From NCBI RefSeq assembly GCF_000143415.4, contig NW_003314326.1:434001-498000 (forward strand): a stretch of DNA of 64,000 nucleotides, written 5' to 3'. Positions 1-64,000 of this stretch are shown here, in pieces (the first letter of the stretch is position 1; the number at the start of each line of letters is the position of its first letter). The position numbers and the translations under genes were made by a program. Source of the stretch: Selaginella moellendorffii (Eukaryota; Plantae; Lycopodiophyta). The notes under the pieces were generated by a model, which was given only the letters and a program-made list of their open reading frames with translations, made no database searches and was not told where the DNA came from.

Positions 1-3000
1 TGCAGTGGAAGGTCAGGACACTAAGCTACATCTGGGAAACAAAGAGTCGCACGAGTAACAGAGGGACCTTGCACGAATAAGTTAGTGACCCCTCCATTTT
101 TTTTTCAGGAGTATCATCAAGGGGTTCATTCGGCACCGGTTCATCTAATGTTTATTTTCCAAGCTTGTTTTTATAACAAGAGGTCTCCTATTATTCTCTC
201 CATGTTGGTTGATACAAATTTGAGTTTATCTTTTATTGCTCGACCTGTTACCACACGTTGCCGTCTACACTTGCGTCGTGCAGTGGAACCAGTTTTCATT
301 CTTTATGGCAACAGATGTACACATGTATGTGTATAAGATGAAGCAGACCTGGTTGTGCGTGTGGGCGATCTCGAGCTTGAGTTGCAGTCATTTCAGGTGG
401 TGCTGAGTCAAGCTTTTGACCTCATTCTTGGTATGGATTGATTGCAGCACAATCATGCCAAGTGTGACTTTAAAGCTTTTTTCCCTTGTCTCATACTTCC
501 TTATGTTTCATCTATTCCTCTCACTTTCATACTTCTTCGTCCCTTTACTTCTACCTCTGCTTCCATTACTTTTGATCCCCAATTATTTCCTCTTATGTTT
601 CTATATTGTTCTGCTCTTTCCTTTTCCGATCCCTCTAACAATCTTTATGTTGCAGCGGTTGACCAACTCATGAAGGAGTATTTTGATCTTTTTGAATTTG
701 ACTTATCGTCTAGGGCCACGATTACCACATGTCATCCAATTCCAATTGGGGATGCTCGTCCAATTAAGGTTCTTATTCATCGTCAATCACCCAAGGAGAT
801 CAAGATTTTACATGCAAATGTTAAGGAAATGATAGAGAAGGGTGTTATTTAGAAGTCATGGAGTCCTTGGGCATGTGAACCTCATCTTATGACGAAGCCT
901 GATAGGAGTATTTGTTTCTGCATTGACTATCGTCCGTTAAACAAAGTGACGATCCTAGATGTGTACCCTCTTCCTCACACTGCTGATCTCTTGGATCATC
1001 TGGGGCGAAGTCGTTGGTTCACCAAGCTAGATTTTGCTTTTGGGTACTAGCAAGTATTGATGGCCAAAGAAGATATTCCTAAAACTGTTTTTCGTACATC
1101 ATTTGGTTTGTATGAGTTCTTGGTGATGCCGTTTGGTTTGAACAATGCTCCAGCAACTTTTCAGTAAATGATAGATGAGGTTTTTTGTGATATGCCGGAA
1201 GTGACTACTAACTTCATTGATGATGTCTTGATCCACTCGAAGGGGATGTGGGAGGAGCATGTTTGTGATGTTTGTAAAGTGTTGGATCGGCTACAAGATA
1301 TTGGTTTAAAGTTGAAGCAGTCGAAGTGCGTATTTGGGTCCAAGGACACAACTTATCTTGGGTATTGTATTTCTTGTGAAGGTTTGCAAGTTGATCTTGA
1401 CAAACTTGTGGCTATTCTAAAGTTCCCTACTCCAAAGTGTGTGAATGATGTGCAACACTTCTTAGGCAAGGCGCAATATCTTGGTCTTTTTATAGATTAT
1501 TTTTCTGATCGCACAACACCATTGCAAACGTTGTTGAAGTCATTAACGTCATTTTTCATTTGGTCTTTGGATTGTGAGTGGGCGTTCGTGGATCTCAAAA
1601 AGATATTGATGACTCCTCCAGTTTTGGCATATTTTGACTACACTCGACCTTTTATTTTGCACATGGATGCTTTTGACATAGGTCTTGGAGTTGTGTTAAT
1701 GCAAGAGAGCTCGAGTGTGCCTGGTCAGCACCATCCCATTGCGCATATAAACTGTATATTACAACCAATGGAGATGAACTACTTCACGACAGAGAAGGAG
1801 TGTTTAGCAGCAGTCTGGGGTTTTGATAAGCTTCATGCATATCTACATGGTTCTCAAATGTTACTTGAAGGTGATCATGCTACTGTTACTTCATTATTGA
1901 AGTGGAAGAACTTGGTTGGTCGTACTGCTCGATGGGCTTTGAAGCTTCAGATAAATGACTTTGATGTTGTTCATCGCCCAGGGAGTTCTATGGCTGATGG
2001 TGATGCCCTTTCTCGAGCTTCTCTTTCTTCTCCACTATCTTCTCATGTTTTTGATGAGTTTGTTGTTCTAGCATCTGTGGATTTTCTAAATGAGGATTCT
2101 GTGCTGTTGGCAGTTGCTATACTTGACATTCAATGTCCACAAGGTATAGAGCAAGATCTACCTTCTCTTGATGAGGTTCGCGAGGCTCAAAAGATTGAGC
2201 TGTGGATTTGAAGGCTTTGAGATGAGTTTAAGAATCCTGCATCACTTATTGATGACTTGCTTTTCGGCATTTACAATCTTAATATTGCCTTGAAGATGGC
2301 CTTCTTTATTTTATGGGGACAGATCCCGATGATCATTTACGGTTGGTGGTGCCTTTTGTCTTTATTCCGCAGTTTCTTCATGCCTACCATGATTCTCCTG
2401 TTCTAAGTGGGCATATAGAACATTGTCATGTAACCGAGATGCTACGCAAATCTTTCTATTAGCCGGAGATGCAATGTGATATTATCCGGTATGTGCGTAG
2501 CTGCGTTTGGTGCCAAGTTCGTAATACTCCCCTTCGTGCTGCGGAAGGATGGTTGGAGTCAATTGCAATTTCCTGTTTGTTTGAGTTGGTGGTGTTTGAT
2601 CTTATGGGACCTTTTCTATGGTCGACTACTAGCAATGAGTATGTTATTATTGCTTTTGACTACGTGACTCGTTGGGTGGAAGTTGGTGCTCTTGCTAGTT
2701 CCTCTGCAACTGCTGTTGGATACTTCTTCCTCGAGTCATGTTCCAGCATTCTTGTCAAGAGTGGATTCTTTTGGATAATAGTCCCGCATTTATAGCCGAA
2801 GCATTTCATATTTTGACGTCTCGGATGGGGATATGCTACACTTTCACGAGTGCTTATCATCCACAATCAGATGGTCTGGTGGAATGGCTCGTTCGGACAT
2901 TCAAAGGGATGATTGCGAAGTATGTGAACTTTTAGCATTCGGATTAGGATGGTTATTTGCCGTCTCTTCGGTATACATATGTCATAGGGGTGCAGACTTC

Positions 3001-3712
3001 TGTTGGTGTTTCACCATATAAACTCCTATATGGTCATGATCCAATACTACTAATAGAGCTGGGTTTACCTTCGCGATTGCCATGAGTTGCTGATGCTAAG
3101 TCGTGGGATCAGTATTTGACAAGCATTCTTCCACTTGTCCGAGAAAAGTTGCCGAACACTTAGGCTGCGTACAAGTGGGACAATAATGGCACTACAACTC
3201 CCATTATCGTCCACCTGTGGAGTTCAAAGTGGATGATTTAGTGTTAGTCCATTTTCCCCATCTTATGGTACGTGGTTTATCTAAGGAGCTCCTTGCACAA
3301 TGGAAAGGACCGTATCGGGTGTTGTGGCAAGTTGGATCACAAGTTTATGAGGTTCGACATGATGTTTAGCAAGCCGATCCTTCAAAGATTGTGCATGTGC
3401 AGCGGTTGAAACGCTTCGTACAAAGGGATCAAGAGTAGTTAATACCACCTATAGATCCGCCGATCATTCCTTTAGATCCCAGCCCGTTTACAAGAGAATC
3501 CTGATGGTCTTCCATTATTCCAAGAGAAGGGGATGATGTGAGGGCCAAGTGTACGGCTATGATGCTGTATACTAATATTAGTGTAATGGGATTTTGGTAG
3601 CCGTCGAATTGGTTTTAATTCGGACCTCTCACTCTTGTATATAAGCTAGGGTTTTTGGGCTAATTGATATGCAGATTTTCTATATTCCCTTTCCATATTC
3701 CAAGCACTCACA
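1..3712 (+). mobile_element. Degenerate Ty3/gypsy LTR retrotransposon, 3' part (protease-RT-RNase H-integrase, PPT, 3' LTR)
   Basis: RT motifs [25 protein letters not shown] and FIDD; RNase H motifs DAFDIGLGVVL and EKECLAAVW; integrase motifs CVWCQ, FDLMGPF and TSAYHPQSDG. RT-RH-INT order is the gypsy order. Several in-frame stops and frameshifts. Purine tract AAGAGAAGGGGATGA precedes TG at 3537. Confidence 0.95.
3537..3712 (+). repeat. Short (176 bp) 3' LTR of the gypsy element
   Basis: Starts TGTGAG directly after the PPT, ends CTCACA (terminal inverted repeat) and contains TATATAAG. Confidence 0.7.
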
Positions 3713-4759
3713 ACTACTATAAAGCAAATTAAGTGTTATTGCATGTAATTTGCAATAAACTATTATACTTTCTTAAGCATTTTAAGATTTTAAAAAGATA
3801 ATATATATTAGGAACATTCTGAAACATCCTACTTTGCCTAAATGGAAAAACAAAAAAAAATTAAACATTGCATTCAATTAATGAAATATAAAATCATCTT
3901 TATAAGGATTCACATGGTGGAGATAATAGGATTTGGAACTCATCTTTAGCTTTTGTAGGATCTTTTAGTTTATTAAATAGGGGTAAGGTTTGCAAATACA
4001 CATATATATAAGTAATATATTAATTATAGTACTATAACATATAAATTGTATATAAAGAAGGGTTTAAACCCATCCTTGGAAGGCAAAAGTTTTTTGCAAT
4101 GTTTTACTTTAGTGTTTGGGATTGTATTTTTGTTTTTTATTCCTCTATTTCTCTTTTAAATTTAGATTTGTATTAGGTTTTTGTAAAATCTAGAATTCTT
4201 GTTATTATTGTGTTTAGATTTGCTCTTCTTTTTGCTCTTCATTGCATTCCCTTCTTATGCCATGCCATATTATTACTAATTAAGGAATATGTCATTTGAG
4301 GCTATTGATGCTGCTTTATTAAATTAAGTTTTTAGTGTTCTAAGGTGTGATTATATTAGTGTTATACCTATCCTTGGTGTGTTGCTGTCTTCAACTTTTG
4401 TGGGACATGATTACACAACTTATCTTATTTTTAGTCTTTTACCATCTTTTATTGATATAGAGCATGATCGTAACATTGATTAGCAAGTTATAGATGATGC
4501 AGTTTGGTTTGTTTGAAGATCAAGTTTATGAAAAGATGATGTGTATGAGCTCAAGTGAATTTTATATTGTAATGACAAGTTTGATTATTATAGAAATAGA
4601 TTTGGAGATGAGATAAAGATTTTGTGGGGTAAGTTTTAATCTTTTAATCTACCATCAGATCCTTTTTCTTTACTTTCTCATATTTCTTAACTATTTTTTT
4701 ATTTTTCATCCTAAACCACTTTTTCGTGTTCTTAGTTGCAAGCCACAAATTTTTCTTTT

Positions 4760-4855
4760 GCAATTTGCCAACTTACCTCATTTATTTAACGACTACTACC
4801 TTAGCCTTAGTTAAATTCACTTACCAAGGTTCCCATCTATTGTACCAACTCTTAT
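4760..4855 (-). repeat. LTR fragment related to the LTR at about 11740-11835
   Basis: CAATTTGCCAACTTACCTCATTTATTTAACGACTACTACCTTAGCCTTAGTTAAATTC closely resembles CAATTTATCAGCTTACCTCATCTATTCAACCACCACTACCTTAGCTTTAGTTAAGTTC at 11.74 kb. Confidence 0.6.
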
Positions 4856-5789
4856 TTAGTTTAATGAAGAGGTAAATGTTTTATCTTGTATATCTTCCCA
4901 AAAAAAAGAAGTTTAAGTGAAATGTCACATTTAAGCTTAGGCATTCAAAGAAGAAAGAATTGACCTAGGCAACACTCATTATAAACAAATAGTTAGAAAT
5001 GAAGCAATTAGAAATGGTTATAAAATTATGTAGTATATAAATAACACTTAACCATGCTCAAAAATAACCACCTACTCACTATTGTATGCATTTGCATTGA
5101 ATTAACTATCTTTCTCTCACCTATTACTGTTTATGTAAAGTAGAGTTGAGAGAGTGACATATGCTTATCCTTATTCATGCCTTTGGGGTTCGAGGATGAA
5201 TTCTCTTTTATTCTCCTCTCATTCTTTCTCTTCTTTTTCTTTTTTCCTTCTACGTTTTTATCTCTGTTTGTTTGTCATTATTTTGGGCAAGAATGCAAGT
5301 ACATATCCAAAAAGCTTTATTCACTTTTGGCAGCCACAGTGGGATAAGCCATCATTCTAATTTGAAAAATAGCCAAAAAAAATCATTTGTGAATTTCAAA
5401 CGTGCTCAACACTAAAAATTATAAATAGATTTCTTTAGTGATTGTAGAGGCCCTAAAAAAAACAACATTGAACAAAAGAGTGATTGCAATGGCATAATGC
5501 CTAGATAATACAAGAAAGATAGTTTTCATCCGTCACTAAAGCTATAGAGATGGGATAAGTTTGAAATTGAAAATATGGCATATATTGCCAAAACATTTAA
5601 GTTATAATTGTTTCACAAGTAATTTTTTGATAAAAATCCAAAAGAAGAAGGAACGGAGTTTGTTTGATATAGAAAACATAATTAACTACTCTATAATTCT
5701 TTCCTTCTAAACAAGTTCTTGCTTAAATATTAGAAGACACATTTTTCAGAAGCATATCACAATTTTTCTAGGCATATATAAGCAAGAAA

Positions 5790-6405
5790 ATTCCATAATA
5801 ATAATTAGTGACAAGTTGCAAAGGAAAGAAAAAAATGACATGATAGTCAAATTCTGCTATGTTATTAGCAATATAATAAAAAATGCTACCAAAATAGCAA
5901 TATCACGACCTTGGAAAATGTGGAAGTGGAGGTGTATAAGGTGAAACATTGAAATTTCTAACATGTCACTAATGGATATAAAACATTTCACTAAAATTTC
6001 AAATATCTCCAGATAAAACAAAGTAGTGATGGCATGATGTCCCTAATGTGAGAAGGTCTACTTTGCTAATATCATGTAAAAATGTACATTACTAGATTCT
6101 ATACATTTGAACATAAGGAGGGTGGCATACCAATAAAGTTTTGTAACTATTATGTATGTTAATATCTTCACCCATCTACTACAAGCAATAGCATATGGTG
6201 ATGACAATATTGCTAATTTTAATATTAAAATAAGATATTAGAACCTTCACTATGAAAATAAAATAAAGAAAACAACCTACCCATTAATAAAATTAAATAA
6301 TTCATTAAAAGGCCAAATTTATTGAATTTAGGCATTTCAATATCATCATTGCCAGTATTATTTTCTATATATTTGAAATGAATGTGCTTGTGGTGCTCTG
6401 CTATC
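5790..6405 (-). pseudogene. Amino acid transporter (AAAP/AVT1-like) pseudogene, inverted copy
   Basis: Reverse complement aligns by eye with 7143-7755. Encodes degenerate AVT1-like transmembrane segments. Confidence 0.7.
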
Positions 6406-6987
6406 CTTAGCCTAAATGGATTATGTTTAAGATAAAATCAATAGATGACTCAATTCACGTTAACGAAGTTAAAATTTATAAATAATATGTTATTTTGTTT
6501 TTTATTTTTTTTAATAATTACAAAAACGTAAAAAGTATTTAAGGTGAATCAGTAATTAAAGACTTTGAAAATACTCTTATCTTTTTTAAAACATTTATTT
6601 GTTTTAAACAATTTTTCCTTTTTTTTCTTAATGAATTTTTGTTTCTTCTTCTTCTTTTTCTTCTTTTATCTTTAGTTTTTTTTAAAATTATTTTAATTTA
6701 ACATTTAATTTTAATAGATATAACAGGTTTGATAGTTTATTTATAAAATTGCATGTGTAACATATTATGCAACAAAGTGTTGAATCTTCAAGTGTGTGGT
6801 TGGTTACATGGTATATGTGGAAAAGAAAATTTTAAATGAAATATCAAATAATTTAGGACTAGTTAATAATGTAATTGAAATGTTACTGAATTTGTCTTAA
6901 AGAAAATCAACTTTTAATTATCAATAAAATTATATTGAAAGTTGATTTCTTTAAGACAAGAACATTAAAATATGTTCTGCAGCCGCT

Positions 6988-7087
6988 NNNNNNNNNNNNN
7001 NNNNNNNNNNNNNNNNNNNNNNNNNNNNNNNNNNNNNNNNNNNNNNNNNNNNNNNNNNNNNNNNNNNNNNNNNNNNNNNNNNNNNNN
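6988..7087. other. Assembly gap (100 N)
   Basis: Run of N. Confidence 1.
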
Positions 7088-7142
7088 GTACACTCATTTC
7101 TTAGCAAGGGCATCAATATGAAGCATTTTTCTTCTGGGCCAA

Positions 7143-8580
7143 AGATAGTAAAGCATCATAAGCATATTTATTTCAGAGATATGGAAAACAGTATTGGCAA
7201 TAATGATATTAAAATGCTTAAATTCAACAAATTTAACACTTTAATGAATTGCTTGATTTTATTGATAGATAGGTTATTTTCTTTATTTTATTTTTATAAT
7301 GAAAGTTCTAATATCTTATTTTCATATCAAAATTAGCAACATTATCATCATCATATTCTATTGCTTGTAACAGATGGGTGGGAATATTAACATATATAAT
7401 AGTTGCAGAACTTTATTGGCACACCACCCTCCTCATATTCAAATATATAGAATCTAGTAATGTAGATTCTTACATGACATTAGCAAAGTAAACCTTCCCA
7501 CATTAAGGACATCATGTCATCACTACTTTGTTTTATCTGAAGATATTTCAAACTTTAGTGGGATTTTTTATATCCATTAGTGACATGTCAAAAATTGCAA
7601 TGCCTCATCTTGTACACCTCCACTTCAACATTTTCCAAGTCATGATATTGCCATTTTGATAGCATTTTTTATTATATTTCCAATGATGTGGTAGCATTTA
7701 ACTATCAGATCATTATTTTCTTTCCTTTGCAACTTGTCACTAATTGTTATGGGATATGTGTTATCTATAGGTATATCATATTTATATTTGCCCTTTAATT
7801 TTTTTTAATCTATTATTTTTTAGGTGCAAAAGAAACAAGATTTCATCATATACCAGTAGTACTGAAATTAAGTGGAATCCTTAAAGCATTTGGAATTTTA
7901 TTTTTTACTTTTGGAGCTACTCCAGTGTTTCCTAGCATTTATTCATCCACTGGGAAATCAAAGAGAGTCCACAAAACCATTTTAGAAATAATTAATATAG
8001 TTAAAATACTATAAACATTTCTATATAATAAAGAAATTTGGATGGCATTGTTTATTCACCCTTTTTTATTTAATTTTGTTCCTCCTTATATTAACACTAA
8101 GTTTATACTAGGTTTTTACATTAAGCTTTATACTTCCAATTGGAATTTATATAATATTTGGTGTTGTTAGAGCTATTATGTTTGGGCATACAAGCCAATC
8201 TCTTGTTACTACTAATTTACCTCATTCTTTGGTAGTTTCCAGAATTGCTAATTGGATTGGGATTTTAATCCCAATCACTAAATTTCCACTTTTACCTGCA
8301 CCTATGTTGATTGACATGGCAAGGTGGAAGTATATCAAAAAACACATATCATTTATAATTACTCTAAGGTTAATTTTATATCTAAATCATTGATGATTTT
8401 AACTTTAATATTTTGTAGGTTTATTACTATTCTCCTCATGCTACTTATTGCAGTTTTTGTGCCTTATTTTTTAAACATGATTGAGTTAGTAGGGTCATCC
8501 TTAACTATTGCTCTTTGCACAATTATTCCAAACATATTTTACATGAAGATTTGCAAACAGATGTTTCAAGAAAGCATCTA
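7143..8580 (+). pseudogene. Amino acid transporter (AAAP/AVT1-like) pseudogene
   Basis: Exon remnants LSGILKAFGILFFTFGATPVFPSIYSS, MFGHTSQSLVTTNLPHSLVVSRIANWIGILIPITKFPL and VFVPYFLNMIELVGSSLTIALCTIIPNIFYMKI match the AVT1 consensus pattern (GHxVFPNIYSSM; MFG...QITLNLP...SKIAVW...P.TKYAL). In-frame stops; very AT-rich. Confidence 0.8.
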
Positions 8581-9114
8581 TAATAATAAGAACAAAGGGC
8601 CCAGAACCCCACAGCTGCCGGATCTCAGGCCCAGGGCAGCCTTGCTTGTGTTTTACATTTACCATTGTGGCTGGGCTTTCCGGGATGAACAGAGGGCTGG
8701 GTCTATTGTTCGATCACTCCATAGCAATGCCTTTCTGCTGATGATGATGATGATGGAGAAGGTTATGGTGTTCGCTGTGAAACAGATTTGGGCTAAACAG
8801 ATTATGGTGTTGTTGAATTCAGCTATGCCAAGCTCATGTACCTCAGGTTCATGGCCATTCCTCGCCCTTGTGGTGAGTCCAGGTCAATGCAGCACCTTAA
8901 TCCAAGTAGCAGTAGAATCTTTGGAGGAACTAGTACCCATTGCATCAAGCAGAAGCAGATCTAATCGACTGCCCAGCAGCCCCAACTCCATGGATCCCTA
9001 CAAAGTGATGCAGCTGGTGTTTGCCAAAGTTCAAGCTCAGGATCTGGATTCCAGAAAGTGGCTCCAATATCATGGGTTACTTGCTGCTGGACCGAAGCAA
9101 GCAGGAAATGGCTC

Positions 9115-9285
9115 GATTGGCAGTTAGCTCTGATGCACTGCTTCAATCCAGGGTCAAGACCAAACTCTGATCCTCATGCTCGATGTGGGTAATCTGGCAT
9201 ACAGCTTTCGCAACACTTCTAGACTCTCAATGCCTTATGGAGGCTGGGAAGCTCCAAATCAAGAACTCAAGGGGCACTTTGTTGA
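9115..9285 (+). pseudogene. Fragment of a GH127 (DUF1680, beta-L-arabinofuranosidase-like) gene
   Basis: Translates LMLDVGNLAYSFRNTSRLSMPYGGWEAPNQELKGHFV, matching the plant GH127 motif LMLDVDxLxWSFRKTAGL...PYGGWExPxxELRGHFVGH. Similarity ends just before the adjacent gypsy remnant. Confidence 0.75.
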
Positions 9286-9399
9286 TATGTCTACTGTAAG
9301 GACTACCATTCTTTTTATTTCTTGATCATCCTTACTTGGTATAGAACTACTAGAACTTCTATTCAATCATAAAAGCTACTAGTTTCCAGAGTGAATCTT

Positions 9400-11850
9400 A
9401 TGGATGAATTCTACACATCCCAAAGGGCATCACTAAAAACTCAAAGCTTCCATATTTTGTTTGACAGGTTGTCTTCTCGACATCTTCCTTTTCTACTCTG
9501 ATCTAGTAGTATTTTGACCTTAGGTCAATCCTTAAGAAGTATTTCACTTTTTCTAACATATCAAACAGGTCCTCAATCCTTGATAAAGGGTACTTGTTCT
9601 ACTTGTTAAGTAATCGGTAATTTATGCACATGCATATAAATCCATCTTTTTTTGTCACAAATAACATTAGTGCCTTATATAGTGACTTGCTCAACTTTAA
9701 CATACCATTTATCCACCAACTCCTCAAATTAACACTTGAGCTCCTTGAATTTCTTTTAATTCAACTAATAGGGGGGATGAACCACCGCCTTAGCACCCTC
9801 GACCAATGTTCTACCGGTCGTATGGGAAGTAATCCCTTCGGTAGTTCCTTCGGTAAGGTATTTTGAAATTGGTCTAACACCTACTGAATCACTAAAGGTA
9901 CTTCTTCTGTTCCTGTCTTTTTTGTCACTCCCCACTAAGAGTAAGTATAAAAATGTTGCCTTAATTCTTTTAGTGAGTTGTTCTCTCATGAATATTAGAT
10001 TCAAGCAGAAGTCTTTGGCCTTACATTGCCTTATCTTTAGGTCCTAGGCCTCCACCTTTGATCATTTTCCCACTAAATTCCTACCTTGTCCATGCAGGGC
10101 TAGCACAAATTAATTAAACCAATCCATCCCAAAGATTATGTCAAATTTTGTTATATCCAATATGGTGAAATCCATATCTACTTTCCATGTCCCTATTTCG
10201 ACTCTTCCTTGTTAAAGTCCCTCATCGGCACTTTGACTACCTTGAACAAACTCTATAGTCCTTGATTCACCCAACCACTGCACCGTTAGTTCAGCTTGCC
10301 AGACTATGTTTGCAACCACAAAATTATCCAAAGCACCTATGTTAATAATGATTTTAACAAAGCTACCTTCGAACTTCCCTCAAAAGGCTAGTAGATGTTG
10401 CAAATGACTCTCTACCAAAGTTGCTCATGTAATGAGTAATTTTGAGCTAGGGACCAAATCACATACCTCAATTTGGATTTCACCTAACTTAATAGCCATA
10501 TTGGCTCTGTCTTTTTTCGGGTAGGGACATTCCCTTAAAAAGTGTCATACTTCACTATAGTTGAAACATTCATTATTTCCCACACTACTAGCAGACTTGA
10601 CCTTTTTATCCGTGGGTTTGTCCTTTTTCGCTTGACTCCCCCACGTACTTGCTCATTAGCCATCGGATCTCCCTTTCTGGAACCCTGAGGACTCATTCTT
10701 AGAGAAACTCTTCTTGAATTTCCCTTTGCCATATATCCCCTTGGTTTGACTCCTTTGCTAAATATGGACTCTAACCCCGTTGTGTTCCCCTTTCACAAGT
10801 TAGCATTGAAATCCACTTTAATAGTTGCATCCAATACTTTTTTATAGTTAGTTGGGTTCTAATGTATCACCTCGCCTCGAGCCCAAGACTGTAAGCTTGA
10901 TATAAAGGCATACAATGCATCTATATTGCCTATATCTGTGATAAGGATCCTTTTCATCATGAATGGATTCATATACTCTTGAATGGTTTCTATCTACTTC
11001 AGCCTACTTAACTAATTTTTTAAGTGCAGAATAGCATTCGGGAATATATATTTCATGGATCCTTGCCTTCATTATTTCCCAAGTGGCCATTGGTCCTTCA
11101 TTAGCCTCTATTGTTCTCCACCAAGACTTAACATCATCTGCCAAGTATGGTTTTGCATATGGGACTTTCTTCAAACTTAGTAATAGCAACACTCAAAATC
11201 CTTCATATAGTAAAATTAATCCTCCACCACTTTATAGTTATTTACTCCCTTGAAAACCGATGGGGGCTTTAGTTTGTATTTGAGAACTACTTGAGAGATT
11301 AATTCCATTTCAGTTTGTTTGACCTTGTTTGGTTCTACCTCAATCCCCGCCAAAAGGTCCACGCCTTCTGCACTTGTAGCATCTAAAGTCTTTTGCCTTT
11401 TCCTCTGTTTCTTGTTAAGCTTTAGCTTGTGTACGAGGGTCTCCAGTAGGGCATTAATCTATACCAATTGTCCTTTTAGAATGTCCAATTGAAACTTAGA
11501 TGACTAAACCTTACCACTAGACTTTTGTTCGGAAGTTTCCTCACTAGAGTTCTCCTCGTGCAAAGATTCCTTAACTATAGCTTCTTGTTCTACTAAAGGA
11601 TCCAGCTCTAAAGGAGGTTCTATCTCTACTTTAGTTCTTTTATGCCTTACCTTAGCCATCTTTAAGTAATCTGTCTCTATCCTTCACTAAAATTGAAGAA
11701 AAAGCTTAAATACCAAATTGTAAATTACAAATTTTTCGTTTTCAATTTATCAGCTTACCTCATCTATTCAACCACCACTACCTTAGCTTTAGTTAAGTTC
11801 CCTTGCCAAAGTTCACACTTATTATACCAACTAAACCTCACTATCCTTAT
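9400..11850 (-). mobile_element. Degenerate Ty3/gypsy element, 5' part (LTR end, PBS, gag with zinc knuckle, RT N-terminus)
   Basis: Minus strand: PBS-like TGGTATTTAAGC just after ...TTACA (about 11703-11718); gag-like YLADDVKSWWRT..TWEIMKARI; degenerate zinc knuckle ECFNYSEV*HFLRECP; RT motifs [21 protein letters not shown] and [13 protein letters not shown]. Confidence 0.88.
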
Positions 11851-11854
11851 TATA

Positions 11855-12300
11855 TTTTTGGAACCCCTTGCAACTGGCCTCCCCCCTGTGGGATGATTGC
11901 TTTGGACTTTTGCTCCATGACCTATATTAGTATTTGGACTCGGTCTGAGAATTGATCTCAGACTCGATCTCAAACTCAACCTTGAACTCAGTCTCAGACT
12001 CGATCTTGGACTTGATCTTGGACCTGACCTGGGACTCAATCTTAAACTTGATCTCGGACTCAGTCTCAATCTCAGACTTGATCTTAGACTCGGTCTCAAT
12101 CTCAGACTTGATTTTGGATCTCAGACTTGGTCTTAAACTTGGTCTCGGACTCAATCTCGAACTTGGTCTCGGAATCAGTCTCGGACTCGATCTCAGACAC
12201 GGTCTCGAACTCAATCTTAGAATCCGTCTTGGACTCAATCTCGGACTCAATCTCAAACTCAATCTCGGAGTCAGTCTCAAACTCAATCTTGAACTCATTC
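11855..12300 (-). repeat. Fragment of the minisatellite-bearing LTR family (6/12-bp GGACTC(G/A)ATCTC array)
   Basis: The 11855-11940 flank and the tandem array match the LTRs at 49.7-50.0 kb and 51.3-51.85 kb. Confidence 0.85.
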
Positions 12301-13968
12301 CCATCTGATGAACATTTTATCATTCCGGTCATGGTTTTAAGGATTCTTTAGCCTACAACACCTCAAGGAGTTGGTTTTTTAACATTAGTGTTTTTTTCTA
12401 ATCTGTAATGTTTTCTTCTCTTGGCATATTAATCATTTATAACTCTTATAATTTTCATTCTTAGTCCAGTGTTGAGTTGAGTGTTTTTTGTGCTTCTTAT
12501 ACTAATTTGGATATTGAATATATGCATGAAATTGAGAATCTTGCTTTTTCTTTATTAGTAAAGTCTATGATTAATTTTAATATTGAGTATTTCCTTGTTC
12601 TTAAGGTTGAGTCACTTTAACTAGAGTTTTAGGCAAAGTGCATGTCCTCACTTGTGAGTGCTATTGAGAATCTTTATTTTATTGTTGCTATTGAGGAGTT
12701 TATGTGCTCTCTTGAGAATATGAATGTTTTTATTATTTTCCTATTTCAAGTGTTGAGAAGGTTGAGTAGTGTGAACTTTTTTGCTTATATTATGGTAGTT
12801 GAAGTATTTTATGATAGCAAGTCCCTTGTTCTCCAAGCTTTTAACACATGTCTTTCCTTTTTCCCTATTTCTATATTACTAATTATTGAAAAATTTTCTT
12901 CTTAATGCTTCTTTATCTATTTTTTCTTACTCCCATAATGGTTCTTCCTCAATTTTCTCACTTTTTCGTTTTTGTCTTGATGTTTCAAACTTTTTTTTCT
13001 TCAAAGAAGGGGGTAGAGGGGATGGACAAGAGTTCAACCCCAATGATGAAGTGAGGATGAACAGATACAATAGCAAACCAAGAATAAATAATATAGATTG
13101 TGAAGTAAAGATAAGCATAGTGTGTCCAAAAAAAACATTTAGCCTCAACATAGTGTGACTGAGTGAAGTGAAGCTAAATATAAATGGTAGAGTGAGAACA
13201 AACATAATAAATTTGAATGGAGAAAATTCTTTAGAATTTTTTTGCCTTCAAAAAGGGGTTAAGGAGGATATGGAGGACGAACAAAGTGAGTCTGACCTCC
13301 CATATATAGTGCTAGATGAAAGCAAAGGTTGTGAATCCAAGTTAACACAAGTCTTGGATGTTGACTGGAGGGAAGACTCAAAGATAAATTTGGATTATGG
13401 TTATGAGTTTAAGTTTATAATGGTCTCAAAAGATTATCTATGGGTAGATTTAAAGGTGGGATATTGCAATAGTGCTTTATGGACTATAGTAACTCTTGAA
13501 GTTCCTTGCTTTCGTTCAAAATTATAGCTTTAAGGTTGATATATATATTCATATTAAATTTATTATTGGGTCTACAAAACCATTTTAAAGACTTGACTTA
13601 GAAGTCTTTTTAACTTTTATAGTAAATAATAAATATTATTACTCATGTAAATACTTATTTTAATTAGTACTTAGCTCCCACAATTAAAACTTATTTATTT
13701 TTATAAAATTCTAATCAGATACAGTAACATATTAATAAATCTTCTCTTTCATAGTTTTTTATTCACACTGATGAGCTTGGGATCCAATCCCACTACTTCG
13801 GCCTTTCATTTACAACCATTAAACAAGGTCAAAATTTACAACAAAACTATAATTTTAAAACATTATAAAGACTTGACCAAAGATGACAGATGTTTCCCAG
13901 GAAGACAATGGACAGCACCGCCGCGGATTCAAGGCTGGAGATTTACAGTGAGCTAGGAATGAAGCGCG

Positions 13969-14968
13969 ATGAGTGCCTCACTCGACTTCGTGGGTCACAC
14001 GTTCGTGGTTATGGACACGCACGAGGACAAGATCCTGTTCGTCCGCGACCGCATTCGCGAACGCTTCCACAGTTATGTCATCTTTTGTAACACCGCTGAT
14101 TCTGTGGCGCTCGTCTCCAGCGCCCTCCTCTCTCCAGCGAATGACATGAAATACAATCCTTTCGACACCTTTCTCACCAGTGACGAGTACAAGTTTCGTC
14201 GGAGACCGCGAGCGCTGGTTACAAACAGCGATCTCAGGTAGACAAAATTGAATTCTTGCGACTCTTACGTTTGTCTCCCTCAGGGACGAGCGGCTGTTTG
14301 ATGATCTCAGAGGGAATCTGGTGGTAAACTATGACATCCCAGACGATCTAGCGACGTATTACTACCGTGCTGCAAGAGTTCATAACCACTGTTCCTCCAA
14401 AGCAGTTGTTAATCTTGTGTTCAAGGAGGAACTGCAAAAGCTGATGCGTTACGAGGAGCTGCTGCGGCTGGAGATCTTACCTAGCCGTCTTATCAAGCTT
14501 CACATCTACTGGGAGTACGTATTTTTACAGTCCTCTTTCTTCTCTTTGTTCTTGACAGGTTTTTGTAGTGATCCACCCTTGGAAAAAGGCTCACTTACAC
14601 AGCTTCAAGTCGCGGCTGGACGAGTGAGCATGGATGAGTATCGCAGGTTTGACGAAACAAGAGGGTAAGAATGTAAAATCTTTTCGAGTGTAGAAATTCA
14701 CCCTGTGGGTCTCAGGGAAGAAAGACGTAGGGAGAAGGCTCAGCGGATGGAGGGAAGGTAAGCATTAATACTTTTCGTGTCTCTGACTATGTTTTTCTAT
14801 CTCAGGGTCTCCTTGAAGGTGCCATGGTTTCACATCGAGGATCTAATCGAGGCACGAATCGAGCCCCCAAAGCGAGGAAGCAAGAAAAGAAAGACAGTGG
14901 ACGCTACTATCGAGCCCCCAAAGCGTCCTCGTTTGTTGCAGAGATTCTTGGCATGGTTTGGATTGTAA
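13969..14968 (+). CDS. Stand-alone degenerate DEAD-box (eIF4A-like) helicase C-terminal domain protein with basic tail, about 266 aa, 5 exons
   Basis: Exons 13969-14237, 14284-14514, 14569-14664, 14716-14757 and 14806-14968 splice GT-AG in frame. VIFCNT (motif IV), LVVNYDIP and YYYRAARVH (decayed motif VI) follow the eIF4A RecA2 layout. No Walker A or DEAD motif. Confidence 0.7.
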
Positions 14969-15113
14969 AAGAAGAGCGGGCTGTAGATAAAGTGATCTTT
15001 TCCCGTGATCGATGAAAGTTCTTATCTCTCTTATAGCTCGAGCTAAGCTCCTTAGTTTATTCATTGCTAGTGCTCCTTCAATCCTAGTAGGATGATGACG
15101 ATTGAAAGAGCTA

Positions 15114-16223
15114 CTATTTCCTGAAGTCAAGAGGAACTGTGTCCTGGGTGAAGTAGTCTCTCCGAACACTTTCAGCTGTACAAAAGCGCACCTAGAGTTT
15201 GACAGTGGCATTAACTTCTCGATCCACAAATAATTACTTGAGGCTTACCAAGCTTGCGTAGGATTTGAGCAAAGGCTTGACGAGCATCCAGACCGGTTGG
15301 AAAACAAATGGCGCGTCAACAAACAACACTTCCGCTAGCCGCCTCGGATAGTAGCTGTAAAAGACGTCGATCTTCTCGCACGAACGAACCAACAAGAATG
15401 GATGAAAAAAGAGATAAAGCACAGCGCCTCTACGCTTACCAAGAACTTGAGAAAGGTAAGATCCGCGTTTGCTGCGTTGAATCCTCGCAAGTCAAATATC
15501 CCAAGGATTTGATCGCCACCGGGAGGAAGATTTTGCAGAGCCATTTCGACGAGATGCACGCACAGCTTCTGACTGGCTAGAGCCTCTTCTTCCTACAACA
15601 AGTTGAGGTTGGAACCACTGGATCAAGTAAACTCACCCGAGGGAAGTGTTTTGCAGCAACTACAACCAGCACTGGCCTTCCCTTGACGTCTGGACTTGAG
15701 TTTAGATACGCTTTTCCAGAAGACGCGATCTTCCTGATGGAGTCGTCGGTAATGCTGTTTACTCCAAAATCTTCACGCCATTTCTGCACAGCTCTGCAGT
15801 TAGATCAAAAAAAGAAAAGAAAGAAAGAGATACGATGTAATTGGCTAGCTTTGTCCCAGCCTTGGGCACGTCGAACTTTCGATCCTGAAGGAACCAGAGG
15901 AGCAGCTCGTCATCGTCACGGCCATTCTTTCCAACAGGGAGGTAGGAGTGGCTCGTTGCAAGATGGTGCTTTAGCTGGTTGACGAGCTGCAAGACGGGAA
16001 AAACAAGATCAAAGAATCCCGAAACACGAACTTACTCGCTCCTGACCTGGAGAGTTTGGGCTGCTATAATTCATGGAGGCAGCCACTCTCAGCGAAGTTC
16101 CAGTCTGCAAGCAACGCACCACGTTAAACAACGCGCACAGAAAGGAGACCAAAGGCTTTGTACCTCGAGTCGTCGTCCAGGAAAGGAGCAGCGCCAACTA
16201 ATCTGCGGCACAGCAAACGCCAT
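15114..16223 (-). CDS. CPSFL1: Chloroplast Sec14/CRAL-TRIO lipid-transfer protein (CPSFL1-like), 7 exons
   Basis: Transit-peptide-like start [14 protein letters not shown]. Motifs [41 protein letters not shown] and [22 protein letters not shown]. Ends VPLDFRK*. Short GT-AG introns. Confidence 0.88.
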
Positions 16224-16463
16224 GAGCCCTAGAGACATTGCTAGACCGAAAAGGGAAACAGGAAAATCAGAAAGTGAGAAAGATTTTTCGTTGCTCCAAT
16301 ATCAATAAACATCGGAAGAAGAACTTTTGTGAGTGTGGGGACGCTTGTTTGCGTCCAAATCTGTGTCGTCAATGCTCCTCTTGCACTTTTGGTCCGAGAG
16401 GTTGCTGGTGTTCACTGGACCATCCAGACAGCCAACAAGTCTCATTACGAAGTGAGCAAGCTC

Positions 16464-18329
16464 TCAAAAACAAGCGGTCTTACTTGCGGGCTCCGCAGAG
16501 ACACGCTCCACTTGAGAACTGTATGGCGCGATGTGGTGCGTCACGGAAATCACAGAACCGAGGAGGTCTTCAATCAGTTCATACCTACGAAGCAAACAAC
16601 GATCGTCATTCAGAACAAACATGAAACGAGCAAACATGAAAACTTACAGTCGGCAGCAGAGTCTATCGGTGAGCGCGGTGACACTGAGAACCTTAAACCT
16701 TACTCCGCTTATGTCTTGTTCCAGCACCTCTTCGGGCATCTCAATAAGCATCGACAGCCTCTCAACCTGTTCTTCAAACTGCTGCTGCTGGTCTTCGAAC
16801 AGCACCTGGTTCATTGCGTTCTGCTCCGGGGAGATGTCGTCCTTGAAGAGATCGTTGCCGAACATAAAGAATGCGAACGGATACGAGCACGAGACGGCAC
16901 GCCGGGCCTTGTAAAGCATCTGGAGCCCAGACTTGAGCCATGTGTAGTCCTTGACAATCAAGTCGCGTTGTTCCAACCTTTCAATCTTCTCCTGTACAAG
17001 TTGTTCTTGCTTCTCTTCGAACTTGAGAGAATCCATATGCGCTCTCCACAGTTTGTAATAATGAAGGTATCTCGACAGCGTGCGTTTTGCATCGGCTGCT
17101 CTTGTCTCGGCTTCCTCTTTGTAGCGACCACAACTATGCCCCACAATGTGCTCGTAGCTATGAGCAGCGCCGGTGGCAGCACCACATTTCCAGCTACACG
17201 AACAAGGAGAAAAGTTAGTTTCCATCTCCTGAAGGTGAAGAAACAATAAACACAACTTACCAGAAATGCTGGCCGCAGCGGCAAGTCATGAGGTTGCAAC
17301 CTTCGTTCTTCTCGACTGGCTTAGTGCATTTCGGGCATGATTTAGTGTGACTGGTGATCCAGTGATTCGTCTCGGAGTCGTCTTTACACTTGCGCTCCCA
17401 CAGCTCCCACAAGCTGCATGACAGCGGCGAGTGCGGCAGCTTCAAGCAGTTGAAGCAAAACTGGTGCGAGCAAAGGCACTCGATCTCCCAGTACGGCCCC
17501 CCCTCCACCTTGATGGCATTTCCGCAGTGTGGAACGCTCGGGCACCACTTGACTGCTGCATTGTCTTCGATGTAGGACTCGAGCAAGCACCTCTCATACC
17601 GGGCCAAAGCCTCGCTGTTCCTGGATGCTAAGACGGCACGAACCTTTTCCTCGTCACAAATCGTTGCACACTTGAAAGCCATGCACTTCAACTTCCGGCT
17701 CTCGCCCTCCATGATCTTGACGGTAAAGTTCTCGAGCCAGCCTGCCCTTCCGAGTTAGATCGAAGGAAAAGCAAAGAAAGAGAAAAGATAGCAAAGGAAG
17801 AACACTTACAATCGTTGCAAAAGGCATGGCCGCAATCCATTTGAGTGGCATCGGCCTGTGGAACATCGTCGAAACAAATGCCGCAAGTGACAGTGCTTGG
17901 CAGCGGCTGCAAGGCGGGCTGGTTTTCAGCCAAAGCTGGCAAACCAACCCTGCGAAAGACCGCATCTCTCCCAGCCTCAGCCATGTAGCTAAACAAAACC
18001 TCGACGTTCCATCGGTAGTGGATGAGAAGAGCCCTGGCGTGCTGGATTTTCACACCAAACATGTCCATCACTCTTTGCAGATCTTGTTGCTGCCACGGCA
18101 AAGATGCGATGAGGAGGCGCGCTGCAAAGAATGGATCCCTTACCTGAGCAAGCGCTAGCGATTCGGCGGTGATCACCTGCGTAACACGCAATCCCGTGAA
18201 TGAGGACAATCTTTTGGAGGCGCTTACCCTATGCGACGATCCGCGCAGCTCAGCGGGATCGTCATCGCCGCACTCGAGCTCGCTCTCCGCGTAGATCCCC
18301 GAATTGTCTTCGTCCTCGTCGCTCATCAT
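16464..18329 (-). CDS. ARI: ARIADNE-family RBR E3 ubiquitin ligase
   Basis: Acidic N-terminus; RING1 CGICFDD..CGHAFCNDC; IBR KWCPSVPHCGNAI..FCFNC; RING2 CPKCTKPVEKNEGCNLMTCRCGQHFC; Ariadne domain RYLHYYKLWRAHMDSLK. Last exon YELIEDLLG...TACF*. Confidence 0.95.
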
Positions 18330-18339
18330 GTTAGGCTAC

Positions 18340-19170
18340 TACTAAAGAACCCTAAATTTTGCCCCCCTTAAAAACCGTCCAGCGTGGCAGCGGCAATGGG
18401 TCTATTAATCGCGCCCAATGCATTGAAGAACTGCCTTTCGCCCTCCAAATCTCTTGATGACCCGAAGAAGCTCCACTCTCAGATCGCGATCCAGCACAGG
18501 GCATCCCCAATCCAGATGTTCTTGCGGTGCGGGGGAGTATTGACGAGGGCATCGATGATTTCCGCGTACGCGCGAGATGGGCTGCTGGAAGAGGCCAGGA
18601 TTTTGCTCGATGCGATGCCGGAGCATAGCTTTCAGTTCTGGACGAATGCTCCTTCCATATGCCCGTGTAGGGTATACCAAAGAAGCGAAAAACCATCTTC
18701 GATTGTATGAGAGAGAGGAACATCCATTCGTGGAATGTGATTCTAAGCGCATTTGAAAGATCTGAGATGGTCCGGGAAGCCAGTTCTTGTTTCCAGAAAA
18801 TTCCGGAGAGAAATCCGGTGTCCTGGGCTGTCATGCTTGCACTATTTGCCCTTCTTGGGCATTTACATGAACTTTTACGAGATACATGGTGGTCTGGTTA
18901 TTGCTTTTTTATGCGCATACTCAAAACATGGTTTCGTTGCAGAAATCACAGAAGTGTTTTAATCTATGCCGTAATGGCACTTGGCTTCCTGGAACAACTT
19001 TTGTTAGTAGATGCCCATAAAGGGCATCTTGAGAACGGGAAGAACATCTTCGCTTCGATGGAGAAGCACGATGTAGTATCGTGGACTGCACTGGCTTTCA
19101 AAAACATTGTCTCATGAAATGGCATGCTTTCTGCATTTGCCGAAGCCGGGCATATACGAGAGGCAGAAGA
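18340..19170 (+). pseudogene. PPR pseudogene, tandem partial duplicate of the 19614-21566 gene
   Basis: Near-identical peptides (KKLHSQIAIQHR, MISAYARDGLLEEAR, MRERNIHSW, AHKGHLE..KNIF) with deletions, frameshifts and stops. Confidence 0.92.
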
Positions 19171-19613
19171 GAAACAACACTCATTTCGTTTGCAAGTTTG
19201 TTCAATCCCACTGTTGCTTCTGCTTGAGTTTGTCTTGAATTGTATATCCATTAAAGAGAGGATCCAAACTCCCGGCTGATGCAAGCTCCATTAGCAAATC
19301 TAAAAGACTCAAGATACGAGTTGAAAACTCTCTCAAACCTTCCACCACAAGTATCTCCTGCTCGCCCCTATTGCCTCTTCTTCCCCAGCTTCTTCAGATC
19401 GACCAATCGTACCAATCCTCTCCAGCGCCATAATCAAGCTCCCAAGAAACCAAGCGCCAAGGTGGAAAATCGAATCCTCCCATCTCGAGCAAAACCAACA
19501 TTGCCATAATCCTGCCAAAAAAGAGAGAGAATCAACGGTAGCTAAAAACAATTGCAGCCACAGCATTTTCCGACTACTAAATTTTGCCCCCTCCAGCGTG
19601 GCAATGTAGGTGT

Positions 19614-21566
19614 ATGAATCGAGCCCAATGCATCAAAGAGCTCACAGGCTTCTCCCCCAAATCTCTCCATGATGCGAAGAAGCTCCACTCCCAAATCGCG
19701 ATCCAGCACAGGAGCGACGCCTACATCTCCAATTTGCTCATCCAGATGTTCCTGCGATGCGGGAGTATCGACGAGGCGAGAAGAGTGTTTGCAAGTTCCA
19801 CGGCGAGGGACGAGTTCTCTTGGGTATCGATGATCTCCGCGTACGCGCGAGATGGGCTGCTGGAGGAGGCCAGGAGTTTTCTCGATGCGATGCCGGAGCA
19901 CAGCCTCCAGTCCTGGACGATCATGCTGCTTGCATATGCCCGGGAAGGGCATACTGAAGAAACGAAAACCATCTTCGACTGCATGAGAGAAAGGAACATC
20001 CATTCGTGGACTGTGATGCTAAGCGCATTTGGAAGAGCTGAGCTGGTCCGGGAAGCCAGTTCTTGTTTCCAGAAAATGCCGGAGAGAAATCTGGTGTCCT
20101 GGACTGTCATGCTTGCGCTATTTGCCCGTGTTGGGCGTTTTCAAGAACTTCGACTCTTGTTCAATGAAATGCCGGAACGAGACATGGTGGTTTGGTCCGT
20201 TTTCTTGTCCGCGTACGCTAAACACGGTATCCTTTCAGAAACCACAAAAGTGTTCTATTCCATGCCGGAATGGAACTTGGCTTGCTGGACCAACTTGCTC
20301 TTGGTAAATGCCCATAAAGGGCATCTTGAGGACGCGAAGAACATCTTTGACTCGATGGAGGAGCACGATGTGGTGTCGTGGACTGCACTTCTTACTGCCT
20401 ATTCTCGTCACGGAGATGTTTTCTACGCTTGCAAAGTTTTTAATCTGATGGCTTTCAAGAACATTGTCTCATGGAATGCCATGCTCGCAGCATTTGCCGT
20501 GTCAGGGCATATACAAGAGGCGGAAGAAACTTTCAAAAAGATGCCGGAACGAGATTTGGTGTCGTGGATCACGCTGCTCGTCGCGTACTCCATCCGCGGA
20601 AGAGTTGACGAGGCTAGGAAAACTTTCAATAGCATGCCCAGATTGAATCTTGTAGCCTGGAATGCAATGCTCACGGCCTATGCTCACGGTGGATTCCTTG
20701 GCAAAGCGAGGGAGCTTTACAGATCCATGCCGGAGAAGAATCCGGTGTCGCACAGCGCAATGTTGGCCGCGGAAGCGCAGCTCGGAGATTTAAGACAAGC
20801 TCAAAACTTGTTTGATGCGATGAGAGATCGGACTCTCGCTTCGTGGACGTGCATGCTAACCGGATTTGCAAGGGAGGGGCATCTCGAAGAAGCCCAGCAA
20901 ATGTATGAGCTGATGGGACAGAGCAAAGATCTCATCGCCCAAAACGCGATGCTCTCCGCCTTTGCTCGCAACAAGGCGATCGGAAGCGCCGAGAGATTCT
21001 TCTGGGAAGGAATGGAGGAGCACGACTCGGTGTCTTGGACGATCATGGTCTCCGGCTACGCTCTCGCCGGTCGTCTCGATGTAGCGAAGAAGATGTTCGA
21101 TGGGATGATCGATCGAGACATGGTATCCAGGGACGCAATGCTTGCGGGATTTGCTCACGGCAGTCGCTCCAAGGAAACCATCGAGCTCTTCCACCGCGGG
21201 AGCTTAATGGATTCTCCAGACGACGTTGCTTTGGTCCTGGTTTTGCTTGCTTGCGGCCACTCCGGGGACGTGTTCTTGGCAAGGCAGTACTTTCGTAGCC
21301 TGGAAGTCGACTATAGTGTCAAGCCACTCAAGCAGCATTTTTCCTGCGTGATCGATCTCCTTGGTCGAGCCGGCTACCTGGAATTCGCAGAGAATCTCAT
21401 AGATTCTATGCCGTTCTTGCCTGAAGCATCGGACTGGACTAGCCTTCTCGGGTCGTGCCGATCGTATAGAGATCCCGAGCGAGGAGCACGAGTTATGCAA
21501 AAGCTTGTAGCTTGCAATGCCAGTCTCGGTTCTCCATATCAGCTGCTATCGTCCGCTCTTACGTGA
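19614..21566 (+). CDS. PLS-class pentatricopeptide repeat protein with E domain, no DYW; intronless, about 650 aa
   Basis: Tandem repeats of about 31 aa (MPERNLVSWTVML..AYA..G.LEEAR..F). E-domain region HFSCVIDLLGRAGYLEFAENLIDSMPFLPEASDWTSLLGSC. Ends SPYQLLSSALT*. Confidence 0.96.
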   Translation: MNRAQCIKELTGFSPKSLHDAKKLHSQIAIQHRSDAYISNLLIQMFLRCGSIDEARRVFASSTARDEFSWVSMISAYARDGLLEEARSFLDAMPEHSLQSWTIMLLAYAREGHTEETKTIFDCMRERNIHSWTVMLSAFGRAELVREASSCFQKMPERNLVSWTVMLALFARVGRFQELRLLFNEMPERDMVVWSVFLSAYAKHGILSETTKVFYSMPEWNLACWTNLLLVNAHKGHLEDAKNIFDSMEEHDVVSWTALLTAYSRHGDVFYACKVFNLMAFKNIVSWNAMLAAFAVSGHIQEAEETFKKMPERDLVSWITLLVAYSIRGRVDEARKTFNSMPRLNLVAWNAMLTAYAHGGFLGKARELYRSMPEKNPVSHSAMLAAEAQLGDLRQAQNLFDAMRDRTLASWTCMLTGFAREGHLEEAQQMYELMGQSKDLIAQNAMLSAFARNKAIGSAERFFWEGMEEHDSVSWTIMVSGYALAGRLDVAKKMFDGMIDRDMVSRDAMLAGFAHGSRSKETIELFHRGSLMDSPDDVALVLVLLACGHSGDVFLARQYFRSLEVDYSVKPLKQHFSCVIDLLGRAGYLEFAENLIDSMPFLPEASDWTSLLGSCRSYRDPERGARVMQKLVACNASLGSPYQLLSSALT

Positions 21567-21643
21567 ATAGTTTGGAGAGCATCAAAATCATACCTGTGTG
21601 ATAATGTACTGTTTATTCCCGAGTCCAATAAAAAATCGCAATT

Positions 21644-23331
21644 TCATATCTTCAACAGCGGCTTGCCAGCATAGCCTTCCTTCCAAGTTTCCTGGATCTG
21701 AATGGCGGTAGCATAAGGCTTCCCTCCCTACAAACATTCGCAAAGGTAGATTACAAGCGTTACAAAGAACTAACAAAAAGAAGTACCGGGGACTGGAAAA
21801 TAGCGGTTGTTATACGACAGTTGAGCTCTCCATCTGGAAAAGAATCGGTGCTTAGACACAAGCAAAGAAACTGAAAAAAAAAAAAACCAACCATAATGCT
21901 GCCACTTATCGAACTTTGCAAGCCAAGTGTCCTTTCCAATGTTCGTCACCCGGATTCGATCAACCCAGATCCAAAACCGCTTGTCCTTATGAAGGCCGTG
22001 GAGGGGACGAAGCATCTCGATTGCATTCGCAAGCTGGATATCAACTCCCCAAGCGCCAATTAAAGTAGAATCTGGAGCCTGAATCAAGGAGCACTCAACT
22101 TAAGAGGATTTCAGAGAAGAAAAAAAAGAACGAGTTTTTCTTACCACTGGAGCCTTGAGAATCTCAAAGACGTGGTCACTGCACTCCACCTCGCCCTTGA
22201 GCCACTTTTCACACAGAAGCTGGTGCAGAACAATCTCGCGAGCAATCGCCTGATGACCGTCTTTGTGACCCGCGACAAAATCGCCATCCATCTCCAAGTC
22301 TCGCGGCGAGACGCACGGATCGATGCCAAAGTGCTGCAATCCTTGGATGATACCCGACGCACACGTCTCAGTGGCTCGGAAAATCTTTTGATTGTCACGA
22401 GCGTTTTCATTGTACCAATTTATCAGCTCCTCCATAGCATTCCCTACCTGTGAAAGATGCAGCAGCTATCAGTAAGTCACAAGGGACAAAAAGGAAAGAA
22501 AAGAAAAAGCCAACCATTGAGCCATATACTCCAGGAACAGCAAAAAGCTCAGCGTCGTTTCCGGAATCGCCACAAACCATAGTTTGCAGTGGAGATTTTC
22601 CTTCGGCCTCGAACTTCTTTAGCAGATAGGACAATGCATGGCCTTTGCTTGCTCCAATGGGAAGAACATCCAAATCCTGGCCGCCACTGTGGATGAGTTT
22701 CACCTCCAACTGCATATGAACAGCGAGAGTGACAATGTAAAATAAGAAAAGGAGCACATACCCCACGAGCTTTCAATCGATCATCGAGGACTTTCATAAT
22801 CTCTGGTGCTTGACTCCTGTCCACTGAAAAACTCACTTTATGTGGTCTTTGCTCTGTAGCACTCTACAAGTTACAGAATAAAAACGAGAACTCGCAAGTT
22901 TTTCTCAATGAAAACGAACCTGGAAGGTGAGCTGGGGCATCTCAGAAGCTACTTCCATAACGATCGATCGGTCCCAGCCTTTGTCGAGCTCGTGCTCCCA
23001 GCCACTATCGGGAATCATGGAATCGCCATACATTATCTCCGTTCCGACCGAGAGAATTGTAATGCCCGGAGTGAGCAATGGCTTCTCTCGTCTCAACTCT
23101 TTGTAAAGGGTCGGAGACCTCCCAGTCGAGAAAACCAGCAAGGAATCGTGACTGAACTCGGCAGCCCACAATGCGTTGAAGCGGAGAAGGGACTTGTTCT
23201 CCGGGTCGTGATGATCCACCTGTGCAAAATCAAAACTTTTTGAGACCAAATGAAAGGTCGATCGATTTGCGTACCATGGTGTGGTCTAGATCGGAAACTA
23301 TCATCAGCCGCGGCGAGCTCGATAGATTCAT
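21644..23331 (-). CDS. SPP: Sucrose-phosphate phosphatase (HAD domain + S6PP C-terminal domain)
   Basis: Motifs [66 protein letters not shown] and [12 protein letters not shown]-terminal RFWIWVDRI and IQETWKEG. Stop at 21644. Confidence 0.95.
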
Positions 23332-23491
23332 TGTGCCTTTCCCAAGTGTTCCTCCCGAGTAACCTAAGTAAAAAAAAAAAAGACAAGAATATTCATGAAA
23401 AAGGGAGGACAAAAATGATATTTTTACCAAGCCATTTTGTCGCGTGTTCGTGATAGCCACTTGTCAAGTTGTCGCTTGAACCAGATTTTCG

Positions 23492-24974
23492 CTAGAGTTC
23501 TCTTGCTTTGTCGACGTCGTCTTCTACATTTCCATCCGAGTCTTCGTGTTCTGGATCGCGTTCTACCTCCGAGACCTCCTCTTCGCAGTCAGAAGCACTG
23601 TCTCGACGGTCAGAAGCAACGAGTTCCGTGTCCGAGTTCCCGTCGACTTCCTCGGCCTGGTCCGAGTCCGAGAGCTCCACCCGGTCCAATCCATCGGTTA
23701 TTTGGATGGCTGCTTCGCCGCCTTCTATCTCTAAAGCCTTTGTGAACTCCCCTGCTAGAGACTTCGTGCAGTAGTCCTTTTGTGCCAGGCCCGTCATAAA
23801 CTTAACCAGCAGTTTCTTGGCCTTCACGCAGCTCCTTCGCTTTGACTTTTGGATCTCCTCACTCTCTTTCTGTTGTTTAGACTGCCTCGAAAGATTCACT
23901 TTCATTTTAAACTCGCGTAGCAACCTCCGCAATTCCTGCCAAGTACATACGTTCATTTGTCCAGATTTTAATCGTGAATGAAGAACTTACCTCCCTGTCA
24001 TACCCGTATGGCAGCGTATAGATTAGCCTTGTAACACTCAATTCGTTGTCCATGAGTCCATTCACCCATGTTTCAGAGGTGGTCTTCACGTATTTATCCC
24101 TCTGAAGAAAGTGGAATAAAGAAAAGTAAGATAAACGAAGAAAACCTAGCCGCAGTCGCATACATGAGAAGATTGATCTGCGAAGAATTGTTGGAGGGAA
24201 ACCGTTTTTCCAAGCCTCACACAATATATCACATACTCGAGCACGTCCAGCCGACAGTGACGAACCATTCCCTCTGTGTGTTTTCCAGTTAGAAGGAAAC
24301 GAGAAGAAAAAAAGGCATCGAGACACCGACCGATAAAACTGTATTGCCGCCTCTTCGCTTCCTTCACACCAGTGATCTCCATTTTCTACGAGAAAGACAA
24401 AACCAAAATCACTGTCTCGATCGATCGTATAAAAACGAAAATTTCTTTCTCGGACACTTGTTTACCTGGACAATCAGTGTGGCTTCCAAGACCTCTGGTG
24501 GTAGCGAAGCCCATCTGAAGAACAAAGAAAGAAAGAACTGCGAGTAAGGAAACTTTCGCGAAGAACCAAAAAAAAAAAGAAGAACTAGAAAGAAAGAAGA
24601 ACTGCGAGTGACGACCCAGGAAAAAAGAAGTAGATGACTTACTGGATCACATTTTTAATCTGGCCGGGTGCCAAAGTCGCCATGAGCCTGACGAGCGAGA
24701 GACCCTTGTCACTGCGTCGCTTGAGAGCGTTCCTGGTAAGCTTGTCGCCCTCTAGCGCTGGACTGGGATCCTCCTGACCTTGGAGCACGCTCTTGATCGC
24801 TGGGGTGAGAGGAATCGGTGTGATCGGCTTCTTTGTCTTTGGACGACGCACCTTCAATCCCCTCGCAAACACCAGCATTGCGGCATTCTCGTCGCATCCA
24901 GGCAGCAGCAGCGATGGCGGTGACGATGCGCACTTGCGATGGATCGATCGGCAACGCGATCGAAGTAAAAACAT
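23492..24974 (-). CDS. Organelle-targeted YjgA/DarP (DUF615) ribosome maturation family protein with acidic tail, 6 exons
   Basis: Spliced product: MFLLRSRCRSIHRKCASS (presequence-like)...LTRNALKRRS..LMATLAPGQIKNVIQWASLPPEVLEATLIVQ..EAKRRQYSFI..WVNGLMD..YDREELRRLLRE..KAKKLLVKFM. This follows the YjgA pattern SKSQLKR..RRRQLQYIG..WRDRL..DRQQLRQLIR..KA.RELF. Confidence 0.78.
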
Positions 24975-24994
24975 ATCTTTCTGCCCTAAAACTC

Positions 24995-25002
24995 TAGGGT
25001 TT
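24995..25002 (-). promoter_or_regulatory. Telo-box (AAACCCTA) upstream of the YjgA-like gene, near a TATA-like TTTTATATAAG
   Basis: TAGGGTTT at 24995-25002, 20 bp upstream of the ATG. Telo-boxes are typical of plant translation-machinery genes. Confidence 0.5.
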
Positions 25003-25062
25003 TTGAAAATTCCTTTAGAACCCTTATATAAAAGCTCCAGCACAAAGTGGACTTTCACTCGT

Positions 25063-26868
25063 CTATTTAGTGGTAATCATACGAAAAAAACGTTGCTTTC
25101 TTTTAAATCTTCGTCTGATGGATGCGAGCTTGGAATGTGGTGTATAGCTTTCTAAAGCACAGGTTCGTTCCTTGATCGCCACCGAGTCCAGTGGCTGTGA
25201 CAGCTTGAGAATGGTGTCGAAAACCTGCAGCGTTCCAAAGTGCTTGGGCACGCCGTGCCTGAACAGAAACTTGCGCTTGGCCTCGGGCTCCAGCGGGAAA
25301 TGCTTGGCGTACATGACAACGGCGGTGGAGAGAGCATGCCCCCATGCATACGAGGGCGTAGCCACCACAGCATGCCTCAGCTGCTGGAGCGCCTTCCACA
25401 GCTTCTCATCCTGCGCCACAGCTCCTTCCGGCAATGGCTCGTAATCCTCGGGACGCATATGGACTAGCTTCTCGTATGCAGTTGGGCCTTCTTTCCTACA
25501 AAAAGCAATGCAATGCAAGACATTGATCTTCTAAGAGAAGACACAACATACGTACCACATATGGCTTAGTGTGTTGTTTCGCAACACAGTCTCTACTACA
25601 GACGGCCCGCGCTCCACCAGGAAACCACCATTGAGAGCCTGAACACGACATTAATAGCTGTTTCTATAGCTGCAGTGGAGAGAAGTATAAAAGCCTACCT
25701 CTTCTTCGGCCGATGCAGCTCCTCGGGTACACAGCTCACCGTCTAGAAACGAGCAGGAAGCAAGTTATAGTCAGCGAGAAGCGGGCGGATCTAACTTACA
25801 CGTCAAGCTGTAGTCGTAGTAGATCGGGAGGTCGTAGCGGCCGAGCCAGAGACGCGCGTGAGCGCTGGCATTGACAATCGTGTAGTAGTGCGGGAGTGTT
25901 GAGTGTGGCGGCCGGTGCAACAGCAGTGAGCGTAGGAGCTGGTTGGACCGGATCCCCCGCAGCAGCAGCCTAGCCTCGCTCACACGTAATGGAGAAGTTG
26001 CAACTTCAACGCATGGGTATGCTGCTGGTGGCACTCTGGGCAAGGCGTTCCTGTCACCTTCGAGTTTTGAGTAGTACTCTTCTACCGTGTCTCGTAGCTC
26101 TGTGTGAGTCCGCAAGTTCCATCCCAGGTTCTTCACTGGCAAGTAGAAAAAGTAGTCACTCTCCGTCAACTTGCAAACAAGGTCCAGGATGTTGGGAACA
26201 TCATCAAGTCCGACGGCTAGAGTCACTGCTGATCCCTTCCCTGTTACTAAGTTACAAATAAATACGTTAGCACAGCACTCGGGTCAAAACTTACGTACCG
26301 CCACCATGCAGCGGGCTGCCTCCTCCTTCCTGCCATCCTGGAAAAACAAGAATCATATAAGAAGAAAGAAATCAAAACCATGGTTACCAAAGTAGAGGGG
26401 CTCCAGGGGGGGTCGCACAGGCTCGAGGGGGCGGTCCTCCATGACAAGTTCTCCTGGTCGATGAGGATCAGCAGCATCCACGCCGATGCGCACGCCTTTG
26501 CTGCCACAAAAGCGCTCCCAAAACATCTGCAGCGGCTTCCCAACCTCGTCATCTCCATCGCAAACACCAAAGCCGTGCCCCAGCAGCTCCCCCGCAAACT
26601 CCACCACAAGATCACACGCAACCTGAGAAGCCGGCGGAAGGGATCTTCGGAACCCTTCACGCTCCTCGGGCCCGAGGCTTCCCAGGTAGAGGATTGAAAC
26701 GAAGGAGAAGAGCGTGTGGTCGTTGGCAGGCGGATAGAAGACGTATCCCACCTCTGCGATGTATTCACAGAGCGCTCGCGCCTCCAGCACGACGTCGGCG
26801 GCGGCTGGCTCAGTATCAAGCCTTGCAGCGAGGATCTGCGCGAGCTTCAACAAACTGCTCGACTCCAT
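25063..26868 (-). CDS. Hypothetical protein, about 500 aa, 6 exons, no recognised domain
   Basis: ORF segments MESSSLLKL..., GWQEGGGSPLHGG, KGSAVTLAVG...YYDYSLT, YGELCTRGAASAEEE, ALNGGFLVERG..SHMW and KEGPTAYEK...ITTK* join in frame through short GT-AG introns. Confidence 0.75.
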
Positions 26869-27172
26869 ACTAATATTAACCCTAAAGGGAAGATGGGATA
26901 GGAGGCTATAGTTTATAGTGAGAGAGCAAAGAGAATACACTCTCTCCTCCACACATCATTGAGGAGATAGACATGGGAAATCTACATCTTAGCTTGCCCG
27001 AGGTTCTTCTAACTCTCAAAGACTTACCCTTGCGAGGATCCATGAATTTCATCGTCGAGGTTCTCGAGCAAGAAGAACAAGGCTGCAAGATCACCGACGT
27101 GTACCCGGTTTCTTAGGACAAGACTGTCAACTATAAAATTTCTCTAGAACCCTAAAAATGTAGGGGATTTCC

Positions 27173-28597
27173 ATGCCTGGAACAAGGATCACGCTCACCA
27201 GGAACAGCCGGCAGACGGTAAGATCGGCAGTAGTTCTCGATCTGGATGCCAGCAATCCAGAAGAATCGATCAGATCGATCCTCGCGGCCGCCGAGAAGAA
27301 GCTCCGCATCAAGAAACCCCAGCGCCTCTTCCTCGCTGCCGATGGCACAGAGATCGGGCCAGCGACGCTGTCCAGAGTCGCAAACGACGCGGTTGTGCTC
27401 GTATCGGCAGGGGAGGGATTCGTCGGTGGAGGAAATCTTTCCTCCAAGGATGGTGATCAAGCTCCAGCGGCCGCAGTCTCAGTGGTCCACTCCTCGGAGA
27501 GATTTCTCGAGGATTTCGTGGAGCGGCTAGCAATCAATCAGCTAGAACAGGTCGCGAGGCTTCCGGGAGTGGTCATGCCCGACTTGCATCCATCGGATCA
27601 CTATCCCATTGGGGCGGCCATCGAGTCGGAGGAATGCATCTATCCAGTGCTCATCGGTGGCGACGTTGGCTGTGGCATGGCCTTGTTCCAGACCACTCTC
27701 TCCAGCTCCACTCGTCCAAAGAGAATTTGCGACAAGCTCCAGGGGATCGAGGGACGCTGGAAGGATGGAAGCGTCTCCGAGTGGCTAGCCAAGAACGGTA
27801 TCTCCGGGAGCTCCAGCACTCCTTTCGACGAGAGCCTGGGAACTATAGGTGGTGGCAATCACTTTGCCGAGATCCAGCAAGTGGAACGAGTTGAGGATCC
27901 GGAGAGCTTCTCGGCGCTGGGATTGCACGAAGACAAGCTTGTACTGCTCGTTCACAGCGGCTCCCGGGGACTTGGAAAGCACATCGCTCACTCGCAGCCC
28001 GTCCAGCTCCGCGAGAACACGGCAGAGTTTGATGCGTACATGCAGCAGCACAACTACGCTTGCAACTGGGCTCGAACCAACAGGGACTTGATCGCTCACC
28101 GGATCATGGCGTGCTTGAGCAGCGATCCCGACGCTAGCGCGAGCAAGGTGCTGGATATCTGGCACAACAACGTGACCAACAAGGAGATAGATTCGAGATC
28201 GGTGTGGCTGCACAGGAAAGGGGCTGCGCCGAGTGATCAAGGGGCAGTGGTCATTCCGGGGTCGAGGGGATCGTTCTCCTACTTGGTGATGCCGGTTGGC
28301 GACCAGCGAGAGAACTCTTTCTCGCTCGCTCACGGTGCCGGGCGGAGCTTGACGAGGGGAGTGGCGCTGTCCAGGATGAAGAACAAGGCCTCGACCGTGA
28401 ACGCTGCTGCCGCGGCGCTCCAGGAGACGCGATTGGGAGGCCGGGTGATTTGCGAGGATGTGAACTTGCTCTTCGAGGAGGCCCCGGAAGCGTACAAGGA
28501 TGTGGATGTTGTTGTGGGAGAGCTCGTTGGCTGCGGGATCATCAAAGTCGTGGCTGTTTACCGTCCGGTGGTAACTTACAAGAAGAGAAGCGAGTAG
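27173..28597 (+). CDS. rtcB: RtcB-family RNA ligase, RtcB2 (PrfH-coupled)-like, with an N-terminal KHA/doublecortin-like domain; intronless, 474 aa
   Basis: Motifs MPDLHP, GGDVGCGM, LGTIGGGNHFAEIQ, LLVHSGSRGLG, DIWHN, WLHRKGAAPSDQGAVVIPGSRG, SLAHGAGR, LGGRVICED..LFEEAPEAYKD and RPVVTYK. The canonical RtcB metal ligands and the guanylated His are present. Confidence 0.95.
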   Translation: MPGTRITLTRNSRQTVRSAVVLDLDASNPEESIRSILAAAEKKLRIKKPQRLFLAADGTEIGPATLSRVANDAVVLVSAGEGFVGGGNLSSKDGDQAPAAAVSVVHSSERFLEDFVERLAINQLEQVARLPGVVMPDLHPSDHYPIGAAIESEECIYPVLIGGDVGCGMALFQTTLSSSTRPKRICDKLQGIEGRWKDGSVSEWLAKNGISGSSSTPFDESLGTIGGGNHFAEIQQVERVEDPESFSALGLHEDKLVLLVHSGSRGLGKHIAHSQPVQLRENTAEFDAYMQQHNYACNWARTNRDLIAHRIMACLSSDPDASASKVLDIWHNNVTNKEIDSRSVWLHRKGAAPSDQGAVVIPGSRGSFSYLVMPVGDQRENSFSLAHGAGRSLTRGVALSRMKNKASTVNAAAAALQETRLGGRVICEDVNLLFEEAPEAYKDVDVVVGELVGCGIIKVVAVYRPVVTYKKRSE

Positions 28598-28779
28598 AAC
28601 AAAGCTCATTGAAACTTCTGTGGCTTCTCGATCTCTAGCACGGTCGATGATCTTGGTGATTTCTCTACGTTCTTTCACCGGTTCTATCCTTTGGAGGTAA
28701 ATCTTACAGGAACATGATCCGGCCCTGACGAAAGGATAAAAACACAAGATCACGGAGTATCCACGATGAGAAGAAAGTA

Positions 28780-29225
28780 GAAAAGTAAATGTAAGAAAAC
28801 CCAGTCACAGTCACATGCATGAGAAGATTGATCTGTGAAGAACTGTTCGTTTTTCCAAGCCTCACATAATATATCACACGTCCAGTCGACAATGACGAAC
28901 CATTCCCTCTGTGTGTTTTCAAGTTAGAAAAAAACGAGAGAGAAAAAGCCATAGAAACCAACCGATCAAATTGTATTGCGCTCCACTTTCTACACGAAAG
29001 ATAGAAGCCAAGTGAACGATCACATGGAAACGAAAATCTCTTTCTCGTTTACCTGGACAATCAGTGTGGCTTCCAAGACTTCTGGTGGTGAAGCCCATGT
29101 AGAAAGAAAGAAAACTGCGAGTGAGGAAACATTTGCGAAGAACCAAGAAAAAAGAACTAAAAAGAAAGAACTGCGAGTGAGGAAACTTTCGCGAAGAACC
29201 AATAAAACAAGAACTGCGAGTGAGG
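28780..29225 (-). pseudogene. Decayed duplicate of exons 2-4 of the YjgA-like gene (direct repeat of about 24120-24610)
   Basis: Retains WAS-PPEVLEATLIVQ, GAAGATTGATCTG..CGTTTTTCCAAGCCTCAC and the AAGAACTGCGAGT intron repeats, with deletions. Confidence 0.9.
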
Positions 29226-29359
29226 ACATGAGGGTCTATCCAGGAATATCCCATACGTCATGAAGGCTGTTGACAATGCTGTAGAGGACTGCACGAAATG
29301 TTGTTTGAGATCTGCTCAATATTGGCCCATAGCTATTAAGATTCAAGCACTTATATGTA

Positions 29360-30135
29360 AGAGAACTATTTACCTCGTTCAACTCTTTCTCTTCAATGCT
29401 CCCGATTTATGGCAGAGTTTCCTGGTACTTTCAATGCCTCGTGTTTCTCCTCATCACTTAGGATTGGAGATGGAGTTTCCTATCAAGAACTCTTAAGACT
29501 ATGAGCAATTTAAAAGAAAAACTTACCTTAAGTAGCTTTTAGTGCCTCGAGCTTGTCTTTGTCCTCACCGGTCAGGAATTGTGGCAGAGTTTCCTGATGA
29601 AAACTCTAAGTCTCTAGGAGCACAAAAAACAAAAAAAAAAAATTCTTGCCTTCAGTGCCTTGTCTTTCTTCTCAGAAGGATTGAAGGTGGAATTTCCTAT
29701 AGAGAACTCTAAGACTAAGAGCACAAAAAAGAAAAAAACTTACCTCGTGCCTAGTTGTTTTGAGTGCTTTTTCCTCACCCGTCCTTATGGCAAAGTTTCC
29801 TGATGAGAACTCTAAGTCTTTAAAAACACACACAAAAAAAGGAACTTACCTTCAGTGCCTCGTCTTTCTCCTCAACACTTGGGATTGGAGGTGGAATTTT
29901 CTATAGAGAACTATAAGACTAAGAGCAGAAAAAGAAAACTTACCTCGTGCGGAGTCCAATCCCAAGCATTGAGGAGAAAAAGGAGGCACTGAAAGCAGCT
30001 GGGCACGAGGTATTTTGTTTCTTTTTCTGTGCTTGACTTTCAACAGGAAACTCTGCCATAATGCCCAACTGGTGAGGAGAAACACTGGATCCTATCGAGA
30101 ACTCTAAGACCTAAGAGCACAAAAGAAAAACTTAT
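29360..30135 (-). repeat. Decayed tandem array of duplicated exon-intron units, with an internal inversion at about 29955-30090
   Basis: Repeated ...TTAGAGTTCTC(T/A)..AG acceptors, exons of about 50-65 nt (e.g. KIPPPIPSVEEKDEALK) and AG|GTAAG donors. One block reads on the opposite strand. Confidence 0.7.
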
Positions 30136-30441
30136 TGCTAGCTTGTTAACCTTGTTGACAATTCCTTTCTGTGCCTCCTCACTTAGAGCTGCCAAGAAGA
30201 TCATTAATTTCCGTTGTGTAAATAGTTAGGTGTTAATTGTAATACATCGTGTGATTCTGGACTGTGGTATTGTTGCTGGAAACAAGAATGGTAAATGTTT
30301 GCAAACTATTCCGAGAATAATCCATGGCCTGTTTAAGGCCAGAACGCCTTAAACCCTAGGTTGGCCTACCTTGCGGTTTGTTAAATAATAGTATTAATTC
30401 TGTGTTGTAAGCTATTCGAGAAGTTAGGTTATCTTGGCGCA

Positions 30442-32780
30442 ATGCAGGAGTTCTGGGATGCAAAGGCAGTTGTGGAAGCAGTTTTGAAGATGGGTGATTG
30501 CGGTTTGTCTCGTAGAGAGAAGCTCAGCTGGGATAGCGCAAGGGTTAAGGTCCTGGATTTGTTTGACAACGAGACAGCTGGTACCATCATTGACGCATTA
30601 CTCCAGCTTACAGAGTCGACCCGATTGGACTATTTCCTCCCTGCCGATGCTGCGACCAAATCTGCTCTACTGTCACTCGGTACGTCAATTTGTGTTGATC
30701 CGGCATTACTTAGCGCTTGTTCTGCAGTTAGCAGGAAAAGGCGCAGAGTAGATCCATTTGGGGAGGTGAAGGCTCAAGCTTCTGCGCTGGCATTGTCTTT
30801 GGAAATGTCTTATCAAGAGATGACAGAAGAAAAGCTCGGGAGCATCGATACCCGGATAGATCTGCTGGCGCCGGACATTCTTACAGAAGACGCGACCTCA
30901 TTTTCATACATGGGACGGAAGACTACGGTGGACATACTGAAGTTTTTCCAAGCTGTGAAGAAGGGTCCGAGCGTGTACAGCACGAACCCGAATCTTGCCA
31001 TTCGGTTCATAACTGGGACCCCTGGGGCTGGAAAAACGTACAGCGTTGCAGCCGCAGCTGGTTACTTATATGTCAGCGAACGAAGAAAAGCTACCGGCGC
31101 TGCTGCTGTTGCGTATATCAACGCCCGAGTGTTCATGGAAGATCCATCTTACAATTTATGGCGTGCGCTCATTCTAGCCTATGCTCGTGATGAAGCGGCT
31201 CTCAACGCGCTGAAATGTGTCGACTACGAAAGGCCGGACTGTCTGCTCCAATTTCTCAAAGAGCGAAAGAAGCTGCAAAAGGTTTACCTTTTATTCGACG
31301 ATGGCAACTCGCTACATGACAAAGATATATTCTCCGGCCAGATCAGATTTGCTGCTCGATCTTTTGTCGAGTCTCTTGCTCAGGTGTGCGTCGTCGTCTT
31401 CTGTGCATCCATAGAAAGCAAGCTGCGCAAAGAGCTTATAAAGGACGCTGCTCCGCCTCAACTTATCGTTTGCGGAGGGTATACGGTAAGTCCCTGTTTC
31501 GGAAAACTGGTTATTCACCGAGCTGTTTTGTTAGAGAAAAGAACTAGTTGCCTGCATTGGCATGTACCTCGAAACTACGGACCAGCGTTTGATTGATGAA
31601 GAAATTGCTTATATTCTCCAAAGAACTGGTTCTGTGCCGCGACTGATTTATCATCACTATTTCGGCGAGGACGGTGAACTGGATAGTGCTATCAGTCGGT
31701 TCAAGGATGAGATTGCGGACTTCATCCTGAACCGGAGCAGCTGGGAGGTTAGTGAACTTGCCAGAGCACTACGGGGGGAGCAGGTTGCTCGCTTGACGGT
31801 TGCGATGGATACCCGTGCCTTCTACAGGGGTCGAGATGGAAGAGGGAAGTGTTTAACTGGTGAACTTCGTTCGTATGCATTTGGCTTAATTTCGGAGAAG
31901 GTGAAGGCGGAAAGTTTGGAGGAAGGGAAGGTTGAGGTTCGGAGGTGGCTCGGAATGATCATGAAGGACAACAACCTGGTGCGCATTGGCTGGAATGTGG
32001 AGGAGGCTACCATCTTGACGCTCAAGCTGCTGACCCCTTGTATAAGAGTGGACAACAATGACCTGAGCGAGAAAATTTTGATCAAGCCTGCAGGAGTGCG
32101 GACAGTCAAGGGGAAGTTTGGGATAGATGAGCTGAAAGATGTGGGCCTGTCACCTACACTTTTCCTTCCGAACTTCAACCACATCGGAGCCGATGTTTTC
32201 TACTCCGATGAGGAGTGGTTAATCGTCTTCCAGATTACAGTTGCCAACAATCCCGAGAAGCATCATAAGAGAACTCTAGAGGTTGCGGACGAGTTGTTTA
32301 CAGTGACACAAAGAAGGACGATGCTAGTTTGGGTGGTGTACACTCCTACAGAGACAGATACTTGGGTGGTTAAGGATTCGGAACACCCTCATGTTACTCA
32401 AGTCTTCATGTCTTTCGGTCAGCTGTCCAGCCATCTCAAGGATATCGATTCCGCACTTCGGGTGCTCAAGAGCAATCTCTACTCAAAGAAGCCGGCCGAG
32501 GACGTCTGTCCAGAGTACAAGTGTGCTGAAACCTGCAGGGATGATAAGTGGATAAGCTGTACTTTCTGTAACGTCTGGTTTCACTGGCTCTGCACCACTG
32601 CTACTGAGGAAACTTGGGAGTTGTGGTTGTGTGATAACTGCCGTGCTCCTGGTAAGTATCAAACATGTCTCTTGCTTATTTACACGCCTTCTGACGCCTC
32701 ATTGTGCAGATGATGATCCCGATGTGGAATTGCCTCCACCAGTTCCGGATGCTGGTCGAAGGCGTGGAATCTCCTTCTAG
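30442..32780 (+). CDS. Crinkler/RHS-type P-loop NTPase + PD-(D/E)xK-like endonuclease + C-terminal PHD finger, about 743 aa, 3 exons
   Basis: Exons 30442-31485, 31535-32651 and 32710-32780 splice in frame. Walker A GTPGAGKT; Walker B LLFDD; GGYTRKE and TGSVPRL; nuclease-like GWNVEE..PNFNHIGAD..VFQITV..HH; PHD C..C..CxxC..HxxC..CxxC (WISCTFCNVWFHWLC..WLCDNC). Confidence 0.8.
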
Positions 32781-33639
32781 TCGTAGCTTCTTCCTGCTGT
32801 CCAAATGAGTTTAAATGTGCAAATCGGGGTTTGATTTGGCTACATCAAACGCTACGTCATTTCTTTAAATAATATCACCAGTAAAATAACAAAGGTGTCT
32901 TATAAGTTATGGTCGCATTCTCTTCCTTGGTATGAAGAACTGCGGTATGAATTCACATCTAATAGAGCAGGGGGTGGCCTGACAAATGAATTGCTGGCCG
33001 GCACTGTAGTGCCAAGTGATTCAAAATATGGTCATTTTTTGGATCGGTGCAAAAGCATGGTTGAATTTTATAGCTATTGGCAGAAATGGAGGCATCGACG
33101 TTTTCTCCTTCAAGGTCACAGCTCACAACCACAAGCTCCTCGTTCACGTTGCTCGACCTCTCCATGGGAGCATAGCCCTGGAGATAGTACCTCCATGAAA
33201 CAAAGAATATTCTATGCGTAAACTTGGATATTCTCTGCATGAAAATGTATTTCCCATGTGAAATTGAATATTTCCTGGGTGAAACATGTGAAATCGAATA
33301 TTCCCATTTAATCATTTTTAAGGATATTCCCCAGAATCTAATGGCCATTATGTGCCCTTACATGACCATCCATAACCATTCAACTCAAATTATTTATAAT
33401 TATAAGCTTTGAATTGTTTGCCCGATTTATAATTCTAGTTGATTAAAGCTTTTGGGCATTGTTGCAACTTAGCAAAGGCTGAGGAGCTCAAATAGAGTGA
33501 TTAACTTTATAGTTTTCAACCATGGATGCTCATTTTAGAGCAGTATATGAAATTTCATGGAATTTCATTATTTCATGGGAATTATTTGGGATTGCAAAAT
33601 ACTTGTATACTTAGTTCTTGCTTCTTCTTTTTTGTAAAA

Positions 33640-33720
33640 ATGGGCCAAAATTTCCTACTATATACTGTGCTTAAAGGAAGGAAAATGGGAATTTATCAAG
33701 ATTGGAAGACAATTGTACCT
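33640..33720 (+). pseudogene. Remnant of an RNase H1 N-terminal/caulimovirus viroplasmin-like hybrid-binding motif
   Basis: YTVLKGRKMGIYQDW resembles the Y.V..GRK.GIY..W consensus. No downstream domain is visible. Confidence 0.45.
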
Positions 33721-34364
33721 TTTTTAAGTCATATAATCTTAGATACAATACACATTCCTTTTTCTTTTGATTCAAACACTCTGCCTTTTGCATTTCCCTC
33801 AATTCCAGTCTTGAATACAAACACTTCCCAAACAGCATCTCCTCTAAGATCTGCTACCCTATAAAGCCCAAATTTGGTTTAGTGAAGGATCAGGCCCAAA
33901 GGTGTGAATTGCTCCCAATCCCTCTTGTGTTTCACCCACCAGTTTGCATAGTGTGCAAAAACCCTCACGGCCAAAACTAAAGATGAAGAAGAAGAAGAAG
34001 AAGAAAGCTATATTACAATTGAGGATGCGTTTGGGAGGTTTGAGGAGTATAGTGATGTTATGCTTAAGGAGCAAAGTGATGCTCTTGAAGCTCTTGTGAT
34101 ACTTGTTTAAAGAGCAATGCTTTCAAGTAAGTGGTTGGAGTAAACTATTTTTTAGAGAACTTTAGTAGTGTCTTATTAGGCACAGATGGTAAGTGATGGC
34201 AGTTGTAAGATGCCCACATAAAATATTCAAAAAATTTATGTTTGATAAGTTCATACTTTTAGAATTGTATTCATTTAATTGTTGAAAAACTCAAAGTTAT
34301 TATAAAGTGAGTTATGTTTTATTATACATAGATGGATTCATGAAGGATCTGTTTGGTAGTCATT

Positions 34365-34580
34365 CGTTAAGCATAGTTATCCATTCTACTTTAGTCACTT
34401 AACCACACCTCCAACCACTTGGAGGAGTCTCATTCACAACATTCATAAATTCAATTCAGGACTTGGGGTTTGTTAGCCCCAAGAATGGCATCCATGCCAC
34501 TCCACTTTTGCATTTGGTCCAAGTGCTCCACGTGTCTGATCCCATGACCGACACCCCAAGGTACCATTGACATACCAACT
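34365..34580 (-). repeat. 3' end fragment of the large LTR family of 51075-58242
   Basis: Reverse complement of about 52370-52580 (CATTCTACTTTAGTCACTTAACCACACC...CCAAGGTACCAT). Confidence 0.85.
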
Positions 34581-35223
34581 TGTTATGCTAAAACTATGCC
34601 CATTCACCTTAGTCACACTGGTGGTCCAACTATGAGATGGGGTTCATAAATGACTCTAAAAGTTGTTTGTGTAATCATTCCTTGCAAGGATATGATTCAT
34701 TAAAAGACATGGCAAATAAACTTTGATCTTATTCACATTTCTTGGTCAATGCCTTGTGTAGTGCATTTGTCATAGACCTCCACCATCAATGGTTCTTATC
34801 TCCCACACTATTGCCCCAACAACATCACATACATACTTCATTCAAAATTTAAGAGTACGACAATTTAGTTTGAAGAGAGGCTCAAAGTACAAAAACTCAT
34901 TATTTGCAAGGTCCAACTTAAGTTTTCTCCTAGCCTCCTAGTATGGACGCAACATTGCGTGCTTCACCAAAAAATGCAAGAATTGGCCATACTTTATTTC
35001 TGCAACTTCATAAAGCCTTTGTAGCTTAGTCAAAGATGCTTGTATTTAAAGAACAAACCCCATTATCCACTAAAAATGACAATACTAAATCTTACCATCT
35101 TTCCAAGTACTAATATCTTGTAGTCCTTATGATAGCATAGGCATTTGGATCATGTGAATTCACCACCACAACGTCAATAACTCCATAAAAAAAAAAGAGT
35201 TTTATAGTTAACCTCCACAAAAC

Positions 35224-35406
35224 TGTAAACAACCAAAGGGAACGATTCGAAAAACGATCCATGGATTTCAAATATATAGGGAAAGGGCATGAATAAGAGT
35301 GCACCCCCTTTTCCAATCGGTTAAAGGTCTTGGGATATTTGGGGTTAAAACATCCATAGGCTTGAATAGTACTAGGTTGGGTGACGGGAAGTCCAAAGAT
35401 GCTTAC
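35224..35406 (+). mobile_element. Solo LTR of a Cassandra-like TRIM containing a 5S rRNA-like segment
   Basis: TGTAAAC...GCTTAC; homologous to 47130-47397. Contains GTTAA..TTGAATAGTACTAGGTTGGGTGAC-GGGAAGTCC, resembling the 5S internal control region. Confidence 0.75.
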
Positions 35407-36457
35407 TCAGCCAGTAATATGGCATTGCATTCTCATTAAGGCTCAGTAGAAAAGAACTCCCTATAAACCATTTCAATTGAGGAGCTTCTAGTACTATCTC
35501 CACCATATTTGCTTTTGGAATGTAATCTTGTAACAAGAGTAATAGAAAACAATCTTCAGTCATCTACTTTTACAACACAAGTCAACACTTGACTCACAAA
35601 CATTTGCTCCACTACCAAACATAGGCATATACCTACTAACAGTGAGAGAACAATGCTAATGGTATGTTTTCTTTTCCTTATAGAGTTTATCATTATATTG
35701 ATGTTGTTATATTTTTCTTGCAGGCACATCTAGAAGTGTGGGATGCCATCTCTAGCACCAAGCAATGCTGCCAATCAAATCCTGTGAGAAGAAGATATTG
35801 GCTTGCTAAATATTTGACAGCAACAATGCAATGAGGAGGTTATTATTCATGTTGGTAAGGACAATGCAGAAGATGAAGAAGAAAACTCGTATTTGGATGA
35901 AGAACTAAAAGAAATAAAAGATATACTAGAACTCCCACCATTTATTCCAATGTCTAATTCAGATAAAAAGTGTTGTTTTCTATTGTTTCCATCCTTGACA
36001 CTTCTCCACAGGTTTGAAATCTAATATGATAAATCTTCCTCCATTCAATCATCTTCATTGTTAGATATCACAAGCGGTCATGCAACCATCTAAATGTTTA
36101 ATAGATCTTCTAGCGGTTGGAGATGTGTTTTATTGACATCTTTCTAACAGTTGTGCATGCATGTTTGAACGTATGCAAGATTATTGGTCATGAGTGTGTG
36201 AGTAGTACACATGAGAAGTCTAGATAGCCTCACAAATAAATGTGAAATTTCAATTGTTGCAAGTAGAAGAGATTGGTGGTATCGGGCATGCAATAGGAGT
36301 AATGGAGAGTGCTACCTTAGAATCTTAGGATGACAACATGATACCTATGGTAACATAGTCGAAGACCAAGGTCCTTGGGGCTTTAGAGAGCTCTCTCCAA
36401 ACTTGTGAGTCTCGATATGCATAGATGTTCCTTGCATTTTGCGAAACCACTTCACAA

Positions 36458-36856
36458 AGGCTCCCTCTCCGGAATCGAACCCTAATTCCCCATTACCCGT
36501 CACCACCATGGTAGGCCTCTATCCTACCATCGAAAGTTGATAGGGCAGAAATTTGATTGAAGCATCGCCGGCACGAGGGCCACGCGATTCGACAAGTTAC
36601 CATGAATCACCGAGAATACGGGCGAGCCCGCATCGGCCTTGAATCTAGTAAGTGCATCCCTTCCAGAGGTCGGGACTCTTTGCACATATTAGCTCTAGAA
36701 TTACTACGGTTATCCGAGAAGTAAGGTACCATCAAATAAACTATTACTGATTTAATGAGCCATTCACAGTTTCATAGTACAAAGCAGTTTATACTGACAC
36801 ATGCATGGCTTAATCTTTGAGACAAGCATATGACTGTTGGCAGGATCAACCAGGTA
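36458..36856 (-). rRNA. 18S rRNA: 18S rRNA 5' fragment (about nt 1-400), orphan pseudogene
   Basis: Minus strand starts TACCTGGTTGATCCTGCCA..GTCATATGCTTGTCTCAAAGATTAAGCCATGCATGTG and continues to TTCGATTCCGGAGAGGGAGCCT, where similarity breaks. Transition substitutions occur at conserved positions. Confidence 0.95.
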
Positions 36857-37527
36857 GCTACCGTCTGAGGATGCAAGGCACATAGGTCCTAGCACCTAGA
36901 GATGGAGCAAAGGCAATGCACAACCAACATCAACTAGGATGCCACAGCTGCAAGGGTCATGCTTCAAATGCCAAGGCAAGCCAAAGCCCTCAACAGCTGA
37001 GTGAAGCCTACGCACGGTGAGAACACACGTGCGCAGTCTTCACCTGCCCTGGCCGGACTTGGACTGGACCTTGGCTACCTAATGCATAAGCCCCTACTTG
37101 AGCATCAGTCCAAAGGTAATAACCGAGCTACAATGAAATCAAGGCAAGAACAAGTCCAAACCTTGAGAACAATGCAACAGTGTAGGCAAGCAAGGCTAGG
37201 TGTGGCATCACCCACACCACCCTTGCTAAAACCCACAAGACTTCAATTCTTCCAATGTAACATTGAGACAAATCGAACCATGTGTGCAAAAGAGCACAAG
37301 GTCACCTTCATTGAGAGTAAACACCACATACCAATCACATATAGCAACGGGTTTGTGATGTCCTAAATGTCAGCGATCTTACTGTGCTCAACACACACTT
37401 CAGATGATCCAGGAACAGAAGTTCCTGGATTGGCATCACACCAAGTCAGTGGATGCCGTCACCCATACTTGCTACTCACCACCAAGGAGGTCTAGGAGCA
37501 CCCCCAAGGAGCTACAGGACAGGGACA

Positions 37528-38375
37528 GTGTGCACCCGAAGGGCATGCAGGCACATACATGCTCCGCATCGGTCACCTCAGAACCCAGCTCCCACACTAA
37601 AGCCCCCATGTGACTGAGCTCTCACCCAAGTTCAAGACAAGGGAATTGCCCGCCCGGATCCAGACTTAGTGGCTACACTAGGAACATCAGTTCGCTCAGC
37701 ATCACAAGTGAGTGCAACCATCACCCATCAGTCACACACAGGGAGAAACCTTTGCCATGCTATTCAGCAACCGATCCTTTCGCCAAGTGGAAATGTATCC
37801 CCTGCCCGAGATTTCAAAAGGCCGCTGAATAGCACGGAGCATATGTCCTCCACCACATGCTTACTTAGTGCACACGCAAAGGGCATGCAGGCACGTACAT
37901 GTTTTGCATCAGTCACATCAGAACCCAGCTCCCCACCAAGCCCCCATGCGACTGAGCTCACCCGAGTTCAAGACAAGGGAATTGCCCACCCGGATCCGGA
38001 CTTGGTGGTCACACCAGGAACATCAGTTCATTCAGCATCACAAGTAAGTGGAGCCATCACCCATTAGGGACAACACAAGGAGAAAACCTTTGTTAAAAAT
38101 GCATGTGGCGGAGGGAGCAAGAAGTTATATGCTCTTGTGCTATGGAGCGACCGATCCTTTCGTCAGGTAGAAATACATCCCCTGCCCGAGATTCCAAAAG
38201 GTCACTCAATAGCACAGAGCATGTGACTTCTTGCTCTCCCATCCCATGCATTTTTAACAAAAGGGTAGATGCCTAGAGTGTCACTTCCCCGGCTGTGAAG
38301 CACCAGCTAAGCCCCCATGCGACTGAGCTCACCCACGTTCAAACACGAGGGAATTTTGCCCGCCCGGATCCGGAC
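37528..38375 (-). repeat. Tandem subrepeats of about 330-360 bp, probably rDNA ETS/IGS upstream of the 18S fragment
   Basis: Units 37528-37850 and 37867-38230 plus a partial third (38310-38375) share AAGGGCATGCAGGCAC, GACTGAGCTC and GCCCGAGAT. They lie 0.7-1.5 kb upstream of the 18S start. Confidence 0.65.
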
Positions 38376-40279
38376 TCAACAGTTACAGCACAGCAAAGGG
38401 TGTGTGCTTGGGAGGGGGTGTGAACACCCCACTGCCCCAAAACACACACAAAAGCGAGTTCATGACATGCTCCAATGTCCTCCACACAACCTACTGGCAG
38501 ATCAATGTACACTGCTTGGTGCCATCCCTGGAACAAAAGCATTTATCCAGTATATGCCACCCCATTCCAAGCACTTTGGTATGACCTCTATAATCTTCAT
38601 ATAAGGTTCCCTAAGTTGGCCATAGCTATGTTCATGCCATGCAATTGAAATAGTGATGTACTTGGAGCATGGCATTGTTGTCAATGGCCAAGATACTCCT
38701 TCAATGGAAGAGCCTCCACAGGGGGCTTTGCCATGTTTCTTATTGTTTTGGGATGCCAAAGACTAAAGGTTGTTTACTGCATGTTATTGAACACTAGCCA
38801 CAATAGGTGATAGAGTTTGCATGGAGATATTTTACCCATGAAAAGCTTTAAAGAAAATAACCCTTACTAATGGCTCAGGTGGCAATGGATAAGCTGCCAC
38901 CTCTTGATTAGTGATCCATCATTAGACCATCACAAAATGTTGAGGACCCCATCGAGAGAGTGTAGTGCTAGGGGCTTTTAGAAAATCTACTTGCTGAGTA
39001 TTGTCTACGTGCTCGCATGGCAAATGCATCAAGTTATGACTAGGAAAAACAACCAAAGAGTGAGTATTGTGAACAAGAAAAACAAAAAGCTAACCACTCA
39101 CATTGGGTGTTAGAGCCAACCATGTTGGTGTGTGTTTAGTGGTGTTGTGTGGCCTTGAAGAAGAAGATTGTCCAGGAGTATGTGAGCCAATGCATGTGTT
39201 GGCACTCAATTGTGGGATTTAAGCTGCACAGGTTGTTTGTTGCTATTGTTGCCTGCATTGATCATGTTAGATGGTCATGAAGGCAAAACTCTAGCTAGAA
39301 GAAGGATGGCAATGGGATATAGGCCACATATGGGTGAGAGTGTTCTTTGTGATTGTTCTTTTGACTTGTTCATGTGTTGTAGGCACAATAGAAACCAAAT
39401 TGAGCAGAGCATTACTTATTAGATAGCCACAGAAGATTGAGCACCTACGTGAATCCATAGAAGATCCCTTCTCTGGGTTTCCCCTCTTCTTGTCATTTTT
39501 AGCCCACGTGCCTAGAACAAAAGAAAAGTAACGAAGATGTATCTTGGATGGGATGAAGATTGCTTTAGCCTTACCATGCTGTGGTGCCAGCAATCAATCA
39601 CTAGAACACCTGCAAGAAATGGAGGATGAAGCTCGCTACCTCTGGAAGTGAGAGAACACAAAATTGGGGCAAAAATGTAATGCCAAGTTTCAAATCCAAT
39701 GTTAATAAATTGATATCTCACACTGTTCAAAGATTGTTTTGCACCAAACCCTAAACAAGGGTGGCCCTAACCCTAAAAGGAAAATATCTCACTAGTAGAA
39801 TAAGAATTTTAAAAGTATATTAAACTGAAATTAATGGTTCTCAATTAAAATATAATAAAAAGGGAGCTAGAGATTATTATAATTAAATTAATATCAGAAA
39901 TTCCCACATTATTATCATTATAAGACATGCAAGATAAGAAATCATAAACATTCTTTGTAATAATAAATGAAAAACTATGAACAAGGTGCTATTGATAAAT
40001 ATTTAAATTAAAGTATGATTCTACTTTATTTTAACTATATAATAACAGGCTACAATAAGCTAGTGGCTTCATAAAGCTAGAACATACTTGAAGGGTAAAA
40101 AGATTTATTGTGAACTTGGATCAATGCCTTGGATGGTGCTTCCTTCAATGGTGGCTGTCACTTTGAGTGAATGGTCAGATATAGCTTAAGAAGTTTTACT
40201 GCAGTCATTATTGAAGCATTGAACTCTCAAACTTCCATTGTAGCAAAGCTCTCTAGAAAGGGATGGCATTGCAATGCGA

Positions 40280-40470
40280 GTCCGCAAAGAGAAGGTTTAT
40301 GCTAGATGTTTATATTGCAAACTGCATAGTTGACATGTATTCTCAAGTGTGGAAGCTTTGTGGATGCACACACGGGCTTGGACAACATTCAAGAATGTAT
40401 ATGACACTGTGTTTCATGGAATACTATGTTTCTCAGGTATGTTGAAAGTGGTAAAGCCCACTTAGCTCTT
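40280..40470 (+). pseudogene. PPR gene fragment
   Basis: LDVYIANCIVDMYS..CGS..DA...VSWNTM..YVESGKAHLAL, with frameshift and stop. Confidence 0.7.
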
Positions 40471-40699
40471 ATACCAGGTTATAGTGTGTATATTTTCATA
40501 TAAGATTGTTACCTTTTATGACTTGTTATATGATTTGAAACACGTTGTTCAAATCTATATTTCATGCTTGCCAATCTCCTAATCTAGGAACATAGTTGTG
40601 CTTTGCTATATTTTTGTTTATGAATCAATAATACTAATACATAGTTGGTGATAACATTTGAATTCCACTACTTAAAATTAGAATACACCTCAAAGAACA

Positions 40700-41880
40700 A
40701 ATAAATTTTAAAGAATTCAAAACTAAGCTAGATGAAGATAGCCATTTGCAACTTCTTAAGAGCTTTTCTAGTGACTGGAGTTGCTATGGCTAGTATTATT
40801 GCAATGTAGTCTATAAGCCCAATATGATAGAGTAAAAATGCTTGATTCCAGATTATTTGCTATATGCTGTTCAAAACAAAGAAATTCTTAGCATAAGGAA
40901 CATCATAAAAAACGGTAGAACTAAATACTTGTGGCAAAGTAGCACCTTTAACACTGCATAGAAATAGTTTAGGCAAGAGTTCAATATCTTTACTGCTCAA
41001 TACTTTAATTATGCTCTAAAAACAGTAAACATATTAAAGAAATAAAGAGCAAGGCATCATGAGGAGTGCAAACCAGAGATCCTGGATCTAGGATGAACAT
41101 GGCTAGTTGCTAGATATGTAGGATATGTACACTAGCATATCCAATAGTATATATATGATTTCATTCTAGGGTTTGTCATAATTTAAACATAGTGGAGTGG
41201 AAAGCACTTGGAGAGAGTTCTTTCAGTATCAAGCACAATTTCCCTATAGTGGCCCATAGGGTGCTGCTGAGAACACAAAACAAGAAACGAGAAGCTGCCC
41301 TTCTTTGTATGAAGTAGAGAAGGGACTTGTGCTAGCTATGCTAGCAAATTGAGAAGAGCATTACCTCCACAGATGTGATCTTTTTGGTGTAGCTTGGTGC
41401 CTAAACCCATGCTACAGATACAATAGCAGTTGACCAAATGTAGTCAAACACTTATGGATGGCAACCCAGCAGTTTTATCCAGACATAAAGATTTTAGTTG
41501 GTTTGCTATGGAATACCCTATGTATGAGCAGAGGCAAGGCCCCTTTCAAGATGATCATTGGACTGGTTGGGCATTTGTTCAAAGACCTTGTAACAGAAGA
41601 AGTAGTTGATCCTTGGATGGTGTGGGTAAGCTGCCTTGAACTAGATTCAAAAGTACTTTTGCTTTGAAGGTTTGCATGCAACATCCTTGGCCTTGTTCCC
41701 TCTAAATATGCTGTAGAATGCAACTTCAGCACATATGGAAATGTTTTGACTCTTAGATAGAACAAGTGAGTTGATTGATTGGATTTTTTATTCTTACCTG
41801 TGGTACTAACGAAATATGCTAGGTTGGATCTAAAGAAAACTGAGAAACTTGTCCATATCTATTAGAACTCTTGTATGTGG
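40700..41880 (+). mobile_element. Degenerate hAT-family transposase remnant (C-terminal dimerization domain)
   Basis: Remnants AWCLNPCY, DPW..W, RFACNILGLVPSKYAVECNFSTYG and RLDLKKTEKLVHIY.N match the hAT C-terminal consensus (A..IL..P.S...ERNFS; RL.....KLV). The 5' boundary is approximate. Confidence 0.65.
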
Positions 41881-43892
41881 AGTAGGAGACGACAACAATC
41901 CACTGATAAATCCATGGCTAAGCAAACTGGTGTTAAATTTGATATTACAAATGATGGAACAACACCTCTAAAGGCAGTAACTATAACCAGAAGAAACAAT
42001 TGGTGGAAGTGGAAGGGATTATGCTGAGGTTGATGTAGATAACACATTTTGTAAGTGTGAAAATAAGCAAGATGATTCTACTAAACAATTGAGAAGAAGG
42101 TTAGTAATATTATTATTTATTTTGCATGGAGAACTAAGAACTAAATTGTACTTTGCAATGGTGATGATGACGAGTTGGAAAAATTGTTAAGGGCACTAGA
42201 TATTAGATCTGCCTTCATCCGCTATATACCAAATCCGCAAGTCTAGGATGCTCCAAAAGAAACCCCTTCTAGTTCAAGAGACACAAGTAATAGTTTGCAA
42301 AGAGGAGCTCTCCCACTTTCTCCTGAGATGCAAGTGCCTTGGAGATAGCAGTTTTTGAAGAGATCCAGGATAAATTTTGAAGGAGGTGAAACAAGTAGTA
42401 AGAGAATAGAAATTGGGGCACCAGCAACATATTCAACTCCAAGTCTGTTGCTTCCAGCTCAAGCTCAAACTCATGCTTCTCCAATAGCTCATGCAGCTGC
42501 ATAAACTTCTTCACCAGCTCAAATGACAAACCAGAGAAAAGTTGCAAATATAAATGCACTTTCAAGGCCACAGTGATAGTGTTGAAGAAACAAGTATAAA
42601 TTTTTTCATCTCTTTTTCTATTCAGGCGATTCTTTGGCAAAGTGTTATATTCTGAAACACTTTGATGTAATGAACTTGAATAAATAAAATGAAACTGCAT
42701 AACTCTTGTACTTTGCAATCATTGTTTGTCTATACTGTATAATATACATTGATGAACAGCCAGTCGGGCGGCTAGAACCTGCCTCAAGCAGGTTTTGGCT
42801 ACCGGAACTTGCCAGTCTCAAAGTCAAGCATATATTAGTAACAGTAAACATTTTCTAGGCATTGCACAACATAAAATTCCATTTTGCCCCCTGCAAGGTG
42901 TACAACAAGAAAATGATTGATCTCCTGTTTGTGAAGGTGAGAAACGGCACTACACTGATTTTCTACATACCTGCCTGGAAGGAGAGCATGTTGGAAGCCA
43001 AGACGGACTACAGTGAGTATGAGGTTCAGTACTACATCATAATGCCAGAGAACATTAAGCAAACTGACTTGCCGCCTGATGAGCAAGTTGGGGAAGTCCC
43101 CATAGTCGATGTACAGTTTAAAAAGCTCTCTGACGTCTGCAATGATTTAGGCTACTTCGACCAGCGGCTCATGTTGGCAGAACCTAGCATCCTGCAGCTG
43201 TGAGTGATGGACTATTGCATGGGCAGAAACCATGACGACTACACACCTTGTGGAAACTGGGTTGAAAGGGGTGGCTACTGCAAGTTACACGCACAGTAAG
43301 TATGGCTTTTTTTTGTGTTTTGATGCACTTGCTCTTTTTCACTTGCAGCAAAGACGTGATTCCAGACAAAGGCTATTTCAAGAAGCGATGGCTCGAGTCA
43401 GGTGAGCGCAGTGAAGGTGAGCACTGCGTTTCTGGATTTCAAAACTAACTACTTCAGACAGATGTATGCTAATTTTTTTGGTGGGAGAATTGCCCTGTTG
43501 AAATGCGTGCCGCTTATGACAAGGTGAGTGGTTTAGTCTCATGAACGGATTTGCAGTTGGCAAAAGGTGTCCAAGCTGCATTTCTTTTGAAGCTGGAGGC
43601 AAATGGATGAAGGCTTTGAGATCAAATCCAATTTGAAGAAATTGAGCTTAATTTATTGCCTTGAGCGTTTTGATGGAGTTTTAAAATTCTATCTTGAGCT
43701 TTTCACTGTGGAGTACATGTTTGAACCTTTGCAAAGATGATTTCTCAAAAATGTGGATCTTCTTTCCTTCTGGATTTTTAGTGTAGACTAACTCATCTCC
43801 TTGAAAAGTATACATGTTGCCACTGACATTGGAGTGCCTAATAATATCGATAATCTGTATGGTGATCTAGGGTTCTAGGGTTAGGTCTCTCA

Positions 43893-46069
43893 ATGCGCTC
43901 GTGGGGAGCTGTGGTGCGGCGTGGGAAGCGCCAGCGCGAGTATGTTACGGAGAGCCAAGCAAGGGAGGCGGTGAAGAAGATCCTGGCACTGGAGGAAGAC
44001 GATCTGATTGATTCAGGTAAGCTGACGTCGCTGCCATACCCCGGAATGAGACGCTCCCCTTCTTCCATTCGGCCACCGGTGGATTTCAATTTTGTGGGCA
44101 AGGACACGTTGGATGGCTTGTTGAGGGAGTGGCATTTGGGATACACCGAGCTGGTTGTTTACGGGCCCAAGGGCATCGGGAAATCGTCTGAGTTTCGAGC
44201 GCTTGCCTGCCTCTTATACCAAAAGCTCAACACTGTGAAAGCCAAGCAAGAGTTGAGGGCTCGGGTGGTATTCCTGTGGGGGATCACGCTGCTGCAAGAT
44301 ATAGTTGCGGCCTTAAAGGATGCGCTCTTGTTTTCCTATCTGGTGGACAGTGTCGAGAATGTGGATGGCTGGCAAGATGTTGAAGCTGTTATCAAGGCCA
44401 TCAAGTCTACGCAAGATATCATCTCCTTCATCAGCAGTCGCAAGGGTGGCTCCAAGCCGGAGATTTTTCATTTCCTGGTGGACGGTGGCGAGAAGCTAGA
44501 CCCCGCGGACTTTCTCGGAAAGCCGGTGTTGAACTCCGAGCACCTTTCTGCAGTGGGTCGCCATTTACAGCAGGTTTTGGCAACAGGCGAAAGGGTCTGG
44601 TGGTGCACAAGCTCAGGAGCCAGCCAGGCAATCCAGGAGCTACCGTTTTACACTTACGGAAATGAAGCCTTTAACAACGTACTTTTTTCTTTTTCTGATT
44701 TTATTTTTATTTTTATTTTATTTTATTTGGCTGCATGCAGGATGAGTACTCCATCTATGCTTCAGACTGTATACTGGGGAAAATTCCTGCTCGTCGTGCA
44801 AGCATCTACTTCTACACCGGACTTGTGCCACTTTTCCTCGACGTACTATGCGATTCGTGCAACTCCGTGATATGTGAAACAAAGCTACAGAGCAGTTTTC
44901 GGGATCGCAAGTTATGGGAGCGCAGCGGCTTAGCTGCAGCCTTTCTGCTGGATGGCGACGACGAAGCGGATGCTTCAGCGCTCGAGGAAGAAGACGAGTA
45001 CTGGGACGCGGTGATTAAGACGTTTTGTGAACATACCGAGCTAAAAGCTGTTTCGAGAAAGGCAGATCGAATAGTGGTGCAAGAGGACTACTTGACCGAC
45101 GAGTCCATGGCAAGTCTCGACCCAACTTACGTCCTCAACGCTGGAAAGGGCCAATACTGCTCGCCTTACATAAAAACAGTCTACGTGAAGACCGTGCGCT
45201 CCAAAGAAGAAGTTGCCAAGCCCCATGCCAACGGAGTGTGGTTGGCATATGCAAGCCGCAAGCTGTCAGATACAAGTGAAATCGACTGGTTGTGCCTGGG
45301 CCATCTCTGCGAGGACGTTCTAGCCAGCGTGATTCCAAAGAAAGGATTGGTCCTCGGGCAGCTTAAAGTCTGCGGAGCTATCTGTGTCGAAACGTTTAAC
45401 AGCATCCCGTCGAGAACCATCAAGTCACTGGTACAGCTGAAGCCAAATTCAGGGTATTATTACAAGCCTTGGGAGCGTGCCTTCCCGGACGTGGATGGCG
45501 TGATTGTGTGGGTGGACGAGAAGGGCGAGCTGCATGTTGTAGCGCTGCAGTTCACCGTCAACATTGACAGGCATTTACATTCTGCGGACCAGTTCATGAG
45601 CTTGGCATCCCTGAAGCGCTGGTTCCCAGACATTGAAGAGTATGTGATGGACACGGCATCGACGTTGCAGCCGCCAGTGTCGCCATCGACGGTGAAGCTG
45701 CACTTCGCATTCATTGGCTGTTCTTCACGGCCTGGCGTTTGCAGTAGCGAGAAGAAGTCCACACTCAAGAAGCGGAGGCGTACGGTGATCGGAACGCCTG
45801 CCTACATGCTGCACGTTCAACCATTTGATACTGACTCGATTCCAGGTTTGAGTGCGGATGATTACAAAGTGTTGGTAGACATTACTCAGCACAGGACGTG
45901 GACAGGAAAGAGCAACTACACACAAGTCTGTGATGACGGGTTTGGCCTCCTCGCTCTCTCCAGAAAAGAGCTAGAGAAAATGGCCAAGGAGGATTTTGGA
46001 ATCCCTGACCCGGGTCATAACGTCTACAAAAACAAGGCACTGCTTATCAATGCGATGCTCTCAACGTGA
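43893..46069 (+). CDS. Crinkler/RHS-type P-loop NTPase + PD-(D/E)xK-like endonuclease with NLS and a putative HEH/Rho-N-like C-terminus, about 704 aa, 2 exons
   Basis: Exons 43893-44678 and 44741-46069 join at a phase-0 intron. Walker A GPKGIGKS; Walker B FLVDG; YTGLVPL; LGHLCED..KPWERAFPDVDG..LQFTVN..H; KKRRR; C-terminus LSRKELEKMAKEDFGI...KNKALLINAML. Confidence 0.8.
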
Positions 46070-46299
46070 CAATTGACATTGCTAACACAAATAAAATAAG
46101 AGTTAAAATTTGCTACAGCCGAGTCAGAAACATGATGATTTGTGGTTGGCACTGTTTTTACAAGTATTATTCATCATTTTTGTTCTTGAATATTGACCTT
46201 CTTCAGCTGGTGTCCAGGGTTTATATTCTAAAAGAGGAATTGAGGAAGGTAGCATTAGAAAAATGTTATAACAAGAATCTTTTACAAAACATAATAAAG

Positions 46300-47620
46300 T
46301 GCTCAAGACAATACACTAACTGAATATAACTAGGATATAAAGGAATATGTAAATGCATGTTTGACATGTTAACAGGTGAGAGTTGTGATTAAGGCTAGTG
46401 GAGGCTTATTGTAAAGTCTTTTAATCCCAGACCATTTGTGGAAATGCCTTATCATGGACATTATCATGGAACACACCCTAATTAATGGGTTTGATGTGAT
46501 ATTTGTGGCAGTAGATTAATTTTTAAAAATGGTGCATTTTATACCCATCACAACAGAAGTGGATGTAGAAGGTGTAGTGAAGGTGTAGTGAATGTGTTCT
46601 TTGAAGAAGTAGTTCGAGTGCAAGGAAATCCAGAAGAAATTTATTTCAGACTAAGATAAGGTATTTATTAGTAAGTTCTAAAAAACTCTCTTATAGTAGT
46701 GTAAGTAACCAAAGAGGATGATTTGAAAGATAATCCGTGGTTTAAATATAAAGGGAAAAAGTCTATCAACAAAAGTGCGCCCTTTTTTCCAATCGGTTAA
46801 GAGGTCACCCAACCCAGTATTATTTAAACCTAAGGACACTTAACATTAATTATCCCAAGACCCATATTTGGTATCAGTTAATTAGCTTAGGAGAATTATA
46901 CCATATATTAATTATCATCTGGTAGGTTTAGTTTGCTCTGGCTGGGCTCGACCCAAAGGATAGGGTGTTTAAAGAGTAAGGCTCTCAAATCCAAACTTAG
47001 AAGCTTACATTTGGTATTAAAGTGGGTTTCAGGTCCGACTCTGATAGGATAGGGTGTTTAACAGCAGCTAGAAGCCTTTTCCAACTTCCATTCACGAGGG
47101 CGTGAACTTGCAAGAAAGCATAGTGGATTGTAAGCAACTAAAAAAAACGACTTGAGAGACATGGGGTTTAAATATAAAAGGAAAGGGCCCATGAACAAGA
47201 GTGCACCCCTCAATCCACCAAAGATGATGACTTGAGAGACATGAGGTTTAAATATAGAGGGAAATGGCCCATGAACAAGAGTGCACCCTTTTTTTCAATC
47301 GGTTAAGAGTTTTGGGATAATTGGGGTTAAGTGTCTTTGGGTTTGAATAATACTGGGTTGAGTGACTTCCTGGGAAGTCCAAACTCAGAAGCTTACAAAT
47401 AGTATCACACTAAATTGAAATTCAGCACAAACTATCACCAATAAATAAGTATTAAGTATTGAGTTAAGTTATATAGTTATAATCAGTCTTGACAGATGGA
47501 CAAATAGAAAGGGTGAATAGACAATTAAAGGATTATTTATGCGAAGACCAAATAAATTGGGTAAATTATTTGAGATTTGCGAAACTATACTATAATAGTT
47601 CACCCAATTTGGTATTCATA
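46300..47620 (+). mobile_element. Degenerate gypsy integrase remnant interrupted by a TRIM array
   Basis: ACLTC..., LWKCLIMDI, GFDVIFVAVD..KMVHFIP and DKVFISKF lie before the TRIM; KFSTNYHQ and TDGQIERVNR lie after it. Confidence 0.8.
46700..47397 (+). mobile_element. Cassandra-like TRIM, rearranged tandem array with 5S-like LTR segment
   Basis: TGTAAG...GCTTACA termini; flanks AGTAG/AATAG (5-bp TSD, one mismatch); PBS-like TTTGGTATCAG and TTTGGTATTAAAG after LTR ends; non-coding internal domain of about 125 bp. 47326-47380 resembles plant 5S rRNA nt about 50-105. Confidence 0.8.
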
Positions 47621-47664
47621 AACTATCAAAAGCACAAGACATAGAGTATTAATTTGGGGAGAAG

Positions 47665-48105
47665 TGTAAGCCCTTGAATTTGGACTTCCCAAGATGTCAC
47701 CCATCTCAATATTATTCAAACCCAAGGACATTTAATCCCAAATATCTCAATGCTTTTAATTGATTAGAAAAAGGGATACACTTCTATTCATTAACCTTTT
47801 TACTTTATATTTAAACTCTATTGAATTATTTTTCAAGCCGTTCTCTTTGATGATTTATAATTCACTTTGTGATGGATTATAAGCAACCATACTTCTTTGC
47901 AAGTGCATGCCTTTATGAACAAAAGTTGAGAGTTTAGCCAGACCACTATTCAATATATGGTGCAATTCCCTTGGTTAGACCTAAGACCCCTTTGATACTA
48001 AATATAAACTCTTGAATTTGGACTTTTTGAAAAGTTATTTAGTTTAGTATTATTCAAACCTAAGAACATTTAACTTCAAATATCCCAAAACTCTTAATTG
48101 ATTAG
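47665..48105 (-). mobile_element. Second Cassandra-like TRIM, inverted (partial LTR, PBS, internal domain, LTR)
   Basis: Reverse-complement homology to 47010-47397, including GGACTTCCC..GTCACCCA..TATTATTCAAACCCAAGGACA. Confidence 0.75.
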
Positions 48106-49027
48106 AAGTGAGCTTATTGTGGTTCGATTAAATTCGAGTAATCATTTAGTTTATGCTTGTTTATGTTTCTATATCTTGTACTTGGGGTATTACCTTTATG
48201 TTGGACAAGTATATGATTCGATGATATGAGTTTAGTGTTTGGGTCTTTTGAATGTAAGTTGAAGAGTGATTATTAGTTACTTTATAACTAATGATTGTTT
48301 GTAGACTTCATAGAAGATTTTTGATACTTATTTTGCTCGATGATGATTTAGTAATAATAGATTTGTTTTACTAGATAATGTTATGGAGGATTGTGTTGTT
48401 AAACTTACATGATTTTTCTATGTTAGCATATCGACTTTACCTTTGTCAATATCATTTAGTTGAGTTTAGTCTGTAGTGTTGGATTATATTGAGTCTTGGA
48501 TGTGGTGAATCATTCTTTGATGATGTATTATCTATAATTGAGTTTTATTAAAGGTTTAGTCTCGGATATTGACTAATGTATTTTTGACTTTGGTTAGCTT
48601 GGTTGCTAAAGAGCTTTGAGTGGTGATTCACTCTTTCTTTCTTCTAGCTTTGTTGTAGTGTTGATAGAATAGAAGTGATGTTTTGTTATTGACATTATTA
48701 ACATTGAGATTGGAGTGGAATGAGATATCTCCCCATAAAATTGATATTAAGTTTCATTAGTCTTGATGCAAATAGTGTTGATGATTTAGTTGTAGCTTGT
48801 GTTATTGGCATTTGTGCAATTGCTAGTTAGTAGCTATATTGCCATTCAAATAAGTTGAGTAGTAAGTTGAGTTAGTTGTGTTCTAGATAAGATTTTTTAG
48901 TAAGTTGAGCTTTAAGCTTTTCCTTGAAAAGTGATTCAATCATTAACTATGTTAACTTCACAAGAGGAAAAGTTGGTGATTAATATTGAAGATGTTAATT
49001 CCTTATTGGATTTGAGTTAAGATATAT

Positions 49028-50252
49028 CGATCATTAATAATTTCTTTCCACCTACATCGCAGTCCCATCTCTCAAAGATTGGGGCATCTGTCCATGAGTG
49101 ACCATCCTAGATCCACTCCTTAGCATCTTTAAGATGCCTGCAAACATGGGGAATAACCTTCCCCAATATCTCTTTTACAGTCCCCACTAAGCCCTTTTTC
49201 TGTCCATAGCCATGTTCGCTAACATTGCCTTTAGGACAAGGCCTACAGGCCCAACCACTAGGAGTGGTCCTTTGGTGTAGTGACCAAGGATACGATCATG
49301 TGGTGAGGAAGTCCCAGAGGATAATGGGACTCCTTTCCATTGTCTAGGGCTTTAAGACAACATTTTGGAACACCGTGGCCCTATGCTAGCATCTTGGGTA
49401 CTCTCCCCACCTTCCGCCTTTGGGTGCTCTAGCCATGGGCTTAGAGTAAGGTTCCGTTGAGCCATGCCGGGTATCCAAGTAGGTAGTGCTACCCATGCTT
49501 GGACTGAGAGCATCGACCATTCGATCTCCCGGGGGAACTAAAGTCGGCTCTTGAACACTTCACCAAGCTACCCCGCTTGTCAATTCGTATTCATTCTAGC
49601 CTTGGACTTCCTAGTGGCTATCTCATCACCCAATAACTGAGTATAGCCTTTCTGGGCCAAACTAGCCTTTCCTGGCCAAATTGACTCCATTAGGATCCAA
49701 CCCCCACACTCTCCCTACTATACTTTTGGAACCCCCTACAACCCCCCCTAGGGGACGATCGCTTTAGGCTTCCACCCAACAGCCTATATTAGTATTTGGA
49801 CTCGGACTCGGACTCGGTCTCAAACTCAGTCTCGGTCTCGGTCTCAGTCTCAGTCTCGGTCTTGGCCTCGGACTTGGATTCGGTCTCAATCTCGGCCTTG
49901 GTCTCTATTCCATCTCAGACTCCATCTTGGCTCCATCTCGAACTCCATCTCGGGTCCATCTCGGACTCATCTCGGATTCTATCTCGGACTCCTTCTCGGA
50001 CTCCATCTCGGACTCCATCTCAGACACTTCCATGTGTCATGTGTTGGTCTTCTTGTGCCCCTTTTCTAGAGACTCACTTATTGCTCACTTTGTGCTTGTT
50101 CTTCGAGCACTTCGTTAAGAGTTCCACTCTCTCGACCTTTTAAGTTGGAGCTTTTAGTCCAAACATGTTACGCTCATTTGGCTTTCGCTTCGGCCACTAC
50201 CACGTGGCACCCTTTCGGCTCCACTTTGGGGCTTAGGGATTTGTGTCTTACA
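49028..50252 (-). mobile_element. Truncated LTR of the minisatellite-bearing LTR family
   Basis: Reverse complement of about 51075-52315. The 5' end reads TGTAAGACACAAATCCCTAAGCCCCAAAG; the GGACTCCATCTC array is at 49800-50025. Confidence 0.88.
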
Positions 50253-51309
50253 TATAGGTAGATTGGCTTTAAAACTTCATATGCATGGTAAAATCTTTAG
50301 TCATGGGGTAGCTACTATAGATTAGTCACATCACTTGCCTTTCCGTCAATGTCCCTTATTTCATTTAAAGGGTGTGACTATGTAAACAACTCTAACTATT
50401 TGTTTATAGTAATTTATCAAAACCTGACCGATGGGTTTGGTTTGTTTGCTCATGAAAGTTGGGGCCTTTAGCTTCTCTCTCTATATCACCTGTAGGTAGG
50501 GGCATATCATCTTTTATACACCTAGAGTAGTAAGGGTGGTTAACTCCGTTGGTAATTTCATTGTCAATGATGGCTAGAAGGTGTCTGAGTTGTAGTACAT
50601 TTGTGTTAGACAGAGAGGTTACCCTAACTCATTTAAGTTGATGCATTTCTCACAAAATATGAACACCATAAAATTTTTCTAGAGTTGTTTCCTTGGTAGT
50701 GTTCTAGACTAGAGTATGCATCGATGAGGATGTTCATCTTCCCTAAGAGGGAAGAGTGTCACAAATATGACTGCAAGTATCTAAAATTACTTATTAATGA
50801 GTCCTTTCAAATATTATTTCTTTACTGCCATGACGGCAAGAAGTTGGTATTGGTAGACCCTTTATCAATCTCCACCCAAGTTAGTTGAGAAACTAGTCAT
50901 CATATATATACTTATGTTGAATAAACATAAGGTAGAAACTCCCTATGTGTTTCTATAGGTAGGGTTCCAAATATATAGTATATAGTAGGGATAGTGGGTA
51001 GGTTGGGTATGGCCGACACACTTGAGGCATAGTCAAACTCCTGTTTGTATGTTTGTCCTTATTCTCCATCCGCTTGTGAGACACAAAATCCCTAGGCCCC
51101 AAAGTGGAGCCGAAAGGGTGCCATGTGGTAGTGGCCGAAGCGAAAGCTAAACGAGCGTAACACATTTGGACTAAAAGCTCCGACTTGATAGGTCGAGAGT
51201 GGGAGTGGAACTCCTAACAAAGTGCTCGAGGAATAAGCACGAAGTGAGCAATAAGCAAGGCTCTAAAAAAGGGACCCAAAAGGATGAACACATGACACGT
51301 GGGAGTGTT

Positions 51310-51760
51310 TGAGATGGAGTCCGAGATGGACCCGAGATGGAGTTTGAGATGGACCGAGACGGAGTCCGAGATGGACTCGAGATGGAGTCCGAGATGGACC
51401 TGAGATGGAGTCCGAGATGGACTCGAGATGGAGTCCGAGATGGACCTGAGATGGAGTCTGAGATGGATCCGAGTTGGAGTCCGAGGTAGATCCGAGGTGG
51501 AGTCCGAGATGGACCCGAGATGGAGTCCAAGATGGATCCGAGATGGACCCGAGATGGAGTCCGAGATGGACCCGAGATGGACCCGAGATGGAGTCTGAGA
51601 TGGAGACCGAGATGGAGTCCGAGATGGACCCGAGATGGAGTCTGAGATGGAGTCCGAGATGGAATCCGAGATGGAGCCCGAGATGGAGTCCGAAATGGAA
51701 CCGAGACTGAGACTGAGTCCGAGTCCGAAACTGGGACCGAGACCGAGTCCGAGTCTGAGT
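51310..51760 (+). repeat. 11/12-bp minisatellite (GAGATGGAGTCC / GAGATGGACCC) in the 5' LTR
   Basis: Directly visible tandem array. Confidence 0.95.
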
Positions 51761-54700
51761 TCGAATACTAATACAGGCTGTTGGGTGAAAGCCCAAAGCG
51801 ATCGTCCCTCAGGGGGGGGGGCCTATGGGGGGTTCCAAAAGTATAGTAGGGAGAGTGTGGGGGTTGGTGGCACTACCTACTTGGATACCTGGCATGGCTT
51901 AACGAAACCTCACTCTAATCCCATGGTTAGAGCACCCAAAGGCGGAAGGTGGGGAGAGTACCCACGAGGCTCGCGTAAGGCCACGGTGTTCCAAAATGTT
52001 GTCCCAAAGTCCCAGACTATGAAAAGGAAGAGGAGCTGTCCTCTAATGTAGAGACCAGGGATATGGTCATGTGAGGGGGAAGTCCTAGAGGACCGTGGGA
52101 CTTAGTGGTCGGGCTTGTGGGCCTTGATGCAGTAGTAGTGTTGGCAAATACGACCATGGACGGAAAGGGACTTGATGAGGACTGGAAAAGGGATATTGGG
52201 GAAGGCTAATCCCTATGTCTATGAGCATCCTAAGGATGCTAAGGAGTGGATCTAAAATGATCACTCATGGATAAATGGCCCAGTTCTTGAGAGACGGGAT
52301 TGTGATGTAGGTGGTGTTAGACCACCGGTGTGACCAAGGTGAAGGGGCATATCCTTAGCGTAACAGGCTGATATGTCGATGGTACCTTGGGGTGTCGATC
52401 ATGGGATCAGACACGTGGAGCACTTGGACCAAGTGCAAAGGTTGAGTGGCGGGGATGTCATTCTCAGGGTTAGCAAGCCCAAGTCCGAAATAAGACTTAT
52501 GGAGGTTGTGAAAGAGACTCCTCCAAGTGGTCGAAGGTGTGGTTAAGTGACTAAAGTAGAATGGAAAATTTAGTCGCTTACAACTTGGTATCGAAGCTGT
52601 TCCTTAGTCCGACTTTTATTGGTGCTCAAGTATATCACCATTGATGTTGGCATTGGAAGGTTCTAGGAGTGGGCCTATCCTTGAAGAGTAGCATGTCGAA
52701 AGAACATGGCTCTCCACTCAAGTTCATGCATGAACTTGGGCGCAATGTGGTGGATAGAAAAGGGCCAGTAAGGGAACGACTTTGGGATCTTGGGAACAGT
52801 ATAGTTCCTCAGAGAGTTGAGGATGTGATCCAGATGAGCGTTTGACTTAGCAAACTGGCTGATGTAGATATGGTAAACAACTATAGTTGGGATCACGGGA
52901 AAGATGCGGACTCCAAAACAATAAAGGAGTCACAAGATTACCCTTATATAGTTGAGGCTGGTACTCATAAATTTGAGACCGGAATTGATGACTGTGGAAG
53001 GTCAAATACAGAAGAGGACACCAGTCCTTGAAATGGTAGCCGGGGCTACCTCTAATAAATGCTGGAACAACCCAAAGAGTTGGGGGTGTACTTAAAGATG
53101 AGTTGCTATTCTCATCACATGGACAAGTAGTCCTAAGGGGCAAAGGTTAGCCCTAAGAAAACCATCAACTGTCGGAGTAACACTTGCAAGGATGGTCCTT
53201 GTGAGTAGGACATGAATATAAGAAGTTGTATTCCAGCGAGTTGACACCTCGAAAACTAAGACCTTGCAGGTTGTTGGATTAGCAAAGTCCAAAATGCTGG
53301 ATGACTCAAGTGGAGTCAGGGAATGGTTCTAAGGGATTAGTTGAAGCATTTGGATTGAGGTGTATGGTGCCCCATGAGGTATGGGGAGGATCATAAGATC
53401 CAAGTATGAAAACAGTAGGTATCTCATTGATGGCAGAATGTGCCATACTAAAGTTGTGGGAAAGATGTTCCCAGAAGAAAGCAACTTTGGCCCAGAGTTG
53501 GGTGCAAACACTATGGTGCGGTGCTAACGGATAGTTAGCATAAGGAACAGTTATATTGGTCTTGGCAAAGACCTAGACACTAATAAGTAGTGTCATAAGG
53601 ATAGGCTCGTGGGGCTAATGGTGTGGAGACACCAAATGTGCCAAGGTGTGATACCTTGAGGTTATGTTGGTGGGTTCATAAGAACCCCTTGCCAAGGGAA
53701 TCCCAATGGAAATGGGAATGGCATAACCTATACTAGAAGGCAGGTGGTAGAGTGTGGTGACCAAAACAATGATGGAGGTGTGGAAGCACTAGCAATGAGT
53801 TGTAGTACTTGACAAATATGAGGCAACTAAGCAAAAGGTGCAAAATAATTGGTTAAACTGGTAAAAGGTAGCTACCTAAAACTTTTTAATGGCATAAAGA
53901 AGTTAAATATACCCCTATGGGGGATAAATTGCTTATGTTTATGATATAGTGAGTCAATGTCGTAAAAGAGAATGCTCATTATCAAAGATGCCATCATTTG
54001 GGACATCCAAACACTCTAGAACACCAGGAGGTGGTGTTTGATGTCGCGAGGGCAATAGATAAGGCCCAAGGGACTAAGTCCCTAACAAATGATGGATAGA
54101 AGGTGCTATCCAAATGTCCAAGGTTGCAGAGATGGGAGAAGACTATCTACACAAATTGGACAAAGCCAAAAATAGAATTTTGGCAAGGCTAGTGAGGGGT
54201 ATATAAGGGCCCATAAGCAATAACGTTAATCCCGGTGTGTGGGATTATAAGGTGAGCATACCTAGATTAAGGAACCACTCCCTAGGCTATCGGGTCAGTT
54301 CATCCCTAAGAATACTTGCTAAGGCATGATAGAAAGTGCAAAGCTATCCTCCTAGTCTGGAGGAGAATGACCGAAGGAAAGGTGTGAAGCTAAAAAGCAA
54401 GTAATAAGGGGATAAAACCAAACCATAGGAATCAAAGGGCATAACCAAAGGTGGTTATGCCAGTTGAGAGTGGAGAATCAAGTGGGGGCTCGAGGGTGTT
54501 GTTGCTAACAATCGTGATGTCATGGAGAGTCTAAAATATGGAATTGTCCATGTTAGACTATATGGCAACTAGAAAGCTTGTAAAAAAAGAGGCCTTAGTA
54601 AGCTAAGGCACAGAGTTCTTTCAAAGTTCCCAAAGACAATTCTAGATAGCTTAATACCTAGAAAGCCAAGCGTAAATGGTTCCTAGAGCGCGTGAAATGA

Positions 54701-56867
54701 GAGTAGCACAGCAGAAGCGTGGTGTTGAAGCTGGCTATGAGGCGAGGCTATCAAGGTTGGGGAAATGATTCCCGAGTGTTCAAAGAAAGGGCTTTGAACG
54801 AAAGTCGATGGTTAAGGACTTTCACACTTATGCATGAACCATGTTACGGTGTCCAGATGACTTGCTAAGTGAGATTGGCAAGTCAGGGGGACAAATCCCC
54901 TAGTTGAAGGTGCTAACTTCAAAAGGGGTGGCCCATGGGGCCGAGCATGGAGGAGTCCATGCATGATCACAGACTTGTCAAGTGAGAGGACTTGGCAGTG
55001 CGGAGGAACTAGGTTCCTAAGCTATGATCTATAGTGCGCTTTGACTATAAGTTGGTGCACCGGCGTGGGGAGTCACGCCAGGCATCTTGGATGATGCCTT
55101 CCGTAGATGCATATACGGAGGTTGGGTTTTCTAGTGCTTGGGTTCGAGTCCCAAATCACTAGGGCGTGGTGATGGTTTGGAATATGAGGACACTCATATT
55201 TCAGTGGTCATGGACTCTCAGTGAGGAGACTGGCTTGGGCACACTGCCAAGCGAGGGATGCCCCAGAGTCGTGATGCATGGTTAGATTGCTTAGAGTGAA
55301 AGCTCGACATATCAAACTTAAACACTTTGGTGCAAAGGGCACCAAGGACGTGGTGAATGTGATGGGGACACCCAGTCTCAGTTGCTATGGATCCTTGGCC
55401 GGAAGAGCTGGCTTGGGCGCACCACCAAGTGTGGGGGATGCCCCCGGGGTCATAATTAACAGCTTAGAAGGGTCTGGAAGACCTAGTTCCTATTAGTAGA
55501 CCTATTAAGGGGTCAAGATGAGATCACTAGGTGATCTTGTGGCTAAACAAGGACAAAGTATTTGTTTAGGTTAAGGAATATGATTCCTAGTTCAAAGTGT
55601 TGATTTAAACTATTGATAATGGTGTGGCTTGGTTAAGATGACCAAGTGGGAAGAACACCTAAGGGAAATGAGCTATGTCAATGCTATGGCATAGTGAATT
55701 TGAGGAAAGTAGTCTCTATAAGAGATCCAAGGGAGGGTCTCAAAAGTTGGGCTGTAGATAGAGCCCATAGCAGAAAATGTTAAAAAGATGTACTAGGGGT
55801 GAACACCCTCTAGACTTGGCAAAGAAAAGTGTTTGCTATGGAACTGAAAGGAAACCTCGAAAATGGAAGTAACGATCCTATATTGTTAGGTGCAACAATC
55901 AAAGATAGGAGCAAAAGACTAGTGGCTAAGAAAAGAGCCATAGGAATCATGGGAAAGAATCCAAATGGCAAAGTTAGGCCGAGAACACTAATGTGTTGGG
56001 TGCTAATGAATTGTGGGAAAGGCAATGTTTCCCCAAGGGTGGATTCCCAACCGCTCCGATTTGGCGAAAGTGGATGCTCCAAAGGGGGGAGCAGTAAGGT
56101 AGCCAAATAATAGGGCCGTGGGCAACCCTAGCACCAATTATGATAACTGGAACTTAGTGCCAAAGGTGGCACGATATTGAACAGAGGATGATGGTACCCT
56201 CAAGTAAAGAACTTCTTAGGATAGGGAAGTGGAGTTGCACCATGTGCAACGTAAGGTGTCGGAGACACATAGGAAATTGACTTTGAGAAGTCAAAATTAA
56301 AAGTTCTAAAGTGCAAAGGTTATGTCAATGGAATCTGAGACTACTCGAGAATGAGTAGTGGAATTGAGTTAGAGAGGGTGTCTCTAACGGGTTTAGCAAG
56401 AACTGAACCAATAAAATGGAGCAAACCACCCCAGGTGGTCGAGTGAGTCTCTATGTTAGAGAGACTATACTCCTTAGAGGATGGACAAGGTATGGTGAGC
56501 CTTCGGGGTCAAACCATAGACAAATATTAGTTGGGTGTCAAGGATGGAAATGGTAATACTTGCGGGTGTTACTTTATAAAAGGGTTTGCCGTTCGATGAG
56601 GACATCGAACTTCGTCTATGGGTGGTGGAGTTGTGAGACACAAAATCCCTAGGCCCCAAAGTGGAGCCGGAAGGGCGCCACGTGGTAGTGGCCGAAGCGA
56701 AAGCCAAACAACCGTAACACGTTTGGACTAAAAGCTCCGACTTGATAGGTCGAGAGCGGGAGTGGAACTCCCAACAAAGTGCTCGAGGAATGAGCACGAA
56801 GTGAGCAATAAGCGAGGCTCTAAAAAAGGGACCCAAAAGGATGAACACATGACACGTGGGAATGTCT

Positions 56868-57338
56868 GAGATGGAGTCCGAGATGGACCCAAGATGGAGT
56901 CTGAGATGGACCCGAGATGGAGTCCGAGATGGACCTGAGATGGACCCGAGATGGAGTCCGAGATGGACCCGAGTTGGAGTCCGAGGTAGATCCGAGGTGG
57001 AGTCCGAAGTAGATCCGAGGTGGAGTCCGAGATGGACCCGAGATGGAGTCCGAGATGGATCCGAGATGGAGTTTGAGATGGACTCGAGATGGAGTCCGAG
57101 ATGGACCTGAGATGGAGTCCGAGATGGACCCAAGATGGAGTCCGAGATAGACCCAAGTTGGAGTCCGAGGTAGATCCGAGGTGGAGTTTGAGGTAGATCC
57201 GAGGTGTAATCCGAGATGGACCCGAGATGGAGTCCAAGATGGAGTCTGAGATGGACCCAAGATGGAGTCCGAGATGGATCCGAGATGGGCTCGAGATGGA
57301 GTCTGAGATGGAGTCCAAGATGGAGTCGAGATGAGTCA
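56868..57338 (+). repeat. 11/12-bp minisatellite in the 3' LTR, running into a gap
   Basis: Directly visible tandem array, followed by the N gap at 57340-57635. Confidence 0.95.
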
Positions 57339-58759
57339 ANNNNNNNNNNNNNNNNNNNNNNNNNNNNNNNNNNNNNNNNNNNNNNNNNNNNNNNNNNNNN
57401 NNNNNNNNNNNNNNNNNNNNNNNNNNNNNNNNNNNNNNNNNNNNNNNNNNNNNNNNNNNNNNNNNNNNNNNNNNNNNNNNNNNNNNNNNNNNNNNNNNNN
57501 NNNNNNNNNNNNNNNNNNNNNNNNNNNNNNNNNNNNNNNNNNNNNNNNNNNNNNNNNNNNNNNNNNNNNNNNNNNNNNNNNNNNNNNNNNNNNNNNNNNN
57601 NNNNNNNNNNNNNNNNNNNNNNNNNNNNNNNNNNNGGCTCGCATAAGGCCACGGTATTCCAAGATGTTGCCCAAAAGTCCTAGACTGTGAAAAGGAAGAG
57701 GACCTGTCCTCTAGTGTAGAGACCAGGGATATGGTCATGTGAGGGGGAAGTCCCAAAGGACCATGGGACTTAGTGGTCGGGCTTGATCCAGTAGTAGTGT
57801 TGGCGAACACGGCCATGGACGAAAAGGGACCTGATGAGGACTGGAAAAGGGATATTGGGGAAGGCTAATTCCCATGTCTGTGGGCATCCTAAGGATGCTA
57901 AGGAGTGGATCTGGAATGATCACTCATGGACAGATGGCCCAGTTCTTGAGAGACAGGACTGTGATGTAGATGGTGTTAGACCACCGGTGTGACTAAGGTG
58001 AAGGGGCATATCTTTAGCGTAACAGGCTGATATGTCGATGGTACCTTGGGGTGTCGGTCATGGGATTGGACACATGGAGCATTTGGACCAAGTGCAAAGG
58101 TTGAGTGGCGACGATGTCATTCTTGGGGTTAGCAAGCCCAAGTCTGAAATAGGACTTATGGAGGTTGTGAGAGAGACTCCTCCAAGTGGTCGGAGTTGTG
58201 GTTTAAGTGACTAAAGTAGAATGGAAAATTTAGTCGCTTACACTGCTTGGGTCTAAGTTTAAGTTCCACACCATGCTAGCTGGTGGAGTATCCATATCTT
58301 TGCATTAGACCACCAGTATACTAAAATTATGTTAGACTCCGTTTGGCTCCATTTTGCATATTGGTCCTAGCATTAGGATGCTGGAAACTCTAGGATTGTT
58401 CCAAGTCACTCTGTGCTCCTGTCCCTTTACTCATTGGGCTGAATGCTTAGGAGTTATTCCATGCTCCAGTTCCTTCACTCCTTAATTACAAGCTTGGGAG
58501 TTTGGCTTTATTCCTTTGTTCAATGGCCAAAGGCCTTAAAACTAAAGTTCTACTCCACTGTTTTTGTATATGTGGCACGTGGCATATGGCATGTGACATA
58601 TGGCATATGGAGGGTTTAAATTCTACTTCATAGTTATTCTATGGTAAATTACATTAGGATAAAGGGTGAAAACCACATACGCTACAGGATGCTCCAGAAT
58701 TACGATACACAATTAAATTACTTAGTATGAAAGTTTGGCATATCTAACTTAAACACTGT

Positions 58760-60911
58760 ACTGCAAGTGGCATTAAAGATGTGGTGAATGAGATAGAGAC
58801 ACTCAATCTCGGTTGCTATGGACCCCTAGCCAGAAGGGTTAGCTTAGGTGCATTGCCAAATGTAAGGGATGCTTCTAGAATTATGATCAACAACTTAAAG
58901 GTCTGGCAAACTTAATACCTATTGGTAAATACGTTAAGGTATCAATGTGAGATCATTAAGTAATCCTATGGCTAAAGAAAAACAAACTCCTTATTAGGTC
59001 AAGGAATAAAGTTTTTAGTTTAGAGTGTTGATTTGAACTATTAGTAATAGTGTGACTTAGTCAAAGAGACCAAATGGGAAAGACACATAGGTGAAATGAA
59101 TTATGATATTACAATGGTATTATAAGTTCAATAAATTAGTCTTTAAAGAAAGACCTATGGGAAGGTCACAAGGTTGCACTATAGATAAAGCCTCTAGTAG
59201 AAAATGATAAAGAGATTTATTAAAGATAAACACCCTCTAAATTTGGTAAAATAAAGCCTTTACTATGGAACCAAAAAAATACCTTAAGGATGGAGGTAAT
59301 GATCCTATATTACTTAGTGTAATAATCAAAGGATAAAAGAAAAGGATTAGTGACCAAGAATGGGTTAAAGAAATTATTGGAAGGAATCCAAATGATAAAT
59401 TATGTGAGGAACACCCATATAATGGATACTAATGGATTGTGAGAAAAGAAATATGTTATTAAGGATGGAATTTTTCAAATGCTTTAATGTGGTGAAGATG
59501 AAAGTTCTAAGAGATGGAACAACAAAGTAGCCAAATAATATAGATAGCCGTAATACAAATTATGGATGAATGAAAATTAATACCTATAGTGGCACAAAAT
59601 AAAAGAGAGGATGATGGTGCTTTTAAGTAAAAGACCTCTTAAGATATGAAAGTGGAGTTTGCGCAATATGTGCAATACAAGGTGTTAGAAATACCGAGAA
59701 AATTGACTCATGAAATCAATATGAAAGTTCCAAAGTATGATAGTTATGTTGATAGAGGTTGAGACTACTTTGGAATAAATAGTAAAATTGAGATAGAGAA
59801 GGTGTTTCTAAAGGGTTTAGCGAGAGGTAAACAAAAAAAAGAAGAAAACCACCATAAGTGATATTATGAGTCTCTAAGATGAAGAAACCATACTTCTTAG
59901 AGGATGGGAAAGGTATGGTGAGCCTTTGGTGGCAAACCTTTGACAAATATTAGTTTAGTGTCAAAGATGAAAATGGTAATCCATAATGGGGTTATTTTAT
60001 AAAAAGATTTATTGTTCAATGAGGATATTGAACTTCATCTATGGGTGGTGGAGTTGTAAGACATAAATTCTTAAGCCCCAAAGTAGAGCTGAAACTATGT
60101 TATATGGTAGTGATTAAAATGGAAGTTTAACAAGTGTAAAACATTGAAACCAAAAGCTCTGACTTGGGAAGTTAAGAACAGGAGTGGAACTCCAAATGAA
60201 GTGCTTGAGAAATAAGAAACAATTGATGAATGAATCTCTAAAAAAGGACACAAAAAGGATTAACACATGATAAGTGTCATGACACATGGTAAATGTCGTA
60301 ACACTTGGAAGTGTCAAAACCAAGTCCGAAATAGAGTTCGAGATGGAGTTTGAGATAAAGTCTGAGATGGAGTCCGAGATGGAGTCCAAGAAGGAATACA
60401 AGATGGAGACCGAGACTAGGTCTGAGATCAAGGCTAAGATTGAGACTGAGACCGAAACTGAGACAAAGATCAAGTCCAAATCTGAGTTTAAGTCTGATTA
60501 CTAATACAAGTCAAAAGGTGAAGGCCCAAAGTGATTGTCCCCCAAGGGGAGGGTGGGGCCTTGAAAGATTCTAAAAGTATAGTAAAGAGAATGTAAGGGT
60601 TGAATTCCAATGGAACCAATTTGTTCAAGAAAGGCTAGTGTGATCTAAAAAGGTTATACCCATATGATGGGTGATGATATAACTATTGAAGAATCCAAGG
60701 CTAAAGTGAACACAGACAAATAAATGAAGTAACTTAATAAAGTGTTTAAAAGCTCTAACTCCCTTAAAAGATCTAATGGTCAATTCTCCTAATCCAAGTG
60801 TAAATGGCATTATGTACTTGGATACCTAGTATGGCTCATTAGATTTTGTTTTAGCCACCTGGCTAGAGCATCCAAAAGCAGAAAGTGGGGGGAGTACCTA
60901 TGGAGGCTCAT
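58760..60911 (+). mobile_element. Older AT-drifted partial copy of the same LTR family (3' internal region, PPT, truncated LTR from 60055)
   Basis: Colinear with 55330-56870 and with the LTR, with many G>A and C>T changes. Confidence 0.85.
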
Positions 60912-61341
60912 TGTAACACATATGATTATAAGATGAGATTTGAATGTATTATCATTGTGGATTTTTGGAACTTTAATGAATAAATAGGGATTAAATAGCC
61001 ACTAAAAGCTCTTTTATCAAACCAATTGGCCATTTTTTAGNNNNNNNNNNNNNNNNNNNNNNNNNNNNNNNNNNNNNNNNNNNNNNNNNNNNNNNNNNNN
61101 NNNNNNNNNNNNNNNNNNNNNNNNNNNNNNNNNNNNNNNNATATGGACTGACAAGCGGGGTAGCTTGGTGAAGTGTTCTAAGAGCTGGCTTCTAGTTCCC
61201 TCGGGAGATCAACTGGTCAAGGCTCCCAGTCCAAGTGTGGGTGGCACTACCTAGTTGGATACCTAGCGTGGCTCAACGAAACCTCACTCTAAGCCCATGG
61301 CTAGAGCACCCAAAGGTGAAAGGCAAGGAGAGTACCTACAA

Positions 61342-64000
61342 GGCTCGCATAAGGCCACGGTATTCCAAAATGTTGCCCAAAAGTCCTAGACTGTGAAAAG
61401 GAAGAGGAGCTGTCCTCTAGTGTAGAGACCAGGGATATGGTCATGTGAGGGGGAAGTCCCAAAGGACCATGGGACTTAGTGGTCGGGCTTGATCCAGTAG
61501 TAGTGTTGGCGAACACGGCCATGGACGAAAAGGGACCTGATGAGGACTGGAAAAGGGATATTGGGGAAGGCTAATTCCCATGTCTGTGGGCATCCTAAGG
61601 ATGCTAAGGAGTGGATCTGGAATGATCACTCATGGACAGATGGCCCAGTTCTTGAGAGACAGGACTGTGATGTAGATGGTGTTAGACCACCGGTGTGACT
61701 AAGGTGAAGGGGCATATCTTTAGCGTAACAGGCTGATATGTCGATGGTACCTTGGGGTGTCGGTCATGGGATTGGACACATGGAGCATTTGGACCAAGTG
61801 CAAAGGTTGAGTGGCGACGATGTCATTCTTGGGGTTAGCAAGCCCAAGTCTGAAATAGGACTTATGGAGGTTGTGAGAGAGACTCCTCCAAGTGGTCGGA
61901 GTTGTGGTTTAAGTGACTAAAGTAGAATGGAAAATTTAGTCGCTTACACTGCTTGGGTCTAAGTTTAAGTTCCACACCATGCTAGCTGGTGGAGTATCCA
62001 TATCTTTGCATTAGACCACCAGTATACTAAAATTATGTTAGACTCCGTTTGGCTCCATTTTGCATATTGGTCCTAGCATTAGGATGCTGGAAACTCTAGG
62101 ATTGTTCCAAGTCACTCTGTGCTCCTGTCCCTTTACTCATTGGGCTGAATGCTTAGGAGTTATTCCATGCTCCAGTTCCTTCACTCCTTAATTACAAGCT
62201 TGGGAGTTTGGCTTTATTCCTTTGTTCAATGGCCAAAGGCCTTAAAACTAAAGTTCTACTCCACTGTTTTTGTATATGTGGCACGTGGCATATGGCATGT
62301 GACATATGGCATATGGAGGGTTTAAATTCTACTTCATAGTTATTCTATGGTAAATTACATTAGGATAAAGGGTGAAAACCACATACGCTACAGGATGCTC
62401 CAGAATTACGATACACAATTAAATTACTTAGTATGAAAGTTTGGCATATCTAACTTAAACACTGTACTGCAAGTGGCATTAAAGATGTGGTGAATGAGAT
62501 AGAGACACTCAATCTCGGTTGCTATGGACCCCTAGCCAGAAGGGTTAGCTTAGGTGCATTGCCAAATGTAAGGGATGCTTCTAGAATTATGATCAACAAC
62601 TTAAAGGTCTGGCAAACTTAATACCTATTGGTAAATACGTTAAGGTATCAATGTGAGATCATTAAGTAATCCTATGGCTAAAGAAAAACAAACTCCTTAT
62701 TAGGTCAAGGAATAAAGTTTTTAGTTTAGAGTGTTGATTTGAACTATTAGTAATAGTGTGACTTAGTCAAAGAGACCAAATGGGAAAGACACATAGGTGA
62801 AATGAATTATGATATTACAATGGTATTATAAGTTCAATAAATTAGTCTTTAAAGAAAGACCTATGGGAAGGTCACAAGGTTGCACTATAGATAAAGCCTC
62901 TAGTAGAAAATGATAAAGAGATTTATTAAAGATAAACACCCTCTAAATTTGGTAAAATAAAGCCTTTACTATGGAACCAAAAAAATACCTTAAGGATGGA
63001 GGTAATGATCCTATATTACTTAGTGTAATAATCAAAGGATAAAAGAAAAGGATTAGTGACCAAGAATGGGTTAAAGAAATTATTGGAAGGAATCCAAATG
63101 ATAAATTATGTGAGGAACACCCATATAATGGATACTAATGGATTGTGAGAAAAGAAATATGTTATTAAGGATGGAATTTTTCAAATGCTTTAATGTGGTG
63201 AAGATGAAAGTTCTAAGAGATGGAACAACAAAGTAGCCAAATAATATAGATAGCCGTAATACAAATTATGGATGAATGAAAATTAATACCTATAGTGGCA
63301 CAAAATAAAAGAGAGGATGATGGTGCTTTTAAGTAAAAGACCTCTTAAGATATGAAAGTGGAGTTTGCGCAATATGTGCAATACAAGGTGTTAGAAATAC
63401 CGAGAAAATTGACTCATGAAATCAATATGAAAGTTCCAAAGTATGATAGTTATGTTGATAGAGGTTGAGACTACTTTGGAATAAATAGTAAAATTGAGAT
63501 AGAGAAGGTGTTTCTAAAGGGTTTAGCGAGAGGTAAACAAAAAAAAGAAGAAAACCACCATAAGTGATATTATGAGTCTCTAAGATGAAGAAACCATACT
63601 TCTTAGAGGATGGGAAAGGTATGGTGAGCCTTTGGTGGCAAACCTTTGACAAATATTAGTTTAGTGTCAAAGATGAAAATGGTAATCCATAATGGGGTTA
63701 TTTTATAAAAAGATTTATTGTTCAATGAGGATATTGAACTTCATCTATGGGTGGTGGAGTTGTAAGACATAAATTCTTAAGCCCCAAAGTAGAGCTGAAA
63801 CTATGTTATATGGTAGTGATTAAAATGGAAGTTTAACAAGTGTAAAACATTGAAACCAAAAGCTCTGACTTGGGAAGTTAAGAACAGGAGTGGAACTCCA
63901 AATGAAGTGCTTGAGAAATAAGAAACAATTGATGAATGAATCTCTAAAAAAGGACACAAAAAGGACTAACACATGATAAGTGTCATGACACATGGTAAAT
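61342..64000 (+). repeat. Near-identical duplicate of 57636-60294 (offset 3706) across the gap at 61041-61140; probable assembly or haplotype artefact
   Basis: Identical ORFs recur at a 3706 offset. Only about three base differences are visible over 2.66 kb, which includes non-LTR flank. Confidence 0.85.

Follow-up and report, generated by a model that had tools for sequence, protein, structure and literature searches.

The closest described relatives of the gene reported here are the bacterial RtcB2 RNA ligases of the rtcB2-prfH module, as found in E. coli ATCC 25922 (PMC9304027, PMC9223846, PMC13166195). The E. coli enzyme is reported to repair small-subunit rRNA that has been cut at the decoding centre, but not cut tRNA (PMC9304027), and RtcB2 on its own repairs colicin-E3-cut 30S and 70S ribosomes in vitro and, when overexpressed, rescues E. 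coli (PMC13166195). The occurrence of RtcB2 in eukaryotes, in both fungi and plants, was remarked on by Tian et al. in 2022, who predicted that such proteins repair the 40S subunit, and according to whom the 18S decoding centre is not known to be cut by any eukaryotic ribotoxin (PMC9304027). Reviews consider RTCB to have been lost in land plants and in major fungal phyla (PMC13247085; PMC12699882).

The window analysed here, a stretch of 64,000 nucleotides from the genome of the lycophyte Selaginella moellendorffii, contains an intact gene for a two-domain ligase of the RtcB2 class, and it is probable that this gene was acquired horizontally from a fungus or a close relative of the fungi and has since been conserved. 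The coding sequence and its predicted domains are as follows:

27173..28597, + strand: complete beta-grasp-RtcB2 coding sequence (open reading frame, Pfam, NCBIfam, joint-free RNA contigs)
27173..27430, + strand: predicted N-terminal beta-grasp domain, residues 1-86, eukaryote-specific (alignment, HMM, AF2 model)
27431..27484, + strand: low-confidence linker, residues ~87-104, GGGNLSSKDGDQAPAAA (pLDDT, homologue alignment)
27485..28594, + strand: RtcB2 catalytic domain, residues ~105-474 (HMMER alignment to 4dwr, AF2 model)

The reading frame begins with ATG and, according to the ORF listing, encodes 474 amino acids and a stop codon without internal stops. Each of the RtcB motifs named in the original prediction was placed in the window protein by script: PDLHP at residues 136-140, GGDVGC at 162-167, GGGNH at 226-230, VHSGSR at 260-265, HN at 331-332, HRKGAAPSDQGAVVIPGSRG at 347-366, AHGAGR at 386-391, RVICED at 424-429 and EEAPEAYK at 435-442. 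The protein passes the Pfam model of the RtcB superfamily, PF01139, with 233.1 bits against a cut-off of 27, and also two NCBIfam models of bacterial RtcB2, TIGR03073 ('release_rtcB', 356.9 bits against a cut-off of 271.8) and, marginally, NF007153 (408.5 against 407 bits, a margin of 1.5 bits). In phmmer comparisons solved RtcB/RTCB proteins gave E-values of 1e-19 to 1e-33, human RTCB being at 1e-19, whereas RtcB2 models gave 1e-107 to 1e-122. The window protein is 47-51% identical to bacterial RtcB2 over the catalytic domain but 20-28% identical to the solved canonical RtcB/RTCB proteins (HSPC117; 4dwq, 7p3b, 8odo), which have the same fold and whose catalytic chemistry it would be expected to share. 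Several of the best bacterial matches are named 'release factor H-coupled', and in one bacterial relative (P0088) an RF-1/PrfH gene lies directly 3' of the RtcB2 gene. These comparisons support assignment of the protein to the RtcB2 (PrfH-coupled) type rather than to the metazoan/archaeal tRNA ligases, as had been proposed and, judged from sequence, the gene is not a retained canonical RTCB. That the host is a land plant also agrees with the database record, the 90% cluster of the gene containing XP_002986164.2 from S. moellendorffii.

Besides the catalytic residues, the Selaginella protein has the PDLHP, HRKGAAPSD and EEAPxAYK motifs in common with bacterial RtcB2. It differs from the bacterial enzyme in bearing the additional 86-residue N-terminal domain and linker, and the Selaginella gene is monocistronic and nuclear, with prfH absent from the window and from four fungal loci. 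A tblastn search with a bacterial PrfH query gave only chance matches (E at least 1.8) in the 64-kb window, in agreement with the earlier reading of it, and in the 21-kb allelic locus. Residues predicted to be catalytic were located by alignment to 4dwr:

27662, + strand: D164, predicted metal ligand
27671, + strand: C167, predicted metal ligand
27860, + strand: H230, predicted metal ligand
27953, + strand: H261, predicted metal ligand
28163, + strand: H331, predicted metal ligand
28331, + strand: H387, predicted guanylylation histidine

We take the counterparts in P. horikoshii RtcB to be D95, C98, H203, H234, H329 and the guanylylated H404. In the family alignment 40 eukaryotic members show little or no variation at the columns of the predicted ligands and of the guanylylation histidine. 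The AF2 model has the RtcB fold (pLDDT 88.5; Foldseek match to 4dwq_A with E 7.7e-28 and TM 0.65), while at the linker (residues 86-96) both AF2 models fall under a pLDDT of 50, and linker length differs among homologues.

The N-terminal domain begins at Met1, in register with the fungal and protist proteins (MPxxRxTL...KLRxKK...VSxGExFVG), and an HMM of the domain matches the window protein with E 2.1e-30. Alignment and HMM find it in about 100 retrieved homologues, all of them eukaryotic, and in no bacterial one. Its AF2 model (pLDDT 85), with strands and helix in the order beta-beta-alpha-beta-beta, superposes on DREP3 (7v6e) with Z 10.8 and an rmsd of 1.6 Å over 74 residues, and on FSP27 (4mac) again with Z 10.8; for CIDE-N structures overall the rmsd is 1.6-2.1 Å over 74-78 residues, with a Foldseek E-value of 4e-4. 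These Z scores exceed that of doublecortin (8.6) by about 2 and those of generic ubiquitin-like domains, many of which score 7-8, by about 3. On the strength of the model, residues 1-86 are predicted to be a beta-grasp domain of CIDE-N/DCX-like fold, the fold being common to the CIDE-N/CAD domains (DFF40/45, DREP, FSP27) and doublecortin. The match in sequence is sub-threshold: Pfam CIDE-N (PF02017) gave E 0.068 and 13.7 bits against a cut-off of 23.5, and the ESM-Atlas features KHA (0.79) and CIDE-N (0.76) fell under the significance level. A homologue search with residues 1-90 retrieved only the query protein itself, such a search being insensitive for a domain of 90 residues. The hallmark of CIDE-N domains is homotypic head-to-tail self-association; a pair prediction for the segment 1-100 scored 0.01, which speaks neither for nor against such association. 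The domain may act as a docking or assembly module. A conserved domain that begins directly at Met1 leaves no space for a transit or targeting peptide, so the protein would be expected to act in the cytosol or nucleus.

At least 16 runs, belonging to 8 studies, contain sequence of the RtcB2 gene, and two features of its transcription unit can be placed on the window:

27132..27138, + strand: TATAAAA, candidate core promoter 35 nt upstream of the ATG (sequence)
27174..28900, + strand: transcribed region (RNA contigs; 3' ends at 28741, 28861, 28892 and 28900)

In four runs from four studies, assembled contigs, from which expression levels are not derivable, span only 27174 to 28741-28900, with both alleles represented and no joints, so that the gene is single-exon and its mRNA unspliced. 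That these runs are RNA follows from the splicing of the minus-strand neighbour in the same runs (CT..AC joints). The contigs have their 5' ends at 27174-27219, and 26955-27151 is uncovered; if TATAAAA is indeed the core promoter, the 5' leader would be very short. The ORF listing and the joint-free contigs thus bear out the intact single-exon frame and the expression of the gene, both raised in the original prediction, with the caveat of a 12-nt in-frame deletion in a conserved segment, considered below.

The gene is flanked by plant genes for an Ariadne E3, a PPR protein and a sucrose-phosphate phosphatase, collinear on two haplotype scaffolds (1.13 and 0.98 Mb) that match at 96-98% over ~16 kb, and the second copy of the gene, on GL377637.1, has the same flanking genes. 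The linkage to plant genes that had been suggested as a check is therefore found on both haplotypes, and the RtcB2 gene truly belongs to the nuclear genome of S. moellendorffii and is transcribed. The description of its neighbours as uniformly intron-rich needs correction: by the RNA contigs the minus-strand neighbour at 24000-24983 has four or five introns of GT..AG type, but the PPR gene (19584-21566) likewise consists of one ORF, of 660 codons.

RtcB2 proteins bearing the N-terminal domain are found in fungi, Nuclearia, Arcella, euglenozoans, one labyrinthulid, one rotifer and Selaginella, and the supergroups holding the family include Holomycota, Amoebozoa, Euglenozoa and stramenopiles. 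In a tree of 64 rows (IQ-TREE, LG+C20, bacterial root; bootstrap not fully converged) the eukaryotic family has support of 91/97, the group of fungi, Nuclearia and Selaginella 100/96, and that of fungi and Selaginella without Nuclearia 98/96. AU tests reject trees that place Selaginella outside the rest of the eukaryotic family (p 0.028, 27 log-likelihood units worse), and do not reject a sister relationship of Selaginella to the fungal and Nuclearia sequences taken together (p 0.51 with 89 rows, 0.41 with 64 rows), so the nested place of the gene within the fungi is not secure. Many family members are metagenomic or Logan proteins and the donor group can therefore be placed only roughly. The best explanation of the family as a whole is a single descent of the fusion from a bacterial PrfH-coupled RtcB2. 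Four fungal RtcB2 loci were examined: they have ordinary nuclear gene surroundings, introns in three of the four, no RF-1/PrfH genes and no shared neighbour families. Some homologues are longer, P0124 with an arrestin-N and P0128 with a histone deacetylase as unrelated N-terminal parts, and P0134, P0143 and P0163 with no extra Pfam domains; considered as a clue to function, these were set aside, since they appear to be merged gene models or insertions.

No other member of the Viridiplantae appeared among the best 120 matches either of a single-sequence search or of a profile search of 5.8 billion proteins, in a database that includes NCBI, UniRef and EukProt plant proteomes, and for this reason horizontal acquisition, as the original prediction had it, is the best reading. 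It is unlikely that the gene was instead inherited vertically from an early eukaryote, nearly all lineages having lost their copy and Selaginella being the sole sampled survivor among green plants. The scatter of the family over several eukaryotic supergroups would suit such a history, as would the AU tests that allow Selaginella as sister to the fungal and Nuclearia sequences, but a plant orthologue should then outscore the fungal proteins, the nearest of which is at most 48% identical, and neither set of best 120 matches contains one; dozens of independent losses within Archaeplastida would be required; and the conflict of the tree with organismal relationships, which places the plant with fungi (100/96), Arcella with euglenozoans and the rotifer with protists, points rather to repeated transfer between eukaryotes. 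The original prediction had named bacteria, fungi or protists as possible donors, and of these a fungus-like eukaryote is the best reading. Direct transfer of an RtcB2 gene from a bacterial prfH operon into the plant, independently of the fungal genes, appears very improbable, even though the catalytic domain is as similar to bacterial RtcB2 (47-51%) as to the fungal proteins, the gene is intronless, and the two RtcB2 models that it passes are bacterial ones. Such a transfer is disfavoured by the ~86-residue N-terminal domain, common to the fungal and protist proteins and present in no bacterial homologue, and by the grouping of the gene with fungi and Nuclearia in a eukaryotic clade distinct from bacteria, from which the AU test does not allow Selaginella to be removed. 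It is harder still to credit that the gene is a contaminant or assembly chimera, a misplaced fungal or endophyte sequence. Its nearest relatives are fungal and the earliest JGI models covered only part of the gene (356 and 360 aa), but the gene lies at the same site among the same plant neighbours on the two large scaffolds, with 1-4% divergence between alleles; no sequenced contaminant fits when even the best fungal match reaches no more than 48% identity; runs from 8 studies contain the gene; and different runs show recombinant combinations of the SNPs of the two haplotypes, as expected of a segregating plant locus.

If acquisition from a fungus-like eukaryote is accepted, the acquired gene might nevertheless have become a relic, once useful and now drifting towards loss of function, at least in the window allele. 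The two alleles differ in length at one site:

27574..27575, + strand: site of a 12-nt in-frame deletion in the window allele (relative to XP_002986164.2 and L001)

Here the other allele has AAGGCGGTGGGA, encoding KAVG, immediately N-terminal to MPDLHP, so that the ORFs, both complete, encode 474 residues in the window and 478 on the other haplotype. Of the RNA contigs, one from run X2 has the 12 nt and those from runs X1 and X8 lack them. The deletion removes a Gly conserved at 90% or more across the family, and the AF2 pLDDT drops to 55 at residues 131-140 around it; the window allele, having lost four residues beside the active-site entry, may be weaker than the 478-residue one. The alleles differ by 9 nonsynonymous and 3 synonymous substitutions, giving a pN/pS of 0.95 compared with 0.46 in the PPR neighbour, and this ratio and the loss of the conserved Gly fit a recent relaxation of constraint. 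An omega of 0.2 or less between the alleles is rejected (p 0.012), but the 12 substitutions are too few to exclude an omega of about 0.5, and polymorphism within a species tends to inflate pN/pS. Decay is also hard to reconcile with complete ORFs in both alleles, with their transcription in several studies, and with retention of 81-82 of the 84 family-conserved columns across alleles, all catalytic residues included, which suggests that the gene has been maintained under long-term purifying selection. On balance we consider a decaying relic improbable, and a gene acquired from a fungus-like donor and conserved since then remains the preferred account.

Like other RtcBs, the Selaginella protein would be expected to use GTP and Mn2+ and to guanylylate His387, so activating an RNA 3'-phosphate or 2',3'-cyclic phosphate end which would then be sealed to a 5'-OH end. 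Ends bearing a 2',3'-cyclic phosphate and a 5'-OH are joined also by the Trl1/RNL ligase of plants and fungi, the splicing ligase of plant tRNA and bZIP60. This splicing role in plants is assigned to Trl1/RNL-type enzymes (PMC13247085), which have an unrelated fold and an ATP-dependent three-step chemistry unlike that of RtcB2, and the Selaginella RtcB2 would be a ligase additional to this housekeeping one. Its likeliest job would be the re-ligation of translation RNA cut by an endonuclease, without PrfH, a PrfH-independent function being plausible by analogy with the bacterial enzyme. By the same analogy the substrate would be small-subunit rRNA, with tRNA as the alternative; since the gene is a eukaryotic nuclear one, the target would be the 80S ribosome, the 40S subunit or other cytosolic RNA. 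It is conceivable, if rather speculative, that fungi, several protists and Selaginella have a PrfH-independent cytosolic ribosome repair in which the CIDE-N-like domain replaces PrfH in targeting the enzyme to damaged 40S/80S ribosomes or cut tRNA. If true, there should exist a class of ribotoxin, not known so far, that cuts the small-subunit rRNA of eukaryotes, and the plant would have borrowed the fungal antidote.

The original prediction overstated how new the idea is, since Tian et al. had already remarked on fungal and plant RtcB2 and predicted 40S repair (PMC9304027). The Selaginella gene evidently belongs to the eukaryotic set that they remarked on, and in predicting 40S repair without PrfH they put forward the hypothesis that the original prediction also proposes. 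The remark of Tian et al. occupies one paragraph, and their main text gives no domain architecture, phylogeny, named plant or expression data for these proteins (PMC9304027). We found no literature linking RtcB with Selaginella, and no paper on eukaryotic RtcB2 other than theirs. Added here are the single origin of the family, the previously undescribed N-terminal beta-grasp domain, the spread from eukaryote to eukaryote, of which the probable transfer from fungus to lycophyte is an instance, and the Selaginella alleles. The locus provides a linked and expressed counter-example, of RtcB2 class and in a vascular plant, to the loss of RtcB described in reviews (PMC13247085; PMC12699882). The N-terminal domain, being separable, and the two natural alleles (474 and 478 aa) offer an experimental handle on a question raised by Tian et al., namely how eukaryotic ribosomes might be damaged and then repaired without PrfH. 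For plant biology the gene is another fungus-like gene in an early-diverging vascular plant, of modest interest by itself.

Between an upstream repeat copy, listed below, and the RtcB2 gene lie minus-strand ORFs (25063-26952), represented on the other haplotype by a 371-aa model, which have no Pfam family, no usable ESM-Atlas match, low recognition and almost no RNA coverage. They are probably not a real gene and there is therefore no sign of a second, co-transferred foreign gene. Base composition was likewise considered as a mark of recent transfer and discounted, the difference in GC3 between the RtcB2 gene (0.70) and the PPR gene (0.61) not being distinctive. The RtcB2 block is bracketed by a pair of direct repeats:

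24119..24614, no strand assigned: upstream direct-repeat copy, ~0.45 kb (find_repeats families D3-D6, blastn)
28771..29183, no strand assigned: downstream direct-repeat copy (blastn against 24119-24614, E 9e-86)

The upstream copy overlaps exons and introns of the expressed minus-strand gene. The downstream copy starts 174 nt past the stop codon, and the 3' end of the RtcB2 mRNA extends into it. The repeat occurs on the other haplotype as well, where L001 11613-12018 matches window 24128-24611.

The RtcB2-type gene is an open frame of 474 codons that runs uninterrupted from ATG to stop (27173-28597, forward strand; ORF listing). Motif search of the encoded protein placed every motif quoted in the original prediction, and the observation of an intact RtcB2 ORF is thereby confirmed:

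Residues 136-140, PDLHP
Residues 162-167, GGDVGC
Residues 226-230, GGGNH
Residues 260-265, VHSGSR
Residues 331-332, HN
Residues 347-366, HRKGAAPSDQGAVVIPGSRG
Residues 386-391, AHGAGR
Residues 424-429, RVICED
Residues 435-442, EEAPEAYK

Alignment to solved RtcB structures identifies D164, C167, H230, H261 and H331 as the metal-binding Asp/Cys/His/His/His set and H387 as the guanylylation histidine. The protein matches Pfam RtcB (PF01139, 233 bits) and passes both NCBIfam models of the PrfH-coupled subfamily, TIGR03073 'release_rtcB' (356.9, cut-off 271.8) and, marginally, NF007153 (408.5, cut-off 407), which bears out its assignment to RtcB2; the archaeal, Thermus and human RtcB/RTCB proteins of solved structure are only distant kin (E 2e-33 to 2e-19). 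The full-length AlphaFold model (pLDDT 88.5) matches the P. horikoshii RtcB-GMP structure (E 7.7e-28).

The top full-length matches come not from bacteria but from early-diverging fungi and Nuclearia (42-48% identity, query coverage 100%), whereas bacterial RtcB2s, of about 375 aa, cover the Selaginella protein only from residue about 105 onwards. Residues 1-86 form a conserved N-domain (MPxxRxTL..N..Q...AKxKLRxKK..R.F...G.E...ND...VSxGExFVG) which in the alignment begins at Met1 in plant, fungal and protist proteins and is missing from the bacterial ones; an HMM of it detected about 100 holders among 263 fetched proteins, none of bacterial type. AlphaFold gives the N-domain a beta-grasp fold (pLDDT 85), and the closest structures are CIDE-N domains (DREP3, Z 10.8, rmsd 1.6 Å over 74 residues; FSP27, Z 10.8), followed by doublecortin (Z 8.6) and generic ubiquitin-like domains (Z 7-8); the Pfam CIDE-N model scored below threshold against it (E 0.068). 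The two-domain protein was found in the following groups:

Fungi: Chytridiomycota, Mortierellomycota, Basidiobolus, Calcarisporiella
Basidiomycota: Tilletia, Phenoliferia
Ascomycota: Pleosporales, Discina
Protists: Nuclearia, the amoebozoan Arcella, the euglenid Ploeotia, the kinetoplastid Apiculatamorpha
Others: the labyrinthulid Aplanochytrium (P0325), the bdelloid rotifer Didymodactylos

No green plant besides Selaginella appeared among the best 120 matches of either the single-sequence or the profile search. At four fungal loci the gene lies amid ordinary nuclear genes, and in three of them it has introns. The protein of the rotifer Didymodactylos carnosus (P0140) groups with protist sequences, Arcella (P0141) and Aplanochytrium being holders too, and not with fungi; another transfer between eukaryotes is its likely source, the alternative being a contaminant in the rotifer assembly.

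In a FastTree phylogeny (151 rows) and a quick IQ-TREE (89 rows) all N-domain holders are separated from the bacterial RtcB2s, and Selaginella falls among the fungal rows. A more careful tree of 64 rows, computed under LG+C20+F+G4 PMSF with ten bacterial RtcB2s as root (ultrafast bootstrap/SH-aLRT), supports the eukaryotic family at 91/97, fungi plus Nuclearia plus Selaginella at 100/96, and fungi plus Selaginella without Nuclearia at 98/96, its bootstrap correlation of 0.985 being just short of convergence. Within the last clade the plant branch lacks resolution, the closest rows being Quaeritorhiza, Calcarisporiella and Synchytrium. Uniting the fungal and Nuclearia rows without Selaginella costs only 0.7-3.8 log-likelihood units in AU tests (p 0.51 and 0.41); a tree in which Selaginella branches outside the rest of the eukaryotic members is worse by 27 units (p 0.028).

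Membership of the eukaryotic fusion family and affinity with Holomycota are both secure; the gene may branch within the fungi or next to them. Given the Holomycota affinity, and with no other green plant among the best 120 matches of either search, the most economical reading is that the gene was acquired horizontally, the donor being a fungus or one of its close relatives. Vertical descent would require very many losses, and a direct bacterial origin is disfavoured. With the donor narrowed to a fungus-like eukaryote, the original interpretation of an acquisition from bacteria, fungi or protists is supported in outline; the repair activity that it suggests is putative.

The 90% cluster of the protein includes XP_002986164.2 ('uncharacterized protein LOC9639927 [Selaginella moellendorffii]', 478 aa), whose gene lies on a scaffold of 981,669 bp (GL377637.1; this locus is called L001), the window copy being on one of 1,132,267 bp. 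Its neighbours at L001 are genes for an Ariadne-type RBR E3 ligase, a 516-aa protein and sucrose-phosphate phosphatase, a 371-aa model and, downstream, a 759-aa gene. The following features surround the gene in the window:

17257-18834, minus strand, Ariadne gene, also present in L001
19584-21566, plus strand, single-exon PPR gene of 660 codons (PF01535, 308 bits; eight PPR repeats pass individually)
24119-24614, upstream copy of a direct repeat of ~0.45 kb (blastn E 9e-86 against the downstream copy)
28771-29183, downstream copy of the repeat, starting 174 nt after the RtcB2 stop codon

The two scaffolds are collinear over window 17143-33170 at 96-98% identity (blastn), the picture to be expected of the two haplotypes of the Selaginella assembly, which makes a contaminant or chimera a very unlikely source of the gene. 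The same collinearity, with the shared Ariadne neighbour, substantiates the linkage to flanking plant genes.

The direct repeat (blocks of 82-96% identity, two copies only in the window) encloses RtcB2 together with 2.5 kb of the DNA that precedes it, and the other haplotype has the same arrangement. Its upstream copy lies across exonic and intronic sequence of a minus-strand gene that is expressed and spliced, and the RtcB2 mRNA 3' end falls inside the downstream copy. The repeat may be a scar left by the insertion, or it may have arisen later by local duplication. ORFs in the 2.2 kb between the upstream copy and RtcB2 have no Pfam family, ESM-Atlas match or RNA support in four runs. The 371-aa model of L001 (8022-9406), equivalent to window about 25150-26560 on the minus strand, likewise has no Pfam family, no ESM-Atlas match and almost zero RNA coverage in four runs, and is possibly not a real gene.

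At least 16 public runs from eight studies contain at least half of the 31-mers sampled from the gene. Contigs from four runs (four studies), which give no expression levels, were mapped to window 24000-29900. At the neighbouring minus-strand gene (24000-24983) all four runs have CT..AC joints (GT..AG on the minus strand) skipping 57-128 nt, and the runs are therefore RNA. RtcB2 contigs from these runs start at 27174-27219, end at 28741-28900 and contain no joints; contig coverage is absent from 24985-27151, except for one 60-nt piece, and from 28925-29121. The transcript is therefore an unspliced mRNA whose leader is very short, in agreement with the single exon of the original prediction, and a TATAAAA (27132-27138) lies 35 nt 5' of the ATG. 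The minus-strand neighbour has at least four short introns, and in run X8 also alternative joints (24501/24631 and 24501/24643). No gene is called opposite it in the other haplotype (L001 about 6870-7850); its exons may be unannotated 5' exons, since contigs continue below 24000 towards the sucrose-phosphate phosphatase gene.

The window allele lacks 12 nt (AAGGCGGTGGGA, coding KAVG) after position 27574, immediately 5' of MPDLHP. All fungal and bacterial homologues keep four residues there, the Gly being kept in at least 90% of family members, so the deletion in the window allele is the derived state. Expression is seen from both alleles (the 12 nt are present in the contig of run X2 and absent from those of X1 and X8), and the SNPs of the four runs are differing combinations of the haplotype differences, as expected for a segregating locus. 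Leaving the indel aside, 12 codons separate the alleles, with 3 synonymous changes and 9 nonsynonymous ones (pN/pS 0.95; 0.46 for the PPR neighbour); omega ≤0.2 is rejected (p 0.012) and omega 0.5 is not. Long-term constraint on the gene shows in 84 columns whose conservation across 38 further members of the family is at least 90%: the window allele keeps 81 of them and the other allele 82. Model confidence falls to 55 near the deletion (residues 131-140), and the loss of the four residues may reduce the activity of the window allele. The PPR gene has 18 synonymous and 29 nonsynonymous codon differences between haplotypes, its pS (0.041) being well above that of RtcB2 (0.009).

Since every catalytic residue is present, the RtcB reaction is expected: His387 would be guanylylated with GTP/Mn2+ and pass GMP to an RNA 3'-phosphate, which the 5'-OH would then attack. 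The RtcB2 of E. coli mends 30S subunits that have been cleaved between A1493 and G1494, but does not mend cleaved tRNA (PMC9304027). As predicted, the window contains no detectable PrfH: tblastn with Electrothrix PrfH gave nothing better than E 1.8 there or in L001, and no RF-1/PrfH gene lies beside RtcB2 at the four fungal loci. In the bacterial relative P0088 (Electrothrix) an RF-1-domain gene directly follows rtcB2. According to PMC13166195, RtcB2 without its partner repairs cut 30S and 70S in vitro and, when overexpressed, rescues cells, which makes a PrfH-free function of the plant enzyme credible by analogy. An organellar presequence seems unlikely because the conserved domain starts at Met1, so the target should be a cytosolic or nuclear RNA. 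The modelled beta-grasp domain is an obvious candidate for docking or assembly; a two-copy complex prediction of it gave no verdict either way. In Electrothrix aestuarii (CP159373.1; L002 5143-7706) rtcB2 overlaps prfH by one base (5143), and next come a 639-aa protein that matches no Pfam family and an AAA ATPase, possibly making up an extended repair module.

Tian et al. (2022; PMC9304027) had remarked on eukaryotic RtcB2s in fungi and plants, predicting 40S subunit repair and noting that PrfH and the toxin are missing. Our literature search found no further papers on eukaryotic RtcB2, its N-terminal domain or RtcB in Selaginella. Because of that remark the novelty is moderate: the existence of eukaryotic RtcB2 was known and the Selaginella gene is a well-documented new example, while it is new here that a beta-grasp domain is fused to the ligase, that the eukaryotic family has a single origin and that the plant copy has its affinity with fungi. 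The reported loss of the canonical tRNA ligase RTCB in land plants and the major fungal phyla (PMC13247085; PMC12699882) holds for that enzyme, from which the Selaginella gene is distinct.

The stretch that separates the RtcB2 block from the following gene contains about five tandem copies of a ~100-nt unit (29413-29938; families D1 and D2, 61-89% identity) and inverted repeats (29441-29602/30038-30085). Two pairs of long plus-strand ORFs, the members of each pair overlapping, 30442-32713 (384+383 aa, equivalent to the 759-aa model of L001) and 43893-46069 (325+444 aa), have no Pfam family and correspond to the 'NTPase-nuclease' genes of other predictions on this DNA; their position beyond the repeat copies that bracket RtcB2 gives no hint of co-transfer. 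The last 14 kb (50001-64000) carry a sustained, strongly positive GC skew on the plus strand (0.16-0.29 per 2-kb bin), and an LTR retrotransposon fragment encoding reverse transcriptase/RNase H lies at 1168-2211 on the plus strand (RT_RNaseH_2, E 6.5e-27).
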